Source of the DNA: Candidatus Woesearchaeota archaeon
GTDB lineage: Archaea; Nanobdellota; Nanobdellia; Woesearchaeales; WAPJ01
DNA length: 64,000 nt
Direction: 5' to 3'
Assembly: GCA_047602885.1 (NCBI GenBank)
Contig: JBLKOQ010000001.1
Coordinates: 10,016 to 74,015 of the forward strand
Part shown: one piece after another, positions 1-64,000 of the stretch
Layout of the letters: every line of letters starts with the position of its first letter
Position numbering within the stretch: the stretch's first letter is position 1
Program-made: the position numbers and the translations under genes
Notes under the pieces: model-generated
Seen by the model: the letters and a program-made list of their open reading frames with translations, nothing else
What the model was told of the DNA's origin: nothing
Databases searched by the model: none

Positions 1-1677
1 TTGACAGAAGACTATCATAGCGAGAACAACCATGATACAAGAATACTCACAGTATCAGAAAGACCAAATGTATTGTTGATAAGCTCTAAAAGTCCAAGTC
101 CGTTATCCTTTACGTTGCAGCAGCTATACAATCTTACTACAAGACAAAGCCTTATGGGCATAGACGATGAGAGCCTCGCAGAGCACTATGCGATAATACT
201 GGACGACCAGCCGTTTGCAAGAATAAGAGCATACCAGAATATGATAAGCGATTATGTAATAGATGGCAATGGTCTTGTGGTCGTCGGCGGCAAAGAAAGC
301 TATGAGTTCGGAAGATACAAGGACAGTGTTCTAGAAAAGATACTGCCTGTAAGAGTTGGGGACGCTGAGCCTACAGAACCCACAACTACCAATGTAGCAT
401 TAGTAATAGACATATCAGGAAGCACAGGACTCGCATTCTCTGACGATACAGAGATGACAGTGGTTGAAATGATAAAAAACCTTGCTGTAGGAGTACTAAG
501 AACATTAAGGCCCAATGATTATGTCACTGTAATAGCATTTAACAGGCAATACTTCATGATAGCAGACCTAGCTCAAGTATCTGCGCAGCAAGGACTTGAA
601 GGAAGAATACTGAGACTTCAATTCCACGGAGGCACATCCTTAGCAGTAGGAATGAACAGGGCGATAGACGAGATATCAAGAGCTTCAGGAGACAAGTACG
701 TAATACTGTTTTCTGACGGCATAAGCCAGTCTGAAAGGGCTGACGAGCTCTCAGCATACAGCATGAGAAACGGCGGAATAACACTATACACGGTAGGAGT
801 AGGCGATGGCACCGACGTAGCTCATATGAGAAGACTGGCACAGATTACAGGAGGAACATTCTTCCAGCCCGGAGAAGAGGACAAATTCAAGATACTGTTC
901 AGCCCTCAAGAAGACACTCCTACAGACCCTCAGGCGCCACAAGAGCCCGAAAGATACATGCTATCAGCATGGGACGAGCACCACTTCATATCAAGAGAGC
1001 TTAGGATGCAGAGCTTTGTAGCAGGATACAATAGAGTAGTACCAAAAACAGGAGCTAGAACATTAGTAGTTACAGAACAGAACAATCCCATAGTAACAGC
1101 AGGATTCTTTGGCTTGGGTAGAATAGTTGCCATGAGCACAGACAACGGACAGGAATGGGCAGGAAACATATACGAGAGGAACCCAGAACTAATAGCAAGA
1201 GCAGTAAACTATGCCATAGGAGACCCCGGGGAAAGACAGGAATTATACGTTAAGGCAGAGAATGCGAGGGAAGGGAGGCCTTTTGACATTATGATATTCA
1301 GCAAAGCCCAGATACCATTAAATATCACTATCAGCAATCAGACAGTACAGTTCAGGGAAGAAAGATACGGATTGTACAGGGGAACAGCAATGCTCGAGGC
1401 AGGAGTCCACACCGTATTAGGAAGGAAAATAGCAGTATCATACGATCCGGAATACCAATACAATCCACGAGGAATAAGGAGTGCTGCCATTGCTACGGGA
1501 GGAACAGTATTCGAGATTACAGAGTCAGAAGAAATAATCGAAAAGATAAGACAGGATACGATAAGGACAGAGCAGACTTCAGAATCAGCAGCACACTTCT
1601 TCTTGCTCATAGCAGGAATAATATTCCTGATAGACGTGTGCTGGAGAAGGCTTTCAGAGAACAGGGGGGGAATATGA
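1..1677 (+). CDS. von Willebrand factor A (VWA) domain membrane protein, 5'-partial (BatA-like); MIDAS motif DISGST, C-terminal TM helix
   Basis: ORF runs in from the window edge; VWA fold motifs (DxSxS ... T ... D) around aa 125-300; C-terminal hydrophobic segment; sits with MoxR + DUF58 downstream. Confidence 0.7.
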   Translation: MTEDYHSENNHDTRILTVSERPNVLLISSKSPSPLSFTLQQLYNLTTRQSLMGIDDESLAEHYAIILDDQPFARIRAYQNMISDYVIDGNGLVVVGGKESYEFGRYKDSVLEKILPVRVGDAEPTEPTTTNVALVIDISGSTGLAFSDDTEMTVVEMIKNLAVGVLRTLRPNDYVTVIAFNRQYFMIADLAQVSAQQGLEGRILRLQFHGGTSLAVGMNRAIDEISRASGDKYVILFSDGISQSERADELSAYSMRNGGITLYTVGVGDGTDVAHMRRLAQITGGTFFQPGEEDKFKILFSPQEDTPTDPQAPQEPERYMLSAWDEHHFISRELRMQSFVAGYNRVVPKTGARTLVVTEQNNPIVTAGFFGLGRIVAMSTDNGQEWAGNIYERNPELIARAVNYAIGDPGERQELYVKAENAREGRPFDIMIFSKAQIPLNITISNQTVQFREERYGLYRGTAMLEAGVHTVLGRKIAVSYDPEYQYNPRGIRSAAIATGGTVFEITESEEIIEKIRQDTIRTEQTSESAAHFFLLIAGIIFLIDVCWRRLSENRGGI

Positions 1678-2144
1678 TGCGGTACATAAGGAACAATGTA
1701 AACATACTATTATTGCTCATAATAATCGTAATGGCTGTTACCATGATAGGATACAACAACTACCAGGACAATCTTACAAGGGACATAATGGAAGAGAACA
1801 AGGAGATGAGAAGAGAGCTCACAGAACTAAAAGATGACCTTGGCATGAAAGAAGACAGGCTAAGAGAAACATTCTCGGAACTACAAAGACAGCTCCAGGA
1901 CAGCATACGATTCGAGTCATTATACACTGACATCGCATCAGAGAGAGAGTCTTTGAACAGCAGCCTGTCAGAAATGACAGCAAGATGGCAGGACGAGCAG
2001 AGCAGGAGGCGGGAACTGGAGGTTAGGGCCACATCATTAGAAAACCAGCTTAACAGCAGAACTATAGAACTGCAGGTCGCAGAAGGAGCCCTCGGAGGAT
2101 GCATGGCCTCCCTCACAGCATGCAGAGCCCAGCTCGACAACTAG
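1638..2144 (+). CDS. small membrane-anchored coiled-coil protein (start probably at the internal Met near 1674)
   Basis: N-terminal TM helix then heptad-rich E/R/L sequence; overlaps VWA gene end; native codon usage. Confidence 0.4.
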   Translation: MLEKAFREQGGNMMRYIRNNVNILLLLIIIVMAVTMIGYNNYQDNLTRDIMEENKEMRRELTELKDDLGMKEDRLRETFSELQRQLQDSIRFESLYTDIASERESLNSSLSEMTARWQDEQSRRRELEVRATSLENQLNSRTIELQVAEGALGGCMASLTACRAQLDN

Positions 2145-2171
2145 TGTTAATATTATTAGGATGATGCAATA

Positions 2172-3017
2172 ATGAAAAAGAAGAACAGGCGCGAGGAGAC
2201 AAGAGAACTCCTGATGAGGAATAAGACCAAGAGGAAGGCATTAAGACTTTATGATGAGCTTACTACAGCAAAGAACATGATGATGCTGTTTAGAATAATG
2301 CTTAGTACGTCAGCATGGACTCTTGCAATAATGATAATAGCAAGATTCTTCATGATAAATGCTTGGTATCTCTCGCCCATACCCTTATTATTCATGACTT
2401 TGGGAATAATAAGAATGGCAAGGGTTGACGCTCTAAGAAAGGCCGAAGAAAAGCACAAGGAGTTTAATGAACAACTGACTACGGCAAAAGACAATTTTTT
2501 CAAGGAGAACGAGATGATAGAACAGCTCGAAGAGGACATAGTGATGAGGTCAAGACTATTGACTACAAGCATGTACTTTGAGAGAAAACAAGTATTATTC
2601 TCAATAATAGTCATATGCATAATGCTCTTTGGAACAAGTTACATAGCAGAATATGATGTTAGAGATATACCAAGATTATTCGAGCCAGTAATAGACGCTG
2701 CAGAACAATATTTTCCAAGAACACTAACATGGGCTCAGAGAGTAAGCGTTACGGGAATGGAGGATGCAGGAGACCTTGAAAGTTCAGACGACATATACGG
2801 GGACAGGTCGGAATACATTGAGCGGACAAGAGAAATACCAATAGAACTCCAGACTGCAAGGGACGCACTAGACCTTAGCAGCATCAGGGAAATAGAAGAG
2901 AGGGATTTTGACAATTATGCTCCGAGCGACTTGAGGATAGCAGCAGCAGAGACTTATGAGAATACTATACCATTAGAAAAATACAGCGTGGTAAGAAACT
3001 ATTTTATGATTGACTGA
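2172..3017 (+). CDS. hypothetical membrane protein (2-3 TM helices, acidic C-terminal half)
   Basis: Long ORF with native codon usage, TM segments, between VWA and MoxR genes. Confidence 0.4.
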   Translation: MKKKNRREETRELLMRNKTKRKALRLYDELTTAKNMMMLFRIMLSTSAWTLAIMIIARFFMINAWYLSPIPLLFMTLGIIRMARVDALRKAEEKHKEFNEQLTTAKDNFFKENEMIEQLEEDIVMRSRLLTTSMYFERKQVLFSIIVICIMLFGTSYIAEYDVRDIPRLFEPVIDAAEQYFPRTLTWAQRVSVTGMEDAGDLESSDDIYGDRSEYIERTREIPIELQTARDALDLSSIREIEERDFDNYAPSDLRIAAAETYENTIPLEKYSVVRNYFMID

Positions 3018-3960
3018 GGTGCAAAACAATATGGAAGGATATGACAAGCAATTCGAACCGATATTCAAGGAGATAAGAAAAGTAGTGGTAGGACAGGACG
3101 AAATGATAGAAGGCCTCCTGATAGGGCTTCTAAGCGACGGTAACGTATTATTGGAAGGATACCCTGGACTCGCAAAGACACTAGCGGTGAAGAGTTTTAG
3201 CGAAGCAATGGACTTGGTTTTTAGCAGGATACAGAATACTCCTGACCTAATGCCAACAGACATTACAGGAACACATATAATACAAGAGTCGGGAGGAAAA
3301 AGACAATTTAAGTTTCAGCCAGGCCCAATATTTGCGAACATATTACTGGCGGACGAAATTAACAGGGCGACGCCAAAGACACAGTCAGCACTGCTAGAAG
3401 CGATGCAGGAAAAACAAGTGACAGTAGCAGGAGAGACATTTGCACTGGACCTTCCCTTCTTCGTACTTGCCACACAAAACCCTATAGAACAGGAAGGCAC
3501 TTATCCTTTGCCCGAAGCCCAGGCAGACAGGTTCCTCCTAAAAATAGTATTAGGATATCCGAGCCCTAAAGAAGAGCTAGAGATAGTATCACGGTTTGCT
3601 GAGGAGAGCAAACTGCCAAAGATAAGAAAAGTGGTGAGCAAGAGCGAAATACAAAAAATGCAGGGACAAGCCGAGAAGTTGCCAGTGTCAGAAGAAATCA
3701 AGAAGAAAGCAGTAAAGCTAGCCGCACTAACAAGGATGAGCCAGCACCTCGCATACGGAGCAAGCCCAAGGGCAAGCATAGCACTAGTCAAGACCAGCAA
3801 GGCAAGAGCTCTTATCAGGGGAAGAAAATATGTGAGTACTGAGGATATTGCCGCTATGGCAAAACCAGTATTAAGACATAGAATAATACTCAACTTCGAG
3901 GCTGAAAGACAAGGGCTAACACCCGACACCATAATAGAAGAGATATTAAAGAGCGTTTAA
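3010..3960 (+). CDS. MoxR-family AAA+ ATPase
   Basis: Walker A GYPGLAKT, Walker B LLADEINR, sensor motifs; 316 aa typical MoxR size; followed by DUF58 gene. Confidence 0.85.
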   Translation: MTEVQNNMEGYDKQFEPIFKEIRKVVVGQDEMIEGLLIGLLSDGNVLLEGYPGLAKTLAVKSFSEAMDLVFSRIQNTPDLMPTDITGTHIIQESGGKRQFKFQPGPIFANILLADEINRATPKTQSALLEAMQEKQVTVAGETFALDLPFFVLATQNPIEQEGTYPLPEAQADRFLLKIVLGYPSPKEELEIVSRFAEESKLPKIRKVVSKSEIQKMQGQAEKLPVSEEIKKKAVKLAALTRMSQHLAYGASPRASIALVKTSKARALIRGRKYVSTEDIAAMAKPVLRHRIILNFEAERQGLTPDTIIEEILKSV

Positions 3961-3961
3961 T

Positions 3962-4813
3962 ATGATAAGCACAGAATTCCTAAAGGACCTCGAAAAATTC
4001 TCTCTAATAGTGAGAAAGAAGATATCCTCAAAATACCAGGGTCAGAGGACGAGCAGAGAGCCAGGAAGGGGTATAACATTAAGAGAGCACAGACAATATA
4101 CTTCCCAGGACGATATTAGGACTATAGACTGGAAGGTATATGCGAGGACAGACGACCTCTTCGTAAGAGTGTATGAGGAGGATAAAGACTTATCGGTACA
4201 CTTGATACTAGATGCAACCAAGAGCATGGACTACGGAAATATGATAAGCAAATATGAGTATGCGAGCATGATAGGAGCAGGATTCTTATACCTTGCCATG
4301 AGGAGCAATGAAAGATACAAATACACAATATTGGGTGATGACATGGAAGTTCATCCAATGAAGAGAGGAAGGCATCATTTCGGAGGATACGTGAATACTA
4401 TCAACAAGAGAAAACCCCAAGGTACAATGCAGCTCTCTGATGCCATAGAAGCATACAGGAAGATACTAAAATCTAAGAGCCTAGTCATAATAATAAGCGA
4501 TTTTTTGGAGGACAATGAAAGGATAGATATGATGCTAAGAAGTCTTAGGAAGCATGATGTCAGGATAATACAAGTATTGGACAACGACGAGATAGTGCTG
4601 CCTTTCGAAGGAGACTACAAGTTCGAAGACCCCGAGTCAGGAACGAGGATGAGAACATTCATAGGACAGGGCCCGAGAGCAGAATACATAAGAAAGCTGG
4701 AAAGCCATAATAATAGCATAATGCAGTCATGCGACACCCTAGGATTCGAATACTACCTTGCTAATACGAGCGATCCCATATTCGAGTCTTTCTTTAACAT
4801 AATAAACTATTAA
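3962..4813 (+). CDS. DUF58 domain protein (MoxR/VWA operon partner)
   Basis: DxRxIDWKVYARTDDLFVR signature of DUF58; 2-nt spacing after MoxR gene. Confidence 0.75.
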   Translation: MISTEFLKDLEKFSLIVRKKISSKYQGQRTSREPGRGITLREHRQYTSQDDIRTIDWKVYARTDDLFVRVYEEDKDLSVHLILDATKSMDYGNMISKYEYASMIGAGFLYLAMRSNERYKYTILGDDMEVHPMKRGRHHFGGYVNTINKRKPQGTMQLSDAIEAYRKILKSKSLVIIISDFLEDNERIDMMLRSLRKHDVRIIQVLDNDEIVLPFEGDYKFEDPESGTRMRTFIGQGPRAEYIRKLESHNNSIMQSCDTLGFEYYLANTSDPIFESFFNIINY

Positions 4814-5723
4814 CATAATCATTCACTATGAGAACTGCTTCTTTCTCATTCTCAGCAGTTGTTATTATATGAGAATCATCAGTAACAATAATATTATTGT
4901 GCTTATAGTACTTCTTAGTGTTAATAGAATCATTAATGTAGTTTATTGATAATATTTTATTATAGTGGCTCTTGTCTATTGGTATTCTGTAAGTGTTTCC
5001 TCCGCAATAACGCTCAGGCTTTCCAGACGCAATAATATTGTTGCATTTGCATGAAATTCCAATATTAATACTGTTTATGGTCATGTTTTCTATATTGGTC
5101 CTGTAGAGAGGATTATTGTTATTGCTTTTATCCTTAAGATGCTTCAATAGAAGGTTGCACTGCATCATAGACACTATTCCTGCAATCATAGGATTAATTC
5201 CATTAACAGAACACGATAATGCAGAATGCTTATTATTATGGATGCACTTATAACAGTCATTATCCATGAATAGCTTAGCCTCGCCATAAGAGGATACTGC
5301 AGAGCCGTGAATCCAAGGAACCCTATTCTTTAGAGTGTCATTAACAAAGATTCTTGCGCTAATACTGTCAAGACACTCCATTACAATATCTGAATCTAAT
5401 AATAATATTGGAGTATCATATATATCACTAATATGGTATTGTAGATTAATGCTACTGTTTATCTTTAGAGTTCTATTATAAGCTGCGTGGGCTTTAGGCA
5501 GTCCAATATCAGATTCCAAGTACAATGAGCACCTATGAAGATTAGACTCTTCTACTATGTCACGATCTATAATTACAATGTTATTGCATCCTAGCCTAAC
5601 CAATTGTTCCAATACTCTAGAGCCGAGAGCTCCCAGACCCAGTATTGTTATTCTGGATTCTGACAACAGTCTTTGAACATCCCCGCCTATAACAGGCTCT
5701 TGCCTAATATAACGATTATCCAT
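4794..5723 (-). CDS. ThiF/MoeB/HesA-family E1-like activating enzyme with C-terminal Cys-rich (CxxC...CxC) extension
   Basis: Rossmann motif ILGLGALGS, IIDRDIVEESNLHR; convergent 20-nt overlap with DUF58 gene. Confidence 0.7.
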   Translation of the reverse strand: MDNRYIRQEPVIGGDVQRLLSESRITILGLGALGSRVLEQLVRLGCNNIVIIDRDIVEESNLHRCSLYLESDIGLPKAHAAYNRTLKINSSINLQYHISDIYDTPILLLDSDIVMECLDSISARIFVNDTLKNRVPWIHGSAVSSYGEAKLFMDNDCYKCIHNNKHSALSCSVNGINPMIAGIVSMMQCNLLLKHLKDKSNNNNPLYRTNIENMTINSINIGISCKCNNIIASGKPERYCGGNTYRIPIDKSHYNKILSINYINDSINTKKYYKHNNIIVTDDSHIITTAENEKEAVLIVNDYVNSLLC

Positions 5724-5780
5724 AATTATTTACCCTAATAGGGATATGGGGGTTAGTAAGTCATTATAATAATTAGCCCT

Positions 5781-5921
5781 GGCTCTGTCCTAAATCTCCT
5801 ACTTCGCTTACCAAAACCCTATACTAAAGCATAGGAGCTTGGTAAGCTACGCCGTGCCAGTGCCATTATTGCTGCGCAAAATGACACCAACAATGGCAAC
5901 GACGGAGTCTTAGGACAGAGC
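5781..5921. mobile_element. MITE-like element, copy 4 (same GGCTCTGT termini as the other three copies, different internal sequence), flanked by perfect 10-bp direct repeat AATTAGCCCT
   Basis: 5' end GGCTCTGTCCTAAATCTCC and 3' end reverse-complementary GGAGTCTTAGGACAGAGC; direct repeats at 5771-5780 and 5922-5931; GC-rich and internally hairpinned relative to surroundings. Confidence 0.45.
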
Positions 5922-5970
5922 AATTAGCCCTAAAACGCTTATAAACAATATGGTGTGGTATAGCATCACA

Positions 5971-5977
5971 TTTATAA
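5971..5977 (+). promoter_or_regulatory. archaeal TATA box (TTTATAA) about 27 nt upstream of the crtI start
   Basis: A/T box at canonical archaeal distance from ATG 6001 (leaderless-type spacing). Confidence 0.3.
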
Positions 5978-6000
5978 TATGATTATAGTATTCTCATTCT

Positions 6001-7476
6001 ATGGCAATAAAAGCAATAATAATAGGGGCTGGCTATGGAGGGCTTAGCTGCGCAGCACTCCTGGCTAAGGAAGGATATGACGTTCATGTAATAGACAAGA
6101 TAGAACAAGCAGGAGGAAAAGGAAGCCTGCTCCAAGAGGAAGGATTCTCATTCGATATGGGACCTAGCTGGTACCTAATGCCCGACGTATTCGAAAAGTT
6201 CTTCAGCGAATTTGGGAAGAAGCCTGAAGACTATTATACTATAAAGAGGCTTGACCCGTCATACAGGATATACTTTGGGAAGGATGACAAGATAGACATA
6301 AGCCCGAGAATAGAGGACAATGCAGAACTGTTTGATAAACTGGAAGAGAATGGCAGAAAGAAATTCCTGGATTATTTGGCACAGTCAGAATACCAGTATA
6401 ATGTGGCTATGAAGGACTTCGTATACAAGAGGTACACTAAGATAACCGATTTTTTTAACAAAAGGATGGCTACGGAGGGTATGAAGCTAAAAGTGCTAAA
6501 GAATTTTGATAAGCACGTAAGCACATACTTCAAGAGCGACAAGGCAAAAAAGATACTCGAATACAATATAGTATTTCTTGGAGGAACGCCATACAATACC
6601 CCTGCATTGTACAGCATAATGACTCACGTAGACTTCAACCTTGGAGTATGGTATCCTATAGGAGGACTAAACGCAGTAGCAAAAGGAATAGAAAAACTTG
6701 CTTTAGAGCATAATGCAAAATTCACATATAATCATACTGCAGAAAAGATAATAGTAGAAAACGGCAGAGCAGTAGGAGTGATGACCAACAAGGGGAGGAT
6801 AGATGCTGACATAGTCGTCGTTAATGCTGACATGCCACACGCCGAAATCAGCTTATTGGACAAGAAATACCAGTCTTATAACGAAAAGTATTGGGAGAAG
6901 AAGACTATAGCGCCCTCAGGGTTCATAATGTATCTTGGTGTAAAAAGGAAAGTGAAAGGATTAGAACATCATAATCTATTCCTGGACAATGACTGGATGA
7001 AACACTTCGACCAGATATTCAAGAAGCCCGGATGGCCTGACAATCCATCATACTATGTGTGCGCTCCTACAATAACAGAGCCAGAAACAGCTCCTAACGG
7101 AATGGAAAACCTATTCATACTGGTTCCTGTAGCAGCCGACCTGGAGGACAATAACGACATAAGAGAAGAGTATGCCTCCGACATAATAAGGCATTTGGGA
7201 AGCATAATAGGTGATGATTTCAGCAAAGACATAGTATACAAGAAGATATTCGCCCATAATGATTTCATACAAAGATATAATGCGTATAAAGGTACAGCAC
7301 TAGGATTATCACACACCCTCATGCAGTCAGCACTATTCAGGCCTGACGTTAAGAGCAAGAAAGTAAAATCATTGTATTATACTGGACAATACGTGCATCC
7401 CGGCATAGGAGTGCCCATGGTAATAATAGCATCAGACATACTGCGCGGTGTAATACTAAATGAGCATCCGCTTTGA
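6001..7476 (+). CDS. crtI: phytoene desaturase-family FAD-dependent carotenoid desaturase (CrtI/CrtD)
   Basis: N-terminal dinucleotide-binding motif IIGAGYGGLSCAALLAKEGYDVHVIDK...GG; 491 aa; operon with crtB. Confidence 0.85.
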   Translation: MAIKAIIIGAGYGGLSCAALLAKEGYDVHVIDKIEQAGGKGSLLQEEGFSFDMGPSWYLMPDVFEKFFSEFGKKPEDYYTIKRLDPSYRIYFGKDDKIDISPRIEDNAELFDKLEENGRKKFLDYLAQSEYQYNVAMKDFVYKRYTKITDFFNKRMATEGMKLKVLKNFDKHVSTYFKSDKAKKILEYNIVFLGGTPYNTPALYSIMTHVDFNLGVWYPIGGLNAVAKGIEKLALEHNAKFTYNHTAEKIIVENGRAVGVMTNKGRIDADIVVVNADMPHAEISLLDKKYQSYNEKYWEKKTIAPSGFIMYLGVKRKVKGLEHHNLFLDNDWMKHFDQIFKKPGWPDNPSYYVCAPTITEPETAPNGMENLFILVPVAADLEDNNDIREEYASDIIRHLGSIIGDDFSKDIVYKKIFAHNDFIQRYNAYKGTALGLSHTLMQSALFRPDVKSKKVKSLYYTGQYVHPGIGVPMVIIASDILRGVILNEHPL

Positions 7477-8287
7477 AAAAATATTCAAGAGAGCAAGTAC
7501 AACCTACTATTATAGTAGCATATTCTTTCCTAAAAGAACAAAAATAGATATTTTTGCATTGTATGCTTATGTCAGGACGGCAGACGACTATGTCGATTCC
7601 ACACCGCAAGACAGCAAGGGATTCTTGCAATACAAGAAAGAAACATTCGACATGCTAGACGGAAAAAGAGACTCGGATAATATGATAATAGCCGAGTTTG
7701 TAAGGCTTTCCAAGAGAAAAGGATTTGAGAGGGAATGGATAGTTTCATTCCTTAACGCTATGGAATCAGACCTTACAAAAAAGACTTACGATAATAGTAA
7801 GGAATTGGACTTATACATATACGGCTCTGCCGAAGTAATAGGGCTTATGATATGCAAGATTATAGGAATAAAAAAAGAGTATTATCAAGGCGCAAAAAAA
7901 ATGGGTTATAGCATGCAACTAATCAACTTCATAAGAGACATAGAAGAAGACAATAACCTTGGAAGAACATACATTCCTGAAGAAGAATACAAGAAGCACG
8001 GTTTGAATAGCCTTACAAGAAAGGAAGCTGTAAGAAATGGAGAAGCTTTTGAAAATATCATAAGAGAACAGATAAAAAAGTATAAGAGCATAAAAAAAGA
8101 AGCGCATAAATCATTAAGAGGAATACCTTACAGGCAGAGAATACCTATAAAGACAGCGTCCGACCTTTACAATTGGACTGCAGACCAGATCGATAATAAT
8201 CCCATGATAGTATACAGTAAAAAGGTTAAACCCAAAAAGTCACGAGTAATATTATACATTATAAGAAACGCAATATTTCCATGGTAG
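7460..8287 (+). CDS. crtB: phytoene synthase (squalene/phytoene synthase family)
   Basis: Two Asp-rich motifs YAYVRTADDYVDS and FIRDIEEDNNLGRTYIP; overlaps crtI by 17 nt. Confidence 0.8.
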   Translation: MSIRFEKIFKRASTTYYYSSIFFPKRTKIDIFALYAYVRTADDYVDSTPQDSKGFLQYKKETFDMLDGKRDSDNMIIAEFVRLSKRKGFEREWIVSFLNAMESDLTKKTYDNSKELDLYIYGSAEVIGLMICKIIGIKKEYYQGAKKMGYSMQLINFIRDIEEDNNLGRTYIPEEEYKKHGLNSLTRKEAVRNGEAFENIIREQIKKYKSIKKEAHKSLRGIPYRQRIPIKTASDLYNWTADQIDNNPMIVYSKKVKPKKSRVILYIIRNAIFPW

Positions 8288-8288
8288 A

Positions 8289-9143
8289 TTGATCATAATG
8301 GACATCAAAAGAATAATAAAAATGTCAAGGCCGAGATTCTGGCTATATCTGGCAGGAACATTCATGGTAGGATACGCTTACGGAATAAATGATGTTTCAT
8401 CACTGTTACAACCATCATTCATTATACCATTCCTAATATTCCTGATACCAGCAAACATATTCGTATACGGTATTAATGATATTGCAGACAGGGAGATGGA
8501 CAAGAACAATCCAAAAAAGGATGACAATAAAGAGAGTGCTGTAAGGAAAGGAGAGGAGAAGACTATTGCGATAACAGTATGGGCAAGCCTCATAATAATG
8601 ATAACAGGACTCATGTTTTATACTGACATTACAGGAATGATATTATTGGCTGTATTTATCATATTAGGGGCAGGATATAGCCTAAAACCATTACGTCTTA
8701 AAGAAAAACCTTTCCTGGACTTTCTGTCAAACTCATTCTATATAATCCCAGGAATAATAGGATATTATATAGCATCAAACAGCGTGCCTCCCATGATAAT
8801 ATGGCTTATGGGAATAAGCTGGACGGGAGCAATGCACCTCTACAGTGCAATACCAGACATCATCCCAGACAAGAAGTCAGGAATAATGACCGCTGCAACA
8901 GTACTCGGACACAAGAACAGCCTATTATATTGTTCATTATTATGGAGTCTTTTTGTATTGTCACTCATAATACTTGAGGTACACATAATACTATTATTGG
9001 CAAGCCTTACTTATGTAATAATACCACTAATACTAATGTTCATGCCACAAGAAAGCGTTACGAGAGCATACTGGAAATATCCTTACATCAACGCTTTTAT
9101 AGGGATGCTGTTCTTTCTTAACGCAGTACTAATGATAATATGA
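8289..9143 (+). CDS. UbiA-family prenyltransferase, likely lycopene elongase-type given its carotenoid context
   Basis: NDIADREMD motif (UbiA NDxxDxxxD), about 8 TM helices; immediately after crtB. Confidence 0.6.
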   Translation: MIIMDIKRIIKMSRPRFWLYLAGTFMVGYAYGINDVSSLLQPSFIIPFLIFLIPANIFVYGINDIADREMDKNNPKKDDNKESAVRKGEEKTIAITVWASLIIMITGLMFYTDITGMILLAVFIILGAGYSLKPLRLKEKPFLDFLSNSFYIIPGIIGYYIASNSVPPMIIWLMGISWTGAMHLYSAIPDIIPDKKSGIMTAATVLGHKNSLLYCSLLWSLFVLSLIILEVHIILLLASLTYVIIPLILMFMPQESVTRAYWKYPYINAFIGMLFFLNAVLMII

Positions 9144-9152
9144 GATGATACT

Positions 9153-9932
9153 ATGAACAGGGAAAAGAATGTCATACCAATAATACCCTCATTATTCATA
9201 TTTACCATAATACTAATAGCATTTTCAGGACTTATGACAGGACTAGGATACGAGCTTAGAGGGCATGGCATAATAGCAATGACACTAACATTCCTCATAG
9301 GACTCCCTACCATAATAGCAGTAGGCAAGTATAAGGAAGGAATAAGACTATTGTTAATACTTGGAATATACACTTATATCATAGAATCCATCGGAGTAAT
9401 AACAGGGTATCCTTACGGGAGATTCTATTATGGGGAGATGATGGGATACAACCTATTTGGCATAGTTCCTATAGTACTGCCACTAGCATACATGCCACTA
9501 GCTATAGGCGCATATTATATTGCAGACAAACTATCTCCCAATAAGGCCATGATAATAACACTTAAGATAATGATGCTATTGTTGTTCGATTTAGTTTTGG
9601 ATCCTGGGGCTGCGGCTCTCGGATACTGGATATGGGAAAATTCTGGAGCATACTATGGGATACCACTAACCAATTATATAGGATGGATTATAAGCAGCCT
9701 TATTACAGCACTGATATGCTCATATCATTATAAGAGCATTAGAAAAGCCAATCCTAAACTAATACTTGCAAGCCCATTATTGTTCATGGTATACTGGACA
9801 TTCACAGTAATAGGCCTTGGGATGATAATACCAAGCATTATAGGAATAATAACTATTATAGTATTAGGAGGGTTTATAGTAAGTCCCAAAGCAAGAAGAT
9901 ACCATCATGGCAATACCTTTAAAAGCAAATAA
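9153..9932 (+). CDS. carotenoid-biosynthesis-associated integral membrane protein (CruF-like hydratase candidate)
   Basis: Polytopic membrane protein with TGYPYGRFYYG motif, sited after the UbiA gene as lyeJ-cruF is in haloarchaeal C50 carotenoid clusters; assignment by context. Confidence 0.4.
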   Translation: MNREKNVIPIIPSLFIFTIILIAFSGLMTGLGYELRGHGIIAMTLTFLIGLPTIIAVGKYKEGIRLLLILGIYTYIIESIGVITGYPYGRFYYGEMMGYNLFGIVPIVLPLAYMPLAIGAYYIADKLSPNKAMIITLKIMMLLLFDLVLDPGAAALGYWIWENSGAYYGIPLTNYIGWIISSLITALICSYHYKSIRKANPKLILASPLLFMVYWTFTVIGLGMIIPSIIGIITIIVLGGFIVSPKARRYHHGNTFKSK

Positions 9933-9946
9933 CATATGTTACTATT

Positions 9947-11095
9947 ATGGCATTCAAAGTGACTCCTTGGGAGGTTAAAGGGAACATAAAGTATGACAGG
10001 CTAATAGAACAGTTCGGGCTCTCAAGAATTACAGACAATCATATAGAACGGATAGAGAGAATAGCAGGAGAATCGCATTACATGCTAAGAAGAGGAGTGT
10101 TCATAGCCCACAGAGATTTGGACTGGATACTCGACAATTATGAGAAGGGAAAACCATTCTACTTGTATACTGGGAGGGGACCTTCAGGAGACATTCATAT
10201 AGGGCATGCAATGCCATGGATATTTGTTAAATGGTTACAGGACAAGTTCAATGCAATACTATACTTTCAGTTTACTGATGACGAAAAGTTCCTGTTCAAA
10301 GAAGGATTAGATTTGGCGAAAGTAGAAGAAGCATTATACGAGAACATGCTGGACGTTGCTGCATTCGGCTTTAACCCCGAAAGAACAGTGTTCGTATCAG
10401 ATATTAGGGACATAGAATTATTGTATCCTCACGCGCTAAAAGTATCAAAGAAAATCAATTATAGCACTGCAAAAGCAGTCTTCGGATTCAAGGACGATAC
10501 AAATATTGGACAGTTATTCTTTACGAGCATACAGAGCGTTCCTAGTTTTCTGCACTCGGAGATTACAGGCACTAAAATGCCATGCCTAATACCACACGCT
10601 GTAGACCAGGACCCTCATTTTAGGGTATCACGTGATGTGTTGCCTAAACTCGGGCATTACAAGCCAGCTTCAATACAATGCGTATTCCTCCCGGGACTCG
10701 AAGGGGAAGGGAAGCTGAGCAGCAGCGAAGGCAACATCATAGGATTGCATGATGACGAGAAGACTATAAGAAAAAAAATTAATAAATACGCATATTCGGG
10801 TGGTAGAGACACTGTAGAAGAGCATAGGGCTAAGGGCGGGAGGTCTGAAATGGACATATCATACCAGTATATGAGGATGATGTTCGAGCCAGACGATAAA
10901 GTCTTATCGAGAATAGAGGATGATTATCGCACAGGAAAACTATTGTCTGGAGAGATAAAAAATATGCTGATAGACCGCATAACAAAATACAATAATGCTC
11001 ATAAGGAATCAAGAAAGAAGGCTGAGAAGAACATCAAAGACTATCTTATTACGGAAGAAAAGATAATGCATTTGAAAAGTATAACAAAAAAATAA
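9947..11095 (+). CDS. trpS: tryptophan--tRNA ligase (archaeal/eukaryotic type class I aaRS)
   Basis: HIGH-type motif GDIHIGHAM and KMSKS-type motif KLSSSEG; 382 aa. Confidence 0.75.
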   Translation: MAFKVTPWEVKGNIKYDRLIEQFGLSRITDNHIERIERIAGESHYMLRRGVFIAHRDLDWILDNYEKGKPFYLYTGRGPSGDIHIGHAMPWIFVKWLQDKFNAILYFQFTDDEKFLFKEGLDLAKVEEALYENMLDVAAFGFNPERTVFVSDIRDIELLYPHALKVSKKINYSTAKAVFGFKDDTNIGQLFFTSIQSVPSFLHSEITGTKMPCLIPHAVDQDPHFRVSRDVLPKLGHYKPASIQCVFLPGLEGEGKLSSSEGNIIGLHDDEKTIRKKINKYAYSGGRDTVEEHRAKGGRSEMDISYQYMRMMFEPDDKVLSRIEDDYRTGKLLSGEIKNMLIDRITKYNNAHKESRKKAEKNIKDYLITEEKIMHLKSITKK

Positions 11096-11120
11096 AAGGT
11101 TTTTATCGTACCATACTATA

Positions 11121-13202
11121 TTAGTAGATAGGAATTCCTGCTACAGTTACCTGGTCTAGACTAATCCTATTAACAGTCTCCAAGTCTGATATCCTGTTAA
11201 TCCTCAATAGGTTAGGGCTCTTAGTATACAACAATTCTTCTATATACAAGCTCCTCTCAACACCCATACTCCCACTAGCAGTACCATGGTCTATTAATCC
11301 CCTTAGTCTTATATCGTCACGGCTAATATGGAATACGAGAGCGCCATTATATGACTCTCCTCCAGCCCTATGATCCCAGCTTCTTGCAGGAATAACCAAT
11401 AGGTTCTTGTCTTTAGAGAACAGGAATGCCTTGTGCTCCCACTCTGCAACGCTACTGCTATATCTTCCTTCAAGAGCATAAGTTACTGTTTCTCTAGGAT
11501 TATAAGGATCGGTAACATCGAACAATGATACTTTTAGTCCTAGTATCCTGCCGTCATCAGTACCATCCCTTCCTATTCCTATAATAGTATTCTCGTCATA
11601 AGGATGCAAATATCTGGAGAATCCTGGTATCTTAAGCTCTCCTAACACATTTATGTCATTAGGGTTTGACAGGTCTATAGCAAAGAAAGGGTCAACATCC
11701 CTAAAAGTAACCAGGTATAGCATATCTCCCATGAACCTGCTCGAGAATATTCTTTCCCCGAATGCTATTCCTCTCTCATGGTCCAATATGTCCATATTAT
11801 CGCTGATAGTAAGGACGTGATTCTCTGTATTTATCTGGTCTTGCCATACAATCCTTCTTTCTTCAGGAGTCAGATGAGCAGTCATCATATTAGACGTAGT
11901 AGCTACTCGGAGTATTCCATTATGCTCGTCCATGGCAAACTGGTTGTTAAGCCTTCCAGGAACAGTAACAGTATCTCCAAGGGTTATCCTATTCCTGTCT
12001 ACAGCTACCTTGTGTATTAATGTATAGTCCCTAAACTCATATTTTGAAAGCTCTTCTTTTACAGCGGATTCTATCTTGTCTAGTAGAGCGTCTTGCTCAT
12101 TAGCAGGCAATCCATACAAGTGTCTCATCATTACTTCTCTTCTCTTATGCTCTTTTTCCCATGACGACAGTATTCTGGAATCAACATCGTCTATTAATGA
12201 CAATAGGTTTCTCTCATCTGATGAGAGTCTTGGCATAATCATTTCTACAGTCTTGTCAGTCCTAATATCCCATTCGTTAATATACTGGGTGGTTGCTATA
12301 TAGAGGTTGTCATGAGACATGTATATGGTTTCGCCTCCCTCTACTACTATGGACTTGGAATCTAAATTATGAGAGTCCATGTTAACCATGTGGACAGTAG
12401 CATACTGTGGATTGCGATAAGGCATCCTATAATAGTATATTGAAGAAGGCTCAATCCTAGACTCTATATCGCCAACCCTAATAAAAGGAGTGGGCGTAGG
12501 AAGACTAATATCAGCATGAGACCTTACTATGAGATAAGCATAGTCTCCTATCATCCTCCCTTCAGTATAGTATCCTTCAACCTCATAAGACTCTATAAGA
12601 GCGGGATTACTCCTATCGCTAATATCATATAATTCTATGAAAGTGCTGGTATCATGATAATAACCCCGCCATATGCCAGGACCTCTATCACTATGATGCC
12701 TAAACAATAATAAGGTATCTCCATTAATAAACATTCCTTGGGCACTACTATTCAGTCCTGTTCTTGATATTACTCTAGCATCCTCGCCAGGATAAGCGTC
12801 TATAATGAACAATGTATTCTGAGTTACAGTGTATATATAGTTCCCGTCAGTCTTTATTATGTCCGCTTCATCAACGCCTTCCACCTGTACGTTAGTTTCA
12901 GAAAAATCCCTGGAATCTGAAGCTACAGGAGCCGAGCTTTCCATAACCATGTCCGCTGCTTCACTCCGTAACATAGTGTCAACCCCTGCAATAGAGCCAT
13001 CATCATGCATATATGATGATAAGAATGCAGTGATTTCATCCGAATTCTTAAAAGAGTGTGCCTGAACATTCATTTCAGGCCTAAAAGTCTGTTCATAATC
13101 CACTACTATCCCTGTAGGGGGTTGGCAGGCTGTCGATACGAACAGGAATGCCAGGGCTATAGGAAACAGCCATGTTGTTATACTCTTATTCATAATAATC
13201 AC
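11121..13202 (-). CDS. secreted lipoprotein-like beta-propeller protein
   Basis: N-terminal signal with lipobox-like STAC|Q; long beta-rich sequence with repeated sheet-like segments; 693 aa. Confidence 0.5.
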   Translation of the reverse strand: MIIMNKSITTWLFPIALAFLFVSTACQPPTGIVVDYEQTFRPEMNVQAHSFKNSDEITAFLSSYMHDDGSIAGVDTMLRSEAADMVMESSAPVASDSRDFSETNVQVEGVDEADIIKTDGNYIYTVTQNTLFIIDAYPGEDARVISRTGLNSSAQGMFINGDTLLLFRHHSDRGPGIWRGYYHDTSTFIELYDISDRSNPALIESYEVEGYYTEGRMIGDYAYLIVRSHADISLPTPTPFIRVGDIESRIEPSSIYYYRMPYRNPQYATVHMVNMDSHNLDSKSIVVEGGETIYMSHDNLYIATTQYINEWDIRTDKTVEMIMPRLSSDERNLLSLIDDVDSRILSSWEKEHKRREVMMRHLYGLPANEQDALLDKIESAVKEELSKYEFRDYTLIHKVAVDRNRITLGDTVTVPGRLNNQFAMDEHNGILRVATTSNMMTAHLTPEERRIVWQDQINTENHVLTISDNMDILDHERGIAFGERIFSSRFMGDMLYLVTFRDVDPFFAIDLSNPNDINVLGELKIPGFSRYLHPYDENTIIGIGRDGTDDGRILGLKVSLFDVTDPYNPRETVTYALEGRYSSSVAEWEHKAFLFSKDKNLLVIPARSWDHRAGGESYNGALVFHISRDDIRLRGLIDHGTASGSMGVERSLYIEELLYTKSPNLLRINRISDLETVNRISLDQVTVAGIPIY

Positions 13203-13207
13203 CTTTA

Positions 13208-13903
13208 TTATTCAAAATCCTGAGTATAGACTATAGCCTCATCAATGAATATGTTGACTGAGTCTACTACTGTAGGGATGCTTCCTTCAACCCTCTTTTG
13301 TTCTATGACCTGTATGCATATCATATCATCCTTGGGAGGAATGATTGTTATCATTAGGTCGAGAGTATTACCTGATACTATTTCGTCAACCTCGTAAGAA
13401 TAGCATGGGTTAGGAAGGTTTAGAGTAAAACCATAATCCAGTCCTGAATCATGCCTTGACATCGTAACAGATTCTATTCTCCAGTCATCATTTATTACAG
13501 GGTCCATAATAGCACTATAAGCCTCAGTGTCTTTTAATAGTATCGTAAAGGATGCGGGCTTACTGGAAAGCGGTATGCTTCCTGAAACTTCTACAGAAGT
13601 TACGACTTGAGCGCATACTCCTCCAGTATCCCTCATGACCACATTAACAGCCACTTGCTCGGGGTCTGATTCTAGTATTAATTCTTCTGTCTCAACAGCA
13701 TAACAAGGGGTAGGCGTCTCTACCATGAAAGAATAATGGAAATAGCCATCATCATAATAGTACTCTATGTCCTGGGTCTCGTCAAAATGAGGCGCCAAAA
13801 AATCGTTGCCGTTAGGCTCATCATTTACACAGCTCGCAATAATCAAACTGACCATTACGAGTACGGTTGGCAGCAATATCCTACCTATGTTCATTATCAT
13901 CAT
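13208..13903 (-). CDS. secreted lipoprotein-like hypothetical protein
   Basis: Signal peptide with IIASC|V lipobox-like cysteine; 231 aa; tandem with the upstream secreted protein gene. Confidence 0.45.
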   Translation of the reverse strand: MMIMNIGRILLPTVLVMVSLIIASCVNDEPNGNDFLAPHFDETQDIEYYYDDGYFHYSFMVETPTPCYAVETEELILESDPEQVAVNVVMRDTGGVCAQVVTSVEVSGSIPLSSKPASFTILLKDTEAYSAIMDPVINDDWRIESVTMSRHDSGLDYGFTLNLPNPCYSYEVDEIVSGNTLDLMITIIPPKDDMICIQVIEQKRVEGSIPTVVDSVNIFIDEAIVYTQDFE

Positions 13904-14031
13904 CTCCTTTGTTTTTTGGCATTATGCCATTATAGCTTATGGTATGGTCATATATAAATGGATTTTTTTGTTAAGGCTATAGCCGACATTGGAGCAAATC
14001 ATTTATATAGTAGAGATAGTTTATTACTACT

Positions 14032-14349
14032 GTGAAAACTACAATTTTGATACTATTGGGAGTATTCAGCATATCGATAATATTCTTAATTATTTTAGTA
14101 ATGATGAATCCTGGAATATTCGACTTGGATGATAGATGGGACGCTGGATTGGAAGAAGCCTGCGAGAAGCATGGAGGAGAATGGTCATCATTATATAAAG
14201 AATGTTCAACTTATGATTCTGGAGCAGACATAGAAGGTTTTTGCTTATTATATGGCGGAATGTATAATGGTTGCGCGTCTGCATGCAGGCACGCATTATT
14301 ATCAGTTGGATGCATAGATGTATGCGTACAGGTATGCGAATTGTCATGA
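14032..14349 (+). CDS. small cysteine-rich secreted/membrane-anchored protein (10 Cys in about 75 mature residues)
   Basis: N-terminal hydrophobic signal anchor then Cys-rich domain; no homolog recognised. Confidence 0.3.
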   Translation: MKTTILILLGVFSISIIFLIILVMMNPGIFDLDDRWDAGLEEACEKHGGEWSSLYKECSTYDSGADIEGFCLLYGGMYNGCASACRHALLSVGCIDVCVQVCELS

Positions 14350-14361
14350 TACCTAAACAGA

Positions 14362-14814
14362 TTATTGATTCTTAATCCATTCGATAACATTCTGGGAATG
14401 GGTTTTAGGACTAACATTCTCCCAAACCATCAATATCTTTCCATTGTCAACTGCAAAAGTAGTCCTGGAGACGCCTTTAAACAGCTTTCCATAAAGGCTT
14501 TTTTCCCGAATAACACCAAAAGAATTAGCAGCCAACCTATCAGTATCAGATAATAGCTTATAGGGCAATGAAAGTTTGGAAGCAAAACTATTATGGCTCT
14601 TCCCGCTGTCAGGACTAATGCCCATAATATCCCATCCTAAAGATACTATCTCGGCATAATAGTCGCGCGCATTGCACGCCTGCTGAGTGCATCCAGGAGT
14701 ATTATCCTTAGGATAAAAGAATATAATAGTCTTATTCAATGATGCAAGACTATGATTATTCCCTTCATAGTCCACTATTTTTATGTCAGGAACCTTATCG
14801 TTCTTATTAAGCAC
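14362..14814 (-). CDS. bcp: peroxiredoxin, Bcp/AhpC-TSA family
   Basis: FFYPKDNTPGCTQQAC peroxidatic Cys motif; 150 aa. Confidence 0.8.
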   Translation of the reverse strand: MLNKNDKVPDIKIVDYEGNNHSLASLNKTIIFFYPKDNTPGCTQQACNARDYYAEIVSLGWDIMGISPDSGKSHNSFASKLSLPYKLLSDTDRLAANSFGVIREKSLYGKLFKGVSRTTFAVDNGKILMVWENVSPKTHSQNVIEWIKNQ

Positions 14815-14870
14815 TATATAACACCCCTCGGATAATACACTTCCTAATCATAGAGTTGGGTGTCTCCTTA

Positions 14871-15560
14871 TTAAACTTTATTAGTATTCCCCTTTCGCCT
14901 CTCCATAAAACTCCTGACAACACTGATAATCTGGTCTTCAGAAACTTGCGAAAAACGCTCATAGAACTGTCCTACTGCCATGAACTCTTGAGGAACAAAA
15001 GGGCAATAGACATTAATGTCTCTTTCAGCAAACATTTCTAAAGATTCTTTGGATGATACTGGAGTTGCTATAGAAACCTGCATGGGACCATGACTCCTGC
15101 ATTCAGAAAGAGCGCACAGCATACTAGTGCCGGTAGCAATACCATCATCTACCAATAACACTTTTTTCATGTTCATAACACTATAGTCGAATAGACTGTT
15201 AGCATTATCTCCAATATGGGATATTATATATTCTTTCATCCTATTAATCTTCTTGCGCTCATCCAATACTTTGCTGCCTAAAGTCTCTACTATCACAGAG
15301 TCTTTGGCAGTGATTAGTACATTAGGATTATTCTCTATAATATTCTCTGTAAGGCATGCAATAGCAAACTCCTCATTCTCTACAGGGCCTATCTTTCTTA
15401 CAGGCAATAACAACAGCTTCGCGTTCATACGCTCGGCTATTATGACAGATATTGGCACAGCACCCCTCATTAGGCTTACGACTATGTCAATATCCGCTTT
15501 TTCTCTTTCAAGCATTCCTGCCATGACCTGGCCCGCATGCATTCTGTCAGAGTACATCAT
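14871..15560 (-). CDS. type I phosphoribosyltransferase domain protein
   Basis: PRPP-binding motif VLLVDDGIATGTSM; 229 aa. Confidence 0.7.
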   Translation of the reverse strand: MMYSDRMHAGQVMAGMLEREKADIDIVVSLMRGAVPISVIIAERMNAKLLLLPVRKIGPVENEEFAIACLTENIIENNPNVLITAKDSVIVETLGSKVLDERKKINRMKEYIISHIGDNANSLFDYSVMNMKKVLLVDDGIATGTSMLCALSECRSHGPMQVSIATPVSSKESLEMFAERDINVYCPFVPQEFMAVGQFYERFSQVSEDQIISVVRSFMERRKGNTNKV

Positions 15561-15685
15561 AATATGATGTATGACATACTATTTCATAAATGCTATGCAA
15601 TAATTATTGTTATTTTTATTGTTCCCGAAATATATGCGGTATTATATAGTAAAGGCAGATTAAGAGTGGTTTCATTAATAGTATT

Positions 15686-16324
15686 ATGCAAACCAATATA
15701 AATGATACTATTATAGTATCAATTGATACTAAAATGGAAACGAAATTAAGGATTATAAACAGGATAGACAGGAAAAGCGGCGGAGTGCACATAAGGCAAC
15801 TGGCAAGAGAGGCTAATACAAGCTATAATAATGCAGTAAGAAACATCAGGATACTCGAAAAAGAGAATATTGTAAGAAGAATAAAAGATGCCAACCTCAT
15901 AAAAATATCCCTAAAAGACAATCCTATGACAATAGCATACCTCAAAAAAGTTCATACAGAAAAATACTATAATCTTCCACGAAGAGCAATATTAGCTGTG
16001 AATGAACTAATAAAAGAAATCATCCCAAAACCCCTAATATGCCTAATATTCGGATCATACGCCCGGGGAGATTACCACAAGGATTCGGACATCGACCTGC
16101 TGCTTGTATTCCAGAATGTACAGTCATCAATAAATATAGAAAGACTGGCAAAGGCTATAGGTATGAGAAACAATATAGTTATCAGTCCAATTTACATGAA
16201 CTACAAGGAATATTCTACCAACTTTCTAAACGTAGAACACGATTTCTCTAAAGAAATAAGAAATGACACGATAATAGTTTTAGGACTAGAACACTATTAT
16301 GAGCTATACTGGAGAATATTATAA
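15686..16324 (+). CDS. winged-HTH + minimal nucleotidyltransferase (MNT) domain protein, paralog 1 of 4
   Basis: GSYARGDYHKDSDIDLLLVF polymerase-beta-type NTase motif (GS...DxD) after N-terminal wHTH. Confidence 0.65.
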   Translation: MQTNINDTIIVSIDTKMETKLRIINRIDRKSGGVHIRQLAREANTSYNNAVRNIRILEKENIVRRIKDANLIKISLKDNPMTIAYLKKVHTEKYYNLPRRAILAVNELIKEIIPKPLICLIFGSYARGDYHKDSDIDLLLVFQNVQSSINIERLAKAIGMRNNIVISPIYMNYKEYSTNFLNVEHDFSKEIRNDTIIVLGLEHYYELYWRIL

Positions 16325-16332
16325 TACATTTA

Positions 16333-17187
16333 TTATTTTATCTTAGAATACAGTTTCTTTATCATCACAGCATCGCCCTCAATATTAGGGCTTTCTGATA
16401 TGAAGACGCCTGAAATATTATACTCTTTTAAGACTCCAACCCAGTCCTTATACGCGAAGTCACTCTCTTCCAGCACAAGATGATTCTTCTCTCCTTTAGC
16501 AGTATATTCTATGCCGGAATAATGTACGTGCATATTCTCTAAACCCCTCTTGCCAAGAGACTCTTCTACCATTCCAAAAACCTTCCTGAACTCTTCTATA
16601 GTATTATACGCTCCATTGCTCCTGGCATGAAGATGGGCAAAATCAATACAAGGCATAATCTTCTCTAAACCCTGACTGATATCTAATAATTCTTTTAGAG
16701 TGCCGAACTGTGACTGTTTCCCTGTAGTTTCAGGTCTGATCCAAACATCTAAAGATTCGTCATTAGCAATCCTCTCCATATCAACAATGCTTTTTCTTAT
16801 CTTATCATAAACCCTTGTATGGTCATCCTTAAAATAGTATCCTGGATGATACACTACAGAATATCCTCTAGCATGATTTAGCATCCTGGCAGACTGGAGT
16901 ATCCTATGCTTTGAGGCTTCTATCTTTTCTTGCTCTACAGCATTAAGATTAACATAGTATGGGGCGTGGGCAGTAAGAACAATATCATTATTATCAGCTA
17001 CTAGTCCTGCTTCCATAGCACTACTTTCTTTCAAGAATACGCTATGCACGAATTCCAGTTCCATAGCATCAAGGCCCAATTCTTTTACTTGTATGATTCC
17101 ATTAATCGTATTGGGCTTAACAGTCGATAATGGTATTCCTGCAGTGCCAAACAACAATCCATTAATCTTTTTCATAATCATCCCCAT
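16333..17187 (-). CDS. nfo: endonuclease IV-family AP endonuclease (xylose isomerase-like TIM barrel)
   Basis: TIM-barrel AP-endonuclease 2 family motifs (HAPYYVNL, HxHxS-like metal ligands), 284 aa. Confidence 0.65.
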   Translation of the reverse strand: MGMIMKKINGLLFGTAGIPLSTVKPNTINGIIQVKELGLDAMELEFVHSVFLKESSAMEAGLVADNNDIVLTAHAPYYVNLNAVEQEKIEASKHRILQSARMLNHARGYSVVYHPGYYFKDDHTRVYDKIRKSIVDMERIANDESLDVWIRPETTGKQSQFGTLKELLDISQGLEKIMPCIDFAHLHARSNGAYNTIEEFRKVFGMVEESLGKRGLENMHVHYSGIEYTAKGEKNHLVLEESDFAYKDWVGVLKEYNISGVFISESPNIEGDAVMIKKLYSKIK

Positions 17188-17903
17188 GACTCTGTCTTAA
17201 TCTTATCCATAGGAACGCCCATACCCACCAGTATTTGGACAGACAATGATATGAGTCCTTTAGGCCCGCATATAAAATAGATTTTTTCAGCAGGATTACT
17301 AAACATTCTCATAAAATATTTCTCGTTAATTATGCCCTTAACAATAAAGTCATTAATATCAATATCCTGATTAGTAATAAAATGAGTAACCATCAGATTA
17401 TCCTTATGAGCGCAGTATTCCATAAGCTGTTCTCTATAACAAATATCTCCCATAGTCTTATTGCTAAGTAGCAGGAACATTCTATTATTCTTATTATTGT
17501 CAATATAATATTTTATTAGCGACCTATAAGGCACTACTCCCGAGCCTCCTGCTATCATGACAATATCAGAGTCTATAGACTCATCCCTAATATAGGGGAG
17601 TCCCAACGGTCCTAACACTTCTATCTCATCGCCTACATTAAGCTTGAAGAGGGCATGAGTAAAAGAGCCTACTAGCTTGACACTAATCATAATATTGTCC
17701 TCTGTAGGACTAGTGGCAATGCTATAAGACCTCTTCCCAATATCTTCCTGGCCTTTAATAGTACAATTAATAAAATGCCCCGGCCTATAATCGAATAATG
17801 GAGCGCCATCACTAGGAGAGAGTATGAAACTCTTCATATTATGGGTTTCGTCAACAATACTATTAATAGTATAATATTTTTTGGATACAGGATAGCGTTT
17901 CAC
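17178..17903 (-). CDS. FNR-like FAD/NAD(P)-binding oxidoreductase
   Basis: FAD motif RSYSIATSP and NAD(P) motif MIAGGSGVVP; 241 aa. Confidence 0.65.
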   Translation of the reverse strand: MKRYPVSKKYYTINSIVDETHNMKSFILSPSDGAPLFDYRPGHFINCTIKGQEDIGKRSYSIATSPTEDNIMISVKLVGSFTHALFKLNVGDEIEVLGPLGLPYIRDESIDSDIVMIAGGSGVVPYRSLIKYYIDNNKNNRMFLLLSNKTMGDICYREQLMEYCAHKDNLMVTHFITNQDIDINDFIVKGIINEKYFMRMFSNPAEKIYFICGPKGLISLSVQILVGMGVPMDKIKTESWG

Positions 17904-19744
17904 TAGTCACTCCCTCGCCTAAAAAGGTTCCTGAACCATTCTGCAATCCTGTCAATAAGAGCCCTGGGCCTTTCCCTCTCACGAATGCTTACATCTTTGG
18001 GATCTATTCCTTTGTCATTGACTGCACCATTCCCATTCTCCTCTATGATCTCTATAGGGTCTTCCTCTGCTTCTATTACAGGAGGCGCGGGGGCAACGTA
18101 CTCTACTCCTAATGGAGCAGTCCTTGCTCCAAACCTTACTGTTCCATCTGTTGCAATACTCATGTTTTCCGAGGTCCTAACAGCAGTATAAGAATATAAT
18201 GGTTCATATTGCAGAGCGAATTTGGCAGGCCCAGAAGTAGAGCCTGAAACCCTCTCAGCACCATTAAGCACGTCAGTAATAAGTTCTATGTCTATTCTCG
18301 AATCGACAAGCTTACGACCCCTAACAGTAACAGTGAACTGCTCTCCTATAGCAGGATTCTCAGGATTGATAGTACGGTCAATATCATAAGAGAGCCCTAA
18401 AGGATAAACAGTAACTTTGATATCTCTCTCGTCCCTCTTCGACTCTCTATAGGCTGTCTCATAGTCTATAACAAGTTTAGCAGTAATCTCTGTCTTCTCA
18501 TAGAATGTAGGATAGAATATGCTCTGGGAGAACACGCTGTTGCTCTGGCCTGGAGTAAGAGATTCTATGCTGCTTGTATGAGTATGGAATCCTGACACAT
18601 TAACACGAATGTTTCTGTATGCAAGATCCTTGGTGTTTCTAAGTTCAAGATTAATAAAATCAGTATCTCCTCCAACAACATTCTTCTTGCCTGTCGAGAA
18701 TGACATGTCAATATCAGCAGCGGTAACATCAAGCCTTAAATTCAGAGTCTCATTATACTCTTGATCATTTCTCCTAAAAAAGAACGTCAGGCTGGACTCA
18801 TGGTTGCCTGTATGGTCAGATCTAAGAGTAATAGTGTATTTCTCTTCCTTTCCTGGGGCTAGAGTTAAAGTATTCCCGTCGTTAATAAGCTCATTCATTA
18901 TAGTGCCGCCGTAAGAGACAAGATTATTTCTATCTAACACAGCAGTAATGCTTAGAGGATGAGAACCTACATTTCTTAGTGTAATCTCGCTGTTGACAGT
19001 CTGTCCTACAGAAGCAGGTCTCCTATGATTCAGCCTGATATCATAAGGCTTAATCAGCCTTATTACAGGTCCTGTATATGAAGATGATCCTTCTTGAGAC
19101 CTGTAATGGTAAGTAGAAGACACATTAGTAATAATATCATCTGATGATGCAGCCCTAATCCTAACACTAATTTCTCTTTCCTCATCAACGTTTAGGCTGG
19201 ATAATGTCCATACAAGTCCTGAAGGAACAATCCTGCAGTCAGAACAATACTCTACTATAGTGCCAGGCGTTAACTGAGCAGTAATTCTCACATTCTCGGC
19301 CTGTCTATTGCCGGTATTCTCAACTTTTAGTGTTCCAGTAATTCTGTCATTAATATCCACTCTTGTCGTGTTATAAGCAGTCCTAAAAGTTAACTGTGGG
19401 CCTGTTACATCCATTTCTATACGCATGCCATAGAAAGGATTTCCCATAGTATCAAAACGTATTCTTTTGAAATCCTCCATTTCAACTTCTTTTAAGCATG
19501 TTTGTATGAAATTGTGCTCATGGCATTGTCCAAGGCTGATCAACTGCCTGTAATCGTCAGACTGTACTAATACCCCGTTATTCTGGGTGTTAAGAAAAAA
19601 GAAATAATCGACTTCCTGAAAGTTTACAGAGTCCCCTGAATAAACCCAAGTGTCAATACTGCTTTTGGCCTCAACGGCAACAGTAAGTGCTAATAGTACG
19701 AGCAATCCAAATATTATGATGCGATATCCCATAAGGCTCACCAA
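17903..19744 (-). CDS. large secreted cell-surface protein (repeated beta-sandwich-like domains)
   Basis: Signal peptide MVSLMGYRIIIFGLLVLLALTVAVEA; 613 aa, Thr/Ser/Asn-rich beta-rich sequence. Confidence 0.5.
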   Translation of the reverse strand: MVSLMGYRIIIFGLLVLLALTVAVEAKSSIDTWVYSGDSVNFQEVDYFFFLNTQNNGVLVQSDDYRQLISLGQCHEHNFIQTCLKEVEMEDFKRIRFDTMGNPFYGMRIEMDVTGPQLTFRTAYNTTRVDINDRITGTLKVENTGNRQAENVRITAQLTPGTIVEYCSDCRIVPSGLVWTLSSLNVDEEREISVRIRAASSDDIITNVSSTYHYRSQEGSSSYTGPVIRLIKPYDIRLNHRRPASVGQTVNSEITLRNVGSHPLSITAVLDRNNLVSYGGTIMNELINDGNTLTLAPGKEEKYTITLRSDHTGNHESSLTFFFRRNDQEYNETLNLRLDVTAADIDMSFSTGKKNVVGGDTDFINLELRNTKDLAYRNIRVNVSGFHTHTSSIESLTPGQSNSVFSQSIFYPTFYEKTEITAKLVIDYETAYRESKRDERDIKVTVYPLGLSYDIDRTINPENPAIGEQFTVTVRGRKLVDSRIDIELITDVLNGAERVSGSTSGPAKFALQYEPLYSYTAVRTSENMSIATDGTVRFGARTAPLGVEYVAPAPPVIEAEEDPIEIIEENGNGAVNDKGIDPKDVSIRERERPRALIDRIAEWFRNLFRRGSD

Positions 19745-19787
19745 TACAAAAATATCATAATAGACTTATAAATACTTCTATCAGAAG

Positions 19788-19922
19788 GGCTCTGTTGCAA
19801 ATCTCAGAAAAAGTGTGCTATGCGCCACCCCGCAGGGGGCATCCCCCGGCACATCAGCGTCAAGCGTGAACGTTCGTTCCCGCTCCAGCTGACGGCTGCC
19901 GCACACTATTTGCAACAGAGCC
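19788..19922. mobile_element. MITE-like element copy 1 (GC-rich core, 15-bp inverted termini GGCTCTGTTGCAAAT, TSD TATCAGAAG)
   Basis: Terminal inverted repeats; direct repeats at 19779-19787 and 19923-19931; about 60% GC island in AT-rich DNA; homologous to the copies at 26981 and 52831. Confidence 0.55.
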
Positions 19923-19940
19923 TATCAGAAGATTCAATCC

Positions 19941-22277
19941 ATGCAGAAAAGGTTTATATACCCTAATAATGTTGATTCTGATATGCCTTCAAAAAAGACT
20001 GTACAGGAACAACTAGATTTTCTAAGGCGGGAGGCAGGTAAGAACAACAGATTATTGGAAAAGGTGCTGTCTCAACAAAAAGAGCAGCATAAGAGAATAG
20101 CTGTATTGGAGAAGAAGGTTGGGAGTCCTAATAAGGATACTGTAATAGATGATTCGCCTACAACATTGAATCAGTATGACAATCAGGAAATACCACAATC
20201 AAGCTCTAGCAGCGTTCCTGTCAGCGCAATACTCCTAATAATATTCGGAGCACTATTGACATTAACAGGAATAGGAGCCCTTATAGGAATACCATTAGTA
20301 GTATGGGGCATTATAATAGTATCCAGAAACCAGGAGCAGGAAGGAAGAGCAGAATCTGTTGAAGAAAAGCCAATAAAAGATGATAATCTTAAGATAACTC
20401 CCAAGCCAGTAGAAGAAAAGCCCAAGACTTCATTAGAAGAAGATGTAGGGATAAAATGGTTTGCCAGAATAGGAATAATAGCATTAGTTATAGGAATAGG
20501 ATTCTTCATAAAATATGCTATAGACATGGAATGGATAGGACACTTGACAAGGATACTGCTAGGAGCATTACTGGGCATAGGAATGATTATGGTAGGAAAG
20601 ATATCAAGCATGAAAGAAAGGTATGAGTTATGGGGCAAGACACTCATGGGAGGAGGCATAGCAGTATTATACTTTGCAGTATACGCATCATACCATTTTG
20701 AGGAGTACAGACAAGCGATAGGAATAGGACAATACACCAACATAGTATTGTTAAGCATCATAGTATTAGTGGCAATATGGCTTTCCATAAGAGACAACAG
20801 CCAGATAATAGCGTCAGAATCATTCTTCTTGGGGTTCCTCACAGCACTACTAAGCACAGAATACACTATAATGACTATGATGTATTGCATACTGCTTGCA
20901 TTAGGAATAGTAATAGTTACAGCATACAAGGGATGGATAGGCATAGGAATAGGAGGAGCGATAGCATCATACATATCATATATTGTATGGGCGTATCCAA
21001 GACAAGAATTCATACTCGGAATAATATTCCTGTCAATACTTTACACTGCATTTACGATACAATCAATAATACTGTCCAAGAAAAAAGAGCTGTCCACTTA
21101 TGGGATGATAATATACATTGCAAACAGCATCACCTTCTTCTTCCTGGGGTATTTGAGGGTAGAAGGGTCGTATCCTGAGCATACAGCATTATTACCATTA
21201 GCACTATTCATAATACACTGGATAATAGCATTATACTACAAGATAAAAGACAATAGGCTGATGAGAGATGCCAGCCTATACTTATCAGTATCATACATTG
21301 TAATGACAGTGTTATTGCACTTCAACAATGATTATATTACATTATTATGGGCTATGATAGCAGTAATAACAGCATATGCGTACAAGAGTTCTAAGATACA
21401 TAGTTTAAGATATTCTGCTTACGCATTATCATTATTAGTATTATTAAAGATACTATTATATGACATAATAAACCTGCAGGCCTATACTCCTACAGATATT
21501 ATTGGCAGCATGAGACTGTGGTCTATGCTAGGAGGAATAGGGGCATTATACATTATTAGGAGTATACTGGCGAGCGATAAAAGCATTAGGGAAGGAAAAG
21601 AAAAAAGTATTATAGAAGTGTATTCGTGGACTGCATTATCATTACTTGTAATAATGATACTGCTAGAGTTTTCAAGCCAATACACATTATTCGTTACAAT
21701 AGCGCTAGGAGCACTGTCATTAGCATTGTTGTTCAACAGCAGAGCCAATAATATGATGCTATACCAGGCTACAGCAGTATCAAGTGTTATGATACTAAAA
21801 ATATTATCATACGATACTCTAACGCTAAAAACATATTCTGAACATGTTCTGCTTGCTGAAACTACGCTGTTGGCATATCTTACAGGAATAACAGTATTAT
21901 ACATTCAGAGCAGAATGCTATTAGGCAAGGAGGGCGATGATGCCATAAGGAAATCATTAGGAATAGGATATTCTTACGCTGCAACACTTCTTGGAGTAGT
22001 AATGATAATGATAGAAATGCAGGGTTACTGGATATCTATAGGATGGAGCATATACGCGCTAATACTAATGGCTGTAGGAATAAGCACTGGCGACAAACAA
22101 TTAAGATTCCAAGGAATAATAGTATTTGGCCTTACAATAATCAAAGTGTTCCTATTCGATACGAGGAACTTAGAGACAATATACAGGACCATAAGCTATA
22201 CCGTGCTAGGCGCACTGCTCCTTGCAGTATCATTCCTCTATGCAAGATACAAGGAGAAGCTAAAAGAAATATTGTAG
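19941..22277 (+). CDS. large polytopic membrane protein with N-terminal cytoplasmic coiled-coil (DUF2339-like architecture); start may be 19983
   Basis: About 20 predicted TM helices after a charged N-terminal segment; 778 aa. Confidence 0.5.
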   Translation: MQKRFIYPNNVDSDMPSKKTVQEQLDFLRREAGKNNRLLEKVLSQQKEQHKRIAVLEKKVGSPNKDTVIDDSPTTLNQYDNQEIPQSSSSSVPVSAILLIIFGALLTLTGIGALIGIPLVVWGIIIVSRNQEQEGRAESVEEKPIKDDNLKITPKPVEEKPKTSLEEDVGIKWFARIGIIALVIGIGFFIKYAIDMEWIGHLTRILLGALLGIGMIMVGKISSMKERYELWGKTLMGGGIAVLYFAVYASYHFEEYRQAIGIGQYTNIVLLSIIVLVAIWLSIRDNSQIIASESFFLGFLTALLSTEYTIMTMMYCILLALGIVIVTAYKGWIGIGIGGAIASYISYIVWAYPRQEFILGIIFLSILYTAFTIQSIILSKKKELSTYGMIIYIANSITFFFLGYLRVEGSYPEHTALLPLALFIIHWIIALYYKIKDNRLMRDASLYLSVSYIVMTVLLHFNNDYITLLWAMIAVITAYAYKSSKIHSLRYSAYALSLLVLLKILLYDIINLQAYTPTDIIGSMRLWSMLGGIGALYIIRSILASDKSIREGKEKSIIEVYSWTALSLLVIMILLEFSSQYTLFVTIALGALSLALLFNSRANNMMLYQATAVSSVMILKILSYDTLTLKTYSEHVLLAETTLLAYLTGITVLYIQSRMLLGKEGDDAIRKSLGIGYSYAATLLGVVMIMIEMQGYWISIGWSIYALILMAVGISTGDKQLRFQGIIVFGLTIIKVFLFDTRNLETIYRTISYTVLGALLLAVSFLYARYKEKLKEIL
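19953..19960 (+). promoter_or_regulatory. TATA box (TTTATATA), suggesting the downstream membrane protein gene starts at the Met at 19983
   Basis: Canonical A/T box 23-30 nt upstream of the ATG at 19983. Confidence 0.3.
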
Positions 22278-22363
22278 TAATAATAGCAATATCATCATTT
22301 GTTCTTATAACCGAACTTATTGTTGTAATTTTTGTGGTTGAGTATGTCTAGTATTATTGTTAT

Positions 22364-22654
22364 TTATACTTCCATTCCTTTAGAGATGGCTATTGCAAGC
22401 TTATCGCTGGGATTGTGTATCCATAATATCCCCTTTCTCCCGTCAATAATCTTGCCGCTACTCTCAAGGTATTCGAGTATTAGGTTAAGTGTCTGATGCA
22501 TTATTTTCCGTGGAATCTTCGATTTTAGCTGTTCCCTGGATAAAGGCTTGATAGATTTTTTTAGAACATCTTCTACCATTAATATAGTCTTAAGATTTGG
22601 ATAGTGTATTATATTCTTGTGCTCCATAACAATCAATATTCTATATGTATTCAT
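22364..22654 (-). CDS. small hypothetical protein (possible DNA-binding)
   Basis: 96-aa ORF with basic helix-rich sequence; no overlap conflicts. Confidence 0.3.
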   Translation of the reverse strand: MNTYRILIVMEHKNIIHYPNLKTILMVEDVLKKSIKPLSREQLKSKIPRKIMHQTLNLILEYLESSGKIIDGRKGILWIHNPSDKLAIAISKGMEV

Positions 22655-22743
22655 ATAAGTAATAATATGGATATATATAAATCTTTCTGGGCATTATTGA
22701 TAGGTATTAAAAAATGACTGAGAAAAGCATCTATTATAATAGT

Positions 22744-23562
22744 TCATGGAAATACATATTTCCATGTTAGGCAGTCAAAGAATGGGAGTATCGTCAGCAA
22801 TAGTCCAATAATAAAAAGAGCTATGATCAGATTAATAACTAATGTTCTTTCACTATACTTCTTTTTGCTATGATTGCTTGGCTTAAATTTATCAATGCGA
22901 TTCATAAGCAATGGAACAAAAAACACTTGGATAGCATAGAAAGTACACCATATTGAAGGCGCATCAGTACAGACATTAACACCAAAATAGAAATGACCTA
23001 ATACAACATATATCGTACTTAATATAAAAGAAATGTCAGCGAGCACCAAGAGATATACAAGAATGGTTCTTTTGGAATAATCTTTCAACTCTAAATATAT
23101 CCTGAAGCTCCAAACATGCCAATACACGAATAGGAACATCCATGAAAGAGCCCAAAAGAAAGCTGATTCATGCGACAAGTAGAATGGGCCTTCAGAAAAA
23201 ACCATATTAGAAAACAGTATATGCGCTGATACAATAACTATAATAATTAATGCAATCCAACTATAGACATTCTTTTTAGACAATGATTCTAAAGACCTCA
23301 AAAGAAAATATACAGAGCATATCGATATTATGAGTCCGGTCTTGTAAACCCACTGATTATAAGTTAGCAGTGAGAGGAATTCAAAGAACTGGTGCAGTCC
23401 AATAAAAAAGAATACCATCATACAATAAGCCAAGAACTGGCTCTTCCAAACCTCTTTATCCCTAAACTTATTCTTATAATAGTAGTAGTATGATACTGCA
23501 GAAGCTATAATAATCAGAGAGGTTAGTAACTGGACTTCCAGGCTATAGCACATAAGAGTCAA
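22744..23562 (-). CDS. hypothetical integral membrane protein (7-8 TM)
   Basis: 272-aa ORF rich in aromatic TM segments. Confidence 0.4.
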   Translation of the reverse strand: MTLMCYSLEVQLLTSLIIIASAVSYYYYYKNKFRDKEVWKSQFLAYCMMVFFFIGLHQFFEFLSLLTYNQWVYKTGLIISICSVYFLLRSLESLSKKNVYSWIALIIIVIVSAHILFSNMVFSEGPFYLSHESAFFWALSWMFLFVYWHVWSFRIYLELKDYSKRTILVYLLVLADISFILSTIYVVLGHFYFGVNVCTDAPSIWCTFYAIQVFFVPLLMNRIDKFKPSNHSKKKYSERTLVINLIIALFIIGLLLTILPFFDCLTWKYVFP

Positions 23563-23598
23563 ATGGATGCGCCAATCATAAATCTTTTTCTTTTATAG

Positions 23599-23940
23599 TT
23601 GTTATTCGAAAGGATGTTTAATATGCATGGTCTCAGATGCATTTACCAAAAAATTAATATAGTAGTAAGATTATCTTACTTTATGAATATAACTAAACTT
23701 AGTACCAAAGGACAGGTTGTTATACCTGAAAAGCTGAGAAAAGACTATAATGTCGGAGAATCATTTACAGTATACAAAGTAAAAGAGATGATTGTATTAA
23801 AACCAATAAAAGACCTTACTAAAGAGGAAGAGAAAGAATTGAAAGAGTTAGAGAAGATATGGGCAGAGATAGATCAGGGAAAGGCAAAAAAGTACTCTGA
23901 AAAAGAATTCTTTAAAGCGATGAGCAAATGGCACAAATAA
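23599..23940 (+). CDS. AbrB/SpoVT/MazE-type swapped-hairpin antitoxin
   Basis: LSTKGQVVIPEKLRKDYNVGESF swapped-hairpin motif; overlaps the start of a RelE-like reading frame. Confidence 0.55.
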   Translation: MLFERMFNMHGLRCIYQKINIVVRLSYFMNITKLSTKGQVVIPEKLRKDYNVGESFTVYKVKEMIVLKPIKDLTKEEEKELKELEKIWAEIDQGKAKKYSEKEFFKAMSKWHK

Positions 23941-24175
23941 TTGCTTCAAACTCTTTTATTAAATCCACAAAACGACTAACTAAATCAGAAAATGAGAGGA
24001 TGCAGGCTATATAAAGAGAATAATAGATGACCCTGAATTAGGAAAGCCTCTAAAATACCTGATGGGTGAAAGGGTTGTTAGGATTAAACCGTATAGACTA
24101 GTATACTATTATTCCAAAGATAAAGATATCCTGTACCTTCTCAGATTTGAACACAGAAAAAAAGTTTATGACTAA
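23928..24175 (+). pseudogene. RelE/ParE-family toxin gene interrupted by a frameshift near 24010-24016
   Basis: Frame 1 gives MAQIIASNSFIKSTKRLTKSENERMQAI*. The +2 frame continues KRIIDDPELGKPLKYLMGERVVRIKPYRLVYYYSKDKDILYLLRFEHRKKVYD*, the classic RelE C-terminus. Confidence 0.6.
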
Positions 24176-25078
24176 CTAAATATTTCTTAATCTTCTAATC
24201 CTCTCTTCTATAGGAGGATGGGTTGAGAAAAGGCTGTGGAAGAAGTTCTTTTTTACAGGGTCTTTTATGAACATCTCGCTATTCATGCTCGAAGCGCCTC
24301 TAAGATCAGTCTTGTCATTAGCAATCTTTTCCAGAGCGCTAGCCAATCCTTCAGGATACCTTGTAAGCTGCACCGCAGTGGTGTCAGCCAGATATTCTCT
24401 TTGCCTTGATAATGCGAAACGTGCTATCTGAGCGAATACAGGGGCGAGTATCGCAAATATTATTCCTATGCCAAGCATAGCTAATTTGGCCTGACCACTC
24501 CCACGGCCTCCGCCACCACCAAATATTGCTCCCCTGATTAGAATCTCGGCAAGCATAATAATAACGCCTATCAGTATGGCGGTAATAAGCAATAGCCTAA
24601 TATCATAATTTTTTATATGGGCTACCTCATGAGCCACTACTGCTTTGGTTTCTTCCCTGTTAAGCTTGTCCAAGAGTCCTTGAGTCATGGCTACATGGCC
24701 GTTCTTAGGGTCACGACCAGTAGCAAAAGCATTCATAGCCTGGCTTGGAATAATCCATACTTTAGGCATTGGAATGCCTGCAGATATAACAACTTCTTCT
24801 ACAGTATTATAATATTGTTTTAGCTTTAAGTCCTGAGTATTGGCAGTAACTTCTTTAGCACCTACAGAGCCTAATACCATGCTATGCCCGGCATAATATC
24901 CTATAAAAAAATAGATTATGGATATGAATACAGCGAGGAATATTCCGAAAGAAGGACTGCCAAAAAAGAATCCCAGGACATAACCCATAACAGCTATTAG
25001 CACTACAAAGAAGAACACTATTAAGCCTGAATTCCTCTTGTTCTTCCCTATCTCCGAATGGATATTAAGCCTTGCCAT
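24176..25078 (-). CDS. htpX: HtpX-like M48 zinc metalloprotease
   Basis: HEVAHIKNYD HExxH motif plus downstream EYLADT glutamate; 4 TM helices. Confidence 0.85.
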   Translation of the reverse strand: MARLNIHSEIGKNKRNSGLIVFFFVVLIAVMGYVLGFFFGSPSFGIFLAVFISIIYFFIGYYAGHSMVLGSVGAKEVTANTQDLKLKQYYNTVEEVVISAGIPMPKVWIIPSQAMNAFATGRDPKNGHVAMTQGLLDKLNREETKAVVAHEVAHIKNYDIRLLLITAILIGVIIMLAEILIRGAIFGGGGGRGSGQAKLAMLGIGIIFAILAPVFAQIARFALSRQREYLADTTAVQLTRYPEGLASALEKIANDKTDLRGASSMNSEMFIKDPVKKNFFHSLFSTHPPIEERIRRLRNI

Positions 25079-25101
25079 ACTCTAAACACCTAAAAATGGT
25101 T

Positions 25102-25665
25102 TTAGAATTTTACCTTGACATTCTTCCTCTCTTCAGCAGGGGTCTCTAAAGGCTCCATCCTCCTGGCATTAAACATGCCTGCAAAGACATTATTAGGGAA
25201 TACCTGTATTAGAGTATTGAATTCCATTACCCTATCGTTATAATACTGCCTGGAATGGGCAATCTTATTCTCAGTAGTAGAGAGCTCTTCTTGCAATGAC
25301 AGGAAATTCTGGTTTGCCTTAAGGTCAGGATAATTCTCTGCTACAGCAAAAAGACTCTTTAAGGTTTCCTGCAGTTGATTCCCCGCTCTAGTCTTCTCCT
25401 CTACAGTCTTAGCCGACAAGAACTGCGTCCTAGCCTTAGTCACACTCTCAAGAGTTTCTCTTTCATGCTTAACATATCCTTTGACAGTCTCTATAAGGTT
25501 AGGGATAAGGTCAGCCCTCCTCTTAAGCTGGACATCAATTTGTGCAAAACTATTCTCAACCTGATTCCTAAGTCCTACTATGCGATTGAATATTACTATA
25601 ATCCACAATACCAATACTACAGCAATACCAATACCAATCCACATCCATACCATGATAATCACCAA
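25102..25665 (-). CDS. lemA: LemA family protein
   Basis: N-terminal TM plus conserved LemA helix (NRIVGLRNQVENSFAQIDVQLKRR); commonly paired with HtpX. Confidence 0.8.
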   Translation of the reverse strand: MVIIMVWMWIGIGIAVVLVLWIIVIFNRIVGLRNQVENSFAQIDVQLKRRADLIPNLIETVKGYVKHERETLESVTKARTQFLSAKTVEEKTRAGNQLQETLKSLFAVAENYPDLKANQNFLSLQEELSTTENKIAHSRQYYNDRVMEFNTLIQVFPNNVFAGMFNARRMEPLETPAEERKNVKVKF

Positions 25666-25877
25666 TACAAACGGAGAATAAACCTGTTTTTAAGCCTTTT
25701 GGAAGATAATTATATTTCATATACTGGCCGTAATCCTCTGCATAATAGTCATCCTGCAACAGGATATGATGGAAACTGGGCATATAGTATTTTTCAGTAC
25801 TGATTAGTCAGTAATAATCATTGTAAGCATATCATATTCTAGGAAAACAATATAATACTATCATTAGTCCTAATGCC

Positions 25878-26141
25878 ATGATCAAACTATTAGGGATAAT
25901 GGACTTGTTCGTAGCAGGAGTAATCATAGGAGAGCTGTTCTTGGATATTCCTTGGAGAATAGCATTTGCTGCTGCGATATACTTGTTGATAAAGACATGG
26001 CTGTTCTGGCCTGACATTGCAAGCATACTAGACGGAATAGTAGCAGTAATAATAATCATAGGAATATTCTATACGTGGGATGCCATATCATGGGGAAGCG
26101 CATTCTATATAGGACAAAAAGCTATAGCAGCATTCCTATAA
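25878..26141 (+). CDS. small hypothetical membrane protein (3 TM)
   Basis: 87-aa hydrophobic ORF; weak. Confidence 0.3.
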   Translation: MIKLLGIMDLFVAGVIIGELFLDIPWRIAFAAAIYLLIKTWLFWPDIASILDGIVAVIIIIGIFYTWDAISWGSAFYIGQKAIAAFL

Positions 26142-26164
26142 GAAAAAAATGTTTTTTTTATGAA

Positions 26165-26932
26165 TTATTGCATCTGATACTGCTTTATCAGGTCTTCATA
26201 ATCCATATCCTCATAAGCAGTAGGACTGCTCGGAAGGTCAAAGACTCCTGAAGGAATACTCCTGGAGATGCTTGTAGCTATCATCTCAGACTCTGTAGTC
26301 ATCCCCTCAAACTCCTGCATACTCTTAACATATACGGGAATGCCTTCAGGAGTATAACAATAATCCATAGTACCCATGCCAATAACAGCCCTATAACAAT
26401 TGCTAGTAACCCCTGCTACTGTCTTTGGAGGAAGCCTTGATACTACTCCTTGTTCTATTATGGCTATGCTCTCTTCGTCTACCTGCTCAACACTATCCCC
26501 TACAGGAATACTAGAGTAGTCCATGCAATTCCAAGCGCCCATAATAAGAGTACAAGTATAATAATTATCTCCTAATACGTAAGACCTGGATTCTATGCCC
26601 TGCATAAGAGTATCCACTCTTATCCTGCCATCACTGCTCACATAATAAGTTGCTTTCATATCCTGCTGCACAGGACCAGAGGATATTTTCATATCATATT
26701 CTATATGATAGTTCATAGTCATCTGCCTCCTCATAAGTCCTGCAAGCTCTTGGTTAAGAGCATTGTCTCCACTACTCTCTACCACATTTTGTTCTGGAGT
26801 TTTAGGAACACTATCGTCAATTACTAATTCATTGTCGTCTATAACAATAGGTGCAGGCTGAGTATCATCGTTGCAACCGGCAATAGCCAGTGCAATAACA
26901 GCTAACAATATTATAGCTTTCATAAGATCCAC
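26165..26932 (-). CDS. secreted lipoprotein-like hypothetical protein
   Basis: Signal peptide with IAGC|NDD lipobox-like cysteine; 255 aa. Confidence 0.45.
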   Translation of the reverse strand: MDLMKAIILLAVIALAIAGCNDDTQPAPIVIDDNELVIDDSVPKTPEQNVVESSGDNALNQELAGLMRRQMTMNYHIEYDMKISSGPVQQDMKATYYVSSDGRIRVDTLMQGIESRSYVLGDNYYTCTLIMGAWNCMDYSSIPVGDSVEQVDEESIAIIEQGVVSRLPPKTVAGVTSNCYRAVIGMGTMDYCYTPEGIPVYVKSMQEFEGMTTESEMIATSISRSIPSGVFDLPSSPTAYEDMDYEDLIKQYQMQ

Positions 26933-26980
26933 CCTATACTACAGGCAATAACCATGTTATATATAACTTGTGAATTAAAT

Positions 26981-27115
26981 GGCTCTGTAGAAAATGTCCG
27001 AAAAAATGTGCTATGCGCCACCCCGAAGGGGTCATCCCCCAGCGCATCAGCGTCAAGCAAGAACATATGTTCTTGCTCCAGCTGACGGCTGCCGCACACT
27101 TTTTACTGCAGAATC
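26981..27115. mobile_element. MITE-like element copy 2 (same GC-rich core; TSD GAATTAAAT / GAATCAAAT)
   Basis: GGCTCTGTAGAAAAT ... TTTTACTGCAGAATC inverted termini; imperfect 9-bp direct repeats at 26972-26980 and 27116-27124; core about 85% identical to copies 1 and 3. Confidence 0.55.
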
Positions 27116-27118
27116 GAA

Positions 27119-27871
27119 TCAAATATCTATAATCTTCTCTACTTGGGTAGCAAACACTATCCACAATAACAATCCAGCACTAATCATCAGTCCAATAGCA
27201 TATCCTATAGGAGCATACAGCATGAATATTCCAAACAATCCTACAGCAGCCAGTAATGCCCAGTACATAGGATTATGGTATATAGTATAGAATCCTCCCC
27301 CATTAGGGATTGGAATAACATTAGCAAGACTGGTCCATACCATAGCTACTATAATGGCATTGGTTACAGGATTGCTAAAACCGAATATTATTATGAACAG
27401 CATGGCGATAAAGAGGTTAGAGAGCATACCTGCAAAACCCATCTTGGCATAGTCTGAAAGATTAATGCCGTGCCTGAACTTTCCTGTCCTCTGATACCTC
27501 AATATCTTAGCTTCCATGTCAGGAACGAATATTAACGGTGCAAGGCCTGCAGAGAATATGCCCACAAACAGTCCTGCGGCTATCTTCCAAGGAGAATACA
27601 ATACTTTTACATCAAAACCCTTATGCAAAGCCCAAGCCTTCTGTACCAATACATTAAGATATATTGCTATTCCGGCAGCGATAATTGCAAGCAGCATTGC
27701 CATGGACTGCCTTGCAGGATCAACAGGAAGGAATTCCCTAAAAATATTATAGTCCTCAAAGCCCAATACGAAGCCGCCTACAGCAATAAAAGCTATAATA
27801 ATCTTATTCTCATCCCATCGTGGAATGCAATACTTCTGGTAGTCGTGCCACCATCCTGAAAGGCTGAACAT
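27119..27871 (-). CDS. hypothetical integral membrane protein (6 TM)
   Basis: 250-aa ORF; MITE copy 2 abuts its stop codon. Confidence 0.4.
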   Translation of the reverse strand: MFSLSGWWHDYQKYCIPRWDENKIIIAFIAVGGFVLGFEDYNIFREFLPVDPARQSMAMLLAIIAAGIAIYLNVLVQKAWALHKGFDVKVLYSPWKIAAGLFVGIFSAGLAPLIFVPDMEAKILRYQRTGKFRHGINLSDYAKMGFAGMLSNLFIAMLFIIIFGFSNPVTNAIIVAMVWTSLANVIPIPNGGGFYTIYHNPMYWALLAAVGLFGIFMLYAPIGYAIGLMISAGLLLWIVFATQVEKIIDI

Positions 27872-27954
27872 GAAGATATTATGGTGGTATTGGTTTATAT
27901 GCGTTTTTGTTAATAGCTTAATAATGAATGATTGCTAATGGATAATAAATACAT

Positions 27955-28020
27955 CTGTCTACAGACTGAGAGCAGTTTCGACCATTAACTCCAATAACAC
28001 GTCCTTTAATGCGGTGTTGT
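27955..28020. repeat. short (about 60 bp) repeat, family 2, copy A (AGCAGTTTCGACCATTAACTCCAATAACACGTCCTTTAATGCGGTGTTG)
   Basis: About 80% identical to 53166-53225; preceded by CTACAGAC, which resembles the MITE terminus. Confidence 0.3.
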
Positions 28021-28024
28021 GAAT

Positions 28025-28525
28025 TTACAATAATAATATCTCTTGGGTTTTGTTCATAAATCCTATGACTTTGCTCTCATATTCTAATATCTTATCATTC
28101 CTAAAACCTATATTAGTGTTATAACTCGCTTTATGCCTGTCATATTTTAAGTCATAATACAATTGTGCGTCCTCCCTATTGATAGACAATTCGTATAATA
28201 AGTCCGCTTCATCTCTTGTCACAAGATACTCTTTTATGAGTATGAGCATAGTCGCATAGTGGTTTTTGGAATAATATCTTCTGTTGGTAATTAAGCTCAG
28301 TGCGCAATGGTAGAATGCATAATACAATATTACTATGAGCCAGTCTGCAAAATTGGTATGGATTTTGTTTATACTATAAAACCTCATATTGTGCTTGGCC
28401 TTATTAGCATGCGAAAAAGCAAGTTCCTTATTCTCCTTAATAATCCTAATCTGTTTTTGCGATTGCAGTATGCTTATCTCGGTCTCCAGATAATGTTTGT
28501 CTGCAAATAGTCGTTCGATATTCAT
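28025..28525 (-). CDS. HEPN-like helical protein, putative toxin partner of the upstream MNT gene
   Basis: 166 aa, 4-nt overlap with the NTase gene; Rx4-6H-like RRYYSKNH; homologous to 61571..62074 (YYAxY...S.NH..T.L). Confidence 0.4.
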   Translation of the reverse strand: MNIERLFADKHYLETEISILQSQKQIRIIKENKELAFSHANKAKHNMRFYSINKIHTNFADWLIVILYYAFYHCALSLITNRRYYSKNHYATMLILIKEYLVTRDEADLLYELSINREDAQLYYDLKYDRHKASYNTNIGFRNDKILEYESKVIGFMNKTQEILLL

Positions 28526-29088
28526 TCTATAATCGCCTCATAAAAATTCTGTTCCTTGTGTATTGGAAAACCTGTCTTTTTTGCCTGTATTATTATATCG
28601 TCATTACTTCGAATAAACTGCTCTGCAGAACAATAGAAGAGCGAGAGAGGATATTTTGAGGTTATCTCAGCCTCTTTCCTGCGCTTATCAAGGTCAGTTT
28701 TTTTATAGTACACTATGAGGAGGTCTATATCGCTGTTTTGATTCTGATCTCCGGTCGATGCAGAACCGAACAGAACTATAGTGTATATGCTTATGGGCAA
28801 GTCTTTGAGGAATGTCCTGAGAGGGCTCTTAACACCAATATTTAATGAATTGAATTTGCGTATTGCTATCTCTGAGAACTTGATTGCAATAATCTTTTTA
28901 TCACTAATAGAATAGTATACGTTTTGCCTGGTCTTTTCAGTTTTTAGTATGCCTTGCCTACTCATTCTGGCAAGAGTGTTCTGCAAAGAACTATGTGATA
29001 GCATAGTAGTTTCCTTAATCTGGTTATAGTACATCTTTTCTCCCTTCTGCACAAAGTATGCGTTGTATATTCTGTCTTCCGGTTTCAT
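28522..29088 (-). CDS. winged-HTH + minimal nucleotidyltransferase (MNT) protein, paralog 2
   Basis: LFGSASTGDQNQNSDIDLLIVY NTase motif, N-terminal wHTH. Confidence 0.65.
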   Translation of the reverse strand: MKPEDRIYNAYFVQKGEKMYYNQIKETTMLSHSSLQNTLARMSRQGILKTEKTRQNVYYSISDKKIIAIKFSEIAIRKFNSLNIGVKSPLRTFLKDLPISIYTIVLFGSASTGDQNQNSDIDLLIVYYKKTDLDKRRKEAEITSKYPLSLFYCSAEQFIRSNDDIIIQAKKTGFPIHKEQNFYEAIIE

Positions 29089-29184
29089 GAAAACGGTGTT
29101 GTTATATTGCCTTAAATAGTTTACCTTTTTTTGGTAATATTTTACCTATTTTTGGTATATTGTGATTGTTTTGTTAATAATCTT

Positions 29185-31230
29185 TTAATGTACCATTCCC
29201 ATGGCCCTGTCAAAAGCATCCTTGGCCAGAGAATATCCTCCCTGAGGATGGTTAAAAGAGCCCCATGACAAGGAATAGACATTGTTGGGAGTGGAAAGTA
29301 TTCTCGCATGACTGGTACATTGATCCCTACATCCCTTGTCAATAATATCAAGTGTTATCCTATTCGCATTATTATCATAATATAATAATGCATCATAATT
29401 GTCTAATTCCAACAATAATTCAATATCACTATTATTATTTCCAAGGTATCCTAACAGTCTTAATGCGCTATTATCATAAGTATCATTGTTGTTAATGCTG
29501 ACATTGTTTTCATACCCCCTAATTATTCCTTCAAGCCTTGCAATCTCATTTTCATTATCCCTAATTATGGACTCGTAAGAGCTAATCAAATTATCTTGGT
29601 CTTCTAAAGCACTGGTAAGATTGTTTAATCCTGAAAGCTGGACTTCTAAAGACGTTATAGTGGATTGCTGGTCTCTTATGATAGTACGGTATTCTGATAA
29701 TTGGCCTGCATTATCATTATTTTGAGTCCTCTCATGATTAAGCGCCTGTTCCAGCTCTTCTATAGTATTGTCTTTCTCGCTTATCGTGGATTCGTAAGAA
29801 GCAATCATTTTTTCCTGTTCTTCAACAATCACAATAATCTCGCCCATAGTAGAAAACAGTCCTTCGTAATATGCTATGCTGGCAGCCTGGTCATTAATAA
29901 TAACAGAATACTCTGAAAGTCGCCTAGCACTATCATTATTATGGGCTTTCTCATTATTGAGGGCTTGTTCGAGTCCTTCTATAGTATTATTTCTCTGTGA
30001 TATTATCCTTTCATATTCCGAGATAGTATCATCACCAATACTGCTTGTTAGTATATTGTCAATATCATCTTCAAGCCTACTAATAATATCATCCTTCTCT
30101 CTTATCATAGACTCATAGGAAATAATGAGGCTATTTTTCTCTTCTAAGACATCAGTCATGCCCGATAATGACGATAGCTGTATTTCAAGAGATGATATTG
30201 TAGACTGCTGATCAGTTATTATAGCGTTATATTCTGACATTTGAACAGAATAGTCATGATTATTTCTTCTCTTACTTTCAAGAGCCTGCTCGAGACTTAG
30301 AATAGTACTATCATAATCGCCTAGTTGGCTCCTAAGATTATGAACAGAAGCCTCTAATGAAACTATCCTAGTGTTCTTTGATGCTATTATACCCTCATAA
30401 TGAGACACAATATTAGTAGTGTCAGAATCCTCTAATAATGATGCAATATCGTTTTCTAGCCTGCTAATAGTATTATCCCTATCCCATACCATGGAATTGT
30501 ACTGATCTAGCAAAGACTCATTATCACTGATTATTGCATTAAGATTGTGCACAGTATTCTCAAGCGATGATATAGTAATATTATGCTCATTAATAATCCT
30601 CTCATAATCAGTGGTTGAAGATGACATCCTTACAATCATATCATTATGCTCTGCAATAACACTTTCATAGTCAGCTATAGTAGCTTTTAAGGAATCATTC
30701 TCTGCTGTCAAAGCATCTATTCTTGACAATGATTCGGAATGGCTGGAGCGCAGCGATATTAGTTCGTTACTCCTCCTAGTATCAATCTGCTGGGCATTAA
30801 TAATCCTAGCATTAAGAGATTCGTTTTCAATAGACAAAACATTAATCCTATCAAGAGCATTCTCATAATCAGACAATGCAGTCTTTACAACATGGGACTC
30901 TCCAGCCCTTTCCATACCAATCCTATAATGATGAATGCCCTCAAGAGCCATAGTCAAAGCCCCTATGCCTACAGCCAATGTTATAGAGCCTCCTAATAAT
31001 GTTTTTTTATGCCTCGCATAAGCCTTAGACAATCTCCTACCAAATCCCATGCCCTTATTATCATTAGGAGACATCTCTTTAATCCTGCGCTCATAATCCG
31101 TATCAAATATATTGTCATCCATAAAGAACAGAATATCATCAGTATTAATAAGAAAAACGTGGAATAATCCGAAAATATCACGATGGAGTACTAGAAGATT
31201 TCTTGAATATTTCTTTAAGACCGGGAGCAT
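29185..31230 (-). CDS. membrane-anchored long coiled-coil protein with about 115-aa tandem repeats and a Cys-containing C-terminal globular domain
   Basis: TM helix near aa 85-105; about 450 aa of repeated ...LSEYxxIIxDQQSTIxSLExQLSxL...YESxIxEKDxxIxxLE... units. Confidence 0.55.
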   Translation of the reverse strand: MLPVLKKYSRNLLVLHRDIFGLFHVFLINTDDILFFMDDNIFDTDYERRIKEMSPNDNKGMGFGRRLSKAYARHKKTLLGGSITLAVGIGALTMALEGIHHYRIGMERAGESHVVKTALSDYENALDRINVLSIENESLNARIINAQQIDTRRSNELISLRSSHSESLSRIDALTAENDSLKATIADYESVIAEHNDMIVRMSSSTTDYERIINEHNITISSLENTVHNLNAIISDNESLLDQYNSMVWDRDNTISRLENDIASLLEDSDTTNIVSHYEGIIASKNTRIVSLEASVHNLRSQLGDYDSTILSLEQALESKRRNNHDYSVQMSEYNAIITDQQSTISSLEIQLSSLSGMTDVLEEKNSLIISYESMIREKDDIISRLEDDIDNILTSSIGDDTISEYERIISQRNNTIEGLEQALNNEKAHNNDSARRLSEYSVIINDQAASIAYYEGLFSTMGEIIVIVEEQEKMIASYESTISEKDNTIEELEQALNHERTQNNDNAGQLSEYRTIIRDQQSTITSLEVQLSGLNNLTSALEDQDNLISSYESIIRDNENEIARLEGIIRGYENNVSINNNDTYDNSALRLLGYLGNNNSDIELLLELDNYDALLYYDNNANRITLDIIDKGCRDQCTSHARILSTPNNVYSLSWGSFNHPQGGYSLAKDAFDRAMGMVH

Positions 31231-31897
31231 GCCCTTTTCCTACTACTACGAGTATCCTGTCATAATGCTTAGAGAGCCTTTTGACATTGGATGCCATTAC
31301 ATGATTCCTCTCATCTACTAATATGCTATAGAATGCAGGATACCTATCCTTCATAATGCCAAGCACCATATCAACCAGTTCATCAGCAGGAACTTTTCTT
31401 AAGTCAATCTTTTTCATCTTCTTGTCAGCCATTCTCCCAGTAATAATATCAAAAAAGAACCTCCACTTTTCCCTCGTAGGAATCCTCTTGAGCCTTGCAA
31501 GAGTAATCCTGATATCACGATCTATTAGGGCGATAGGAATATTATTGGACTTGGCAATATTCATAGCATGAATCATGTCAGAGCCAGGCTTTATTCCAAG
31601 ACTGTCCCCTATCCTTTCCTGCAATATCCTGCCAATACTATAGAAGAGTCCTGCAAACAGTCCTGCATGCCTTGCAACCTCCCAAAAAGAAGCTTTTTTG
31701 CTGGAGTTAAGAGAGTCTACACGCCCCTTGTCAAGCTCTATAGCAATAACGTCAGGATTAAACTTGTTTACGGCTTCACTGACCATCATTAAAGACTCTT
31801 CAGCAACATGACTGGTTCCTACGAGCATTACAGCACTAGGACTCTTCCTTACATGAGAATTGCCTGTTTTGACATCAATATTGTCAGCCATAACCAT
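31178..31897 (-). CDS. TraB/PrgY family protein
   Basis: VMLVGTSHVAEESL ... IAIELD motifs typical of TraB/GumN; overlaps the start of the coiled-coil gene. Confidence 0.6.
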   Translation of the reverse strand: MVMADNIDVKTGNSHVRKSPSAVMLVGTSHVAEESLMMVSEAVNKFNPDVIAIELDKGRVDSLNSSKKASFWEVARHAGLFAGLFYSIGRILQERIGDSLGIKPGSDMIHAMNIAKSNNIPIALIDRDIRITLARLKRIPTREKWRFFFDIITGRMADKKMKKIDLRKVPADELVDMVLGIMKDRYPAFYSILVDERNHVMASNVKRLSKHYDRILVVVGKGHAPGLKEIFKKSSSTPS

Positions 31898-31963
31898 TGG
31901 TGCAAAGAAAACTTTAAATAGTTAATCAGACTTTACATGGTGTAATCATGGAGGGGTTACGAA

Positions 31964-32227
31964 ATGCTTAGGATGAAGAAGATAACAGAAACATATAGTA
32001 TGAAGGTATACACTGACGAAGGAGATTTCTTTGGAGAAGTAGAAGAATCGGTTATGAGCTCCACAAAAGTATTCTCTTGGAAGATAAAAGCTTCTAGAGG
32101 AAGCTATCTTGGCAAGGTATTGGGAGGGGCAAAAGGAGTGATAGTGCCTCATGGACTCGTAAAGAGCATAGGAGACGTTATGATAATATCAAGGAATGCC
32201 GCTCCGGCACTCCCTGACGATGAATAA
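31964..32227 (+). CDS. PRC-barrel domain protein
   Basis: 87-aa archaeal PRC-barrel-like pattern (VYTDEGDFFGEVEE ... GKV ... IISRNA). Confidence 0.5.
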   Translation: MLRMKKITETYSMKVYTDEGDFFGEVEESVMSSTKVFSWKIKASRGSYLGKVLGGAKGVIVPHGLVKSIGDVMIISRNAAPALPDDE

Positions 32228-32321
32228 CTGATAAGCTCATTAGTGTCTTGTCCTGTACAGTTTCTATTATTATAGAAGCGTCTATCGCCATATATTACGA
32301 TGAATGATATTCTTTAATAGG

Positions 32322-32903
32322 CTATCTTATCATCTCATAGAAATATTCCGTTCCGTGCAATATAATATTATTATTAATCGCTTCTGAGCCCACAGTAAAT
32401 TCTTTAGACATACTCATAGACTTGAATTCTGTTTCATTAAAAACGTTGATATGTAGAGGCAGTGGTATAGTGGATGATATGCTCATTATTTCTTTATTCA
32501 TAATTTCTTCTAGACCATCGGGTATGATGAACAATAGATCAATATCAGAATGTCTTGTTGGGTTTCTTTTAGCATAACTTCCAAAAAGCAACAATACGAA
32601 GAATACAGTACTCATATTATTATAATAGCTTAAAACTGCTCTTATCGTCTTATTTCTTAGGATATCTTCTCTTCTATTATGCTCTGCTTCAAATATGTAG
32701 GGGTGCGGTTTTTTTACTAGTGTGACTTTGTGGGCATTTCCAAAAGGCTCTAATACTACTATGTTATTGTTTGCTAATCTCATAATTATATTATGCATGT
32801 TCTTATAATCCTTTTTTAGTATCTTGGCCAGTCCTCTAATGCTCAATCTCAGGTTATTGTAGTCCAATAATGCCTGGATAACTTTTACATCTGCTTTTTG
32901 CAT
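32322..32903 (-). CDS. winged-HTH + minimal nucleotidyltransferase (MNT) protein, paralog 3 (no HEPN partner)
   Basis: LFGSYAKRNPTRHSDIDLLFII NTase motif. Confidence 0.6.
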   Translation of the reverse strand: MQKADVKVIQALLDYNNLRLSIRGLAKILKKDYKNMHNIIMRLANNNIVVLEPFGNAHKVTLVKKPHPYIFEAEHNRREDILRNKTIRAVLSYYNNMSTVFFVLLLFGSYAKRNPTRHSDIDLLFIIPDGLEEIMNKEIMSISSTIPLPLHINVFNETEFKSMSMSKEFTVGSEAINNNIILHGTEYFYEMIR

Positions 32904-33149
32904 GTAAATATCACCATAATTTTATGTATATAATTACATATTTATATTTTTTTTTGTATGCTTAAGCGCACAATACCAGATTGTTAGTGTTTTATGGTAT
33001 GATACATTAGCAAAATAATGATTAATAGGAGTGCACAGAAACCTATACAAGATAACGGTCTATAGGCTATACATAGATAATAATCTCTTTATATATGTCA
33101 TTATAAACCATTATAAATCCGTAGCGTATTCATAGGTTAGTGATACTAT

Positions 33150-34559
33150 ATGCACATAAGCGTTGTTTCCAGAAAGACTCATGAAAAGAAAGATACATTG
33201 TTCATACCATATACTCATAACATGACACAACTACTCGAGAGATTCAACGACAAGGACGCTAAGTATATAGAAGAATATGCCAAGGATACCGGCTTTGGAA
33301 TGGAAGACTGCGAGTTAATAAAACTGCCTGAGATGGGCAATACAGTGTTATTATGCGGCATTAAAGAAATGATGCACAGCATAGCATCAGGAATAAGAAA
33401 ATATCATCATAGGATTACTACTATAGTATATGACATGGAAATACTCAAGGCAATGAATATCGACGATGAGATGCTCGCAAGAATAATAACCAATGCTACT
33501 GTACTAGGATCATATGATGCTCAAGAGACTGAAGGATACGAAGAATCAAGCGGACTCACAAAGATGATAATAAACGTGGCTGACGACAAGATAGAATGGT
33601 ACAGGAAACTATATGACATAGCGTACGAGAACGCCAAGTCAACACTCGATGCAAGGATATTAAGTAATAGTAGCATAGTCTTAGAAGGAACCGATAAGAT
33701 AATGGAAGCTGTAAGAAAGGCTTTAGGAAGAAAGTTCAAAACCAAAATATACAGGGCCAAAGACTTTAAGTTATACAAGTACAGGGGGATAGCAGAGCTT
33801 TCAGAATATTCTAAAGAAGAGCCTGTCATGATAATAGCAGAGCACAAGGCAGAAAGAGGCAAGACCATAGCATTATGCGCCTCGTTACTATTGCATCCTT
33901 TTCAGACGACAAGCTCATTAAAAAAACAGATGCTGCCATTAGGAATAGCAACCGCTATAGCCAATATTCATACGAATACAGAAAAAGACACTAGCCTATT
34001 AATAGTAATATCAATAGCCAACCTTAAAGAGACATCATCACTAATACAAAAGCCTATAAGACTTGGATGCGGGAGCTCTTACGAGCTAGAAAGCAGGGAT
34101 ACTATCAGTTTAATACCATTATCAGACACAATATACGCTGCCTCGAAATACAAGCCGAGACAGATAATAAGCCTTAACAGCGATACCATAGGATTTAGCA
34201 GTTTTCTTGGTACAGGAAGAGCAGCATACCTCTCAAACAGTGATGTAAGCACACAATTATTGGATGATGCTGGAAAGAACGCCTTAGAAAAAGTGTATAG
34301 GCTGCCATTAGAATATTCTGAAGAAGTGCATACAGGCATTAGAAAGAACTATAGGCTTATAGGAAGCGATAATATGGAAAGCTGGATACACAATGCGAGG
34401 ATGCTAGAAGTTAACAGTTCAGGATACCCGTGGATGCATATAGATTTATCTGCATGCAATCATACCACAAGTTCTTACGGGATAATGAGCAGGGGCAGTA
34501 CAGGATACGGCGCAGCACTAATAAATGAGTACTTAAAGATACTGGAAAATAAGGGATGA
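33150..34559 (+). CDS. M17 leucyl-aminopeptidase-like protein with divergent active-site motifs
   Basis: C-terminal half aligns to M17 landmarks: HTNTEKDT (cf. NTDAEGRL), YRLPLEY (cf. WRLPL), WMHIDLSA (cf. WAHLDIAG). Confidence 0.4.
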   Translation: MHISVVSRKTHEKKDTLFIPYTHNMTQLLERFNDKDAKYIEEYAKDTGFGMEDCELIKLPEMGNTVLLCGIKEMMHSIASGIRKYHHRITTIVYDMEILKAMNIDDEMLARIITNATVLGSYDAQETEGYEESSGLTKMIINVADDKIEWYRKLYDIAYENAKSTLDARILSNSSIVLEGTDKIMEAVRKALGRKFKTKIYRAKDFKLYKYRGIAELSEYSKEEPVMIIAEHKAERGKTIALCASLLLHPFQTTSSLKKQMLPLGIATAIANIHTNTEKDTSLLIVISIANLKETSSLIQKPIRLGCGSSYELESRDTISLIPLSDTIYAASKYKPRQIISLNSDTIGFSSFLGTGRAAYLSNSDVSTQLLDDAGKNALEKVYRLPLEYSEEVHTGIRKNYRLIGSDNMESWIHNARMLEVNSSGYPWMHIDLSACNHTTSSYGIMSRGSTGYGAALINEYLKILENKG

Positions 34560-34563
34560 TACG

Positions 34564-35142
34564 CTATTTAGCTTTTTTACGCACTACAAATATCTTATAA
34601 GCAATATAGAATGGGAGGAGTATAATGATTCCTAATCCAAATAGTCCATATCTTATATTAGGATGAACTTCAGAGACATTAAATATCCCTGTAACACCTG
34701 ATACTATAAAGAATAAACCAAGATAGAGACATGAAATACCAACTATACCTATTCTAGGAATCATTCTTGGCAATATAAGACCTTGAACAATGTCGCCTTT
34801 AGCGGTTTTGTCAAAATCGAAAACATATGCTGTCATCATCCATCCAAAGAAGTTATTATTAATCTCGGGTACTATCCTTTCTGAGCTCATTATCATCCTA
34901 TCATTAGGACGAAACGAGCCAAGGATAAATGATGCGATAAGGCTTATGAATATCAGAGGGAGTGATACCATTAATACTGGTAATAGCAGCAAAGCAATAG
35001 AGATAATAATAAGACCTTCTCCAAACAATAAGAAAGCAATACCAAGCAATATTGTAGATGAGAGATATGTGATACTGGCATAAAGTAATATCCGGGTTGC
35101 TATAACAAAATATTTGTATTGCTTATCATCCATAGACAACAA
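34564..35142 (-). CDS. hypothetical integral membrane protein (5-6 TM)
   Basis: 192-aa hydrophobic ORF divergent from the giant gene. Confidence 0.4.
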   Translation of the reverse strand: MLSMDDKQYKYFVIATRILLYASITYLSSTILLGIAFLLFGEGLIIISIALLLLPVLMVSLPLIFISLIASFILGSFRPNDRMIMSSERIVPEINNNFFGWMMTAYVFDFDKTAKGDIVQGLILPRMIPRIGIVGISCLYLGLFFIVSGVTGIFNVSEVHPNIRYGLFGLGIIILLPFYIAYKIFVVRKKAK

Positions 35143-35421
35143 TTAAAGTCTATGATTTATAATCTTTTTCTAATATTATTGGCAGTGGATCATGTTATTT
35201 ATTGAATATATTAGTTGTTAAGATGATAAACATTGTTTTATGATGGGAATATCGGCTAACTCATAAGAGACAATTTTACAGGGCTTATAATACATAAAGT
35301 CATAGTGACTAGAAAAAGGAGCTGTATAATCCTTTCGATAATAGTGCTAAGCATAGTCTTTATAGTCGTTACATTTATAAAGGACTCTTGTTTAAAAATT
35401 ATGATATAAACATATCGGGGT

Positions 35422-38400
35422 TTGGGCTTGAAACAAGTTGTAGTGCAAGTAACGATAGTAGTAGTTATAATAGCTGCGCTTATATTCACATTCTTTAGTA
35501 TTGGAGAGCCTACAATTACAGGTTATGCTGTATTTGAGAGCAGTGTTAGTAATGTCAGTTATGACGTGGAAAGGGTAGTGTTGCCACAAGAAACTTATAC
35601 TATTCAGTTGGAAGATAATGTTGTTGTAAGAGGAATAGTAATTAATGGTTATTATATTGCAAGCAAAGATTCTAGTATTATTGCAAGGCTTGATGAAGGG
35701 ACTATTAGTCATGAATTGAGGTTGAGAAGCAATGTTATTACTGGCATGGCTATCGGTGCTGGAGAAGTTGAGAGTGGTATGATAGAAGAAGACTTGGCTA
35801 ATAGGACTTTGTTGAGGTATGGTGATGGTCCTTATGATATCGATAATGATGGAATGGTAGGGAGACAAGGAGCAGTAGACTATTATGTTGAAACTAATGC
35901 TTCTTGTGTATTATGGAGTATTGTAGGGGATGATGTTGACCTATTCTGTCAGGGAACAATAGAATGCTGTGACAGTTATCTATTGGAGAGCATGGATGAC
36001 AATCCCAATTATTTAGTGTTGGATAGGCAAAGAGCAGGTGCTGACAGAGGAGAAGTATTGGCCAAAGCTGACGGTTATGATTTTAGTAGAATGTTGCCTT
36101 ATGATTTTACTGGTGCTGAGGAGAGACTGGTAAGATTGGATGATGTTTGTTTGGGAAGTTGTAATGTTAGGATGCAGAGCAGTAGTATAAGGATAGAGAG
36201 CAGTGCTTATTTGCATATAGACAGGATTATAGTATATTATGATGATTTGCCAGACGATGAGATATTTGATACAGAGGATGGCAACATAATAGAAGAAGTA
36301 TTACCAGAAAAAAGAGTCATAAGAGAAGAGATGATAGAATATATAGTGTATGAGTCAGAAGGAGGTATTATTGGAAGAACCGTCTCAGAACTAAAAAGTC
36401 ATTATGGTCTTAGCAGGGCATCTGAACGTTCAGCAAAGATATTTTCAATGGATTATGAGCATATCAGTGAAGAGGAAGAAACAGAGTATACCGAAGGGAT
36501 TAATGCTCATATAATTAGAGTATCATCAGAGCTTCTAAATCTAGTAACAGAAGAAAGCGTAAGAATCATAATATTAAATGAATCAGGAATATACTCAGAA
36601 TACGCCAATAATTTATCAGAGCTAAACGAAATACTACACTCTAAAGAAGTTATAACAGCTAGTATCGACAGACAAATAGAATTGTTAACACAAGATACTC
36701 TTAATGCATCAGGGTTTATATCAGTATATAATGAGTATGAGGTTTCTGGTTCTGGTGTTCGTGTATGTATTGTAGATACGGGTGTATCGGGTCATGTGGT
36801 TGAGAATATATCATATACTGGTGTCAATGTTCTTGATGGTACCGATGACATAATGGATTACCATGGCCATGGTACTCTTGTTTCGTACCCTTTGATTCGT
36901 GCATTACCTGATGCCCATTATGTGATTGTAAAGGCTTTGGATGATACTGGGATAGGATATGAGTCTGATGTTATTTCTGGATTGGATGCGTGTGCTGAAC
37001 ATGATGTTGATGTTGTTTCTCTTTCTATAGGAGCTGGATTGTATGATGGGTACTGTGATACTAACCTTGTATCAGAGCGTGTGAATGAACTTGTGTCTGA
37101 AGGAGTCTTGGTAGTTTCTGCTGCAGGTAATGAGGCTGGTCCTTATTTGAAGGCTCCTTCATGCGCTTCCTCTGCTCTTGCAGTTATTGCTTACACTGAT
37201 GATTCGTTATGGTATCAGTCTTCATACTTGGAAGGTCATGCAGTATTTGCCGCTCCTGGTGTTGTTGAGACTATTGGTCCTGATGGTTCTGTGGTTTTAT
37301 CTTCTGGTACGTCTATGAGTGTTCCTTTTGTTAGTGCAGCTGCTGGTTTATTGGTTGAGTATACTAATGACACGGGACTAGTGTTACGTAACAGACTGGT
37401 TGGCACAGGTGATCTGCTTGGTGATGAGTTCTTGTTTTCTCGTCTGAATGTTTCGAGGGCTTTTTCGGGTGAGATTACGAATGAGTTGTTGTATAATATT
37501 AGCGAGGGCGTTGAGGTAGAGGGGACTGTATATTATCGTGGTACGAGTTTTATTGCAGGAACTATCACCACAGGAAATGGGCATTCGTGTGGTATTCGTG
37601 CTGTTGATGGTCGTGTTTTGTGCTGGGGTAGGAATAACGTGGGTCAAATTGGCGATGGTACAACTGCAGGTCCTCGTACGAATCCTACTTTAACTACTGA
37701 TACTTCTGCATATACTTTTATTTCATCAGGCGAACAACATTCGTGTGGTATTCGTGCTAATGATTCTCGTGTTTTGTGCTGGGGTAGTAACGGGAATGGT
37801 GTGCTTGGTGATGGTACTACTGTTCAGCGTGAAAATCCTACTTTGATTAATGATTCTTCAGCGTATCTTACACTTGGGTTAGGTCAAGGTCATTCGTGTG
37901 GTATTCGTGCTAATGATTCTCGTGTTTTGTGCTGGGGTTGGAATGGGAATGGTCGACTTGGTGACGGTACGGATGAAGCTCGTTGGAATCCTACATTGAC
38001 TTCTGATACTTCTGCATACAGCGGAATAACTGCAGGTGCCCACTACTCGTGTGGTATTCGTGCTAATGATTCTCGTGTTTTGTGCTGGGGCACTAATAAT
38101 TATGGTCAGCTTGGTGATGGTACAGATGTTGTTCGTTGGAATCCTACATTGACTTCTGATACTTCCGCTTACCTACATGTTTCTGGAGGAGGTTGGCATT
38201 CGTGTGGTATTCGTGCTAGTGATTCTCGTGTTTTGTGCTGGGGTAGGAATAACGTGGGTCAGATTGGCGATGGTACTACCACCACTCCTCGATTGAATCC
38301 CACTTTAACTACTAACACGTCTGCGCATGGTACTGTTTCTGCTGGAAACGATTATTCGTGTGGTATTCGTGTCAATGATTCTCGTGTTTTGTGCTGGGGT

Positions 38401-41400
38401 GCTAATGATTATGGTCGGCTTGGTGATGGTACTACTACAGGTCCTCGTACAAATCCCACTTTGACTGCAGACTCTTCTGCATATGTAGCCGTTTCAGCGG
38501 GGGATTGGCACACTTGTGGTATAAGATCTTACGATGGTCGTGTGTTGTGTTGGGGGTATAACGAGTTCGGTCAGATTGGCGATGGTACCACTACGACTCC
38601 ACGTCAAAATCCAACGCTTACAAGCAACATGGCTCCATTCGCCGAAATTCCTTGGGTCTTTACAACATGCGAAGCAACTGGTCGCACTGGTCCTACTCAA
38701 GGTATGTGTGACGATGCATACGAATACTCTTATCTGAACAATAGTGTAACTGTATCTTCAGGCATACAATCATGGACTGTTCCTGAGACGGGATGGTATA
38801 ATGTTACTGCAGTTGGAGCTCAAGGAGGATACGGTGGGAGAACGGGTGTTGGGGGATACGGCGCTCTCATTTCAGGTGCTTTCTACTTCGAAGAGGGAGA
38901 GACAATCAATGTTCTCGTTGGTCAGAAAGGTGGAGATAACTCGTTTCGACCGGCAGGTGGTGGTGGAAGTGCAGTGTGGAAGGATACTGGAACCGAACTC
39001 CTCATCGTCGCTGGAGGTGGAGGAGCGTATGCAGTTGGAACAACGACCACCTACCAGGACCGAGCACACGCGAGCAACACAACAAGTGGGAAGGATGGAT
39101 TTGGTGCCACGGCTCAGAGCGTGGGTGGAACCGGAGGTCTTGGAGGTGCCGGAACAGGTAACCGAGCCTCTGGTGGTGGAGGATGGTTTACTGATGGTGG
39201 ACAGGGCACGACGGCTGACAGTCGTGGCCGATCCCTCTCAGGAGGGGGTCTTGGAGGTGGTGGTGCTGTAGCTGACGGTGGATTTGGTGGTGGCGGAGCG
39301 ACCGATAGCACGACGACATGGGGTGCTGCTTCTGGTGGTGGTGGGTACTCTGGTGGTGGGGGTGGGTATTCTAACACAAACGATGCTGAAGGAGCTGGGG
39401 GCGGTGGAGGATCATACAATTCTGGGTTGTTCCAGTATAACGTCGGAGGAGAGAACGCTGATCATGGCTTGGTCATTATCGAGCCATACGGTGATGTCTC
39501 ATTACTCACCGTGGGAGTTACTCCTTCTCCCGAAGCGAACGCTACCGATGATCTTCTTGGATATTGTACGAGTGATGTCATCGATGGATTCGACCGGATC
39601 GACTATGAGTGGAGACGTGACGGCATAGTCGAGTACATGGGAACGTACTTTAGAGCAGATACGATCACAGCGCATGAAGCTCACACTTGTGGTATTCGTG
39701 CTAATGATTCTCGTGTGTTATGTTGGGGACGCGCGGGTAGTGGTGAGATTGGGAATGGAAGCAAGCTACCACAAGTGCTTAATCCAACACTCACCTCTGA
39801 TACTGATCCTTACCTTCAAGTGAGCGTCGGATTCACTCATTCGTGTGGTATCCGCTATGACGGAAGAGTGCTCTGCTGGGGAAACAACGCTGAAGGGCAG
39901 TTGGGAACAAACGATACGACTGAACGACTCGTTCCTACTTTGATTGCGGATGATGCTGCCTACCATTCCCTCAGCGCAGGATACCGGATGAATTGTGCGA
40001 TACGTGCTAATGATTCTCGTGTGTTATGTTGGGGTGACAATGTATTCTCTCAACTCGGCAGTGGAGGTGGATCGGTGAGCGTTCCGAGGCTCATCAATGA
40101 TACCGCTTCCTACCTGATGGTTTCCACTTACAAGTACCACGCGTGTGGTATTCGTGCTAATGATTCTCGTGTGTTGTGCTGGGGGATGAACTGGTACGGT
40201 CAGGGTGGTAATGGAACAACTGACGAGTTCGTGTCATCCGAGACTCCGACCCTCACGACCGATAGTTCACCATATGTAATGGTAACAACAGGTGCCTCTC
40301 ATACGTGTGGTATTCGTGCTAGTGATTCTCGCGTGTTGTGCTGGGGTCGTAATAATAATGGGCAGCTTGGAATCGGTTCGAGCGGTACAAATGTCGGTAA
40401 CCCCACAACGACTTCAGATTCATCTGCATATCACTACATAGATGCTGGTTGGCAGTTCTCATGTGGCATCAGATCGTCTGATAATAGAGGTCTTTGTTGG
40501 GGGGATAATGGTGAGGATAAACTTGGTATCGGAACGACCGGTAATCGTGAAAACCCTACACTTATATCTGCTTCGTTTGCGATATCGTTGATTACTGCTG
40601 GTGAACGCCATGGGTGTGTGGTTCGCTCTTCGAATGGGCGTGTGTACTGCTGGGGACAAACTGCTGAAGGACGTACAGGAGATGGGGTAGGTATTGGTAC
40701 TGAGCACACACCGACGCTCACAACAGACACTTCCTCGTATGCGTACTTACCTGCTATTGCCTCTGGCGTGCAGTATAACCTCTCAACACTTGACTCAACG
40801 ATAACGAATGGTGGAGACTCATGGACGTTCTCATGCCGGATTACAGACGGTCGAACGACCTATCCATACGAGGAGAGTGCTACGATAACGATTGCAAACA
40901 TTATTCCGATTTATTCAAAGTTTGATGGTTCAACAACGAACTTTTCTGATGCTAGTGTTGTTCCTGACCTTTCAAGCGTGAGCAATCCGATTCTTGAGAT
41001 ATCCACGTTCGGACGCATCACATGGAAAGGTATGGTAAACGTTCCTAGTTCAGATTATGATTCTCATGTGCATATTGGTTATCGGTACATTTTTGTTAAT
41101 AGTAGCGCGTTGCATTCATCTCATGATTCGGGTTCGAATTTGAGCTTTTATGATACGGGCTTCGTGCATGCTCCTGTCATCCTCAAAGATAGTTCTGTGT
41201 GTGAACAACCCTTGTGTAACATGACTGGATTTGTTGATGGTTACGTGAATTACTCAGTGGCTGGTTTCTCAAACTACACGCTTGATTCTAATAGTCGATT
41301 GGAGATCTGGGATGGTACTGATCCTCAAGGAGGAAATAATTCGTATGAGGTTGGTGAATCGGTGCCTTTCTATGCAAATTATTCGAATCTGACTTCTGGT

Positions 41401-44400
41401 GAACCGATTTCGGGTTCGGGGAACGATTGTGAGATCCAATTTGATACTGGGAGCGGGTATGGGAGTTTTATAGAGATGGAATTTAACGCAACAAGTAACT
41501 TGTACGAGTACAACACCACATTTGGATCTGCAGGGACGTTCAGTTATAACGTGAGTTGCACTAGCACCCAAGGATATGAGAACCTGAGCGTGACTAATGA
41601 GTTCACATACAATCCTGCAAACTGTTTTGACAATTCGACGAGTCCTATACCAATTTGTACATGTACTGATCTTAGCAGGATGTGGGAGAACCTTACAGCA
41701 AACTATGAATTGCAGAATAATATAGACTGTAGTGATACTATTAATTGGAATGATGATGAGGGATGGCTGCCTGTAGGGACAACAGGTACGGGTTTTAGTG
41801 GTACGCTGGATGGGCAGGGATATAATATTACTGACTTGTTCATTGCTCGAAATAATGTTGGTTATCAAGGTTTGTTTGGTCAGTTAACTACAGGAGGAAG
41901 CATTACTGATTTAGGTTTGGTGAATGCGAATATCACCATAAAAGACACACTCAGTATAGTGACTCCATATATTGGGATTCTTGTAGGATATATCGATGGA
42001 GGCAGTGTCTCTGGATCTTATGTCACAAATAGTATTCTCTATAGTGATTTTCCCTCTACTGGTGGTCTTATAGGAGAAATGAGTGGTGGTAGTGTTGTCT
42101 CATCTTCTTTTGTTAGTGGTTCTAGTGTTTCTTCTTCTACTAGTAATGTTGGTGGTCTTATAGGAAGAATGAGTGGTGGTAGTGTGTCATCTTCTTATAC
42201 GGTGGATTCTAGTGTTTCTTCTACTGGTAGTAGTGTTGGTGGTCTTGTAGGATATATGCTGAGTGGTAGTGTTGTTTCATCGTCTTATACTATTGGTTCT
42301 AATGTTTCTTCTACTAGTACTCGGGTTGGTGGTCTCGTAGGAAGAATGTGGAGTGGTTCTAGTATTGTTGATTCTTACAGTACTAGTAATGTTTATGCTC
42401 TTGCAGGAGAAAACTTACAATATCATGGTGGACTAGTAGGACAAAACTATAGGGGAGTGATAAACAATTCTTATAGTACAGGAATAGTTAATAGTACACA
42501 TGATGATAGTGGTGGTTTTGTAGGAAGCGTAGATACAGGAGCTGCGACTTATGGTATGTATGGTAACTTCTGGGATAACCAGACAAGCGGTCGTAGTACT
42601 AGTGCTGGTGATAATGTAACAGGACTTACTACAGCGCAGATGTATAATATCAGTCAGTTCTTAGCGGCAGATTGGAATATTAGTGAGATTAGCGGTTATA
42701 ATAATGAGACTTGGTTTATTGATGATGGTAATGATTATCCTAGATTATGGTTTGAGTTTGATCTTGCTTTATTGGATATTGAGTCTGTAGGCATTATTCC
42801 AAGTCCTTTTGCTTTGGATGATGAGAATCTCGTAGGGTATTGTAGTGCTACTGGTAGTGAGAATTTTACGAGGTTGGATTATTTGTGGTATAAGGATGAT
42901 GTAGTGGAGTATGGGGGTGCTTATTTCAAGGAAGGAAGTATTAGTGCTGGTGGGGAGTTTTCTTGTGGTGTTCGTGCTAATGATTCTCGTTTGTTGTGTT
43001 GGGGTGCTAATTTTGTTGGTAAGTTGGGTATTGGTAATACTACTCATATGTATAGTCCTGTTTTGGTTGATTCTTCTGATGCTTTTTTGAGTGTTTCTGT
43101 GGGTGTTTCTCATTCTTGTGGTGTTCGTGCTAATGATTCTCGTGTTTTGTGTTGGGGGCTAAATAGTGAGGGGCAGTTGGGTATTGGTAATACTACTGAT
43201 ATGTTTAGTCCTGTTTTGGTTGATTCTTCTGATGCTTTTTTGAGTGTTTCTTTAGGTAGTTTTCATTCTTGTGGTGTTCGTGCTAATGATTCTCGTGTTT
43301 TGTGCTGGGGTGGTAATATTTATGGTCAGTTGGGTGTTGGTAATACTACTGATATGTTTAGTCCTGTTTTGGTTGATTCTTCTGATGCTTTTTTGAGTGT
43401 TTCTTTAGGTAGTTTTCATTCTTGTGGTGTTCGTGCTAATGATTCTCGTGTTTTGTGTTGGGGTGGTAATTGGGTTGGTCAGTTGGGTGTTGGTAGCGCT
43501 GTTTATGATTCGTGTTTTGATGGTTATGAATATTACGATTGTAGTTTGAATCCTGTTTTGGTTGATTCTTCTGATGCTTTTTTGAGTGTTATGGTGGGTG
43601 TTTCTCATTCTTGTGGTGTTAGGGCGAGTGATTCTCGTTTGTTGTGTTGGGGTGCTAATGCTAATGGTCAGTTGGGTGTTGGTAATACTACTGATATGTT
43701 TAGTCCTGTTTTGGTTGATTCTTCTGATGCTTTTTTGAGTGTTGGTCTTGGTTTTGGACATTCTTGTGGTGTTAGGGCGAGTGATTCTCGTGTTTTGTGT
43801 TGGGGACGTAATTTTGGAGGTCAGTTGGGTGTTGGTAATACTACTAGTCCTATTATGGTTCCTGTTTTGGTTGATTCTTCTGATGCTTTTTTGAGTGTTG
43901 ATGGTGGTTTTGGTGGTGGTTTTGGTGAGCAGCATACGTGTGGTGTTCGTGCTGTTGATGGTCGTGTTTTGTGTTGGGGTGATGGTTCTTTTGGTGCTTT
44001 GGGAACAGGCAATACTAGTTCTCAGTTGAGTCCGACTCTTACTATTGATTCGAGCAGTTATCTTAGGGGGCTTTCTCCGCAGACGACTTATAATGTTTCT
44101 TTGATAGGGAGTGGGTTGACTAGTTTGGGGGAGGAGTGGAAGCTTAGTTGTCGCGCTGTAAATGTTACTAGTGCGGGGGATTTTGTTAATTCTACTGTTA
44201 CTACGATTGATGAGGGTGAAGAGGGTTTGGATTGTGGTGTTATCGATGAGCCTGGAGAGTATATTATGAATGGCGACCTTGCGGCTACCGGAACTTGTAT
44301 TACTATTAATGTTAGTGATGTTTCATTAGATTGTCAGGGTCATACGATCAACTACTCTACAAACGATGACGAGGGCTACGGTATCCTGATATGGAGCCAG

Positions 44401-47400
44401 AGCGGGACGGTCGAAAACGTGAGTATCGCGAACTGTAACATCATCAAAGAGAGTCCTGGAGGGAGCTCAGGGAGTAGGCGCCCAGCTATCCTCGGATACG
44501 GCTACTCAGGTACTCCTTCAGGAGGTTTCACAAAATCAGGTGATGAGCATACTGTTGAGCAAGTAAATATATCGAACGTTACTATCACGACCGAGGGAGA
44601 TTATGCTCGAGGCATATTTGTCTTAAGTGGTCATACTTGGAGTGTCGAAGATGTCTCTATCACAACGTATGGAGATGATGCCCGAGGAATCTACAGCGAG
44701 AACTCTGATCATTGGAGTCTCAGGAGAGTTGATATCACGACCTTTGGAACTGTAGGGATAGGACTGTATACGATCGATGCAAACCACTACTATCTCAAGG
44801 ACATCGATATCACTGCTGCGAGCGCAGGCATGTGGATCCGCACGGGAAGTTCGAACTGGCGGGCAGAGAACATTTCGATAAATGCTACGCTTCAAGGTAT
44901 CGCGACATCGGACGGAGGTATGGCTCACATGAGTTTTTACAACTCTACGATCCACTCATCAGGAAGCCGGGGATTAGATACCAATCAAGGTACAGATAAC
45001 ATCAGCTTCTACGATTCTATTATCACCGCTCCATCAAGTGACGATGTATACATGCGTCTTGGTGATGCGAGTCGGCGTGTTACGTTCGTCAACGTGACTT
45101 TCAACCCTTCCAGTGTCACGTTCCATGACTCGACCTCAGGATTCCTCGACGTTGGATGGTACGTCGACTTTCTCGTAAACGATACTCTAAGTTATCGAGT
45201 TGAGAATGCTAATATTAGTTGGCAGGATTCTGGTGTTATGAGCAGTTTGAACCCTAACAGTACTGGTTGGAAATTAACTGATAGTGGTGGATTGTCTCTA
45301 AGAAATATATTGTATGAGTACTCGCAGAACCAAACTGCTAGGTACTATCATACTAACTATAGCTTCGACATAAGTAGCCCATCATACGCTTCCCTTGTTG
45401 GAGCGTCTAGGAACTTCACTACAAATACACAATTGGATTTTACTATAGAGCCATTGTCGTTGGAGTGTGGTGTTATTAGCGAGCCTGGCTCTTATGTTAT
45501 GACTACTAATCTTACTGCTACAGGCACGTGTTTCACTATTAATGTTAGTGATGTAATACTGGATTGTCAGGATTATACTATTAATTATTCGACTGCTGAT
45601 GAGGGTTATGGTATTTTGATTTGGAGTCAGTCTTCTAATGTGGATAATGTTACGATACAGAACTGTGTTGTTGTGCAGGGTTCTGGTGAGGGTGATGTGA
45701 ATAGTGCGCGTCCTGGTATTTTGGGTTGGGGTGTTAATAATGGTCCGAGTGGTGGTTTGTCGAGTGTTAGTGGTATTTTTTATGAGGTTACTAATGTTTT
45801 GGTTGTGGATTCTAGTATAGTAACATTGGGTGATCGTTCGGATGCTATTAGGGGTGCGGTTTCGTATGACTGGGATGTTGTGGGTGTGAATGTTTCTACT
45901 GCTGGTCAGCTTGCTTCGGGTGTTTTTGGTACTTTTACGGGGGGTTGGTTGTTGTCTGGTGTTGATTCTTTTACTACCGGTGATAATTCTAGGGGTTTTG
46001 CTAGTTGGGATTCTGTTGATTGGGAGATTGTGGATTCTCGTTCTGAGGTTACTACTTTTTATTCTTATCCTATTCGTGCTGAGGAGGGTTCTCATGGATG
46101 GGTTCTGTCCAATGTTTCTCTTATCTCTGATGGTTTTGAGTCTGATGGGCTTCATGTGATTGATTCGGATAATTGGATGGTTGAGGGTCTTTTTGTTTCA
46201 TCATCGGGCACTCAGGCTGATGCTTTTTATTTAGAGGATTCTGATGGTTGGATGGTTTATGATTCTGATTTGTCTAGTGGGTCTGCGTTTGATGTTGTTC
46301 TTAATCTTAGTGATTCTTCGTATCGTGTTGGTTTTGTGAATACGAGTTTTGATCATTCTAGCGTGTCTCTTCTTACTCCGGGCTGGCTTGATAGGGGTTG
46401 GTGGGTGGATGCGTATGTGAATGATAGTCTTGGCAGTCCTGTAGAGGATGCTAATGTCTCTTGGAATGATGCTGGTATTATTAGTGGGAATCCTAGTAGT
46501 AGTGGTTGGAATGTTACTGATGATAGTGGACTTAGTGTTAGGAATGTCTTGTTTGAATATTCTGAGAATCAAACTGCGAGATATTATAATACTAATTATA
46601 CTATTAATGTTAGTCATGAGGATTATGATGATCTTATAGGAGAGTCAAGGAATTTTACGGGTAATACGCAGTTGAACTTTACTTTTTTGGGTGAGTCTTT
46701 AGAGTGCGGTGTTATTAGTGAGCCTGGCGAGTATGTTATGACTTCTGACTTGTCTGCTGCTGGTACTTGTTTTACTATTAATGTTTCTGATGTTAGTTTG
46801 GATTGTGGGGGTCATACGATTAACTATAGTACTGGTGAGGAGGGTTATGGTATTTTGATTTGGAGCCAGGGTGGGTTGGTTGAGAATGTGAATGTTAGTA
46901 ATTGTAATATTGTTAAGGATAGTGAGGAAGGTAATAGTTCGAGTCTTAGGCCTGCCTTACTTGTTTATGGTCGTAGTGCTGTTCCTAGTGGTTCTATTAG
47001 TGGTATTGCGGGTACTGCTCATTATGTAGATAATGTGTCTATTAATAATGTTAATGCTAGTAGTAAGGGAAATTATAGTAGTGGGATTTTTATAGTGCGA
47101 GGATGGTATTCTTCTATTAGTAATGTTATGGTTGATACTGATGGTAATTGGAGTTTTGGGATATGGGGCGATTACTCTTCTTATTGGAATATTTATAATA
47201 CTAGTATTTTTTCGTTAGGGCTGTTTAATGTTGGTCTGTATGGGGTGGATTCTAATTTTTGGGTTTTAGATAGTTTAAATGTAGATGTTGAGTTCAATGA
47301 TGGTCATGGTATTATTGGTTTTCGGTCAAATTCTTGGATTCTTTATAATGTTACTGTTATTGCTGACGGTTCTACAGTTAGGGGAATATCTCTATGGGAT

Positions 47401-48882
47401 CTTAATAACTGGACTGTTATAGACTCTTTTATTGATAGTACTTTTTATGATATTAATATGGAGTTAGATCATAGTACTCGTCAAGCTTTTTTTATTAATA
47501 CAAGCTTTAATAAGAGTAGTGTGTATTTTACTAATGCTAATGCTGGTTGGCTTAATCGTGGTTGGTGGGTTGATTCGTATGTTAATGATACTATAGGGAA
47601 TCCAATTAGTGGTGCTAATGTGAGTTGGGTGGATAATGGTAGTCTTGCAAGCAATCCTTCTGCTAGTGGTTATAGTTTGACTTTGGTTGATGGGACGGTG
47701 AGGAATGCCATATTCGAATATTCTCAGAACCAGACTCATACGTTTGAGCATAATAATTATACTTTTAATGCGAGCAAGGAAGGATTCTTACATAGTGATA
47801 TTGTTCAAAATATAACTGATAATGCCTTCATTTACTTTACATTAGAAACCGATGACATTGATCCTCCGACATGGTCTGATCCTTGGGATAACAGTACTGA
47901 TACTAGCCCTAGGATTAATGAGAATATAAGGATGAACTTAACACTAAACGATGATGTTGACTTGTTCAGCTATACTTTTAGTTGGAATGGTACTGGTTCA
48001 TGGACTAATGATAGTATACAGTTAATATCAGGCACAGAGCATATTTTAAGCGTTATTAAGCAAGTAGGATTGCCTAGAGACAATACTATAGGATGGAGAG
48101 TATACTTTAATGACAGTGCAGAAAAGACAAACATCTCTGATATATTCACATTCACTGTAAAGAACACTCCTCCTGATGTTCCTATACTAAATTATCCTCT
48201 AAACGACAGTGATATTTACAATAGAACGCCATTATTCAACTGGACGGGATTCGATGCAGACTCTGATGAATTAACATACAACCTCACGATATACTGCATA
48301 GGAGGATGCAGTGCTGACAACAGGCATTATCAAGGAATAACAACTAACGAATTCCAGCTTGAAGAAGAACTCCAGTTCCTATACGATGACGGATACTCAT
48401 ACTTGTGGAGCGTTAATGCATGCGACCAATATGAATGCTCAGAATACTCCCAAAACAACACGTTCACTCTCTCAAGCCTCTTATCAGTCAGATTCACACA
48501 AAACGATTCGGACTTCGGCATGATGCAGCTCGGACAAACCAATAGTACTGAGGATAACAGCCCAAACCCTCTTGTACTGGTAAACGAAGGAAACGTAAAA
48601 GTAAATATTAGCTTCTACGCCCAAACCCCGTTATTTGAAAGAGCTGCACTGCCAAGCCCATTCTTTGAGGCAAGAATAAGGCCATTAATAGGAAATTATG
48701 GCATAGACACTAATACGAGCTGGTTTGACCTGGACGATTCAGAAAACCCTGCTCACATGCTAAGAAAACTAAATTATACAACAGACAATAATGCCACTAT
48801 AGACTTAAGAGTAACAGTTCCTATAGACGAGCCTCCAGCAGAGAGGAGCAGTACTATTACAGCAATGGTGGTGATGTCATGA
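35422..48882 (+). CDS. giant secreted multidomain surface protein (4486 aa): signal anchor, S8 subtilase, RCC1 block 1, ALK-like glycine-rich domain, RCC1 block 2, GLUG repeats, RCC1 block 3, three tandem beta-helix modules, fn3-like C-terminus
   Basis: Uninterrupted 13.46-kb ORF; apparent TTG start (in-frame stop just upstream). Catalytic triad motifs IVDTG / HGHGT / GTSMSVPFVSAAAG. More than 20 copies of an HSCG(I/V)RANDSRVLCWG...G.LG.G motif. Three about 410-aa modules each starting L(D/E)CGVI(D/S)EPG.Y(I/V)M. Confidence 0.85.
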   Translation: MGLKQVVVQVTIVVVIIAALIFTFFSIGEPTITGYAVFESSVSNVSYDVERVVLPQETYTIQLEDNVVVRGIVINGYYIASKDSSIIARLDEGTISHELRLRSNVITGMAIGAGEVESGMIEEDLANRTLLRYGDGPYDIDNDGMVGRQGAVDYYVETNASCVLWSIVGDDVDLFCQGTIECCDSYLLESMDDNPNYLVLDRQRAGADRGEVLAKADGYDFSRMLPYDFTGAEERLVRLDDVCLGSCNVRMQSSSIRIESSAYLHIDRIIVYYDDLPDDEIFDTEDGNIIEEVLPEKRVIREEMIEYIVYESEGGIIGRTVSELKSHYGLSRASERSAKIFSMDYEHISEEEETEYTEGINAHIIRVSSELLNLVTEESVRIIILNESGIYSEYANNLSELNEILHSKEVITASIDRQIELLTQDTLNASGFISVYNEYEVSGSGVRVCIVDTGVSGHVVENISYTGVNVLDGTDDIMDYHGHGTLVSYPLIRALPDAHYVIVKALDDTGIGYESDVISGLDACAEHDVDVVSLSIGAGLYDGYCDTNLVSERVNELVSEGVLVVSAAGNEAGPYLKAPSCASSALAVIAYTDDSLWYQSSYLEGHAVFAAPGVVETIGPDGSVVLSSGTSMSVPFVSAAAGLLVEYTNDTGLVLRNRLVGTGDLLGDEFLFSRLNVSRAFSGEITNELLYNISEGVEVEGTVYYRGTSFIAGTITTGNGHSCGIRAVDGRVLCWGRNNVGQIGDGTTAGPRTNPTLTTDTSAYTFISSGEQHSCGIRANDSRVLCWGSNGNGVLGDGTTVQRENPTLINDSSAYLTLGLGQGHSCGIRANDSRVLCWGWNGNGRLGDGTDEARWNPTLTSDTSAYSGITAGAHYSCGIRANDSRVLCWGTNNYGQLGDGTDVVRWNPTLTSDTSAYLHVSGGGWHSCGIRASDSRVLCWGRNNVGQIGDGTTTTPRLNPTLTTNTSAHGTVSAGNDYSCGIRVNDSRVLCWGANDYGRLGDGTTTGPRTNPTLTADSSAYVAVSAGDWHTCGIRSYDGRVLCWGYNEFGQIGDGTTTTPRQNPTLTSNMAPFAEIPWVFTTCEATGRTGPTQGMCDDAYEYSYLNNSVTVSSGIQSWTVPETGWYNVTAVGAQGGYGGRTGVGGYGALISGAFYFEEGETINVLVGQKGGDNSFRPAGGGGSAVWKDTGTELLIVAGGGGAYAVGTTTTYQDRAHASNTTSGKDGFGATAQSVGGTGGLGGAGTGNRASGGGGWFTDGGQGTTADSRGRSLSGGGLGGGGAVADGGFGGGGATDSTTTWGAASGGGGYSGGGGGYSNTNDAEGAGGGGGSYNSGLFQYNVGGENADHGLVIIEPYGDVSLLTVGVTPSPEANATDDLLGYCTSDVIDGFDRIDYEWRRDGIVEYMGTYFRADTITAHEAHTCGIRANDSRVLCWGRAGSGEIGNGSKLPQVLNPTLTSDTDPYLQVSVGFTHSCGIRYDGRVLCWGNNAEGQLGTNDTTERLVPTLIADDAAYHSLSAGYRMNCAIRANDSRVLCWGDNVFSQLGSGGGSVSVPRLINDTASYLMVSTYKYHACGIRANDSRVLCWGMNWYGQGGNGTTDEFVSSETPTLTTDSSPYVMVTTGASHTCGIRASDSRVLCWGRNNNGQLGIGSSGTNVGNPTTTSDSSAYHYIDAGWQFSCGIRSSDNRGLCWGDNGEDKLGIGTTGNRENPTLISASFAISLITAGERHGCVVRSSNGRVYCWGQTAEGRTGDGVGIGTEHTPTLTTDTSSYAYLPAIASGVQYNLSTLDSTITNGGDSWTFSCRITDGRTTYPYEESATITIANIIPIYSKFDGSTTNFSDASVVPDLSSVSNPILEISTFGRITWKGMVNVPSSDYDSHVHIGYRYIFVNSSALHSSHDSGSNLSFYDTGFVHAPVILKDSSVCEQPLCNMTGFVDGYVNYSVAGFSNYTLDSNSRLEIWDGTDPQGGNNSYEVGESVPFYANYSNLTSGEPISGSGNDCEIQFDTGSGYGSFIEMEFNATSNLYEYNTTFGSAGTFSYNVSCTSTQGYENLSVTNEFTYNPANCFDNSTSPIPICTCTDLSRMWENLTANYELQNNIDCSDTINWNDDEGWLPVGTTGTGFSGTLDGQGYNITDLFIARNNVGYQGLFGQLTTGGSITDLGLVNANITIKDTLSIVTPYIGILVGYIDGGSVSGSYVTNSILYSDFPSTGGLIGEMSGGSVVSSSFVSGSSVSSSTSNVGGLIGRMSGGSVSSSYTVDSSVSSTGSSVGGLVGYMLSGSVVSSSYTIGSNVSSTSTRVGGLVGRMWSGSSIVDSYSTSNVYALAGENLQYHGGLVGQNYRGVINNSYSTGIVNSTHDDSGGFVGSVDTGAATYGMYGNFWDNQTSGRSTSAGDNVTGLTTAQMYNISQFLAADWNISEISGYNNETWFIDDGNDYPRLWFEFDLALLDIESVGIIPSPFALDDENLVGYCSATGSENFTRLDYLWYKDDVVEYGGAYFKEGSISAGGEFSCGVRANDSRLLCWGANFVGKLGIGNTTHMYSPVLVDSSDAFLSVSVGVSHSCGVRANDSRVLCWGLNSEGQLGIGNTTDMFSPVLVDSSDAFLSVSLGSFHSCGVRANDSRVLCWGGNIYGQLGVGNTTDMFSPVLVDSSDAFLSVSLGSFHSCGVRANDSRVLCWGGNWVGQLGVGSAVYDSCFDGYEYYDCSLNPVLVDSSDAFLSVMVGVSHSCGVRASDSRLLCWGANANGQLGVGNTTDMFSPVLVDSSDAFLSVGLGFGHSCGVRASDSRVLCWGRNFGGQLGVGNTTSPIMVPVLVDSSDAFLSVDGGFGGGFGEQHTCGVRAVDGRVLCWGDGSFGALGTGNTSSQLSPTLTIDSSSYLRGLSPQTTYNVSLIGSGLTSLGEEWKLSCRAVNVTSAGDFVNSTVTTIDEGEEGLDCGVIDEPGEYIMNGDLAATGTCITINVSDVSLDCQGHTINYSTNDDEGYGILIWSQSGTVENVSIANCNIIKESPGGSSGSRRPAILGYGYSGTPSGGFTKSGDEHTVEQVNISNVTITTEGDYARGIFVLSGHTWSVEDVSITTYGDDARGIYSENSDHWSLRRVDITTFGTVGIGLYTIDANHYYLKDIDITAASAGMWIRTGSSNWRAENISINATLQGIATSDGGMAHMSFYNSTIHSSGSRGLDTNQGTDNISFYDSIITAPSSDDVYMRLGDASRRVTFVNVTFNPSSVTFHDSTSGFLDVGWYVDFLVNDTLSYRVENANISWQDSGVMSSLNPNSTGWKLTDSGGLSLRNILYEYSQNQTARYYHTNYSFDISSPSYASLVGASRNFTTNTQLDFTIEPLSLECGVISEPGSYVMTTNLTATGTCFTINVSDVILDCQDYTINYSTADEGYGILIWSQSSNVDNVTIQNCVVVQGSGEGDVNSARPGILGWGVNNGPSGGLSSVSGIFYEVTNVLVVDSSIVTLGDRSDAIRGAVSYDWDVVGVNVSTAGQLASGVFGTFTGGWLLSGVDSFTTGDNSRGFASWDSVDWEIVDSRSEVTTFYSYPIRAEEGSHGWVLSNVSLISDGFESDGLHVIDSDNWMVEGLFVSSSGTQADAFYLEDSDGWMVYDSDLSSGSAFDVVLNLSDSSYRVGFVNTSFDHSSVSLLTPGWLDRGWWVDAYVNDSLGSPVEDANVSWNDAGIISGNPSSSGWNVTDDSGLSVRNVLFEYSENQTARYYNTNYTINVSHEDYDDLIGESRNFTGNTQLNFTFLGESLECGVISEPGEYVMTSDLSAAGTCFTINVSDVSLDCGGHTINYSTGEEGYGILIWSQGGLVENVNVSNCNIVKDSEEGNSSSLRPALLVYGRSAVPSGSISGIAGTAHYVDNVSINNVNASSKGNYSSGIFIVRGWYSSISNVMVDTDGNWSFGIWGDYSSYWNIYNTSIFSLGLFNVGLYGVDSNFWVLDSLNVDVEFNDGHGIIGFRSNSWILYNVTVIADGSTVRGISLWDLNNWTVIDSFIDSTFYDINMELDHSTRQAFFINTSFNKSSVYFTNANAGWLNRGWWVDSYVNDTIGNPISGANVSWVDNGSLASNPSASGYSLTLVDGTVRNAIFEYSQNQTHTFEHNNYTFNASKEGFLHSDIVQNITDNAFIYFTLETDDIDPPTWSDPWDNSTDTSPRINENIRMNLTLNDDVDLFSYTFSWNGTGSWTNDSIQLISGTEHILSVIKQVGLPRDNTIGWRVYFNDSAEKTNISDIFTFTVKNTPPDVPILNYPLNDSDIYNRTPLFNWTGFDADSDELTYNLTIYCIGGCSADNRHYQGITTNEFQLEEELQFLYDDGYSYLWSVNACDQYECSEYSQNNTFTLSSLLSVRFTQNDSDFGMMQLGQTNSTEDNSPNPLVLVNEGNVKVNISFYAQTPLFERAALPSPFFEARIRPLIGNYGIDTNTSWFDLDDSENPAHMLRKLNYTTDNNATIDLRVTVPIDEPPAERSSTITAMVVMS
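36700..37450 (+). other. subtilisin-like S8 peptidase domain within the giant protein
   Basis: Asp near 36775 (CIVDTG), His at 36868-36870 (HGHGT), Ser at 37312-37314 (GTSMS). Confidence 0.7.
37560..38620 (+). repeat. RCC1 block 1: seven tandem about 150-156-bp repeats (CATTCGTGTGGTATTCGTGCTAATGATTCTCGTGTTTTGTGCTGGGGT core), CGT/GGT/GTT codon regime
   Basis: Core recurs at 37582, 37738, 37891, 38041, 38206, 38352, 38509. Confidence 0.75.
38740..39500 (+). other. glycine-rich domain resembling the ALK/LTK-type glycine-rich domain (Pfam Gly_rich-like): VLVGQKGG ... LLIVAGGGGAY plus poly-Gly tracts
   Basis: Motifs INVLVGQKGGD, GGGGSAVW, LLIVAGGGGAYA, multiple GGGG(Y/S); GC-richer codon regime. 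Confidence 0.45.
39530..40740 (+). other. RCC1 block 2 (about 8 repeats) preceded by a linker homologous to the one before block 3; GC-richer codon regime
   Basis: Repeats HTCGIRANDSRVLCWG ...; linker VTPSPEANATDDLLGYCTSD ... parallels IIPSPFALDDENLVGYCSAT ... at 42790. Confidence 0.6.
41790..42750 (+). other. GLUG-motif repeat region (GGL(I/V)G(R/E/Y)M(S/L/W)GGSV ... x6)
   Basis: Repeated VGGLIGRMSGGSVSSS-type units about 25 aa long; opening GTLDGQGYNITDLF is typical of GLUG domains. Confidence 0.5.
42950..44010 (+). repeat. RCC1 block 3: seven tandem about 153-180-bp repeats; units at 43216-43371 and 43372-43527 are nearly identical
   Basis: CATTCTTGTGGTGTTCGTGC core at 42958, 43111, 43264, 43426, 43606, 43759, 43934; GATTCTTCTGATGCTTTTTTGAGTGTT recurs 6 times. 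Confidence 0.75.
44200..47830 (+). other. three tandem about 1.2-kb homologous modules (A 44200-45430, B 45430-46690, C 46690-47830) with right-handed beta-helix (pectate-lyase-like) character
   Basis: Each begins L(D/E)CGVI(D/S)EPG(E/S)Y(I/V)M ... TINVSDV(S/I)LDC(Q/G)(G/D)(H/Y)TINYST ... EGYGILIWSQ and ends ... ARYY(H/N)TNY. Module A is in the GC-richer regime, B and C in the GT-rich regime. Confidence 0.55.
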
Positions 48883-50057
48883 AAAAAGCACTGCTATTGC
48901 TGATAATACTATTAACTGCAATCATGATAATAGAAGAATCAGTAGCATTCGGAGTGAGTCCAGGCAGAAAACAGTATGACTACCAGCCACAACTAGACGG
49001 TTACATAAACATCATAAACAGCCATAAGGAATCAGGAGAACTCATAATAGTCGCTAGAGGAGAATTATCAGAATACGTAATATTCAGCGAAAGGACAATA
49101 AAACTGGATCCCAACGTCCACGAAAATAGGGTTCATTATACTGTAAGAGTGCCCCAAGACAAGTTAGAGCCAGGCTCCAACGAAATAGATGTTTATATAA
49201 TGCCGATGACATTCGATACAGACCAGTCCACAGTATCAGCGCAGGCAGGAATAATCTTTAGAATAATAGTAAACCTTCCTTACGACGGGGCTCATGCTAC
49301 AGGAAGAATAGACTATAACAGCAGAACTAACACCATAATAATACCCGTAACAAATGTAGGAACACAAAGAATAGAAGATGCAAGAGCATCAGTAAGCATT
49401 ATAGGGCCTACAGGAGATATCATATCATCAAAATCGTCATCATCCAAAACCATAGGAATAAGAGAAACCATAGAATACAACATACCTTTAGATGGCATTA
49501 GCAACGGGCATTATCTTGCAAGAGCAACCATAGAATATGACAATAAAATACTAGTAATAGAAAGGAATATAGCGGTGGGAACAGCATTAATAGCAGTGCA
49601 ATCGATAGAAATGCCTGAATTCAGGTATGGTCATATAAATAGGATAGACATTAACGTAAAGAGCGAGTGGAACCAAGTAATAGAGGACGCTTATGCCATG
49701 ATAGAAATAATAGGACCTGCAGGAACACTAATAGAAAGGATAAAAACACCAGGAGAAAGAATAGAGCCTTACAGGACAAGCATACTAAGAGGATACTGGG
49801 ACACTGCAGGAATAACTCCAGGAGACCACCAGATAATAGCCACAGCAGTAGGAGAAGGAGGAAATGATACCAAAAGAACCATGGTTACCATAACCCCTAC
49901 AGGAATAGTAATGCAACAGCCTACAGGAAGAGTCGCAGGAGAAGGGGGGATGGGAATACTAGGAGTAGCACTCGCATTCCTGATAATAGCAAACATTATA
50001 CTGTTTGCGATAATACTATCAGGAAGAAACAAAAACAAAAAGAATAAAAAGCAGTAA
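48879..50057 (+). CDS. secreted protein with C-terminal TM anchor and basic tail, translationally coupled to the giant gene
   Basis: ATGA overlap with the giant ORF stop; N-terminal signal; C-terminal GMGILGVALAFLIIANIILFAIILSGRNKNKKNKKQ. Confidence 0.55.
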   Translation: MKKALLLLIILLTAIMIIEESVAFGVSPGRKQYDYQPQLDGYINIINSHKESGELIIVARGELSEYVIFSERTIKLDPNVHENRVHYTVRVPQDKLEPGSNEIDVYIMPMTFDTDQSTVSAQAGIIFRIIVNLPYDGAHATGRIDYNSRTNTIIIPVTNVGTQRIEDARASVSIIGPTGDIISSKSSSSKTIGIRETIEYNIPLDGISNGHYLARATIEYDNKILVIERNIAVGTALIAVQSIEMPEFRYGHINRIDINVKSEWNQVIEDAYAMIEIIGPAGTLIERIKTPGERIEPYRTSILRGYWDTAGITPGDHQIIATAVGEGGNDTKRTMVTITPTGIVMQQPTGRVAGEGGMGILGVALAFLIIANIILFAIILSGRNKNKKNKKQ

Positions 50058-50073
50058 CCAAAAAGGCATTATA

Positions 50074-50346
50074 ATGGTAGCAAATAAGACTACTAAAGCA
50101 AAAAAAACAACCAAAAAGAAGGTAGTGCATCCTAAGCCATATTCCGACCTCACGTTCTACCAGAAGAAGATGAGAGAAGAAATAAGAAAACTGCATGACG
50201 CTACAGAAACATTCGTAAGAATAGCAGTAAACAAGACGGCAAAAGAAAACAAGATACACGAGATAGAAGAACACATACTAGAGATAGGAAGAAATATTGA
50301 CGAACTAGAAGACCTACTGCATGATATTAGCAAGGGGAAAGTATGA
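50074..50346 (+). CDS. small lysine-rich helical protein (paralog A)
   Basis: 90 aa, KKTTKKK N-terminus, shares an (I/L)RKLH(D/K) core with the next ORF. Confidence 0.4.
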   Translation: MVANKTTKAKKTTKKKVVHPKPYSDLTFYQKKMREEIRKLHDATETFVRIAVNKTAKENKIHEIEEHILEIGRNIDELEDLLHDISKGKV

Positions 50347-50606
50347 TGACAACAAGAAAGAAAAGCAGGACAATAAGCAAGACTAAGAGCAGAAAAAGAA
50401 CTGTTGCTAATAAGAAGGATCAGGACATTACTATAGCATTAAGAAAGCTCCATAAGGACATGGAAGACAGTCTAAAAAGGATGGAGTCACTAATAGGAAA
50501 GATAGAGGATGACAAAGCCAAGCCAAAAATAAAGAAAGCCATAACAAGGTTTCATAAGAAACAAAAAGAACAATTAACAAAAGTAGTGAAAACAACAAAA
50601 AAATGA
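50343..50606 (+). CDS. small lysine-rich helical protein (paralog B)
   Basis: 87 aa, 4-nt overlap with paralog A, LRKLHKDMEDSL core, K-rich both ends. Confidence 0.4.
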   Translation: MMTTRKKSRTISKTKSRKRTVANKKDQDITIALRKLHKDMEDSLKRMESLIGKIEDDKAKPKIKKAITRFHKKQKEQLTKVVKTTKK

Positions 50607-50987
50607 TTATTCATTCCGAAGTATACCATCCATAACAGTTCTTAAGTCCTCGCCATTATAGATAAATGCTCCTTCTCTCAAGCCCATATTAGCATCTCTT
50701 GCGAGCTTCTTAGCTGTTATCATATCGCCAGTATTGTAATGGCTAATAGCCTTTAATCCCATAATGCACGAGCGATGGTCCTCCAAAGAGCGTATCTTCT
50801 CTACGAGAGCATTACCAACCCTTGGGGGAAGATCGATATCACTAGCAGCATCCCTTAAAGTCTCTATAGCCCTATAATAATCGTCAGGCGTTCTTCTCAT
50901 CTCGAAACCAATAGATTGGCTGTACCTGTCCCCAAAATCAACATCCTTAACGGCATACGTCCTTAATATGTTCTCATATTCTTTCAT
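50607..50987 (-). CDS. hypothetical protein
   Basis: 126-aa ORF with native composition; no motif recognised. Confidence 0.35.
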   Translation of the reverse strand: MKEYENILRTYAVKDVDFGDRYSQSIGFEMRRTPDDYYRAIETLRDAASDIDLPPRVGNALVEKIRSLEDHRSCIMGLKAISHYNTGDMITAKKLARDANMGLREGAFIYNGEDLRTVMDGILRNE

Positions 50988-51073
50988 AATACCACCTTAT
51001 AATAGCAATGAGATACTAGTATAAATTAGTAACGCTTATAAAACCGTTCTGCCGAATAATAGTAGATGATAAT

Positions 51074-51568
51074 ATGACCAAAATAATAGTAATGCTAGCA
51101 ATAATATTATTGGCTGTAGGGGCATGCCAGTCAGAAGAGCCCCCAACACAGGACACTACAGTGCCAGTAGACACTACTAATGATAATGACCTGCAAGAAG
51201 AACATGATGATAGTGATGAATATTATGACTGGGATGATTATGAAGACTGGGAAGAATACGACAATTACTGGGATGACGATTGGGATGACGAATACGAATA
51301 CTATGACTACGATGAATATGATTATGAGGATTACATCACAATAGAAGAGCTCTCAACACATAATACCCTTGATGATTGCTGGATAGCATACGAAGGAGAA
51401 GTCTATGACATAACACTATACTTATCAAGACATCCTGGAGGGGCAGGGGCAATAATCCCATACTGCGGGACAGCAGGAGAGTTTGAAGAAGCCTTTGACG
51501 GCCAGCATGGTCCAACTCAGTACCAAACACTATTAAGAGAAGCAGTATTTGTAGGAATGCTAGTATGA
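51074..51568 (+). CDS. secreted cytochrome b5-like heme-binding domain protein with an extreme Asp/Glu/Tyr/Trp-rich tract
   Basis: Signal peptide; acidic-aromatic tract DDSDEYYDWDDYEDWEEYDNYWDDDWDDEYEYYDYDEYDYEDY; cyt-b5 motif AYEGEVYDITLYLSRHPGG. Confidence 0.55.
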   Translation: MTKIIVMLAIILLAVGACQSEEPPTQDTTVPVDTTNDNDLQEEHDDSDEYYDWDDYEDWEEYDNYWDDDWDDEYEYYDYDEYDYEDYITIEELSTHNTLDDCWIAYEGEVYDITLYLSRHPGGAGAIIPYCGTAGEFEEAFDGQHGPTQYQTLLREAVFVGMLV

Positions 51569-51999
51569 TAATACTAAGAACATTAGGCGAAAAACTGGAA
51601 TACTATTCCAAAGCAGTATTAAGGATAGGAATATCAATAGTATTCTTATGGTTGGGAGTATTGCAGTTAACTGACAGCCAATTATGGAAAGAATATGTTC
51701 CTGACATAATAATAGGAATAATCGCCAATCCAGAATTACTAGTGGTCATTAACGGAACAGTCCACATAGTACTAGGCACACTATTATTGGCAGGAGGATT
51801 CACTAGAATAACAGCGTGGGCATTATCAGCAAACCTAATAATAATATTATTAGGGATAGGATATGACATTATAGGAATACTAACACTCGGAATGCTCGCA
51901 GGAACAATAAGCATAGCAATGACAAGTAACGATCCTCTAAGAATAGACAATAGGATAAGACTATTCAGAAAAAAGAAAGATCCTATAAGCTTCGACTAG
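51565..51999 (+). CDS. DoxX-like small membrane protein (4 TM)
   Basis: 144 aa, 4 TM topology; 4-nt overlap with the cyt b5-like gene. Confidence 0.4.
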   Translation: MIILRTLGEKLEYYSKAVLRIGISIVFLWLGVLQLTDSQLWKEYVPDIIIGIIANPELLVVINGTVHIVLGTLLLAGGFTRITAWALSANLIIILLGIGYDIIGILTLGMLAGTISIAMTSNDPLRIDNRIRLFRKKKDPISFD

Positions 52000-52784
52000 T
52001 ATGATATATCAAAGAGTATAGGATAATGGTCTGACGCCCAGTTGGTATGCTTGTCTTTAGGAACAATCCCAGATAATACTTTAATATCCTTGGATACAAA
52101 CAAGTGGTCTATCCTAATCCCAGACTTCTTATTAATACTAGCATAATCTGTAGGAATAGTATAAGTCCTATTCATCCTGGGCATGGCATCCCTAAGACCA
52201 TAACGCCTAAGCATAGGAATAAGCTTAGGACTTAACAGCTCTTCAGCCTTCCTCTCAGGCTCATGATTGGCAAGAGAATAAAAAGCATCTATAATAGCAT
52301 TAATATCGTACTTGTCATGGTCTGAAACGGCATTAAAATCTCCCGTAATAATATAAGGATGTTTCTTAGCCTTCATAAGAGGTCTTACACTCTCGGCTCT
52401 CACAGACTCACTGATATTAGGAGAGGCATGATATACGTCAACATACAACTTCTTCCTCCCAGTCCTAACCATCCCAGTAATAGCAGTCCTGTCAACAAGC
52501 TTGATTACACGAGCATCTATAGGATAACGAGACAATAAGCAAGAGCCCCACTCATGGTCCCCCCAAAAGCCAAAAAAACCATGTTCGTAACCAAATATCC
52601 TCTGATAGTCCACATATATTCCAGTATGATTATAACCTCCATAACAAGCCTCGCATAATACCAGTATGTCAGGATTATGTATTCTTACAGCTTTTTTGGC
52701 ATGGTTAAGCCTAGCCCTGTCAAGAATATGCTCATTAGAATGAAACCCGTGCAGTATATTATAAGTCATTATCCTAATCTTCAT
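51996..52784 (-). CDS. endonuclease/exonuclease/phosphatase (EEP) family protein
   Basis: N-terminal IMTYNILHGF, C-terminal SDHYPILFDI motifs. Confidence 0.7.
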   Translation of the reverse strand: MKIRIMTYNILHGFHSNEHILDRARLNHAKKAVRIHNPDILVLCEACYGGYNHTGIYVDYQRIFGYEHGFFGFWGDHEWGSCLLSRYPIDARVIKLVDRTAITGMVRTGRKKLYVDVYHASPNISESVRAESVRPLMKAKKHPYIITGDFNAVSDHDKYDINAIIDAFYSLANHEPERKAEELLSPKLIPMLRRYGLRDAMPRMNRTYTIPTDYASINKKSGIRIDHLFVSKDIKVLSGIVPKDKHTNWASDHYPILFDISY

Positions 52785-52830
52785 AAACAGCCATGATAGA
52801 ATGATATTATTTAATACTATCCCTTAGATT

Positions 52831-52966
52831 GGCTCTCTAGTAAATGTCTGTAAAAGTGTGCTATGCGCCACCCCGTAGGGGCCATCCCCCGGCGGCATCA
52901 GCGTCAAGCAAGAACAGGTGTTCTTGCTCCAGCTGACGGCTGTCGCACACTTTTACTACAATGCCT
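52831..52966. mobile_element. MITE-like element copy 3 (same GC-rich core) 47 bp upstream of the EEP gene start
   Basis: GGCTCTCTAGTAAAT ... TTTTACTACAATGCC termini; imperfect direct repeats CTTAGATT / TTCAGATT at the flanks. Confidence 0.5.
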
Positions 52967-53111
52967 TCAGATTACATAATAGTCATCGTGGTATAATGAG
53001 GATAGAGATCCAATTCTGAGCTTGTCTATAATCCTAGTAGGGTCTTTAGGCCTAAGAATATTGTCATACATCAGCATCTCGATAATACTCGATAATGGTG
53101 TGCTAGGATAG

Positions 53112-53225
53112 ACAGGCTCTATGCCACTATTATGATTGTTAATGGGTCGGGTACATACCTCGGTCTTTAGGTCGATAGCAGTTTAACCATTAACTCCAAC
53201 ATACCGCGCCCTTTAGGGCGGGGTT
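53112..53225. repeat. family-2 short repeat copy B, preceded by a GGCTCTATGCC MITE-terminus-like sequence
   Basis: AGCAGTTTAACCATTAACTCCAACATACCGCGCCCTTTAGGGCGGGGTTG is about 80% identical to 27964-28017. Confidence 0.25.
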
Positions 53226-53463
53226 GTTGATTATGATAATAGAAATAGTATGCGTAGGGCGCATTATCATCATCACAATCCTTGATAAAAAAGAATGTAG
53301 GAAAATCCCCAATATTACTGCATACTTCATGATACTTGTATCCTGCCTCGCTAATCAGCCTGACATTGCCAAGAGCATCATAATACATTCTATTGAGGAT
53401 GCGTTTCTCATCCAATCCAATGCGATTAGAGTAGTCTACGGGTTGCATGATAATGATTGACAA
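53167..53463 (-). CDS. hypothetical protein
   Basis: 98-aa ORF; its 3' end overlaps the family-2 repeat; weak. Confidence 0.3.
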   Translation of the reverse strand: MSIIIMQPVDYSNRIGLDEKRILNRMYYDALGNVRLISEAGYKYHEVCSNIGDFPTFFFIKDCDDDNAPYAYYFYYHNQQPRPKGRGMLELMVKLLST

Positions 53464-53874
53464 TCATATAGGATATGGTCCCCTGTGAAGCCTTTCATAA
53501 GGCAAAGCGCCCCTAACCCTCTCTTCAAGGAAGGACGGCATATCATCTAAAGGCTTATGCTTAAGATCACTTTCCTTAATCATATTATAAATGCTCTCTG
53601 CCTCAGGACTATAAGCTGGTATGGGGTGCAATCCTCCCTGTTTGCCGTCAAAAGCAATGTATACTGCTACAGGATGGCCGTTAGGACTCATAAGAAAATC
53701 GTGATTCACCAAGTAGAATGATGGTTCATCCCCTTTAGGATTAATCTTGTCATAAAGATTATAGCCATTATCCCTTAACAGTGCAATCTGCTCAAGGACA
53801 GATACAACCCTGCTCTCTACAATCTTATCGTCTTTAGGGTTCTTTTTTCCGTTATTCTGTTTCTTTGATGCCAT
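53464..53874 (-). CDS. hypothetical protein
   Basis: 136-aa ORF with native codon usage, adjacent to 53167..53463. Confidence 0.4.
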   Translation of the reverse strand: MASKKQNNGKKNPKDDKIVESRVVSVLEQIALLRDNGYNLYDKINPKGDEPSFYLVNHDFLMSPNGHPVAVYIAFDGKQGGLHPIPAYSPEAESIYNMIKESDLKHKPLDDMPSFLEERVRGALPYERLHRGPYPI

Positions 53875-53987
53875 ACCAATCCCTCATAAATACACATTGT
53901 TATCACTATGGAGTGATATTAGTGTATTTAAACTTATCTAAGTAGATTTCTTTTACACGATGACATTTATAAAGGTAATGTTTAGAA

Positions 53988-54737
53988 TCAGTTATCCTGA
54001 GGATTATTAATCTCATTAGCATAACGCTGATGAGCGGCAATAGCCATCCTTTCATACTTGTCACGCTCGTCACTAGTCTCAGCATTCTGCATCCTATAAT
54101 TATAATAGTCAATCTGCATCCTAAAAACATCCTCTTCAGAATCAATATAAGCTGAATGTGCTTTCTCATGGTCGTATACGAACTCCACTGCTTCATCATC
54201 ATAAAGCCCATGAGCACGGGCAAAATATGGGATTATAGCATCATAATTCTCGTTAGCAATAATAATGCCTTCACGCTCATTCCTCCTAATAGCAGCCACT
54301 ACTTTAGGACCGAGAGTAGCGGATGATACGCCCTTAATCTCCACAGTATCCAATCCTTTACTGTCAAGATATTCTTCAAAAATCCTGCCAGGACCACTCA
54401 TATAATCATTATAAGAGGTTGATACTGCTTCTACTTCATTGTCTCTCTCAACAATATCATCAACACTTACAGTACCACTACTATAATACTCTTTGGTACC
54501 ATCATTATACTTTATTGCTTCAGCATAAGGAATAGTACTGTTAGTAAAATAATGATTTATTGTATCATCATTATTAGGAACAACATAAACAGAATATCTT
54601 CCCAAAACATTATCAATATTCTCTTTGGTACTCATAATATATGATTCCATACTTGAAATCACACTGATAATCCGCTCTAACATGAAACATGTCGATACAA
54701 TGTTATTAAAAAACTTTACGATATTAGGATTAGTCAC
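53988..54737 (-). CDS. hypothetical protein with a C-terminal HExxH (HEKAH) motif, a possible minimal zincin-like hydrolase; true start probably an internal Met
   Basis: 249-aa ORF; FVYDHEKAHSAYIDSEED near the C-terminus; 4-nt overlap with the P-type ATPase gene. Confidence 0.3.
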   Translation of the reverse strand: MTNPNIVKFFNNIVSTCFMLERIISVISSMESYIMSTKENIDNVLGRYSVYVVPNNDDTINHYFTNSTIPYAEAIKYNDGTKEYYSSGTVSVDDIVERDNEVEAVSTSYNDYMSGPGRIFEEYLDSKGLDTVEIKGVSSATLGPKVVAAIRRNEREGIIIANENYDAIIPYFARAHGLYDDEAVEFVYDHEKAHSAYIDSEEDVFRMQIDYYNYRMQNAETSDERDKYERMAIAAHQRYANEINNPQDN

Positions 54738-57361
54738 TCATCAAAGTCTAAATAGCGATACTTGTTATTGAGATACTTTATGATATCAAATATGAGTATC
54801 ATCATCATAGCAAGACCTATAGGAACAAGCCAGTATAATATTGGTACTGGCAGCGTTTCAAAAACGGGGTTAAGAGCAGGAATATATACTATTGATATGA
54901 GCAACAACAATGACAGAGTACTAGTGCCTACAAGGTAAGGGTTTACGAAAGGACTCCTGTTAAGCACTCCCTTCCTAAAACTCCTAAAGATAAATGCTTT
55001 TCCAAGGCCCATTATTACTATGGTCATAAGAGCCATTGTTCTTGCAAACTCTAAAGAGGCTCCACGCTCATTAATAAGATAGTTGAACACTAATAGAGGG
55101 CCTACAGTCATAATAATACCCGCAACTAATATCAGTATAATAAGATCCTTATTTAATATAAAACTCTTCTTTCTCGGCTTTACCTTCATAATATCATCAG
55201 ACGACTTGTTAAAACCAAGAGTAATAGCATTAACCTCATCAGACAATAAGTTCATGAACAGTATCTGGAGTGCAATAAGAGGCAAAGGAAGATTAAGCAT
55301 TACAGAAACAAATATTAATGATAGCTGTGCAATATTGGTTGATATCTGGAAAGAAGTAAACTTACGAATATTATTAAATATTGTCCGTCCTTCCTCTACA
55401 CTGCATACTATAGTAGCAAAATTATCATCCTTAAGAGTAATATCCGCTACTTCTCTAGTAACATCAGTGCCATTCTTTCCCATAGCAATACCAATATGGG
55501 ACTCTTTTAGTGCAGGAGCATCATTAACACCATCACCAGTCATAGCCACTATCTCACCAGTACTCTTAAGATTCTTAACAATCCTAAGCTTATGCTCTGG
55601 TTTGACACGTGCAAAAACGCCTGCCTTAACTAATACTTTAGACAATTCCTCTTCAGTCATGTCATCAATCTCAAAGCCCTCAAGCACATTGCCCTTAATC
55701 CCAATCTCCCTTGCTATTGCCTTAGCAGTCTCCTTATTATCACCTGTAAGCATTATTACTCTGATGCCCGCAGTATCGCACTGCTTAATACTATTCTTAA
55801 CCTCTGGCCTGGGAGGGTCTTCAAGACCCAATATTCCTATTAATACTAGTTTTTCTTCAAAAGAAGCCTTCGTTTTGGACACTGATTTTTTATATGCTAC
55901 TGCAATAGTCCTATAGCCCTGAGTAGTAAGGGATTCATTGGCTTTCATAATAGCCTTCCTCTCAGCCTGAGATAATTTATCAATCCTGCTACCCTTATAA
56001 TGATGAGTACAATGAGGAAGTACAAATTCCAATGCTCCTTTAGTATAAACATAATAATCGGACTTTTCTTTAGTCAATACTGACATCATCTTCCTATGGC
56101 TGTTGAAAGGAATTTCTTCTTTGCGAACAGCATTAATATCCTCCAAATATATGTTGGCTTTAGCTCCCAGTATCATCAATGCTCCTTCAGTAGGAGAGCC
56201 TATAACATGATATTCGTCAATATCTTCACTGCGCTCTATTTTGGAATCATTGCATAATACTGATGCTTTGATAAGAAGATGAAGGTGACTGGTAGGCTTA
56301 ATATCAACATTCTTCCTGTTATGCAAGAATCTTCCTTCAGAAGAAAACCCTGCTCCTTCCACATCATAAAACTTATAGTCGCTCCAAATCTTCTTGACAG
56401 TCATCTCACCCCTGGTAAGAGTGCCTGTCTTATCAGTGCATATAACTGTAGCTTCTCCTAAAGCCTCTATTACAGACATCCTATTAACTATGGCATTCTT
56501 TACAGCCATCCTACGAGCGCCAGCAGCAAGAGTCGTAATAAGCACCACAGGAAGGCCTTCAGGAATGCTCGCTACGCTAATAGCAATAACCACTATTAAT
56601 ATTTCTATAAGTTCGGGTGCAATCCACTCTACCCTGGTAAGCATAGTTATACCTGTAAGAAATGATACTGATAGCGCTATAATAGCAAGATATTTAGTTA
56701 ATAAGTTGACCTTCTTTTGCAACGGAAGCTCTTTCTCGGCAGTTCCTATAAGATCAGCTATTTTTCCGAACTCTGTATCCATACCAGTCTTTAGAACTCT
56801 GGCTGTAGCCCTACCATTAACAATATAAGTGCCCATAAAAATATGGTTTTCTGGCTTTTCCTTCTTCTTATAAGCAGTCTTCCTAATCTCCTTAGACTCC
56901 CCTGTAAGAACAGCCTCATTAAGCCTCAATTCCTTCTCATCCAATACTACGCAGTCGGCAGGAACCCTCTCGCCGGTCCTCAACATTACAATATCACCAG
57001 GAACTAATAGTCTGGATTCTACCTCTTTTTGCTTACCATCCCTAAGCACTACAGTCTTGGGCATAATCATGCTCTTTAACGCTTTAATAGACTGCTCAGC
57101 CCTATACTCCTGAAAGAATCCCACACCAATAACTATTAGTATCACAACGACCAAAGCCCATCCTGTAAGCTGCTTTTCAGGAACAAGAAAAGATATTATC
57201 ATAGCAAAAGTAAGAAGGTAGACCATGCTGTTCTTCTTAACCTGCCTAAATAGTATTTTTAGGGGGCTTACCTTCAATACTTCCTGCAACTCATTAGGAC
57301 CATGCTCTTCTAAGAGCTTATCAGCCTCTCTACTAGTAAGACCCCGTAACACCATTAACAA
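54734..57361 (-). CDS. P-type cation-transporting ATPase, P2 (SERCA/PMCA-like, Ca2+/Mg2+-type)
   Basis: DKTGTLT phosphorylation site, PEGLP, TGDNKETAKAIA, GDGVNDAPAL, 10 TM; 875 aa. Confidence 0.9.
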   Translation of the reverse strand: MLMVLRGLTSREADKLLEEHGPNELQEVLKVSPLKILFRQVKKNSMVYLLTFAMIISFLVPEKQLTGWALVVVILIVIGVGFFQEYRAEQSIKALKSMIMPKTVVLRDGKQKEVESRLLVPGDIVMLRTGERVPADCVVLDEKELRLNEAVLTGESKEIRKTAYKKKEKPENHIFMGTYIVNGRATARVLKTGMDTEFGKIADLIGTAEKELPLQKKVNLLTKYLAIIALSVSFLTGITMLTRVEWIAPELIEILIVVIAISVASIPEGLPVVLITTLAAGARRMAVKNAIVNRMSVIEALGEATVICTDKTGTLTRGEMTVKKIWSDYKFYDVEGAGFSSEGRFLHNRKNVDIKPTSHLHLLIKASVLCNDSKIERSEDIDEYHVIGSPTEGALMILGAKANIYLEDINAVRKEEIPFNSHRKMMSVLTKEKSDYYVYTKGALEFVLPHCTHHYKGSRIDKLSQAERKAIMKANESLTTQGYRTIAVAYKKSVSKTKASFEEKLVLIGILGLEDPPRPEVKNSIKQCDTAGIRVIMLTGDNKETAKAIAREIGIKGNVLEGFEIDDMTEEELSKVLVKAGVFARVKPEHKLRIVKNLKSTGEIVAMTGDGVNDAPALKESHIGIAMGKNGTDVTREVADITLKDDNFATIVCSVEEGRTIFNNIRKFTSFQISTNIAQLSLIFVSVMLNLPLPLIALQILFMNLLSDEVNAITLGFNKSSDDIMKVKPRKKSFILNKDLIILILVAGIIMTVGPLLVFNYLINERGASLEFARTMALMTIVIMGLGKAFIFRSFRKGVLNRSPFVNPYLVGTSTLSLLLLISIVYIPALNPVFETLPVPILYWLVPIGLAMMMILIFDIIKYLNNKYRYLDFDE

Positions 57362-57400
57362 ATCTTAAGGCAATGCATTTTTAAATATTACGCTAAACTA

Positions 57401-57757
57401 ATGAGTATTATGAGAGAAGAACAAGAACTAGCAGAGCTTATAGAAGAACTGATGGAATATTCTGCTGATTATCCTATAATAGTAGAAGGGCCCAAAGACG
57501 TTAAAGCATTGGATAGAGCAGGAATAAAAAGCATTCCATACGAAGGATCGATAATAGAATACTCTGAAAAGATAAAAGAAAAGCATCCTAACACTAATAG
57601 AGTGCTGATACTAACAGATTATGATAAGGCAGGAGAAGAACTCAGAATAATGCTAAAGAACGCATTATCAAGACTAGGAATAGAAGAGGATATCAAACTG
57701 AGACTAAAATTCAAGAGAATCACAAGGCTCAGCCACATAGAAGGGTTTAGGATATGA
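57401..57757 (+). CDS. small Toprim-domain protein
   Basis: E...DxD pattern: PIIVEGPKD ... VLILTDYDKAGEEL, typical of standalone archaeal Toprim proteins. Confidence 0.5.
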   Translation: MSIMREEQELAELIEELMEYSADYPIIVEGPKDVKALDRAGIKSIPYEGSIIEYSEKIKEKHPNTNRVLILTDYDKAGEELRIMLKNALSRLGIEEDIKLRLKFKRITRLSHIEGFRI

Positions 57758-57759
57758 GA

Positions 57760-58041
57760 CTAGTCCATACTATCGATATTAGATTGTGTCTTGGATATAT
57801 TATTCATCTCTTCATTTGACAACTCATGTTTTCTAACCCAATAGACTCCCTTATAAGAGTCTTTGTATAAATAATTAAAGTTTACAAGCTCTCTTCTGAT
57901 AAGAACATAATCATCCACATCAAAACTTATGATTATATCATTAACCTCTGACTCTTGGTATATCCTTCCTACATTAAACTTTCTGGATATCATAGAGAGT
58001 ATTTTCTGCTTATCCAGGTCATCACGAGGCAATTTTATCAT
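57760..58041 (-). CDS. hypothetical protein
   Basis: 93-aa ORF overlapping the kinase gene start by 4 nt. Confidence 0.3.
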   Translation of the reverse strand: MIKLPRDDLDKQKILSMISRKFNVGRIYQESEVNDIIISFDVDDYVLIRRELVNFNYLYKDSYKGVYWVRKHELSNEEMNNISKTQSNIDSMD

Positions 58042-59009
58042 AATAGACCCTCAAATAAAGATACTTTTTTGTTAGAAACTAAGCCTAGTTTCCTGCATTC
58101 ATTCAGGCAATGATAAGCATAGTCAGTATGATGCTTTATGGGCTCTTTGTCTTGAATATCTTTAGAAACAATCCCTTTCTTAATCTCATATACATGCATA
58201 ACACTCCAACAAAAAGTCTCAAACATTTTCAATGGAATGAATGCCTCAACCCTTTTTTTTAGAGTGGTATCGCTCCTGTGCTTTAGGTATTCATCATAAA
58301 AGATTTCCTGATGATTCTTATACAATCTCTTTCCAAAACCAGTAAAAACATCAGCAATATCGTAGGCAGGATCAGATACTCCACAACTCTCAAAATCGAT
58401 AAACTTTAACTCATTATTAGTATCATAAATCATGTTTTGCTCACAAATATCACCATGCGTAATAGAAACTACATTATCCGGTCCACTTATTATTAGTCTT
58501 GGTAGGCATTCTAATAAGAACACACTGTCTTTTGCTCCACCATATTTCTTGGCAAGCCTAATATATCTTACTATGCTTTTTTTGACATCAGAATAAGTCA
58601 TCCTAAAAAAAGGGATATTCTTGCCTATAGGAATAGAATGCAGTGTAGCGGTTACTCTGGCAATATCCCTTATCATACTGCTTGATAATCTCATCCTTTT
58701 AAGGTCCTGTCCAGGAATGTATTCTATAATCAGATAGTCTTGTGGAATAATTCTCTTAGTAGTGTCCTTAGTGTAAGGAGTGGGGCTAATGTTATATGGC
58801 TGCAGGTATTTCAACACTCTGTATTCTTTACTGATCTTGTGTTTTTCTTTGAGATCAGCGTTTACCCTAACAATGTATTTATCATCTACCAAAAAGTTAG
58901 TATTGCTCTCACCTGAACCTAACTTCTTAATTATAGGTCTAGTCAAGTGCAAATGAGTCTTTACTGCCTTTCTGACATCAGACACCTTGATATTCATAGT
59001 ATAAACCAC
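58038..59009 (-). CDS. aminoglycoside/choline-kinase-like phosphotransferase (APH fold)
   Basis: Brenner motif HGDICEQNMIYD and DFE metal-binding motif. Confidence 0.6.
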   Translation of the reverse strand: MVYTMNIKVSDVRKAVKTHLHLTRPIIKKLGSGESNTNFLVDDKYIVRVNADLKEKHKISKEYRVLKYLQPYNISPTPYTKDTTKRIIPQDYLIIEYIPGQDLKRMRLSSSMIRDIARVTATLHSIPIGKNIPFFRMTYSDVKKSIVRYIRLAKKYGGAKDSVFLLECLPRLIISGPDNVVSITHGDICEQNMIYDTNNELKFIDFESCGVSDPAYDIADVFTGFGKRLYKNHQEIFYDEYLKHRSDTTLKKRVEAFIPLKMFETFCWSVMHVYEIKKGIVSKDIQDKEPIKHHTDYAYHCLNECRKLGLVSNKKVSLFEGLL

Positions 59010-59091
59010 TAACTTAAACGTGTTTATAAATAGTATGCATATTATTTTGTCAGTAACTAATAAACATTAGAAGAACTATCTATTACACGCA

Positions 59092-59220
59092 TTATAAAAG
59101 ATTTATGAATTCCTCTCTCGTAAGCCCTGCCTGTCTTATTATTGCTCTTAGAGTTCCTATTCCTATTAATTTATGATTCTCATAATCTTCATTAGTTTTT
59201 TCCCAGAAATAATAGGAAGT
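59092..59220 (-). pseudogene. HicA-family toxin remnant (C-terminal about 35 codons only), immediately 3' of hicB
   Basis: Reverse-strand translation ...EKTNEDYENHKLIGIGTLRAIIRQAGLTREEFINLL* matches the HicA C-terminal GTL..I.KQAGL motif; no start codon or N-terminal half. Confidence 0.35.
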
Positions 59221-59433
59221 TTAGGCATTAATCTCCACCACTTCCTCATCAATAGAAGGGGGTATAGGCTCATTATGCTTATCTAAGCTTGCGATATATC
59301 CTTTAATAGCATCCTTAATATTAGTGATAGCTTCACTTCTGCTCTTTCCTTGGGAAATGCAGCCAGGAAGTGCAGGACATTCTGCTATAAATGCTCCGCT
59401 CTCGTCAACCTCTATAACAATACGGTATTTCAT
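59221..59433 (-). CDS. hicB: HicB-family (UPF0150) antitoxin
   Basis: MKYRIVIEVDESGAFIAECPALPGCISQGKSRSEAITNIKDAI, the characteristic HicB N-terminal fold. Confidence 0.6.
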   Translation of the reverse strand: MKYRIVIEVDESGAFIAECPALPGCISQGKSRSEAITNIKDAIKGYIASLDKHNEPIPPSIDEEVVEINA

Positions 59434-59507
59434 AATTATCCCAACATAAAGATAATAACCATTGTATATAAATTAAATTTAATAAGAGCCGATCTTTTAA
59501 TAGAGTC

Positions 59508-59786
59508 CTAAGACACAACAATACTATTAGTATCATCATCATTTTCATTCCATTCGAACTCTAATTCAAGCTCATGCTTGCCCTTATCATTAACCTCATA
59601 CTTTATCTCTAATGATATACTGCCTTTGGGTGTTACACGCACATCATTATTATTATTGGTTACGAGATTAAAATATCCTTGTGACTTGAGCTTATTGCCT
59701 AACTCCAATAATAGATCGCCTACTTCTCCTACAGTCTTAATGTCATTGCCTTTATACAATATTTTGTCCATAATATCATCCCCCAT
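59508..59786 (-). CDS. small acidic protein resembling amphi-Trp domain proteins
   Basis: ...SISLEIKYEVNDKGKHELELEFEWNEND; recalled family pattern, not verified. Confidence 0.3.
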   Translation of the reverse strand: MGDDIMDKILYKGNDIKTVGEVGDLLLELGNKLKSQGYFNLVTNNNNDVRVTPKGSISLEIKYEVNDKGKHELELEFEWNENDDDTNSIVVS

Positions 59787-59841
59787 GAATGATAGGGATT
59801 AGAATTTCATTAATAAATGGTTATGAATCATTATTGTATTA

Positions 59842-60918
59842 TCATACCCATTCGCGCCTCCTAAAATAGTATAGCATTCCGATCATAATCATAGCCATAA
59901 TCCCGAGTATCATAAAATAGCCGTACTGCCATTCGAGTTCAGGCATATTAACAAAATTCATTCCGTAAACACCTGCAATAAAAGTTAAAGGGATAAAAAT
60001 GGTTGCTATAACAGTTAGCACTTTCATAACCTCTCCCATCCTATTACTTATAGTAGTAAGGTATATGTCATGAAGGCTTGATAATATGTCCCTATAAGAT
60101 TCTATAGCATCAATAACCTGTACGCAATGATCATAAGCATCCCTAATATAAACTCTGGTATCATCACTGATAATACTGCCTTCTAACTTAGACAACCTGC
60201 TAATAACCTCTCTTGCAGGCCATACACTCCTCCTAATCATAATAATCTCTCTTTTAAGAGAATGCATATCAGACAACGCTTTCTTAGTAGGATTGTCAGA
60301 TATCATTTCCTCCAATAATTCGAGCCTATCACCATAATCCTCTAATACCACGAAATATTCGTCTATAATAATGTCTATCATCCTATAAGCAAGATAGTCT
60401 GCCTTCCTCCTCCTAAGCCTACTGTCAGGCTTTTGCAGACCATTGCTAAGCACACTAAAAATATCATAGTCCTCTTCCTGAAATGACAATACGAATCCAT
60501 TGCCCATAATAATGCTTACCTGCATAGGATTATGATTATTGGATATGCCTCTCAATACAATATAAGAGTATCCTTCATACTCTTCTATTTTGGGCCTCTG
60601 AGAAGTATTCATAATATCCTCCAATACTAGAGGATGGATATTAAACAGGGATCCTATCCTCGATAATACATCCTTATCATGAACGCCTCTAACATCAAGC
60701 CAATACTGTTTCTTCTTGCGAGGTTTATACTCTAATTTTGTTATGTCATCAACATGCAAAGTATCAATATTCTTATCAGAATATTCTGTTACAATAATGC
60801 TGACAGGCTTATTAGTCTTAGTTCCGGTATGAACCAGTGAGCCTGGAGGCAGCCCTTTCTTAGAACCCGTAACAATCCTATACTTAGGCTTCCTGACAAT
60901 ACTCCTGATACTAACCAT
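59842..60918 (-). CDS. corA: CorA-family Mg2+/Co2+ transporter
   Basis: C-terminal two TM helices with YGMNF (GMN) signature; 358 aa. Confidence 0.85.
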   Translation of the reverse strand: MVSIRSIVRKPKYRIVTGSKKGLPPGSLVHTGTKTNKPVSIIVTEYSDKNIDTLHVDDITKLEYKPRKKKQYWLDVRGVHDKDVLSRIGSLFNIHPLVLEDIMNTSQRPKIEEYEGYSYIVLRGISNNHNPMQVSIIMGNGFVLSFQEEDYDIFSVLSNGLQKPDSRLRRRKADYLAYRMIDIIIDEYFVVLEDYGDRLELLEEMISDNPTKKALSDMHSLKREIIMIRRSVWPAREVISRLSKLEGSIISDDTRVYIRDAYDHCVQVIDAIESYRDILSSLHDIYLTTISNRMGEVMKVLTVIATIFIPLTFIAGVYGMNFVNMPELEWQYGYFMILGIMAMIMIGMLYYFRRREWV

Positions 60919-61041
60919 AAAATGGTAGTATTAACAGTAATTATAAACTATTACTCAAACTCTGCAAACCAAGGCTGGTTCTTATAAGAGTTCCTTACAA
61001 GTATAGAAAGACATATAAACATTGTTTTATTTTCAGAACAT

Positions 61042-61662
61042 ATGTTGCAAAAATCGAACAATATTGCGCTTGATATCATAGAATTATTGGTTGTAAAAGA
61101 CTTACACCTAAGAGCAATATCAAGAACACTATCATATAATCCAAGCACAGTACTAAGCAAACTGAATAGCCTGATGGAAGACAACATATTAGACTATAGG
61201 AGAGAAGGCAAAAACAAGATATTCTTCCTCAAAAAGAACCAATGGACAAAAAACTATCTTGTCCAAATGGAATGCCACAAAGCACTCAAATTTTTCCGAA
61301 AAAAACAGGAATTCAGCGTAATTTTTGAGGAAATACTAATGAAAACTGATGCGCAATTAGTATTATTGTTCGGAAGCTATGCGAAAGGCACAGAAAAAGG
61401 CAACAGTGACATAGACATATACGCAAATACCAAAAACATCCGAGATGTCAAGGAGATAAGAAGCATCCATGCCAGAATAAGGGCTACTATAGGAGAACTA
61501 CAAAAGGATACGGAACTATTCAATGAGATCATGAACAACCATATTGTCATAAGAGGAGCTGAAAAACTGTATGAGGAATACTGGTTTCCTGAAAAAACTG
61601 GCAAGAGAACACAAAATAAGCATCTTAGAACCCTCAAAAAACCTAACAAGAGCATACCTTAA
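61042..61662 (+). CDS. winged-HTH + minimal nucleotidyltransferase (MNT) protein, paralog 4
   Basis: LLFGSYAKGTEKGNSDIDIY NTase motif. Confidence 0.65.
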   Translation: MLQKSNNIALDIIELLVVKDLHLRAISRTLSYNPSTVLSKLNSLMEDNILDYRREGKNKIFFLKKNQWTKNYLVQMECHKALKFFRKKQEFSVIFEEILMKTDAQLVLLFGSYAKGTEKGNSDIDIYANTKNIRDVKEIRSIHARIRATIGELQKDTELFNEIMNNHIVIRGAEKLYEEYWFPEKTGKRTQNKHLRTLKKPNKSIP

Positions 61663-62074
61663 CAAGGCGCAAGACTGCTATGAGAGCGCAGCACTGCTAA
61701 GAACGAATCGTCACTATCAAAACTCAATAATAATGTCATACTATGCAATGTACAACAGCATAACCTCAATATTATATATGAACGGAATAAAATCGTCAAA
61801 CCATTCCGGCACCATAATGTTATTTGACCTATTATATGAGGAGAAAGAGATATGCGATATTATAATAGGAGCAAAAAAGAGCAGGGTAGAAAACCAGTAC
61901 AGTCCAAATAAACATAATGAGGAAGTAATGAGCGAGCTCTCAGAAGAATTAATAATGGCTTCGGGTATGATAATAAGACGGATAAAAACACTAATACAGG
62001 CAAACAAGCAGGATGATACAGAACAAAGAAGAAAAACCCTCTTAAAAGTCCTAAATGTGAGCAATGACAAATGA
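61571..62074 (+). CDS. HEPN-like helical protein, homolog of 28025..28525, partner of the MNT gene
   Basis: Shares YYAMY...SSNHSGTIML with the other HEPN-like ORF; overlaps the NTase gene (the start codon may be non-ATG). Confidence 0.4.
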   Translation: MRNTGFLKKLAREHKISILEPSKNLTRAYLNKAQDCYESAALLRTNRHYQNSIIMSYYAMYNSITSILYMNGIKSSNHSGTIMLFDLLYEEKEICDIIIGAKKSRVENQYSPNKHNEEVMSELSEELIMASGMIIRRIKTLIQANKQDDTEQRRKTLLKVLNVSNDK

Positions 62075-62100
62075 TGCCTCTGCCCATACTGCCTAAACCA

Positions 62101-62107
62101 ATATAAA
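62101..62107 (+). promoter_or_regulatory. TATA box (ATATAAA) about 26 nt upstream of the primase start
   Basis: Canonical spacing to ATG 62130. Confidence 0.3.
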
Positions 62108-62129
62108 CAAGACAATAATACACTGTAGC

Positions 62130-63734
62130 ATGCACCCAATATTACTAAAGAGCATAGCTGTAAAGCATTATTTTAGGAGTATAATCAGCGATGCGATTGC
62201 AGAAGAATGTATGAATAGAGAAGTAGCAGTAAAATATTCTTATGGGTTCGGCAAGAGGCCTGAAATGATAGAGACAGGCGCAGAAATAAGGCAATTGGCA
62301 CTCCAAGGATCTACAAGCTATCATATAAGCGAAGAACTATGGGAAAACCCGTTAGACATTAAGACTGGGATGACAGAAAAAGAATACAACAATATAAGGA
62401 TAGGATGGGACCTCATAATAGACATAGACGCTCCCGACTGGAGGTTCTGCAAGGTAGTATGCGCTACTATGATAAGAGTACTAAAAGACCTGGGAATAAA
62501 AACTATAAGAGTGAAGTTTTCGGGCAACAAAGGATTCCACATAGGAGTGCCATGGGAATCATTTCCTAAAGAAGCATCATACAACAATAATACTGCAGAA
62601 CTATCATCATTATTCCCTCAACTTCCTAGAGAGATAGCAAGAATCATGATAGCAGAAGCTGACAAAAACCATATAAGAATAGACGACCAAGGAAAAATAA
62701 TATTTTTGGAAGAACACTATTTTGAAAGAGAAGAAATAAAAGAGATACTCGGAATAGAAGACAACGAACTCCTAGTAAAAAAGTGCGAGTCATGCAACAA
62801 TATCTATGAAGAGGACAAGACTAGAGTATACGAGTGCCCGAACTGCATGGCAAGAAGAGTATCAGAAGAAGAATACCTAAAATGCACAAACTGCAATATA
62901 GACATGAACATAATAACAAAAGTTCCGAGATGCGAATGCGGCAACACCACTTTTTATACAGCACTAAATGTAGAGAGAATACTCCATTTAGACACGCTCC
63001 TAATAAGTCCCAGGCACTTATATAGAAGTCCGTACAGCATCCACGAGAAATCAGGACTATGCAGCATACCTATAGACAAGGATACAGTACTGGGATTTGA
63101 GAAGCATTATGCAAGACCAGAATACATAGCAAAAATAATACCTTTCATTAATAGTGAGATAAGAGAGGGTGCTAACAGCAAAGAAGGAGTAAGACTCATA
63201 AGAATGGCACTGGACAATATACAAGAGCCTCTAAAAGAAACATCCTACGAAGAAATAGATGTTCCTAAAGAAGCCCTAGGAGAAGAACATTATCCTCCGT
63301 GCATAAAGAATGCATTGCAGGGAATAAAAGACGGCAAGAAGAGAACAGTACTGATAATGTCAAGCTATCTTAGGAGCATAGGATGGGATAAGAGCAGCGC
63401 AGAAAAGATAATATACTCGTGGAACAATAAGAACGAAGAGCCTCTAAGAGAAGTGTACATTAAAGGACAATTAAGACATGCATTCCAAGGAAAACCTATG
63501 CTGCCGCCGAACTGCGACCACAAGGACTATATGAAAGACATAGGACTATGCACTCCCGACGAGTTCTGCATGACCATAAGAAATCCCGCCCAATACTCAA
63601 AGAAGAAGCACGAGATGAAAAAGACTATAAGAAAGGGAAGGAAAAAGAAGGATGCCAACAAAGAAAAAAAGAAAGAAAAGAAAGAGGAAAAGACTCATAA
63701 TAAAGAGGAAAACAATAATGAGAATAACACCTGA
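62130..63734 (+). CDS. archaeo-eukaryotic DNA primase with fused domains: PriS catalytic domain with Zn-ribbon insert plus C-terminal 4-Cys PriL-CTD-like domain
   Basis: AEP motif I LIIDIDAPD, motif II FSGNKGFHIGVPW, motif III DTLLISPRHLYRSPYSIHEKSG; CxxC...CxxC ... CxC zinc ribbon; C-terminal Cys in PPCIKNAL, PNCDHKDY, LCTPDEFC; K/E-rich tail. Confidence 0.65.
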   Translation: MHPILLKSIAVKHYFRSIISDAIAEECMNREVAVKYSYGFGKRPEMIETGAEIRQLALQGSTSYHISEELWENPLDIKTGMTEKEYNNIRIGWDLIIDIDAPDWRFCKVVCATMIRVLKDLGIKTIRVKFSGNKGFHIGVPWESFPKEASYNNNTAELSSLFPQLPREIARIMIAEADKNHIRIDDQGKIIFLEEHYFEREEIKEILGIEDNELLVKKCESCNNIYEEDKTRVYECPNCMARRVSEEEYLKCTNCNIDMNIITKVPRCECGNTTFYTALNVERILHLDTLLISPRHLYRSPYSIHEKSGLCSIPIDKDTVLGFEKHYARPEYIAKIIPFINSEIREGANSKEGVRLIRMALDNIQEPLKETSYEEIDVPKEALGEEHYPPCIKNALQGIKDGKKRTVLIMSSYLRSIGWDKSSAEKIIYSWNNKNEEPLREVYIKGQLRHAFQGKPMLPPNCDHKDYMKDIGLCTPDEFCMTIRNPAQYSKKKHEMKKTIRKGRKKKDANKEKKKEKKEEKTHNKEENNNENNT

Positions 63735-64000
63735 AGAATTATCACAATTCTTTCAAGATAAAGACCTGTTAGTGCTAATGGAATCCTTATTGGAAGGAGA
63801 GGATATTGGAAATGATAATGAGCAACACATAGTCGATGCTCTAAGAGATGGTGTCAGAGAATCTGTTAAGGAAGGAGAAAAGCCATTATTCACAACCAAA
63901 GAGACGTACAGGTATAGCACGAGAGAATCATACATTAAAGAACTAATAGGACTATTAAGAGAAAAAATAGAAGGAAGCATAATAACAGACGCTACATGTG
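63718..64000 (+). CDS. hypothetical protein, 3'-partial (runs off the window), translationally coupled to the primase gene
   Basis: ATG at 63718 inside the primase stop region (ATGA-type overlap); open frame to the window end with native codon usage. Confidence 0.35.
   Translation, partial: MRITPEELSQFFQDKDLLVLMESLLEGEDIGNDNEQHIVDALRDGVRESVKEGEKPLFTTKETYRYSTRESYIKELIGLLREKIEGSIITDATC

Follow-up and report, generated by a model that had tools for sequence, protein, structure and literature searches.

The question raised by this locus is whether an archaeon of the Woesearchaeota encodes a C50 carotenoid pathway of its own, and whether a tryptophan-tRNA ligase gene belongs to that pathway. The window, that is, the whole 64-kb stretch of DNA that was analyzed, contained five consecutive genes whose products belonged to the families Amino_oxidase/CrtI, SQS_PSY, UbiA, Caroten_synth (PF04240), and tRNA-synt_1b/TrpRS (Table 1). 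The first four genes (6001-9932) are predicted, with a probability of about 0.7, to form an operon leading from GGPP to an acyclic, hydroxylated carotenoid of the bacterioruberin type with 50 (or 45) carbon atoms. What is unusual about the operon is its host; the pathway is a known one.

Table 1. Features of the carotenoid locus and of the adjacent trpS gene (window coordinates)
Feature	Position	Strand	Basis
TATA-like box (TTTATAA)	5971-5977	+	Sequence read; 30 nt 5' of the crtI ATG
crtID-like FAD-dependent carotenoid desaturase, 491 aa	6001-7476	+	NCBIfam, PDB, identity
crtB-like phytoene synthase, 275 aa	7460-8287	+	PF00494 (167 bits), Asp-rich motifs
lyeJ-like UbiA-family prenyltransferase, polytopic membrane protein, 281-284 aa	8289-9143	+	NF009516, motifs
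cruF-like carotenoid hydratase with about 7 hydrophobic segments, 259 aa	9153-9932	+	PF04240, hydropathy
Putative trpS promoter GCAATACCTTTAAAA, within the last cruF codons	9910-9924	+	Conserved in relatives
trpS, archaeal DPANN-type tryptophan-tRNA ligase	9947-11095	+	NF008927, 501 bits (cut-off 478)

Gene content and organization of the locus

The gene order given in a preliminary description of this DNA (CrtI/CrtD, CrtB, a UbiA protein with the motif NDIADREMD, a CruF-like protein, and TrpRS) and the tight packing with overlaps or gaps of 17 nt or less were both confirmed. The genes are separated, in order, by a 17-nt overlap and by gaps of 1, 9, and 14 nt; the third gene has a TTG start at 8289, and the ATG start at 8298 adopted by NCBI widens the first gap to 10 nt. 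The four carotenoid genes thus lie on one strand with gaps of at most 10 nt; the haloarchaeal loci are organized as crtID-lyeJ-cruF. Spacing of 17 nt or less was found in 18 of the 32 same-strand neighbor pairs of the whole window, which has a coding density of 91%. Because tight spacing is the norm in this Woesearchaeon genome, packing alone is uninformative on functional linkage. The TATA-like box at 5971 is the putative promoter of a crtID-crtB-lyeJ-cruF transcript that is probably leaderless. TTTAWA showed a roughly 6-fold enrichment at -31 to -24 before the first genes of units in the window, and the same promoter-motif scan found none before crtB, ubiA, and cruF. Scans with sigma-70 and terminator models, which are not applicable to an archaeon, gave no excess over shuffled sequence. 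A structured 140-nt element located 5' of crtI was considered as an ncRNA gene or riboswitch and is instead read as a MITE because of its target-site duplications; Rfam (at the gathering threshold) and ARAGORN detected no RNA genes in the whole window.

The first gene is predicted to encode a desaturase of the type that is both a phytoene desaturase and a 3,4-desaturase (CrtID-like). Its product scored 677 bits against the NCBIfam equivalog model for CrtID (NF058655, cut-off 640), for which a Haloarcula desaturase and a Methanobacteriaceae homologue used as controls scored 764 and 698, respectively, and 453 bits against TIGR02734. The nearest PDB entries were CrtD (4rep, 1e-58) and CrtI (4dgk, 5e-54), and identity to the full-length desaturases of haloarchaeal clusters was 41-47% (39% in one case). 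CrtID is a bifunctional phytoene/3,4-desaturase (Yatsunami 2024, PMC11946383). Since the protein exceeds the cut-off of this bifunctional model, the earlier choice between CrtI and CrtD dissolves.

The second gene is predicted to encode a phytoene-synthase-like SQS_PSY enzyme of a non-haloarchaeal subfamily. Both Asp-rich motifs of CrtB (DDyvD and DieeD, aligned to the motifs of CrtM) were intact, and the protein was 39-50% identical to CrtB of crtI-crtB-lyeJ clusters and 23-29% identical to haloarchaeal and Asgard CrtB. It remained below the NCBIfam equivalog cut-offs (best CrtB model, 86.7 vs. 500; HpnD, 131.7 vs. 278.6); however, these models are no guide to the identity of CrtB, as a genuine haloarchaeal CrtB, the Halococcus control, fails them too (151.7 vs. 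500; HpnD, 195). The closest solved structures in the PDB were C30 CrtM enzymes. Ser20 of the window protein aligned with F26 of Staphylococcus aureus CrtM, a position occupied by Phe in all three solved C30 synthases. Umeno and co-workers reportedly found in 2002 that the bulk of Phe26 restricts CrtM to C30 substrates; the small Ser20 is compatible with C40 substrates.

The UbiA protein is predicted to be a lycopene elongase of the LyeJ family, and possibly also a hydratase. It matched NF009516 with 288.5 bits (cut-off 205), the model that was also the best for the LyeJ orthologue of Haloarcula (449 bits). The motif GINDIADREMD occupied residues 61-71; the motifs NDxxDxxxD and SAIPDIxxD were invariant in the family, with N63, D64, D67, D71, D190, and D194 conserved in all 37 members, haloarchaea included. 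An identity as DGGGP synthase was rejected, in agreement with the preliminary description: no DGGGPS model of NCBIfam matched at E<0.01, and the family profile was remote from DGGGPS of Methanocaldococcus jannaschii (6m31, E=0.0014, 21 bits). The same profile matched AfUbiA (4tq3) at 5e-20 with 75 bits; a single-sequence search of the PDB returned nothing, and structures with the UbiA fold came up with the family profile only.

The product of the fourth gene is classified as CruF-like by PF04240 (154.8 bits, cut-off 25), below equivalog level: it narrowly missed the cut-off of TIGR03460 for CruF (149.5 vs. 154.7) and fell short of that of NF041333 for CruF_Halo (120 vs. 300). A function as lycopene cyclase was discarded, since only PF04240 and the CruF models matched and no lycopene cyclase family did. 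As a calibration, the proteins of the crtD-lyeJ-cruF cluster of Haloarcula amylolytica matched the same models best. The CrtID, LyeJ, PF04240, and SQS_PSY scores bear out the proposed match between the first four genes and the crtD-lyeJ-cruF module of haloarchaea, with a phytoene synthase added.

Predicted pathway and product

By analogy with the pathway of Haloarcula japonica, CrtB would join two molecules of GGPP to form phytoene, and the single CrtID-type desaturase would convert phytoene to lycopene and later introduce the 3,4 double bonds. From DMAPP, the LyeJ-like enzyme would transfer a C5 unit onto each end, with hydration, and the CruF-like membrane protein would hydrate the added C5 units. 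The product may stiffen the membrane or give protection from oxidation or light. Isoprenoid synthesis is missing in many DPANN archaea. Pfam scans of the rest of the 64-kb window detected no GGPP synthase, mevalonate-pathway gene, rhodopsin, cyclase, or photolyase, and because the operon itself lacks a GGPP synthase, the precursors would have to be supplied by another part of the genome or by a partner organism.

In H. japonica, c0507-c0506-c0505 constitute the crtD/crtID-lyeJ-cruF module for bacterioruberin (Yang et al., 2015; Yatsunami et al., 2024, PMC11946383). The window shares with this module the same three enzyme families, arranged in matching relative order (desaturase, UbiA elongase, and CruF), a single bifunctional CrtI/CrtD-type desaturase, and an acyclic route lacking a cyclase. 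In contrast, the window carries a crtB of a different SQS_PSY subfamily between the desaturase and the elongase, its CruF scores below the NCBIfam cut-off, its proteins share only 30-47% identity with their haloarchaeal counterparts and are placed outside the haloarchaeal clade, and its host is a low-GC DPANN archaeon with a non-acidic proteome. The decaprenoxanthin cluster of Corynebacterium glutamicum (crtE-crtB-crtI-crtYe/Yf-crtEb; PMC3598387) likewise combines crtB and crtI in one operon with a C50 route and a UbiA-family elongase acting on lycopene, a likeness drawn indirectly as far as CrtEb is concerned, whereas its CrtYe/Yf cyclase leads to cyclic C50 products. The CruF-type hydratase and the lack of a cyclase in the window point to an acyclic product.

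The operon might instead make a carotenoid other than bacterioruberin, namely a C40 hydroxy-lycopene derivative, a mono-elongated C45 compound, or a C30-based product if the CrtB-like enzyme uses FPP. The CrtB subfamily is uncharacterized and structurally closest to CrtM, the CruF score is below the equivalog level, and UbiA, CrtI, and CruF all fall outside the characterized haloarchaeal clade. We nevertheless consider such a product unlikely, because the desaturase passes the CrtID equivalog and not any C30 (CrtN) model, the Ser at the position of CrtM F26 is expected of C40-capable enzymes, sister clusters include a short-chain polyprenyl synthase, and all three genes of the haloarchaeal module occur together. 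It is far less probable that the substrates of these enzymes are not carotenoids but membrane ether lipids or other polyprenyl compounds. Methanogens and other anaerobes without known carotenoids commonly carry the cluster, and there is a precedent in the phytoene-desaturase homologue of Methanosarcina acetivorans that makes hydroxyarchaeol; CrtI homologues can act on archaeol, according to Mori (2015) as cited in PMC9128505 and PMC10821996. However, the operon encodes a head-to-head SQS_PSY synthase whose motifs are intact, the desaturase is scored as CrtID over its whole length, and the UbiA protein belongs to the LyeJ family, far from DGGGPS. The presence of CrtB and the CrtID score led us to reject a hydroxyarchaeol-type modification as the main explanation.

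Relationship of trpS to the carotenoid genes

Functional or obligatory transcriptional coupling of trpS to the carotenoid genes, as put forward in the preliminary description, found no support in the comparison with relatives. Within the 14-nt gap between cruF and trpS no terminator was recognizable, and read-through from cruF into trpS may occur. However, a TATA-like motif, CAATACCTTTAAAA, starts at 9918 inside the 3' end of cruF, 29 nt 5' of the trpS ATG, and the identical 14-mer of the putative promoter (9910-9924) occurred equally far from the trpS ATG in three related loci (L003, L086, and L087), with a similar box in a fourth (L088). In L003, trpS is preceded by a 245-nt spacer; in L086 (TrpRS 93% identical), no cruF coding sequence occurs within 243 nt upstream of trpS; and in L088 (TrpRS 62% identical), crt genes are absent upstream of it. 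Furthermore, the 80 other crt loci all lacked trpS within 6 kb. The adjacency of trpS and cruF is confined to a narrow lineage and is variable even inside that lineage.

Since the internal promoter motif is conserved and the adjacency is not, and since close spacing is the genome norm, it is very improbable that the operon includes trpS as a functional fifth gene through which carotenoid synthesis and Trp-tRNA charging are co-regulated. It appears to be a neighboring housekeeping gene outside the carotenoid pathway, with its own putative conserved promoter, that sits next to cruF because the genome is compact; loss of a spacer of about 230 nt may have brought it to within 14 nt. This case calls for caution in compact genomes, in which an internal promoter may hide in upstream coding sequence behind close spacing.

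Host assignment and distribution of the cluster

The host is a DPANN archaeon with a small genome (Woesearchaeota), as had been suspected from its DPANN-like traits. The MAG is labelled Candidatus Woesearchaeota by NCBI, the named best homologues of TrpRS were all from Woesearchaeota, Pacearchaeota, Nanoarchaeota, or Micrarchaeota, and a fused PriS-PriL primase is encoded at 62130-63734 on the same contig as the operon; the window contains no rRNA or tRNA. Codon usage in the operon was somewhat atypical (RSCU r=0.62; random four-gene sets gave 0.84 ± 0.09). A relative also carries the operon with both flanks, at 54-76% identity. Although Halobacteria are the group in which the module is best known, the idea that the carotenoid genes stem from contamination by a haloarchaeon or from mis-binning of the contig was rejected as extremely improbable, given a GC content of 37% in the operon and 38% elsewhere in the window, a non-acidic proteome (median pI 7.8), the low identity to haloarchaeal proteins, the linkage to the DPANN-type trpS and the fused primase, the recurrence of the operon with both flanks in three independent assemblies (Logan, JGI, and NCBI), and simple NJ trees (40 bootstraps, without characterized CrtEb or Lbt outgroups, and hence fit for coarse statements only) in which the haloarchaeal clade excluded the window protein with support of 0.97-1.0 for UbiA, CrtI, and CruF.

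Of the 80 genome loci with the UbiA relative, 70 contained the same genes as a cluster. In seven loci, crtB and lyeJ were separated by a gene with a length of about 335-360 aa, and all four of those scanned were polyprenyl-diphosphate synthases (crtE); this recurring gene set, together with crtE, fits a pathway from GGPP to carotenoids. Clusters of the type crtI-crtB-(crtE)-lyeJ(-cruF) occurred in other Woesearchaeota MAGs, Patescibacteria, methanogens, Asgard archaea, and other lineages, so the rarity ascribed to the locus was overstated. Those compared here, all uncharacterized, from uncultured Woesearchaeota (L006 and L015), Patescibacteria (L019, L023, L038, L047, and L059), methanogens (e.g., Methanoculleus frigidifontis, L032), and others, share with the window the CrtB subfamily (39-50% identity) and the order crtI-crtB-lyeJ, which in L006 extends to cruF after lyeJ. 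The window differs from L006 (scanned) and L015 (judged by position and size) in having no crtE between crtB and lyeJ, and the methanogen clusters differ in carrying cruF upstream of crtI. A point against the predicted pathway is the presence of the same cluster in strict anaerobes such as methanogens, for which we know of no report of a carotenoid. A 2022 review gave the carotenoid composition of methanogens as unknown (PMC9410494). The prediction is directly testable in this group, as M. frigidifontis is a cultured strain.

Patescibacteria from Lake Baikal harbor lyeJ, crtD, and cruF genes, for which a role in membrane adaptation was proposed (PMC9948471); like the window, they represent an ultra-small, host-dependent lineage with bacterioruberin-type genes, but the hosts are bacterial, the genes are mostly dispersed, and no crtB was discussed. 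Our literature search, mostly without subscription journals, found no paper describing a carotenoid operon in Woesearchaeota or DPANN. We tentatively propose, with slightly less than even confidence, that this lineage of Woesearchaeota produces a bacterioruberin-type C50 carotenoid of its own and is one visible tip of an unrecognized, very broad distribution of crtI-crtB-(crtE)-lyeJ-(cruF) across DPANN, Patescibacteria, methanogens, Asgard archaea, Bathyarchaeia, Armatimonadota, and Chloroflexota. If so, C50 carotenoids would be no speciality of haloarchaea and actinobacteria, and would serve as general membrane reinforcers or antioxidants of ultra-small and anaerobic cells. DPANN archaea are usually described as host-dependent for lipids. 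Ancestor reconstructions for cluster-2 DPANN predicted the majority of carotenoid biosynthesis pathways to be absent (PMC13195033), and in one well-studied nanohaloarchaeon the bacterioruberin of the host is largely excluded from the membrane (PMC11035636). An intact operon from GGPP to C50 in a Woesearchaeon suggests that some DPANN archaea tailor their own membranes.

The carotenoid genes and the proposed pathway

Four of the five plus-strand ORFs, whose positions in the preliminary description were borne out by the ORF call (table), are read here as an operon for a bacterioruberin-type C50 carotenoid, and trpS as a separate neighboring gene. All five gene families proposed earlier were supported by Pfam and NCBIfam. 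The tight packing was also confirmed: the end of crtI shares 17 nt with the start of crtB, 9 nt separate ubiA from cruF, and 14 nt separate cruF from trpS. Between crtB and ubiA lies 1 nt if ubiA starts at its TTG, or 10 nt if it starts at ATG 8298 (NCBI's choice). The coding density of the window is 91%, and spacing of 17 nt or less occurs in 18 of 32 same-strand neighbor pairs; close gene packing is thus genuine, yet not distinctive in the window.

The ORF at 6001 scored 677 bits (cut-off, 640) on NCBIfam NF058655, "bifunctional phytoene desaturase/3,4-desaturase CrtID." This model is based on the finding that, in the Haloarcula japonica crtD-lyeJ-cruF cluster, one desaturase has both CrtI and CrtD activity (PMC11946383). 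One desaturase is therefore enough, and the choice between CrtI and CrtD dissolves. The ORF at 8289 contains the motif NDIADREMD, as described, and scored 288.5 bits on NF009516 (cut-off, 205), the model that the UbiA gene of the Haloarcula amylolytica crtID-lyeJ-cruF cluster matches best (449 bits). No DGGGP synthase model matched this ORF in the NCBIfam scan, and a profile of 37 UbiA family members matched the M. jannaschii DGGGPS structure at E=0.0014 vs. 5e-20 for AfUbiA, so that its assignment as an elongase rather than a DGGGP synthase stands. The ORF at 9153 encodes a PF04240 protein with approximately seven hydrophobic segments; its best NCBIfam match was archaeal CruF, 5 bits below the cut-off, and no cyclase family was matched in Pfam or NCBIfam, in agreement with a CruF-like protein. 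The ORF at 7460 encodes a member of the SQS_PSY family in which both Asp-rich motifs are present. It exceeded no NCBIfam CrtB equivalog cut-off, and a genuine Halococcus CrtB failed likewise. A Ser is aligned with CrtM Phe26, a position occupied by Phe in all three solved C30 synthases; small residues at this site allow C40 synthesis.

By inference from the characterized Haloarcula pathway, CrtB would convert two GGPP to phytoene, and CrtID would desaturate phytoene to lycopene. The LyeJ-like enzyme would then add C5 units with hydration, CrtID would perform 3,4-desaturation, and the CruF-like protein would hydrate the C5 units, yielding bacterioruberin or a close relative. To our knowledge, none of these five steps requires O2 as a substrate, and an O2-independent route would suit the anaerobic hosts in which sister clusters occur. 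The 64-kb window contained neither a GGPP synthase gene nor mevalonate-pathway genes.

Promoters, trpS, and the element upstream of crtI

The preliminary description had coupled trpS to the carotenoid operon, and this point needs correction. Upstream of trpS lies GCAATACCTTTAAAA, in which a TTTAAAA box begins 29 nt before the ATG. It falls within the final codons of cruF in the window; in L003, a JGI contig of a relative with the operon and trpS, the promoter sequence is at the same distance from the ATG, but in a 245-nt spacer. The 14-mer CAATACCTTTAAAA is kept at this position in two trpS relatives (L086 and L087, with TrpRS 93 and 78% identical), and a third (L088, 62%) has a similar box. 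Adjacency varies among these relatives: the 243 nt available upstream of L086 trpS contain no cruF coding sequence, and upstream of L088 trpS, thymidine kinase and a gene of 157 aa take the place of crt genes. Among the best 80 other crt loci, none had trpS within 6 kb. The crtI gene is preceded by TTTATAA 30 nt ahead of its ATG; window-wide, TTTAWA clusters at -31 to -24 ahead of genes that open a unit, and none was found before crtB, lyeJ, or cruF. We read the crt operon and trpS as two predicted leaderless transcription units. Transcription may nevertheless read through from the operon into trpS, because no terminator was seen between cruF and trpS.

The trpS promoter sequence doubles as the last seven cruF codons (GNTFKSK, then stop; window 9900-9949; L003 7600-7881). 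Comparison of the two sequences suggests that approximately 230 nt were lost between short CAT(A/G)GCAATA repeats, joining cruF and trpS; a deletion here is inferred over an insertion in L003. The overlap of cruF and the trpS promoter would be a product of genome compaction. A 36-codon ORF (MAKDKIMVPDEIVAYKRSLNNKNLISLEDVRKALGR) occupies L003 7706-7816 within the spacer and is absent from the window.

The TATA box of crtI is preceded, at a distance of approximately 50 nt, by an element bounded by 13-bp terminal inverted repeats (GGCTCTGTCCTAA) and flanked by a 10-bp direct target-site duplication (AATTAGCCCT). Its minus-strand fold is very stable (-82 kcal/mol, z -8.1), Rfam gave no match, and it is missing from L003. 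Elements with these ends, spaced 100-130 nt apart, were found on 26 metagenomic contigs (L089-L114) with differing interiors, and 23 of the 26 had their own 9-11-bp flanking duplication, vs. 0.8% of mismatched flank pairs. The element belongs to a MITE family, for which no autonomous partner was identified; a role as a regulatory RNA of the operon is rejected because of the target-site duplications.

The host and the rest of the window

Identical proteins (MFT4308876-MFT4308880) are in GenBank, on an 85,109-bp contig of a MAG labeled "Candidatus Woesearchaeota archaeon," and the arrangement is repeated at 100% identity in two Logan assemblies. The best named TrpRS matches were exclusively DPANN (Woese-, Pace-, Nano-, and Micrarchaeota; 55-62% identity), and the GC content of the operon is 37.4% vs. 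38.4 ± 3.2% for the remaining genes. The median protein pI is 7.8; therefore, the host is no salt-in halophile. The operon's codon usage (r=0.62) is somewhat less typical than that of random four-gene sets (0.84 ± 0.09), but inside their range (minimum, 0.50). The window contained no rRNA or tRNA genes. A haloarchaeal contaminant, as considered earlier, is rejected on the MAG label, TrpRS matches, fused primase, GC content, and pI.

Features of the window
Feature	Position	Strand	Remarks
VWA, coiled-coil, DUF7502, MoxR AAA+ ATPase, DUF58 string	1-4813		upstream of thiF; syntenic in L003
MITE-like element	5781-5922 (with flanks 5771-5931)		142 bp; inside 277-nt thiF-crtI spacer
crtI/crtID	6001-7476	+	
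crtB	7460-8287	+	
lyeJ (UbiA)	8289-9143	+	
cruF	9153-9932	+	
trpS	9947-11095	+	
Peroxiredoxin (AhpC/TSA), FNR-like FAD/NAD oxidoreductase, very acidic cytochrome b5-like protein, DoxX protein	14362-14814, 17178-17903, 51074-51999		
Four paralogous nucleotidyltransferases (NTP_transf_2/Polbeta)	15686-16324, 28522-29088, 32322-32903, 61042-61662		~190-210 aa
Giant ORF	35422-48882	+	4486 aa; pI 4.25; RCC1-like beta-propeller repeats; six RLD stretches; RCC1 397 bits
Stand-alone Toprim protein	57401-57757		
Fused PriS-PriL primase	62130-63734	+	DNA primase small- and large-subunit domains in one ORF

The giant ORF probably encodes a surface or host-interaction protein, a kind frequent in DPANN. 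The nucleotidyltransferases are possibly related to toxin-antitoxin systems or defense, and the gene beside one of them (28025-28525) had no Pfam match. The peroxiredoxin, FNR-like, cytochrome b5-like, and DoxX genes suggest oxygen exposure or oxidative stress, which, if true, would fit an antioxidant pigment.

Relatives of the cluster

At least 580 relatives were recovered when the UbiA family was used to scan species representatives of GTDB, and the best 80 loci were searched with the window proteins. Two architectures were found in these 80 loci. The first, crtID-lyeJ-cruF, in which a CrtB of the 316-aa type is encoded at another site of the locus, occurs in Haloarchaea, Marine Group IV, and Asgard archaea; the second, crtI-crtB-lyeJ, in Woesearchaeota, Patescibacteria, Armatimonadota, Chloroflexota, Bathyarchaeia, and others, as well as in Methanomassiliicoccales, Methanobacteriaceae, and Methanomicrobiales. 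CrtB of the second architecture has 270-295 aa and is 39-50% identical to the window CrtB, but 23-29% to the haloarchaeal type; CrtB of the non-halophile clusters forms a subfamily distinct from that of haloarchaea, and the NJ tree has a deep split between the two types (support, 1.0). A clade of Haloarchaea, MGIV, and one uncultured archaeon excludes the window protein in the NJ trees of UbiA, CrtI, and CruF (0.97-1.0), and the window and L003 pair in every tree (1.0). Their proteins are 54-76% identical, and ten genes are syntenic: DUF7502-MoxR-DUF58-ThiF(-)-crtI-crtB-lyeJ-cruF-trpS-beta-propeller(-).

A gene of approximately 335-360 aa lies between crtB and lyeJ in seven loci (two Woesearchaeota, three Patescibacteria, and two labeled Gammaproteobacteria) and encodes a polyprenyl-diphosphate synthase in all four scanned (L006, L019, L047, and L085), which fits a dedicated GGPP-to-carotenoid pathway. 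The woesearchaeal locus L006 (crtI-crtB-crtE-lyeJ-cruF) has the window order plus crtE. In a Patescibacteria MAG (L023 6829-8166), the gene immediately after crtI-crtB-lyeJ encodes a DNA photolyase, which hints at a light-related context.

The bacterioruberin-type pathway is already known, and the operon genes carry generic annotation in GenBank; it is the host that is unusual. Bacterioruberin genes were noted earlier in Lake Baikal Patescibacteria (PMC9948471), and an ancestral reconstruction of DPANN predicted the majority of carotenoid pathways to be absent (PMC13195033). No paper describing an operon of this type in Woesearchaeota or elsewhere in DPANN was found in the literature searched. 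Methanogen carotenoids are unstudied according to a review (PMC9410494). Clusters of the crtI-crtB-(crtE)-lyeJ(-cruF) type are widespread beyond halophiles (for example, L032 3543-6822, L025 2583-6837, and L019 1738-6852), and their carriers include Methanocalculus, Thor- and Hermodarchaeota, and the cultured strain Methanoculleus frigidifontis FWC-SCC1, whose locus (L032) has the order cruF-crtI-crtB-lyeJ. We know of no pigment in most of these non-halophile groups. The more interesting lead is how widely crtI-crtB-(crtE)-lyeJ clusters are distributed.

Follow-up and report, generated by a model that had tools for sequence, protein, structure and literature searches.

A MITE carrying a predicted three-way-junction module in a Woesearchaeota archaeon

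The locus and its element

The DNA considered here is a 64-kb stretch (hereafter the window) from a Candidatus Woesearchaeota archaeon, and its fused small-plus-large primase gene and TATA-type promoters fit a DPANN archaeal host. Within the window, two divergently oriented genes, one for a surface protein on the minus strand (ATG 19732) and one for a DUF2339 protein on the plus strand (ATG 19983), are separated by a spacer that holds a compact, GC-rich element of 135 nt (19788-19922, plus strand; copy 1 in what follows). The first-pass annotation of this DNA had placed a MITE-like element at exactly these boundaries, in a divergent promoter region, and both the boundaries and the setting are borne out. 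The left terminal inverted repeat, GGCTCTGTTGCAAAT (19788-19802), has its exact reverse complement in the right one, ATTTGCAACAGAGCC (19908-19922), so that the termini are complementary at 15/15 positions and form a perfect 15-bp inverted repeat. The direct repeat that had been reported around the element is equally exact, with TATCAGAAG standing at 19779-19787 and again at 19923-19931 (9/9), as expected of the left and right copies of a target-site duplication. A repeat search extends it to 10 nt (CTATCAGAAG, 19778-19787 and 19922-19931); since the longer version uses the last C of the element, the duplication measures 9 or 10 bp according to the choice of 3' end. The composition is also much as had been described, i.e. 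about 60 % GC in AT-rich surroundings, the values being 60.0 % for the element, 28.9 % for the remainder of the spacer and 38.9 % for the window.

Promoter elements lie on either side. The TATA box of the DUF2339 gene, TTTATATA (19953-19960, plus strand), falls outside the element, as had been proposed, and about 22 nt upstream of the gene start, which is ATG 19983 and not 19941; this start accounts for the finding that the exact 778-aa ORF has no database record. The DUF2339 protein is identical to one encoded in a Candidatus Woesearchaeota MAG, and its nearest other relative is about 40 % identical. For the surface-protein gene, a TATA-like box was located by inspection at 19765-19774 (TATTTATAAG in the minus-strand reading), which leaves 13 nt between the box and the element's left end.

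Two results set the element apart from its surroundings. Its predicted fold has an energy of -68.8 kcal/mol, compared with -40.6 kcal/mol for shuffled sequences (z = -7.2). Furthermore, when the whole window was scanned for 9-bp direct repeats bracketing termini at least 11/14 complementary and 80-400 nt apart, only this element and a second one, at 5781, were returned; because the scan was unbiased and yielded just these two, chance occurrence in AT-rich DNA does not explain the pattern.

Further copies in the window and their behaviour in assemblies

The label 'copy 1' had implied that there are others, and further copies are indeed seen in the window. Copy 2 (26981-27115, plus strand) has a decayed 3' terminus and is flanked by GAATTAAAT (26972-26980) and GAATCAAAT (27116-27124), whereas copy 3 (52831-52965, plus strand) has a degenerate repeat, CCTTAGATT (52822-52830) and CTTCAGATT (52965-52973, overlapping the element by its last C). 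The fourth element, at 5781-5921 on the plus strand, has the same outer termini, GGCTCTGTCCTAAATCTCC and GGAGTCTTAGGACAGAGC, around another interior, and is bracketed by a perfect repeat, AATTAGCCCT, at 5771-5780 and 5922-5931; here, as for copy 1, 10 bp is an equally good parse of the duplication. Its arms of 18 nt are 89 % complementary, and within the interior CCTAC still follows the 5' arm and ACGACGG still precedes the 3' arm. The terminus pattern of the window elements can be written GGCTCTGT(N3)AAAT.

Copies 1-3 are 84-92 % identical to one another, all lie on the plus strand, and have long invariant GC-rich blocks in common. The flanking repeats match at 9/9 positions in copy 1, 8/9 in copy 2, 7/9 in copy 3 and 10/10 in the 5781 element, and the four sites carry four different repeat sequences. 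At 135-141 nt the elements are too short for transposase coding. Distances of 7 and 26 kb separate the three copies, which lie among housekeeping genes and are singlets, not doublets. The 64-kb window holds at least four such insertions. Within copies 1-3 the core is more conserved than the termini (87-92 % versus 73 % identity; variable columns 15/100 in the core versus 11/30 in the termini, p = 0.017), a difference that, coming from three copies, is only suggestive.

Logan short-read assemblies of the same organism, from two sequencing runs, contain contigs that end inside these elements: two (L068 and L069) both stop 54 nt into the 5781 element, another (L070) stops about 44 nt into copy 2, and two more (L071 and L072) start about 50 nt into copy 3. 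Contig ends at such places are the behaviour of dispersed repeats in short-read assemblies, and because they stop there these contigs show neither filled nor empty sites. The MITE-like reading of the first-pass annotation is therefore supported on several counts, namely the inverted termini, the target duplication, the small size, the further copies and the assembly breaks.

A near-invariant motif and its distribution

The interior of the element holds a near-invariant motif of 22 nt, CCACCCCGCAGGGGGCATCCCC (19825-19846, plus strand), made up of a hairpin with a G-N-A triloop and a following unpaired strand. Public collections were searched with its core, CCACCCCG-N-AGGGG-N-CATCCCC (in RNA form, CCACCCCG-N-AGGGG-N-CAUCCCC), which gave 36 loci in metagenome contigs and 30 in species-representative genomes, i.e. 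66 in all, nearly all from Woesearchaeota/Nanoarchaeota; with 20 bases specified, a search space of 596 Gb should yield about one match by chance. The genome matches fall in Woesearchaeota/Nanoarchaeota MAGs, except for four labelled Methanosarcinales and one Spirochaetales, the last of which lies in a coding region and looks like a chance match. Several MAGs have the core motif on two or three contigs, and the genomes that host motif and junction range from 32 to 65 % GC. The viral contigs scanned for the core motif gave no match, nor did a genome scan with an over-specific pattern (GCGCCACCCCG...).

No recurrent protein family was found beside the motif, and the 'ORFs' that the motif loci appear to share are spurious reading frames running across the motif itself. 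Rfam 15 returned no match at gathering score for the window and 20 loci, all ribozyme families included, and at permissive settings gave chance-level matches alone (E <=10 for the window element and E <=1 for eight small loci). A search for tRNA-like and tmRNA-like features found none. In the literature searched and in Rfam, no description was found of this motif, of the junction in which it sits, or of the repeat family in DPANN archaea.

Architecture and covariation of the junction

The interior of the element is predicted to fold into three helices, A, B and C, that meet in a three-way junction and are connected by GACGG and CUAY strands. Helix B pairs a 5' strand at 19808-19818 (AAAAAGTGTGC) with a 3' strand at 19901-19911 (GCACACTATTT) and covaries in relatives. 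Helix A (19820-19854) consists of stem S (ATGCGCC / GGCACAT) around the near-invariant motif. Helix C (19855-19893) is a closed hairpin, CAGCGTCAAGC...GCTCCAGCTGAC, and its apical stem shows compensating changes between the copies, GCGTGAAC/GTTCCCGC in one form versus GCAAGAAC/GTTCTTGC in the other. The junction strand GACGG (19891-19895) is kept both in permuted relatives and in the 5781 element. All of these features are given as read on the plus strand.

Most of the matches elsewhere have a related layout, here called L-type, which reads UGGCGGC-nnGAC-GG-[hairpin B]-CCUAC-[stem S]-motif-[stem S']-GUCnn-GCGCCA. Covariation was assessed on 24 L-type sequences for a three-helix junction, and RNAalifold agrees with that structure. 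Across the 24 sequences 90.7 % of cells are paired, as against 73 % in column shuffles and 33-41 % when partners are slid, and no shuffle out of 500 attained the observed covariation. Seventeen of 21 pairs change on both sides, and changes are double in 89 cases versus one-sided in three. G·U accounts for just 3 of 463 cells.

The motif itself offers two possible hairpins. For CCCC-GNA-GGGG the closing pair is CG in 62 cases, UA in four and GC in three, and is unpaired in none; the competing hairpin, GGGG-NCAU-CCCC, was rejected, as it shows no compensation and 7/7 changes break its pair. Because the closing pair of the former is compensated and the competitor is not, the motif can be read as a 4-bp stem capped by a G-N-A triloop (19828-19838), after which comes the unpaired conserved strand GCATCCCC (NCAUCCCC), all within stem S.

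A covariance model of the junction found 80 modules in 370 kb of fetched loci, and on the window it found the three known copies alone, even with filters off.

Probable circular permutation of the junction

The window copies and about ten other loci, including L002, L038, L040, L047, L051, L053, L055 and L064, form a second type, W-type, in which helix B is open and helix C is closed by a loop; in the L-type it is helix C that is open and helix B that is closed. W-type helix B takes the form AAAAGU-nnnn...nnnn-ACUUUU and covaries, with GUGUGC/GCACAC, GUUGCC/GGCAAC, GUCGCG/CGCGAC and GUCGCC/GGCGAC all represented. The cyclic order B-A-C is identical in the window, L038, L051 and L064, and in all four CUAY precedes helix A and ACGG precedes the 3' strand of helix B. 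The relation between the two types is best seen by setting an L-type locus, L023, beside the window. The former reads GGCTGGACGG ... CCTATGCGCC-motif-CGTCGCATCCAGCGCC and the latter GCTATGCGCC-motif-AGCGCATCAGCGTC ... CAGCTGACGG, such that CTATGCGCC-motif-GCATC(C)AGCG and GCTG(G)ACGG are common to both with their order swapped. From these comparisons we infer that L-type and W-type are circular permutations of one junction.

Arrangement and mobility of the family

L-type modules occur in many abutting (+)(-) pairs, i.e. as inverted head-to-head doublets, more than ten of which were found (examples are L003, L007, L010, L016, L017, L018, L027, L042, L052 and L056). Some modules occupy spacers inside operons, one NuoE/F-like and the other Suf. 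Two loci in which (+) and (-) modules stand 1.9-2.8 kb apart were considered as full-length elements and rejected, the genes between them being NuoE/F-like and Suf. Relative to the orientation of the motif, the flanking genes are tandem on the opposite strand in 11 cases, tandem on the same strand in nine, divergent in nine and convergent in two. A strand bias of modules with respect to neighbouring genes is thus absent, while convergent spacers, which would call for a terminator only, are avoided (2/31).

Exact 9-mer direct repeats flank 13/58 module instances, compared with 9 % for mismatched flanks. The clearest insertion outside the window is in the metagenomic locus L004, where a perfect 9-bp repeat, CGCTAGAGG, stands on both sides of an element that begins with GGCCGCATTGAAAAC and ends with TTTTCAATGCGGC, and whose termini have a GGC...TTG.AAA pattern in common with the window elements. 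Flanking repeats also accompany different termini, as in L053 (TTAAAGGCA), L047 (AAACAATAA, A-rich), L038 (GCTCAGACT) and L021 (TAACATCGTTA).

The transposase question

Pfam scanning of about 40 ORFs in the window revealed no transposase. Across the window and 72 archaeal loci, about 435 kb in total, tblastn and phmmer gave no match to IS903 transposase and no homolog of E. coli RayT was found, nor did the window or the 72 loci contain an autonomous partner with the same termini. The termini of the window elements are absent from all 66 motif-bearing loci of public collections. The enzyme that moves these elements would be expected to act in trans from elsewhere in the genome.

What kind of enzyme this might be is suggested by the left terminus, which resembles the inverted repeat of IS903. 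For IS903B the published inverted repeat is GGCTTTGTTGAATAAATC, with a direct repeat of 9 bp (PMC10569121). The window termini match the IS903 inverted repeat at 9/10 first bases, with poor similarity beyond, and it is from this match and the same duplication length that an assignment to the IS5 family, IS903 group, is drawn. L004, with its GGCCGCATTGAAAAC termini and perfect 9-bp repeat, is a metagenomic relative that independently points the same way. The likeness consists of about ten bases and a duplication length common to several archaeal IS families, which also make duplications of 8-10 bp, and for that reason the assignment is just a lead, and one that we would sooner expect to fail than to hold.

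Comparison with MITEs of the IS5/IS903 group shows likenesses and differences. Like them, the element is short and non-coding, has inverted termini beginning GGC (here GGCTCTGTTG, matching GGCTTTGTTG of IS903), makes a 9-bp target duplication and is present in several intergenic copies per genome. Unlike them, it has no parent IS or DDE transposase in the window or the 72 loci, its interior is not a remnant of IS ends, its junction is common to elements with other termini or none, its duplication may be 10 bp, and its host is a DPANN archaeon.

Interpretation of the element

We consider it probable, at roughly three chances in four, that 19788-19922 is a Woesearchaeota MITE in which a conserved three-way-junction module has been packaged between transposase-recognised ends and is moved by a DDE enzyme acting in trans. 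That the element is a MITE is shown by its termini, its site-specific duplications, its copy number and its behaviour in assemblies. In the mechanism proposed, a DDE-type transposase would make staggered cuts 9-10 bp apart and insert the element by a cut-and-paste or copy-and-paste route, such that the 15-bp inverted termini and the 9-bp (possibly 10-bp) target duplication would be the footprint of the insertion. The transposase, perhaps of the IS5-family/IS903-group kind, would serve the element in trans from elsewhere in the genome, and in this genome the junction module would have come to be packaged between the ends that it recognises.

Transposition alone gives no account of the covariation or of the permuted forms, because a DDE transposase needs no folded interior. 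Watson-Crick covariation, circular permutation and inverted doublets lead us to infer that what is being preserved is the fold, whether it forms in single-stranded DNA or in RNA. Our leading guess, by analogy with bacterial REP hairpins, is that the fold may be recognised by a protein, of the host or of a mobile element, that works on single-stranded nucleic acid; on this guess, if the transcription of neighbouring genes is affected at all, that would be a secondary consequence. A single transposase for the whole family is also hard to reconcile with L038, L047 and L053, which have flanking repeats of about 9 bp but quite different termini, and one sequence-specific enzyme would not easily recognise all of them. 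It is conceivable, though we hold it only tentatively, that the junction and its motif form an undescribed functional Woesearchaeota/Nanoarchaeota module in their own right, either the structure recognised in an archaeal, REP-like single-stranded DNA system or a new class of structured RNA or ribozyme that accommodates permutation and travels on mobile repeats; the MITE would then be one vehicle of the module.

Alternative readings

Of the alternatives, the one that survives best, even though it is unlikely, holds that the family is an archaeal counterpart of REPs and REPINs, i.e. hairpin modules moved as single-stranded DNA by a Y1 HUH enzyme of the RAYT or IS200-like kind, with the window copies as one packaging among others. 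On the minus strand, the L-type junction strands read GTAGG and CCGTC, and thereby contain GTAG and CGTC, the tags that define the two REP superfamilies (PMC3733652). The likeness to REP, BIME and REPIN sequences goes further (PMC3733652), for these too have GC-rich, covarying hairpins beside GTAG-like and CGTC-like tags, frequent head-to-head doublets, positions in operon spacers, Watson-Crick-only compensation and lineage-wide persistence. Like REPINs and BIMEs, the archaeal modules often stand as head-to-head inverted doublets; they also occupy inter-cistronic operon spacers, and their covariation is Watson-Crick only. The minus strand moreover folds better than the plus strand, at -76.1 versus -68.8 kcal/mol in copy 1, -57.0 versus -47.3 in copy 2, -63.7 versus -58.0 in copy 3 and -76.5 versus -57.7 in the 5781 element; family-wide the preference is weak, with a mean difference of 2 kcal/mol (p = 0.014). 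C-GNA-G is a classic and very stable DNA mini-hairpin. However, duplications of 9-10 bp flank the window elements and L004, and the window elements have inverted termini, neither of which Y1 transposition yields, and the tag in the window copies is ATAG rather than GTAG, although CCGTC is present. The module also differs in build, being a three-armed unit of about 85 nt, with both tags flanking one hairpin and an extra invariant 22-nt motif, whereas a REP is a single hairpin of 20-40 nt. No RayT (RAYT) homolog came to light in the 435 kb of archaeal sequence. Surveys have found tagged REPs only in bacteria, and archaeal Y1 enzymes of the IS200 type only, with no RAYT reported from archaea (PMC3733652, PMC6006769).

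Somewhat less likely still is the view that the modules are small structured non-coding RNA genes, or a self-cleaving ribozyme of a mobile element, for which the outer inverted repeat would be the closing stem. Much of what has been described is compatible with RNA, including folds of high stability (z = -3.8 to -8.3), three helices that covary strongly, an invariant unpaired strand, a core conserved above the termini, TATA-like boxes on either side and circular permutation, which is typical of small ribozymes. Permuted small ribozymes (hammerhead types I-III, twister) present one junction with different helices open and are carried on mobile repeats, and in both respects the module is like them; it differs in having neither a catalytic-core sequence nor an Rfam match and in the near absence of G·U. 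With 3/463 cells, G·U pairs are unusually rare for an RNA family, a scarcity that argues against a typical one and would fit complementarity maintained at the DNA level or on both strands. The modules also show no preferred orientation with respect to genes, no Rfam 15 family is matched at either the gathering or the permissive setting, catalytic-core motifs are not visible, and the exact flanking duplications and assembly breaks mark mobility rather than ordinary paralogous genes. Specific candidates were dropped by inspection, the defining sequences of hammerhead, HDV-like and twister ribozymes, of the box C/D k-turn, and of the group II intron 5' end and GNRA-receptor motif being absent. 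An integron attC site was likewise set aside, there being no R''/R' cores (RYYYAAC ... GTTRRRY) by inspection and the copies being 7 and 26 kb apart, as was a riboswitch or mRNA leader, since a promoter lies between each element and its gene and the family has no strand bias.

Improbable, though conceivable for the window copies, is a domesticated, portable terminator or insulator whose GC-rich fold and U-run would halt read-through into the downstream promoter. Each of the four window elements precedes a minus-strand gene, all in one orientation, with 46-57 nt separating it from the start codon and 8-14 nt from the TATA-like box. When copies 1-3 are read on the minus strand, helix B runs into U5, U6 and U4, respectively. 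Copy 2 begins 4 nt past the stop codon of the upstream minus-strand gene. Yet the spacers are so short (only about 50 nt before insertion in the case of copy 2) that this narrow position may be the sole tolerated insertion point, and the same placement would then arise without any function. In addition, a U-run is lacking in the 5781 element, orientation bias is absent across the family, and convergent spacers are avoided (2/31). A terminator or insulator role is thus possible for the window copies, while the family as a whole is not supportive of it. Finally, a chance inverted repeat or an ordinary promoter-region hairpin, which has the AT-rich context and nothing else in its favour, is refuted by the multiple copies, the flanking duplications and the family-wide conservation.

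Relation to known elements and significance

Structured MITEs are familiar from bacteria, where the Correia elements of Neisseria, ERIC/IRU and RUP fold as simple long hairpins of their own termini. The present element is like Correia, ERIC and RUP in its size class of 100-150 nt, its inverted termini, its target duplication and its stable hairpins, these bacterial elements also being co-transcribed with their neighbours; to our knowledge, none of them takes the form of a circularly permuted junction or has a motif shared at the level of a phylum. In archaea, the SM elements of Sulfolobus are MITEs, and the element resembles them as a non-autonomous element of an archaeal genome. An automated MITE census, which gives counts only, lists 105 MITEs per Mb for a Woesearchaeal genome, one of its highest densities for archaea (PMC11602168). 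An archaeal MITE on its own would thus be unsurprising. MITEs in archaea are known; the motif, the junction and the family have no description in Rfam or the literature searched. The unusual feature is the cargo, in which a three-helix junction and its 22-nt motif are conserved across a major DPANN lineage.

The finding has a practical side, in that these repeats fragment short-read assemblies of Woesearchaeota and could be used as lineage markers. If the fold is a structure for protein recognition, it would suggest that archaea have an undescribed machinery that acts on single-stranded DNA, analogous to the REP/RAYT system that has so far been found in bacteria only. If it instead acts as RNA, it would represent a new and abundant family in organisms from which hardly any non-coding RNAs are known.

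A likely internal loop and paired modules

The stem enclosing the near-invariant motif in helix A (stem S) has a recurrent sub-type, CUCGCC...GGCUCG, that was found in 13 motif-bearing loci (among them L013, L016, L021, L022, L029, L046, L052 and L057). Many independent loci of this sub-type thus have an identical pair of adjacent mismatches, U·C / C·U, which points to an internal loop kept by conservation and not to decay of the stem.

Modules frequently occur as abutting (+)(-) inverted doublets, the partners overlapping by ~6 nt (L003, L007, L010, L016, L017, L018, L027, L042, L052 and L056), and it is usually the second module of the doublet that carries a diverged motif, e.g. UCCCGUAGGGAGCAACCCC. 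In L003, units are set apart by small hairpins (CGCCAC-nn-GUGGCG), an arrangement of modules and intervening hairpins that resembles the mosaics of bacterial BIMEs. Within L013, at ~6720-7030 (the same locus as L054), a longer second inverted repeat, AAAAACCCAACCACAACATAGGC ... GCCATGTTGTTGGGTTTTT, appears to enclose a module of the L-type layout (helix C open, helix B closed), and a 10-nt direct repeat, TTTATATGAA, lies outside it; this nested arrangement may represent one element inserted into another.

Genomic settings and host range

In one MAG, modules occupy intergenic spacers of a NuoE/NuoF-like operon and a SufBD-NifS-NifU-SufC operon (L064 839-907 and 2808-2902; L051 330-408 and 3211-3233). 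Elsewhere, in L059, two tRNA genes have two modules between them (712-785, 824-894, 930-964 and 1136-1207). The motif is also present on four contigs (L038, L039, L043 and L065), with GC contents from 32% to 65%, of MAGs labelled 'uncultured Methanosarcinales', an occurrence that could be due to mis-binning, mislabelling or transfer outside DPANN.

Other genes in the window

A single ORF of 4486 aa (35422-48882), with many 153-nt (51-aa) repeats at ~37.5-44 kb as well as further repeat families, presumably encodes a giant surface protein. Small- and large-subunit primase domains are joined in one 534-aa protein (62130-63734), which is therefore a fused PriS-PriL. Three paralogous minimal nucleotidyltransferase genes (NTP_transf_2 / Polbeta; 15686-16324, 28522-29088 and 32322-32903) each adjoin small ORFs, with which they may form toxin-antitoxin-like pairs.

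Placement of the window elements

The fourth MITE (5781-5921) shares its outer termini with the flagged element at 19788-19922 and differs in its interior. It is flanked by a perfect 10-bp repeat, AATTAGCCCT (whole site 5771-5931), and two contigs from the Logan short-read assemblies end 54 nt into it. All four elements share one orientation, and each lies upstream of a minus-strand gene, 46-57 nt from its start codon (intervening intervals 5724-5780, 19733-19787, 26924-26980 and 52785-52830) and 8-14 nt further upstream than its TATA-like box. A preference for target sites close to promoters, selection acting on very short spacers, or a function could each account for such uniform placement.

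Follow-up and report, generated by a model that had tools for sequence, protein, structure and literature searches.

The GC-rich segment at positions 26981-27115 (plus strand) of the 64-kb window, i.e. the whole 64,000-nucleotide stretch of DNA analysed here, is very probably a decayed copy of a lineage-specific 135-bp MITE with IS6/IS26-type termini. The MITE-like character proposed in the original prediction is borne out by the small size of the element, its lack of coding capacity, its presence in three copies, the perfect terminal inverted repeat of copy 1 and the significant 9-bp repeats found at the borders. The family formed by these three copies is apparently new and restricted to one lineage, the kind of element itself being already known.

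Copy number and coding capacity

Whether searched by repeat finding, by alignment, with nhmmer or with a covariance model, the window has exactly three copies of the element, each of 135 nt:

19788-19922, plus strand: MITE copy 1, 135 nt, apparently intact
26981-27115, plus strand: MITE copy 2, 135 nt, with decayed termini
52831-52965, plus strand: MITE copy 3, 135 nt, decayed

All three copies are intergenic and in a single orientation. The predicted homology of copy 2 to copies 1 and 3 was recovered over exactly 135 nt in both cases, and copy 2 is matched with an E value of 2.5e-46 by nhmmer and a score of 149.7 bits by the covariance model. The same two tools detected no further copy, either in the window or among the fetched loci (about 66 kb). 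Next to copy 3, the interval up to the minus-strand ORF 53167..53463 (52966-53166) is about 200 nt long and holds no ORF of at least 90 aa, an unusually long gap for a compact genome.

With 135 nt and no coding capacity, the copies fall within the size range of about 50-800 bp that serves as a criterion for MITEs. The two ORFs said to cross copy 2 spuriously (26934..27164, minus strand; 26994..27290, plus strand) are both present in the ORF list. The copies have no reading frame in common in the alignment, copy 3 having a frame-shifting indel, and the open frames across the element are thereby ruled out as coding sequences. In addition, a six-frame chimeric peptide of all three copies, used to catch spurious ORFs called on further copies, gave zero matches among 5.8 billion proteins. 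An internal duplication had also been described at the 5' end of copy 2. It is real, as an approximate insertion or duplication of 9-10 nt that the left arm has and the right arm lacks, but it is present in all three copies and is therefore ancestral to the family rather than specific to copy 2.

Inverted repeats and target-site duplications

The two arms of copy 1 are identical at 15 of 15 positions (GGCTCTGTTGCAAAT / ATTTGCAACAGAGCC), those of copy 3 agree at 11/15 and those of copy 2 at 10/15, where the terminal inverted repeat is thus found in decayed form only. The termini announced for copy 2, GGCTCTGTAGAAAAT at 26981-26995 and CTGCAGAATC ending at 27115, are indeed those of the sequence. 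The arms and flanking repeats of copies 1 and 2 are as follows:

26981-26995, plus strand: left terminal inverted repeat of copy 2, GGCTCTGTAGAAAAT, in which G1, G2, G7 and G10 of the IS6/IS26 consensus are kept
27101-27115, minus strand: right terminal inverted repeat of copy 2, reverse complement GATTCTGCAGTAAAA, in which the family-invariant G2 is changed to A
26972-26980: left target-site duplication of copy 2, GAATTAAAT, reading ATTTAATTC on the minus strand, where it holds a relic TAA
27116-27124: right target-site duplication of copy 2, GAATCAAAT, carrying a functional TGA stop (27119-27121, minus strand)
19779-19787 and 19923-19931: target-site duplication of copy 1, TATCAGAAG on both sides (9/9)

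Every one of the six arms has G10, whereas G2 is missing from the right arm of copy 2 (GATTCTGCAG...) and G7 from the left arm of copy 3, where it is replaced by C (GGCTCTCTAG...). Given these losses, copies 2 and 3 are probably immobile relics, and copy 1, which reads as intact, is possibly still mobilisable.

The near-identical 9-mers reported on both sides of copy 2 match at 8 of 9 positions. Copy 3 is flanked by CCTTAGATT / (C)TTCAGATT, i.e. CCTTAGATT / CTTCAGATT, with 7/9 identical positions after a 1-nt shift. We compared these matches with a chance model in which 9-mers set 135 nt apart are taken at random window positions. Under this model, the probability of a flanking match is 5e-5 for 9/9, 8e-4 for at least 8/9 and 6e-3 for at least 7/9; these values counter the idea, envisaged in the original prediction, that the target-site duplication is a chance match. 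The flanking 9-mers are alike within each site (9/9, 8/9 and 7/9 for copies 1, 2 and 3, respectively) and unlike between sites, which argues for staggered-cut insertion by a DDE transposase and not for a conserved structure. Moreover, the ninth base of the duplication matches in copy 1, in copy 2 and in a second MITE at 5781-5922 (see below) while differing from site to site, and the duplication is therefore read as 9 bp rather than 8 bp.

The same signature bears on whether the element ever moved. The copies could in principle be immobile small structured RNA genes or protein-binding sites, the flanking repeats and the terminal pairing being structural or due to chance. In line with this reading, a strong structure is predicted and conserved on both strands, and all copies are intergenic and in one orientation. 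However, 9-mers that match within copies and differ between them are a mark of insertion, the termini equal a known transposon end, the element is missing at the syntenic site in relatives and Rfam returns no match. This explanation is strongly disfavoured and we consider it highly improbable. A REP/BIME or an IS200/IS605-derived palindromic element was also considered, and was ruled out by the DDE-type inverted repeats and the 9-bp duplications.

Affiliation of the ends with the IS6 family

The terminal 14 nt of copy 1, GGCTCTGTTGCAAA in both arms, match the inverted repeat of IS6100 at 14/14 positions and the IS6/IS26 consensus at 13/14. The left and right inverted repeats of IS6100 are both GGCTCTGTTGCAAA (PMC10470526). 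In the IS6/IS26 consensus, GGTTCTGTTGCAAA, G1, G2 and G7 are practically invariant, conservation is also high at G10, and positions 3-4 vary the most (PMC6807381). The likeness to IS6100 and IS26, with G1, G2, G7 and G10 conserved, ends after the terminal 14-15 bp, and the three copies further differ from these elements by having no transposase. The putative assignment to IS6 is drawn solely from 14-15 nt of terminal sequence. The 8-bp duplication typical of IS6/IS26 is replaced by one of 9 bp in copy 1, in copy 2 and in the 5781-5922 element. For an IS6-type element such a length is atypical but not unprecedented, as the archaeal ISH15 and ISPfu5 are recorded with duplications of 9 bp (PMC6807381).

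No transposase of any family was found with Pfam among 39 ORFs of the window, and the search for a parent IS in the window revealed no further inverted-repeat pair bounding an ORF. ISfinder already has two IS6-family MITEs (PMC7986276), named MITEBth2 and MITEHarch3 (PMC6807381). These elements, from Bacillus thuringiensis and Haloarcula, respectively, are protein-less too, with IS6-type ends and without a transposase gene; the ends follow GG..CTGT..AAA in both cases, and MITEHarch3 has an archaeal host as well. They differ from the present family by their described size (227 and 336 bp vs. 135 bp). The 9-bp duplication also sets the present family apart, as does its GC-rich multi-hairpin core, which matches nothing in the collections searched.

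Archaeal hosts are also known for ISH14, ISH15 and ISH29 and for ISPfu1, ISPfu2 and ISPfu5, whose ends mostly begin with GG and have G7. These archaeal IS6-like elements are autonomous and about 700-780 bp long, whereas the copies studied here are 135 nt long without a transposase. Furthermore, according to PMC6807381, G10 is absent from their inverted repeats, which span at least 18 bp, whereas our copies retain G10. The inverted repeat containing G10 is described as a bacterial pattern (PMC6807381), and yet the host of the three copies is an archaeon.

A second MITE with related ends

By examining the shared end point of two short-read contigs, we found another element in the window:

5781-5922, plus strand: second MITE, 142 nt, between divergent ThiF-like and CrtI-like genes

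The two contigs come from different samples and both stop 54 nt into this element. Its left end, GGCTCTGTCCTAAATCTCC, has 15 of 18 terminal nt in common with copy 1, its right end is GGAGTCTTAGGACAGAGCA, and it is flanked by a perfect 9-bp duplication, ATTAGCCCT (5772-5780 and 5923-5931). Its core is unrelated to that of the three copies, and its predicted fold is very stable (z = -7.7 on the plus strand and -10.7 on the minus strand). The second MITE was probably mobilised by the same transposase as the three copies or by a related one. That two MITE families have related ends and equally long duplications speaks for a single transposase activity in the lineage.

The second MITE lacks G10, and this can be read in favour of another origin of the ends: the three copies would be a MITE of a different DDE family, such as ISL3, or IS1, IS4 or IS256 with their typical 9-bp duplications, and the likeness to IS6 would be convergent. 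The duplication of 9 bp instead of the 8 bp typical of IS6 and the lack of an IS6 transposase in the window point in the same direction, as does an ISL3 example starting with GGCTCTTCGCGG. However, this example shares only its first six bases (GGCTCT) with the ends of the three copies, the CTGTTGCAAA motif is IS6-type and absent from ISL3, and ISL3 makes duplications of 8 bp and not 9 bp. ISL3 therefore fits the ends worse than IS6 does. The agreement with IS6100 (14/14) and with the IS6/IS26 consensus (13/14), the conservation of G10 in 6/6 arms and the 9-bp duplications recorded in archaeal IS6-like elements likewise speak against convergence, which we regard as unlikely.

Under the IS6-type reading, an IS6-like DDE transposase acting in trans, and encoded elsewhere in the genome or now lost, would have mobilised the element. 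This enzyme would have bound the GG...CTGT...AAA ends and cut the target with a 9-bp stagger. As in the IS6 family, insertion would probably have been replicative, through a cointegrate then resolved by host recombination. After insertion, copy 2 would have lost terminal bases (G2 of the right arm), and it is probably no longer mobile. If transcribed from the upstream gene, copy 2 would yield a very stable multi-hairpin RNA followed by U6, which may end or stabilise the upstream transcript as a side effect.

Insertion of copy 2 across a stop codon

Copy 2 is flanked by two genes that are both on the minus strand:

27119..27871, minus strand: upstream gene, 250-aa membrane-like protein, no Pfam match
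26165..26923, minus strand: downstream gene, 252-aa protein with a lipoprotein-like N-terminus (MKAIILLAVIALAIAGC), no Pfam match

The element had been described as abutting a gene stop. This wording understates the situation, since the TGA (27119-27121) is located inside the right copy of the duplication. Read on the minus strand, this right copy is ATT TGA TTC and covers the final codon of the 250-aa gene together with its TGA stop; in the left copy the sequence is ATT TAA TTC. The target 9-mer therefore spanned the stop codon, and its duplication regenerated a stop. The 250-aa protein ends with ...ATQVEKIIDI, equal in length to the ...ATQVEKIINI end found in the related contig L008, so the insertion left the protein unchanged. 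With a stop codon restored, the insertion of copy 2 across the upstream stop damaged neither of the neighbouring genes.

Without the element and one copy of the duplication, about 50 nt separate the stop from the next ATG (26923). In the spacer downstream of copy 2, a TATA-like sequence (GTTATATATAAC) occupies 26956-26967, and the ATG is preceded by a GGTGG motif. Copy 2 thus has its left end about 15 nt upstream of the TATA-like box, the presumed promoter of the lipoprotein-like gene, and the other elements are placed likewise. The distances from the left end to the ATG of the minus-strand gene are:

Copy 1: 56 nt
Copy 2: 58 nt
Copy 3: 47 nt
5781-5922 element: 58 nt

Minus-strand genes flank copies 2 and 3, and copy 1 is located between divergent genes. 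The similar distances to the ATG, observed in four cases, may result from a choice of target or from the survival of harmless insertions only in a compact genome.

Distribution of the element and relatives of the host

Exact-pattern scans with two invariant core segments gave no match in viral contigs, in GTDB species genomes or in JGI metagenomes, and blastn against plasmids and phages gave nothing meaningful for the element. No locus related to that of the neighbouring exonuclease gene was found in GTDB genomes. Proteins identical to those of the window were found only in short Logan contigs from two samples (SRR32456869 and SRR32456880). These contigs stop inside copies 1, 2 and 3 and inside the 5781-5922 element, as expected at repeats. 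Every site is filled in both samples, which contain the same organism, and neither an empty site nor an insertion polymorphism was seen there.

The nearest relatives are the JGI contigs L006/L007 and L008, whose homologues of the 250-aa protein are 68% and 76% identical to it, respectively. In these contigs the gene order is kept and no element is present at the syntenic site; in total, no copy was detected in about 42 kb of syntenic sequence of these relatives, which at 68-76% protein identity are too diverged for an empty-site comparison at the nucleotide level. Between the genes for the 250-aa and the lipoprotein-like proteins, the relatives possess a small membrane-like ORF of about 60 aa on the opposite strand (10754-10936 in L006, about 900-1070 in L008). 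This ORF is missing from the window (26924-27118), where the spacer before insertion would have been about 50 nt long.

Host genome

The host is identified as an archaeon from three proteins encoded in the window, namely a tryptophan--tRNA ligase for which the best relatives with a solved structure come from eukaryotes and archaea, a CruF-type carotenoid hydratase, and a fused primase:

62130..63734, plus strand: fused primase, a single 534-aa protein with PriS and PriL domains

We take this fusion of PriS and PriL to suggest a DPANN lineage. High densities of MITEs have been reported for some DPANN genomes (PMC11602168).

The CruF-type gene belongs to a carotenoid cluster on the plus strand (6001-9932), which encodes an amine-oxidase/CrtI-like protein, a phytoene synthase, a UbiA-type prenyltransferase and the CruF-type bisanhydrobacterioruberin hydratase, i.e. 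a bacterioruberin-like pathway in an organism with non-acidic proteins. These bacterioruberin-type genes had raised the possibility of a halophilic host; it was ruled out because the proteins are not acidic, as those of a salt-in halophile would be.

The window also contains a giant ORF of 4486 aa (35422-48882, plus strand), in which a repeat of 153 nt (51 aa) recurs many times. The homologue of this ORF in related contigs matches RCC1/RLD Pfam families, and a similarly huge gene is conserved at the syntenic position in L006 and L007, the JGI relatives. In addition, several paralogous nucleotidyltransferase genes (Polbeta/NTP_transf_2) are scattered through the window, and a ParE-like toxin gene is annotated in Logan near 23.6-24.1 kb; the loci concerned are 15686-16324, 32322-32903 and 61042-61662 of the window and 712-1278 of L001. 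The scattered nucleotidyltransferases and the ParE-like gene suggest multiple toxin-antitoxin-like modules.

Conservation and predicted structure of the core

Between its two arms, copy 2 contains a region that is better conserved than the termini:

27005..27100: GC-rich structured core of copy 2

In the alignment of the three copies, the core (columns 25-121) is variable at 15/97 columns vs. 14/39 in the termini (Fisher p = 0.011), and the identity between copies 2 and 3 is 92% in the core vs. 73% in the inverted-repeat arms. Within the core, 8 of 29 unpaired and 7 of 68 paired positions are variable (p = 0.06), i.e. the variable positions tend to be in predicted loops. Judged on these alignments, a core better kept than the ends runs counter to expectation for a MITE that is being actively mobilised. 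The pattern hints at relic copies whose core is under some constraint or at gene conversion, the three copies being non-independent.

In the predicted fold, the terminal inverted repeats make up an outer stem, and the core holds an inner inverted repeat (GTGTGC/GCACAC in the family fold), which in copy 2 is TGTGC at 27007-27011 and GCACA at 27094-27098. The segment CCCC-GNA-GGGG-NCAT-CCCCC of the copies is predicted to form either of two hairpins, in copy 2 the alternatives CCCC-GAA-GGGG and GGGG-TCAT-CCCC. A further 9-bp hairpin lies at 27056-27077 in copy 2; its apical part varies among copies, where one pair is compensated (A-T to G-C) and another is broken. The folds of all copies are more stable than those of shuffled sequences:

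All copies: fold z from -3.8 to -8.3
Copy 1: fold z of -7.2 and -8.3
Copy 2: fold z of -3.8 (plus strand) and -4.8 (minus strand)

The minus strand folds better by 7-10 kcal/mol per copy, with two conserved G.U pairs, and on this strand the structure is followed by a run of four to six U. In copy 2, this run is A6 on the plus strand (27001..27006), i.e. U6 on the minus strand, and it lies past the structured core in the direction of transcription of the flanking genes. Archaeal RNA polymerase terminates at oligo-T. It is therefore possible, on this model, that the U-run at 27001..27006 acts as an archaeal termination signal and that read-through from upstream at copies 2 and 3 could end there. 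A scan for bacterial-type promoters and terminators was uninformative, no terminator being found. Rfam at the gathering threshold gave no match over the whole window, and a permissive Rfam scan of 26900-27200 gave only a chance snoRNA match (E = 0.77) outside the core.

Small intergenic repeats that fold, are co-transcribed with their neighbours and can affect termination or RNA stability include the Correia elements of Neisseria and the enterobacterial ERIC. Their sequences and ends are unrelated to those of the three copies, and their duplications differ (TA for Correia).

These observations raise the question of whether the core was co-opted as an RNA module, i.e. a terminator or insulator between packed genes or a small regulatory RNA, and is selected while the ends decay. 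The contrast in conservation between core and ends, both over all columns and between copies 2 and 3, the tendency of variable sites to fall in loops, the compensated stem pair and folds far stabler than shuffles would fit such a role. So would the properties of the minus strand, which at copies 2 and 3 is the sense strand of the genes on either side and which combines better folding, conserved G.U pairs and the run of U4-U6. However, the comparison involves just three copies, which are non-independent, and gene conversion among them could yield the same pattern. Neither the bacterial-type terminator scan nor Rfam gave a match, no upstream transcript enters copy 1, located as it is between divergent genes, and strong hairpins are general in MITEs, including the unrelated 5781-5922 element. 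Co-option is thus a doubtful explanation of the conserved core. It is quite unlikely that the core is a selected RNA module, as a portable terminator or insulator or a small RNA, which was spread by an IS6-type MITE and domesticated in a gene-dense DPANN-like genome.

Significance

The three-copy family extends the small set of MITEs with IS6/IS26-type ends, of which ISfinder lists two, to an uncultured archaeon that has no close relative among the reference genomes searched. Bacterial IS26-type ends with G10 in an archaeal host are mildly unusual. In practice, the element accounts for the spurious ORFs called across 26934-27290, and masking these ORFs in annotation is advisable. It also breaks short-read assemblies of the host organism, and can be used as a marker for strain tracking. 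Finally, the better conservation of the core than of the ends would, if upheld with more copies, point to exaptation.

What the first reader, a model, noticed from the sequence alone, without database searches (positions are those of the whole stretch)
26981..27115. GC-rich MITE core shows compensatory changes, a possible structured small RNA
The shared core runs (A)GTGTGCTATGCGCCACCCCG.AGGGG..CATCCCCC.GC.CATCAGCGTCAAGC-[hairpin]-TCCAGCTGACGGCTGCCGCACACT. The central hairpin differs between copies but keeps its pairing:
- GCAAGAAC-ATAT-GTTCTTGC in copy 2
- GCAAGAAC-AGGT-GTTCTTGC in copy 3
- GCGTGAAC-GTTC-GTTCCCGC in copy 1
The outer stem CTGTAG/CTGCAG varies with G:U-type changes. The core is closed by GTGTGC ... 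GCACAC. This pattern favours a conserved RNA secondary structure, either a mobilised sRNA or a structured transposon-end RNA.
Basis: seen in the sequence. Interest (0 to 1): 0.6.

Follow-up and report, generated by a model that had tools for sequence, protein, structure and literature searches.

The report
Structured repeat inside an archaeal MITE
The GC-rich core is real: it belongs to a large, apparently undescribed family of tightly folded three-armed elements scattered through the genomes of tiny DPANN archaea. In this window it rides inside a small transposon, and whether it acts as RNA or as single-stranded DNA is still open.

Summary
The window holds three copies of a 135-bp MITE (19788-19922, 26981-27115, 52831-52965), with inverted ends GGCTCTGTAG and 9-bp target duplications.

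The GC-rich interior is much older and more widespread than this transposon shell. Its 21-nt centre, ACCCCGNAGGGGNCAWCCCCC, is nearly invariant in more than 150 distinct loci, almost all from Woesearchaeota/Nanoarchaeota MAGs and groundwater or sediment metagenomes. The stems around it have been completely replaced by compensatory changes.

The fold is a three-way junction: a P1/P2 stem with one bulged C, a variable hairpin H, and a 7-bp stem P4 capped by the 21-mer. It occurs in two circularly permuted forms and as head-to-head dimers.

Mismatch types and folding energies show that the G-rich strand folds.

Rare cap variants change three positions together, which suggests a small triple helix.

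Nothing matches in Rfam 15, the phage or plasmid collections, or the 8 of 10 allowed literature searches that I ran. No transposase, RT or HUH gene is nearby, and orientation relative to neighbouring genes is close to random.

My best reading is a REP/BIME-like non-autonomous repeat that folds as a single strand. RNA versus ssDNA is unresolved, and the function is unknown.

The parts
26972..26980 (.). Left target-site duplication of copy 2 (GAATTAAAT).
   Evidence: Read. It matches GAATCAAAT at 27116-27124 in 8 of 9 positions.
26981..27115 (-). MITE copy 2, the finding itself: 135 bp. The folded strand is the minus strand.
   Evidence: The covariance model for P4 plus cap hits 27012-27048 on the minus strand at 51.1 bits.
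26981..26992 (.). Left terminal inverted repeat, GGCTCTGTAGAA.
   Evidence: The same 12-mer flanks the related element in L080, which has a perfect 9-bp target duplication.
27006..27011 (-). Helix H, 5' strand on the folded strand (GCACAU). It pairs with 27094-27099. The adjacent A/T runs extend the helix.
   Evidence: Segmentation. H covaries across the family (helix 4).
27012..27012 (-). Single junction nucleotide (A on the folded strand) between P4 and H.
   Evidence: In the 140-sequence alignment A3, 'A' is the majority base at the position just 3' of P4. RUAG (GTAG or ATAG) sits at the P4b/H boundary in 78 of 154 copies.
27013..27019 (-). P4, 3' strand on the folded strand (GGCGCAU).
27020..27040 (-). 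Invariant 21-nt cap. It reads ACCCCGAAGGGGTCATCCCCC on the + strand and GGGGGAUGACCCCUUCGGGGU on the folded strand. It contains the hairpin C10-13:G17-20 and a G1-4 run that is a proposed third strand.
27041..27047 (-). P4, 5' strand on the folded strand (AUGCGCU). The U.G at its inner end is a wobble only on the minus strand.
27048..27055 (-). P2 5' strand (GCUG) and P1 5' strand (UGAC) on the folded strand.
   Evidence: P1/P2 covary (helix 1).
27056..27082 (-). Variable distal hairpin that closes P1.
   Evidence: Sister sub-families carry a different sequence here but still a hairpin (L037, L080, L033).
27083..27093 (-). P1 3' strand (GUCA), bulged C (27087), P2 3' strand (CAGC) and a 2-nt linker (GG), all on the folded strand.
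   Evidence: The bulged C or U and the linker recur in type A and type B copies.
27094..27099 (-). Helix H, 3' strand on the folded strand (GUGUGC).
27106..27115 (.). Right terminal inverted repeat, partly decayed (CTGCAGAATC).
27116..27124 (.). Right target-site duplication of copy 2 (GAATCAAAT).
19788..19922 (-). MITE copy 1, the best preserved. It has 15-bp perfect inverted ends (GGCTCTGTTGCAAAT). The cap is at 19827-19847.
19779..19787 (.). Perfect 9-bp target-site duplication of copy 1 (TATCAGAAG), repeated at 19923-19931.
52831..52965 (-). MITE copy 3. The cap is at 52870-52890, P4 has a one-nucleotide bulge, and the ends and target duplication are decayed (7 of 9).

Best explanation
**What it is.** The finding is one of three copies of a 135-bp non-autonomous transposon (MITE) with inverted ends GGCTCTGTAG... 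and 9-bp target duplications. Its interior belongs to a large, old family of single-strand-folding repeats of DPANN-type archaea.

**The fold.** On the G-rich strand (the window's minus strand) the element forms a three-way junction with three arms:
- P1/P2, a stem with one bulged C.
- H, a variable hairpin.
- P4, a 7-bp stem. In about half of the copies it carries a tandem G.A pair. It is capped by an invariant 21-nt G-run/C-run/G-run motif.

**How I think it works (inferred).** I think it behaves like bacterial REP/BIME/REPIN and other structured intergenic repeats. It would be a non-autonomous element that persists and spreads because its folded single strand is the active form. That strand would be ssDNA exposed during replication or transposition, and also RNA wherever a neighbouring gene reads through it. 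The invariant cap would be the recognition site for a conserved trans-acting protein. In this sub-family an outer shell of inverted repeats adds ordinary cut/copy-and-paste mobility.

**Shown versus inferred.**
- Shown: the repeat family, the fold, the folded strand and the MITE features.
- Inferred: ssDNA rather than RNA as the main active form, the trans-acting factor, and any effect on the host.
For: **MITE features**
- Three copies are 84-95% identical.
- Copy 1 has 15-bp perfect inverted ends and a perfect 9-bp duplication.
- Copy 2 matches 8 of 9 in its duplication.
- The related L080 element has the same 12-bp end and a perfect 9-bp duplication.
- Short-read contigs break inside the element at all three sites.
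- No transposase, RT or HUH gene was found among about 50 window ORFs.

**Family**
- The cap pattern was found in 28 genome loci, nearly all titled Woesearchaeota or Nanoarchaeota.
- The covariance model gave 181 hits in 0.9 Mb.

**Fold**
- P4: 7 of 7 pairs have double changes, and no shuffle reached the observed value.
- All helices: 20 of 24 pairs covary, and 92% of cells are paired against 67% in shuffles and about 40% in slid controls.
- The same junction appears in two circular permutations.

**Folded strand**
- Mismatches are G.U and G.A on the G-rich strand.
- The G-rich strand has the lower MFE in 60 of 60 elements, with both RNA and DNA parameters.

**REP-like traits**
- The elements are intergenic, next to housekeeping genes, with no recurrent neighbour.
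- Orientation is near random.
- 20 of 21 dimers are head-to-head, with a spacing mode of 55-56 nt.
- GTAG and CGTC tetranucleotides flank hairpin H in many copies. These are the tags of the two bacterial REP super-families, in which head-to-head dimers also dominate (PMC3733652).

**DNA-like structural features**
- 25 of 45 H loops are c(GNA)g triloops, and none is GNRA or UNCG. d(GNA) loops closed by C:G are the extraordinarily stable DNA mini-hairpins (PMC13037366, PMC3201870).
- Tandem sheared G.A pairs and a purine-type triple are also classical DNA motifs (my own knowledge).
Against: - No mobilising or binding protein was identified.
- RAYT-type transposases are reported only from bacteria. 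Archaea are reported to have only ordinary IS200 transposases (PMC6006769).
- The window copies move like a dsDNA (DDE-type) MITE, which needs no internal fold.
- The window copies carry ATAG and CGGC/CGAC rather than GTAG and CGTC.
- Near-invariance of the cap across very divergent genomes fits a conserved cellular partner, possibly an RNA-binding one, better than a fast-evolving selfish enzyme.
- G.U wobbles, tandem G.A pairs, a bulged nucleotide and base triples are equally at home in RNA. tRNA has G.G-C and A.A-U triples (my own knowledge).
- No transcript or ssDNA data exist for these organisms here.
- My extraction of P1, P2 and H segments selected for pairing, so their percent-paired values are inflated. 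P4 is free of this bias.
Confidence: 0.45

Rival explanations
1. It is a genuine small structured RNA, such as a protein-binding RNA, a processing or stability module, or a new self-cleaving ribozyme. It would be made from the G-rich strand. The MITE merely carries it around, which is the first reader's 'mobilised sRNA'.
For: - Covariation is strong in every helix, while the junction nucleotides and the 21-nt cap stay fixed.
- G.U and tandem G.A mismatches occur on one strand only.
- Circular permutation, many copies per genome and close pairs are typical of small ribozymes such as hammerhead and twister (my own knowledge).
- The triple pattern G.G-C / A.A-U has a natural RNA precedent in the tRNA core (my own knowledge).
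- Near-invariance of the cap across lineages suggests a conserved cellular partner.
- There is a mild excess of copies co-oriented with the downstream gene, 45 against 25.
Against: - No Rfam family matches, even at E <= 10.
- I saw no conserved TATA-like box when I looked through the upstream flanks of 45 copies. I did no formal promoter scan.
- Orientation in co-directional gene pairs is 21 sense against 15 antisense.
- Head-to-head dimers put one module in antisense on any single transcript.
- Hairpin loops are c(GNA)g triloops, not the GNRA or UNCG tetraloops usual in structured RNAs.
Confidence: 0.33
2. It is an ordinary selfish MITE whose palindromic interior has no function. In this view the apparent compensatory changes come from copying of different master copies, from gene conversion, or from a generic need for a hairpin during transposition.
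For: - Inverted ends, target duplications, multiple copies and the absence of an ORF are all standard MITE features.
- The copies lie in AT-rich promoter-proximal spacers, as expected for insertion preference.
- MITE surveys report a high MITE density in a Woesearchaeal genome (PMC11602168).
Against: - The core occurs in more than 100 loci without these inverted ends, in two permuted architectures and as dimers.
- The stems are entirely different between copies, yet 92% paired.
- 14 cap positions are invariant in 140 different sequences.
- Mismatches are restricted to G.U and G.A on one strand.
- A decaying neutral palindrome would not show this pattern.
Confidence: 0.08
3. It is mainly a bidirectional transcription terminator or insulator: a stable stem flanked by an A-run and a T-run, so that archaeal RNA polymerase stops on either strand.
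For: - In the window copies helix H is flanked by A5-6 on one side and T4-5 on the other, so each strand reads stem followed by oligo-T.
- Several relatives (L019, L020, L011, L034, L068) show the same arrangement.
- Oligo-T is the archaeal termination signal (my own knowledge).
Against: - Only 5 of 45 type-B copies have both an A5+ run upstream and a T5+ run downstream, and 10 have the T-run alone.
- Elements are not enriched between convergent genes: 7 of 56 single elements and 2 of 15 dimers with both neighbours called.
- Termination does not need a three-way junction or an invariant cap.
Confidence: 0.07

Closest known systems
Bacterial REP / BIME / REPIN repeats, mobilised by RAYT (TnpA-REP) HUH transposases
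   Same: - Both are high-copy extragenic repeats that fold as a single strand and keep their hairpins by compensatory change.
- Both sit next to housekeeping genes in either orientation.
- Both form clusters and mostly head-to-head dimers, often of unlike partners. Here 20 of 21 dimers are head-to-head. PMC3733652 reports that HH dimers dominate and HT dimers are rare.
- GTAG and CGTC tetranucleotides lie at the foot of hairpin H in many copies.
   Different: - The fold is a three-way junction of about 90-130 nt with a 21-nt invariant cap, not a 20-40-nt palindrome.
- The hosts are archaea, where RAYT classes are not reported (PMC6006769).
- No flanked transposase gene was found.
- The window copies have ATAG and CGGC/CGAC instead of the tags, plus inverted ends and 9-bp duplications that REPs lack.
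Structured bacterial MITEs (ERIC, Neisseria Correia/NEMIS, Rickettsia RPE, RUP/BOX)
   Same: - Both are small, ORF-less and bounded by inverted repeats and target duplications.
- Both are dispersed in intergenic DNA and fold into long hairpins when transcribed (my own knowledge; also summarised in PMC3733652).
   Different: - Here the interior fold is far older than the MITE shell. It is shared with elements that have no inverted ends, is circularly permuted, and contains an invariant cap with triple covariation.
- No such core is described for those families, as far as I know.
Purine-type base triples: the tRNA core (G46.G22-C13, A9.A23-U12) and intramolecular purine-motif DNA triplexes (H*-DNA)
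   Same: Cap position i (1 or 2) changes together with the base pair (9+i):(21-i). G goes with C-G, A with U-A, and U with G-C. This is a mirror-repeat pattern that no antiparallel helix explains, and it fits isosteric G.G-C / A.A-U triples. The comparison itself rests on my own knowledge.
   Different: - The evidence is only three variant classes in 8 distinct sequences, with one exception (L086).
- No structural data exist.
- A four-layer contiguous purine triplex capping a hairpin is not a described natural motif, as far as I know.
Circularly permuted small self-cleaving ribozymes (hammerhead types I-III, twister P1/P3/P5)
   Same: Both are three-way junctions found open at different helices, occur in many copies, are often paired, and have conserved junction and loop nucleotides with covarying stems.
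   Different: - No hammerhead, twister, HDV, pistol or hatchet match in Rfam.
- The conserved nucleotides differ.
- Cleavage is untested.
IS200/IS605-derived elements (PATEs; TnpB omega-RNA / sotRNA)
   Same: Both are structured, non-coding, transposon-associated sequences in archaea that act as a single strand (PMC4615843, PMC6006769).
   Different: - Those elements have no inverted ends or target duplications and sit at the 3' end of tnpB.
- Here there are 9-bp duplications, no tnpA or tnpB nearby, and no Rfam omega-RNA match.

Membership tests
MITE (non-autonomous DNA transposon) | Terminal inverted repeats | tested here: met
   Copy 1 has GGCTCTGTTGCAAAT / ATTTGCAACAGAGCC, 15 of 15. L080 has GGCTCTGTAGAA at both ends.
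MITE (non-autonomous DNA transposon) | Target-site duplication of fixed length | tested here: met
   The duplication is 9 bp. Copy 1 (TATCAGAAG) and L080 (AAATTATCA) are perfect, copy 2 matches 8 of 9, and copy 3 matches 7 of 9.
MITE (non-autonomous DNA transposon) | Small, without ORF, in several dispersed copies | tested here: met
   The element is 135 bp. Three copies lie in 64 kb in unrelated contexts. Short-read contigs end inside the element at all three sites.
MITE (non-autonomous DNA transposon) | An autonomous partner (transposase gene) with the same inverted ends | tested here: inconclusive
   No partner was found in the window, nor paired around an ORF in the 1.1 Mb of fetched loci.
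REP / REPIN - RAYT system | Short (20-40 nt) imperfect palindrome with an unpaired GTAG or CGTC tag | tested here: inconclusive
   GTAG sits at the P4/H boundary in 68 of 154 copies, and CGTC at the H/P2 boundary in 37 of 54 type-B copies. The window copies have ATAG and CGGC/CGAC, and the unit is a three-way junction rather than a simple palindrome.
REP / REPIN - RAYT system | Inverted (head-to-head or tail-to-tail) dimers, with head-to-tail dimers rare | tested here: met
   Among relatives, 20 of 21 close pairs are head-to-head. The three window copies are singletons.
REP / REPIN - RAYT system | A single-copy RAYT (HUH Y1) gene flanked by the repeats | tested here: not met
   No Y1/HUH family was listed for about 50 window ORFs or for the 10 ORFs lying between element pairs. 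The 99-neighbour scan lists only the top 25 of 171 families, and none of those was Y1/HUH. Only short flanks were available, so absence from the genome is not shown.
Any described RNA family (Rfam 15, including hammerhead, twister, HDV-like, HEARO / omega-RNA, riboswitches) | A covariance-model match | tested here: not met
   There were 0 matches at the gathering threshold in the window and in 19 loci. There were 0 at E <= 10 on copy 1 and 0 at E <= 0.1 on 14 further loci.
Cis-regulatory RNA (riboswitch or leader) | Consistent position and orientation upstream of a particular gene family | tested here: not met
   Neighbours are unrelated housekeeping genes. Orientation relative to neighbours is close to random.
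IS200/IS605-derived PATE / omega-RNA | No inverted ends, no target duplication, and adjacency to tnpB or tnpA | tested here: not met
   Inverted ends and 9-bp duplications are present. No OrfB or Y1 transposase appears in the families listed for neighbours; one search lists only the top 25 of 171 families.
Archaeal oligo-T terminator element | A stem followed by T5 or more, as a family-wide feature | tested here: not met
   Runs of T4-T6 are present in the window copies. Only 10 of 45 type-B relatives have T5+ downstream, and 5 of 45 have both the A-run and the T-run.

The most novel reading that the evidence does not exclude
The 21-nt cap is a natural four-layer purine-type triple helix (G.G-C, with isosteric A.A-U/T and U.C-G variants). 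It crowns a three-way junction that defines a DPANN-wide, circularly permuted repeat family. That family would be either the first archaeal counterpart of the REP/RAYT system, folded as ssDNA and handled by an unknown single-strand-specific enzyme, or a new class of small structured RNA or ribozyme.
Probability: 0.3. Interest if true: 0.85.

Novelty: new variant of a known kind. Interest (0 to 1): 0.66.

Why it matters
DPANN archaea have tiny genomes with very little non-coding DNA. Yet they keep many copies of a 90-135-nt element whose fold has been preserved by selection while nearly every stem nucleotide changed. That points to an unrecognised piece of their biology: a mobile-element system, an RNA, or a DNA-structure-dependent process.

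The element also offers two things:
- A compact, testable candidate for a natural triple-helix cap.
- A ready-made marker for DPANN contigs in metagenomes, and a known cause of their assembly breaks.

If a partner protein exists, it could be a new single-strand-specific nucleic-acid enzyme.

Tried and rejected
- **Riboswitch or leader.** Rejected, because there is no recurrent neighbouring gene and no orientation rule.
- **Known ribozymes and omega-RNAs.** No Rfam hits. A CUGAUGA in L006 is isolated.
- **K-turn at the tandem G.A in P4.** Rejected by eye, because there is no 3-nt bulge.
- **Bulge-helix-bulge splicing or circularisation motif at the outer stems.** Not present by eye. Copy 1 has a 1-nt / 10-nt asymmetric loop.
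- **UNCG-tetraloop register for the cap hairpin.** Rejected, because the variants U10-A20, U11-A19 and G10-C20 fit only the triloop register.
- **A simple two-hairpin switch** (G-run 1 or G-run 2 pairing with the C-run). This cannot explain why positions 1 and 2 track pairs 10:20 and 11:19, since the index sum is not constant.
- **CRISPR spacer in L056 containing the 21-mer.** This is a GC-rich bacterial array, and the spacer looks like an ordinary terminator with no P4, so it is a chance hit.
- **IMG/VR hits L153 and L154.** They have no P4 and are GC-rich, so they are chance hits.
- **Phage and plasmid collections.** No match.
- **RNAalifold on a MAFFT alignment of type-A copies.** It recovered only P4 plus an alternative cap hairpin, because the variable hairpins misalign. 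I therefore segmented by anchors.
- **Empty-site search.** I looked for copies of the flanking genes without the insertion and found only contigs that end in the repeat.
- **Autonomous partner with the same inverted ends.** Not found in the held sequence.
- **Terminator as the general function.** Rejected.
- **Halophile origin, suggested by the carotenoid genes.** The proteome is not strongly acidic.

Full report
**1. The observation**

The region 26981-27115 is one of three + strand copies of a 135-bp element. The others are at 19788-19922 and 52831-52965. The copies are 84-95% identical. An invariant 18-mer from the core occurs three times, against none in 100 shuffles.

Each copy folds much better than shuffled controls on both strands, with z from -4.0 to -7.5. 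The minus strand is 6-9 kcal/mol more stable in every copy.

The copy-1 version of the 'central hairpin' has one real double compensatory change and one uncompensated mismatch. With three copies, that is suggestive and no more.

**2. It is a MITE**

- Copy 1 has 15-bp perfect inverted ends and a perfect 9-bp direct repeat, TATCAGAAG, on both sides.
- Copy 2 has GAATTAAAT / GAATCAAAT.
- Copy 3 is more decayed.
- A related element in a metagenome contig (L080) has the same 12-bp end, GGCTCTGTAGAA, and a perfect 9-bp duplication, AAATTATCA.
- Independent short-read assemblies that carry the flanking genes all break inside the element, at all three sites, as expected for a multi-copy repeat.
- About 50 ORFs of the window were scanned. 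None is a transposase, reverse transcriptase or HUH enzyme.

The window is archaeal. It encodes PriL and an archaeal-type TrpRS.

**3. The core is far more widespread than the MITE**

The centre of the core, ACCCCGNAGGGGNCAWCCCCC, was used as a search pattern.

- One GTDB-species scan returned 28 loci, almost all titled Woesearchaeota or Nanoarchaeota. A few were titled 'Methanosarcinales' MAG contigs, and one bacterial hit looks like chance.
- IMG/VR gave only two chance hits lacking the enclosing stem.
- The phage and plasmid collections gave nothing.
- Rfam 15 gave nothing for the window, for 19 + 14 related loci, or for copy 1 at E <= 10.
- Literature searches found only a generic remark that a Woesearchaeal genome is MITE-dense (PMC11602168).

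**4. The fold**

The 21-mer is always enclosed by a 7-bp stem, P4, whose sequence differs from copy to copy. I extracted P4 purely by position from 140 distinct sequences.

- All 7 pairs show double-sided changes.
- 289 cells covary, against 96 +/- 9.5 in shuffles (0 of 500 shuffles reach the observed value).
- The covariation score is 0.42, against 0.14 in shuffles and at most 0.085 in slid controls.
- Positions 4-5 are either Watson-Crick pairs or a tandem mismatch.

Around P4 the same architecture recurs. The description below is on the G-rich strand:

- A long P1/P2 stem with one bulged C or U.
- No linker between P2 and P4.
- The capped P4.
- A single A.
- A variable hairpin H.
- A 2-nt linker (GU or GG) back into P2.

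In most loci the ends of the element are at P1 ('type B', 45 clean copies). In the window copies and about 15 others the ends are at H, and P1 is closed by a variable hairpin ('type A'). This is a circular permutation of the same junction, down to the bulged C and the linkers.

On 59 type A and type B copies:

- 20 of 24 pairs have double-sided changes.
- 92% of cells are paired, against 67% in shuffles and about 40% in slid controls.

One caveat applies. I located the P1, P2 and H segments by maximising pairing, so their percent-paired values are inflated. P4 is not affected.

**5. Which strand folds**

On the G-rich strand the non-Watson-Crick cells are 22 G.U and 81 G.A, against 5 A.C and 0 U.C. 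On the complement these would be A.C and U.C clashes. The G-rich strand has the lower MFE in 60 of 60 elements, with both RNA and DNA parameters.

**6. The cap**

I number the cap on the G-rich strand as G1-G5, W6 U7 G8 N9, C10-C13, U14 N15 C16, G17-G20, U21. C10-13 pairs with G20-17.

Rare variants change three positions at once:

- A1 with U10-A20 (3 distinct sequences).
- A2 with U11-A19 (2 sequences).
- U1 with G10-C20 (3 sequences, 5 loci).

No case shows a changed pair with an unchanged position 1 or 2. There is one case of A1 with an unchanged pair.

Positions 1->10 and 2->11 run in parallel, so no ordinary helix explains this. It is the mirror-repeat logic of a third strand lying in the groove: G.G-C, A.A-U and U.C-G. 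The linker at positions 5-9 tolerates a 50-nt insertion (L005).

This rests on only three independent variant classes, so I rate the triple-helix cap at about 0.45.

**7. Context**

- Neighbours are unrelated housekeeping genes: ribosomal proteins, thermosome, GrpE, Hsp70, SRP54, TIM and RtcB.
- Intergenic types are 36 co-directional, 13 divergent and 7 convergent.
- Within co-directional pairs the element is sense 21 times and antisense 15 times.
- Twenty-one close pairs of modules exist. Twenty are head-to-head, with a spacing mode of 55-56 nt, usually a canonical module next to a variant-cap module.
- A-run and T-run flanks, which would make a bidirectional archaeal terminator, are present in the window copies but in only a minority of relatives.
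- In the window each copy lies 39-47 nt upstream of a minus-strand start codon, with an AT-rich TATA-like box in between. With three copies this is not significant.

**8. RNA or DNA?**

The features that usually argue for RNA are covariation, wobbles, tandem G.A pairs and a bulged base. They equally fit folded ssDNA.

Three points argue against an RNA gene or cis-RNA:

- I saw no conserved TATA-like box when looking through the upstream flanks. I ran no promoter scan.
- Orientation is near random.
- A head-to-head dimer has one module in antisense on any single transcript.

Two points favour DNA:

- 25 of 45 H loops are c(GNA)g triloops, and none is GNRA or UNCG. d(GNA) loops closed by C:G are the extraordinarily stable DNA mini-hairpins (PMC13037366, PMC3201870).
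- Purine-type triplexes are classical for DNA (my own knowledge).

Two points favour RNA:

- The near-invariance of the cap across very divergent genomes.
- The tRNA precedent for G.G-C and A.A-U triples (my own knowledge).

I put ssDNA-centred and RNA-centred readings at roughly 0.45 and 0.33.

**9. Comparison with known systems**

The closest analogue is the bacterial REP/BIME/REPIN world. Those are extragenic, high-copy, hairpin-forming repeats that form mostly head-to-head dimers, often of unlike partners, and carry GTAG or CGTC tags (PMC3733652). Here GTAG sits at the P4/H boundary in 68 of 154 copies, and CGTC at the H/P2 boundary in 37 of 54 type-B copies.

It is not a member of that family:

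- The unit is a capped three-way junction.
- The hosts are archaea, where RAYT classes are not reported (PMC6006769).
- No flanked transposase was found.
- The window copies lack the exact tags and carry inverted ends with 9-bp duplications.

As a MITE it passes every testable criterion except the autonomous partner, which could not be searched.

**10. Verdict**

The strand was wrong, and RNA is unproven.

The element is a new, well-supported structured repeat family with unknown function. The triple-helix cap and the REP-like or ribozyme-like readings are the parts worth testing at the bench.

Noticed in passing
window 35422-48882 (+): A single ORF of 4486 aa is built largely from 51-aa (153-nt) tandem repeats with a ...VLCWG.N..GQLG-like unit. 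They look RCC1-type. There are several repeat families, D1-D4. Such a giant surface-type protein is unusual in so small a genome fragment.
   Followed up: no
window 6001-9932 (+): A carotenoid gene cluster: CrtI/CrtD-type desaturase, phytoene synthase, UbiA prenyltransferase and carotenoid-synthesis protein PF04240. The layout resembles the bacterioruberin pathway. This is unexpected for a DPANN-like archaeon. The proteome is not strongly acidic.
   Followed up: partly
window 15686-16324, 28522-29088, 32322-32903, 61042-61662 and 61571-62074: Four minimal nucleotidyltransferase (NTP_transf_2 / Pol-beta) genes, one of which overlaps a HEPN gene. These are HEPN-MNT toxin-antitoxin-like modules, scattered through the window. 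One lies about 1 kb from MITE copy 2.
   Followed up: no
L018 697-788; L032 1021-1113; L078 1559-1650; and 18 other loci: These are head-to-head dimers of two unlike modules, one with a canonical cap and one with a variant cap. The spacing is fixed at 55-56 nt, and 20 of 21 pairs share this orientation. The central segment serves as a P1 strand for both modules, on opposite DNA strands.
   Followed up: partly
L040 5826-5862 (also L049, L063, L100, L124); L044, L064, L065/L119, L147, L151, L031: The same cap and P4 also top other, larger architectures ('type C'). These occur on GC-richer contigs, including soil contigs where the cap sits on a long hairpin inside a non-coding stretch of about 780 nt. 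Rfam has no match. Their taxonomic origin was not determined.
   Followed up: partly
L119 1890-2945: Two type-C modules in convergent orientation flank a 236-aa ORF (2038-2748, minus strand) that has no Pfam match. It is the only case seen where modules bracket an uncharacterised gene.
   Followed up: partly
L056 1620-1664: A CRISPR spacer in a GC-rich array (repeat GCATCTCAAATAGAGAATTGAAAC) contains the 21-mer, but without the enclosing stem and followed by T6. I judged it a chance match to a terminator-like protospacer.
   Followed up: yes
window 19745-19787, 26933-26980, 52785-52830: Each MITE copy ends 43-47 nt upstream of a minus-strand start codon (19744, 26932, 52784). An AT-rich TATA-like box (for example TTATATATAA) lies in the spacer. 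All three copies have the same orientation relative to that gene. This could reflect an insertion preference for promoter-proximal DNA.
   Followed up: partly
window 51996-52784 (-): The gene immediately downstream of copy 3, on the folded strand, is an Exo_endo_phos (EEP) family nuclease. It has a sub-threshold hit to the 'endonuclease-reverse transcriptase' EEP model. It is probably an ordinary AP endonuclease.
   Followed up: no
L019 3780-3930: A type-A element without the GGCTCTGTAG ends is flanked by a 13-bp direct repeat, TTTAAAGGCAAAA. Either this sub-family makes a different duplication length, or its A/T-run ends blur the boundary.
   Followed up: no
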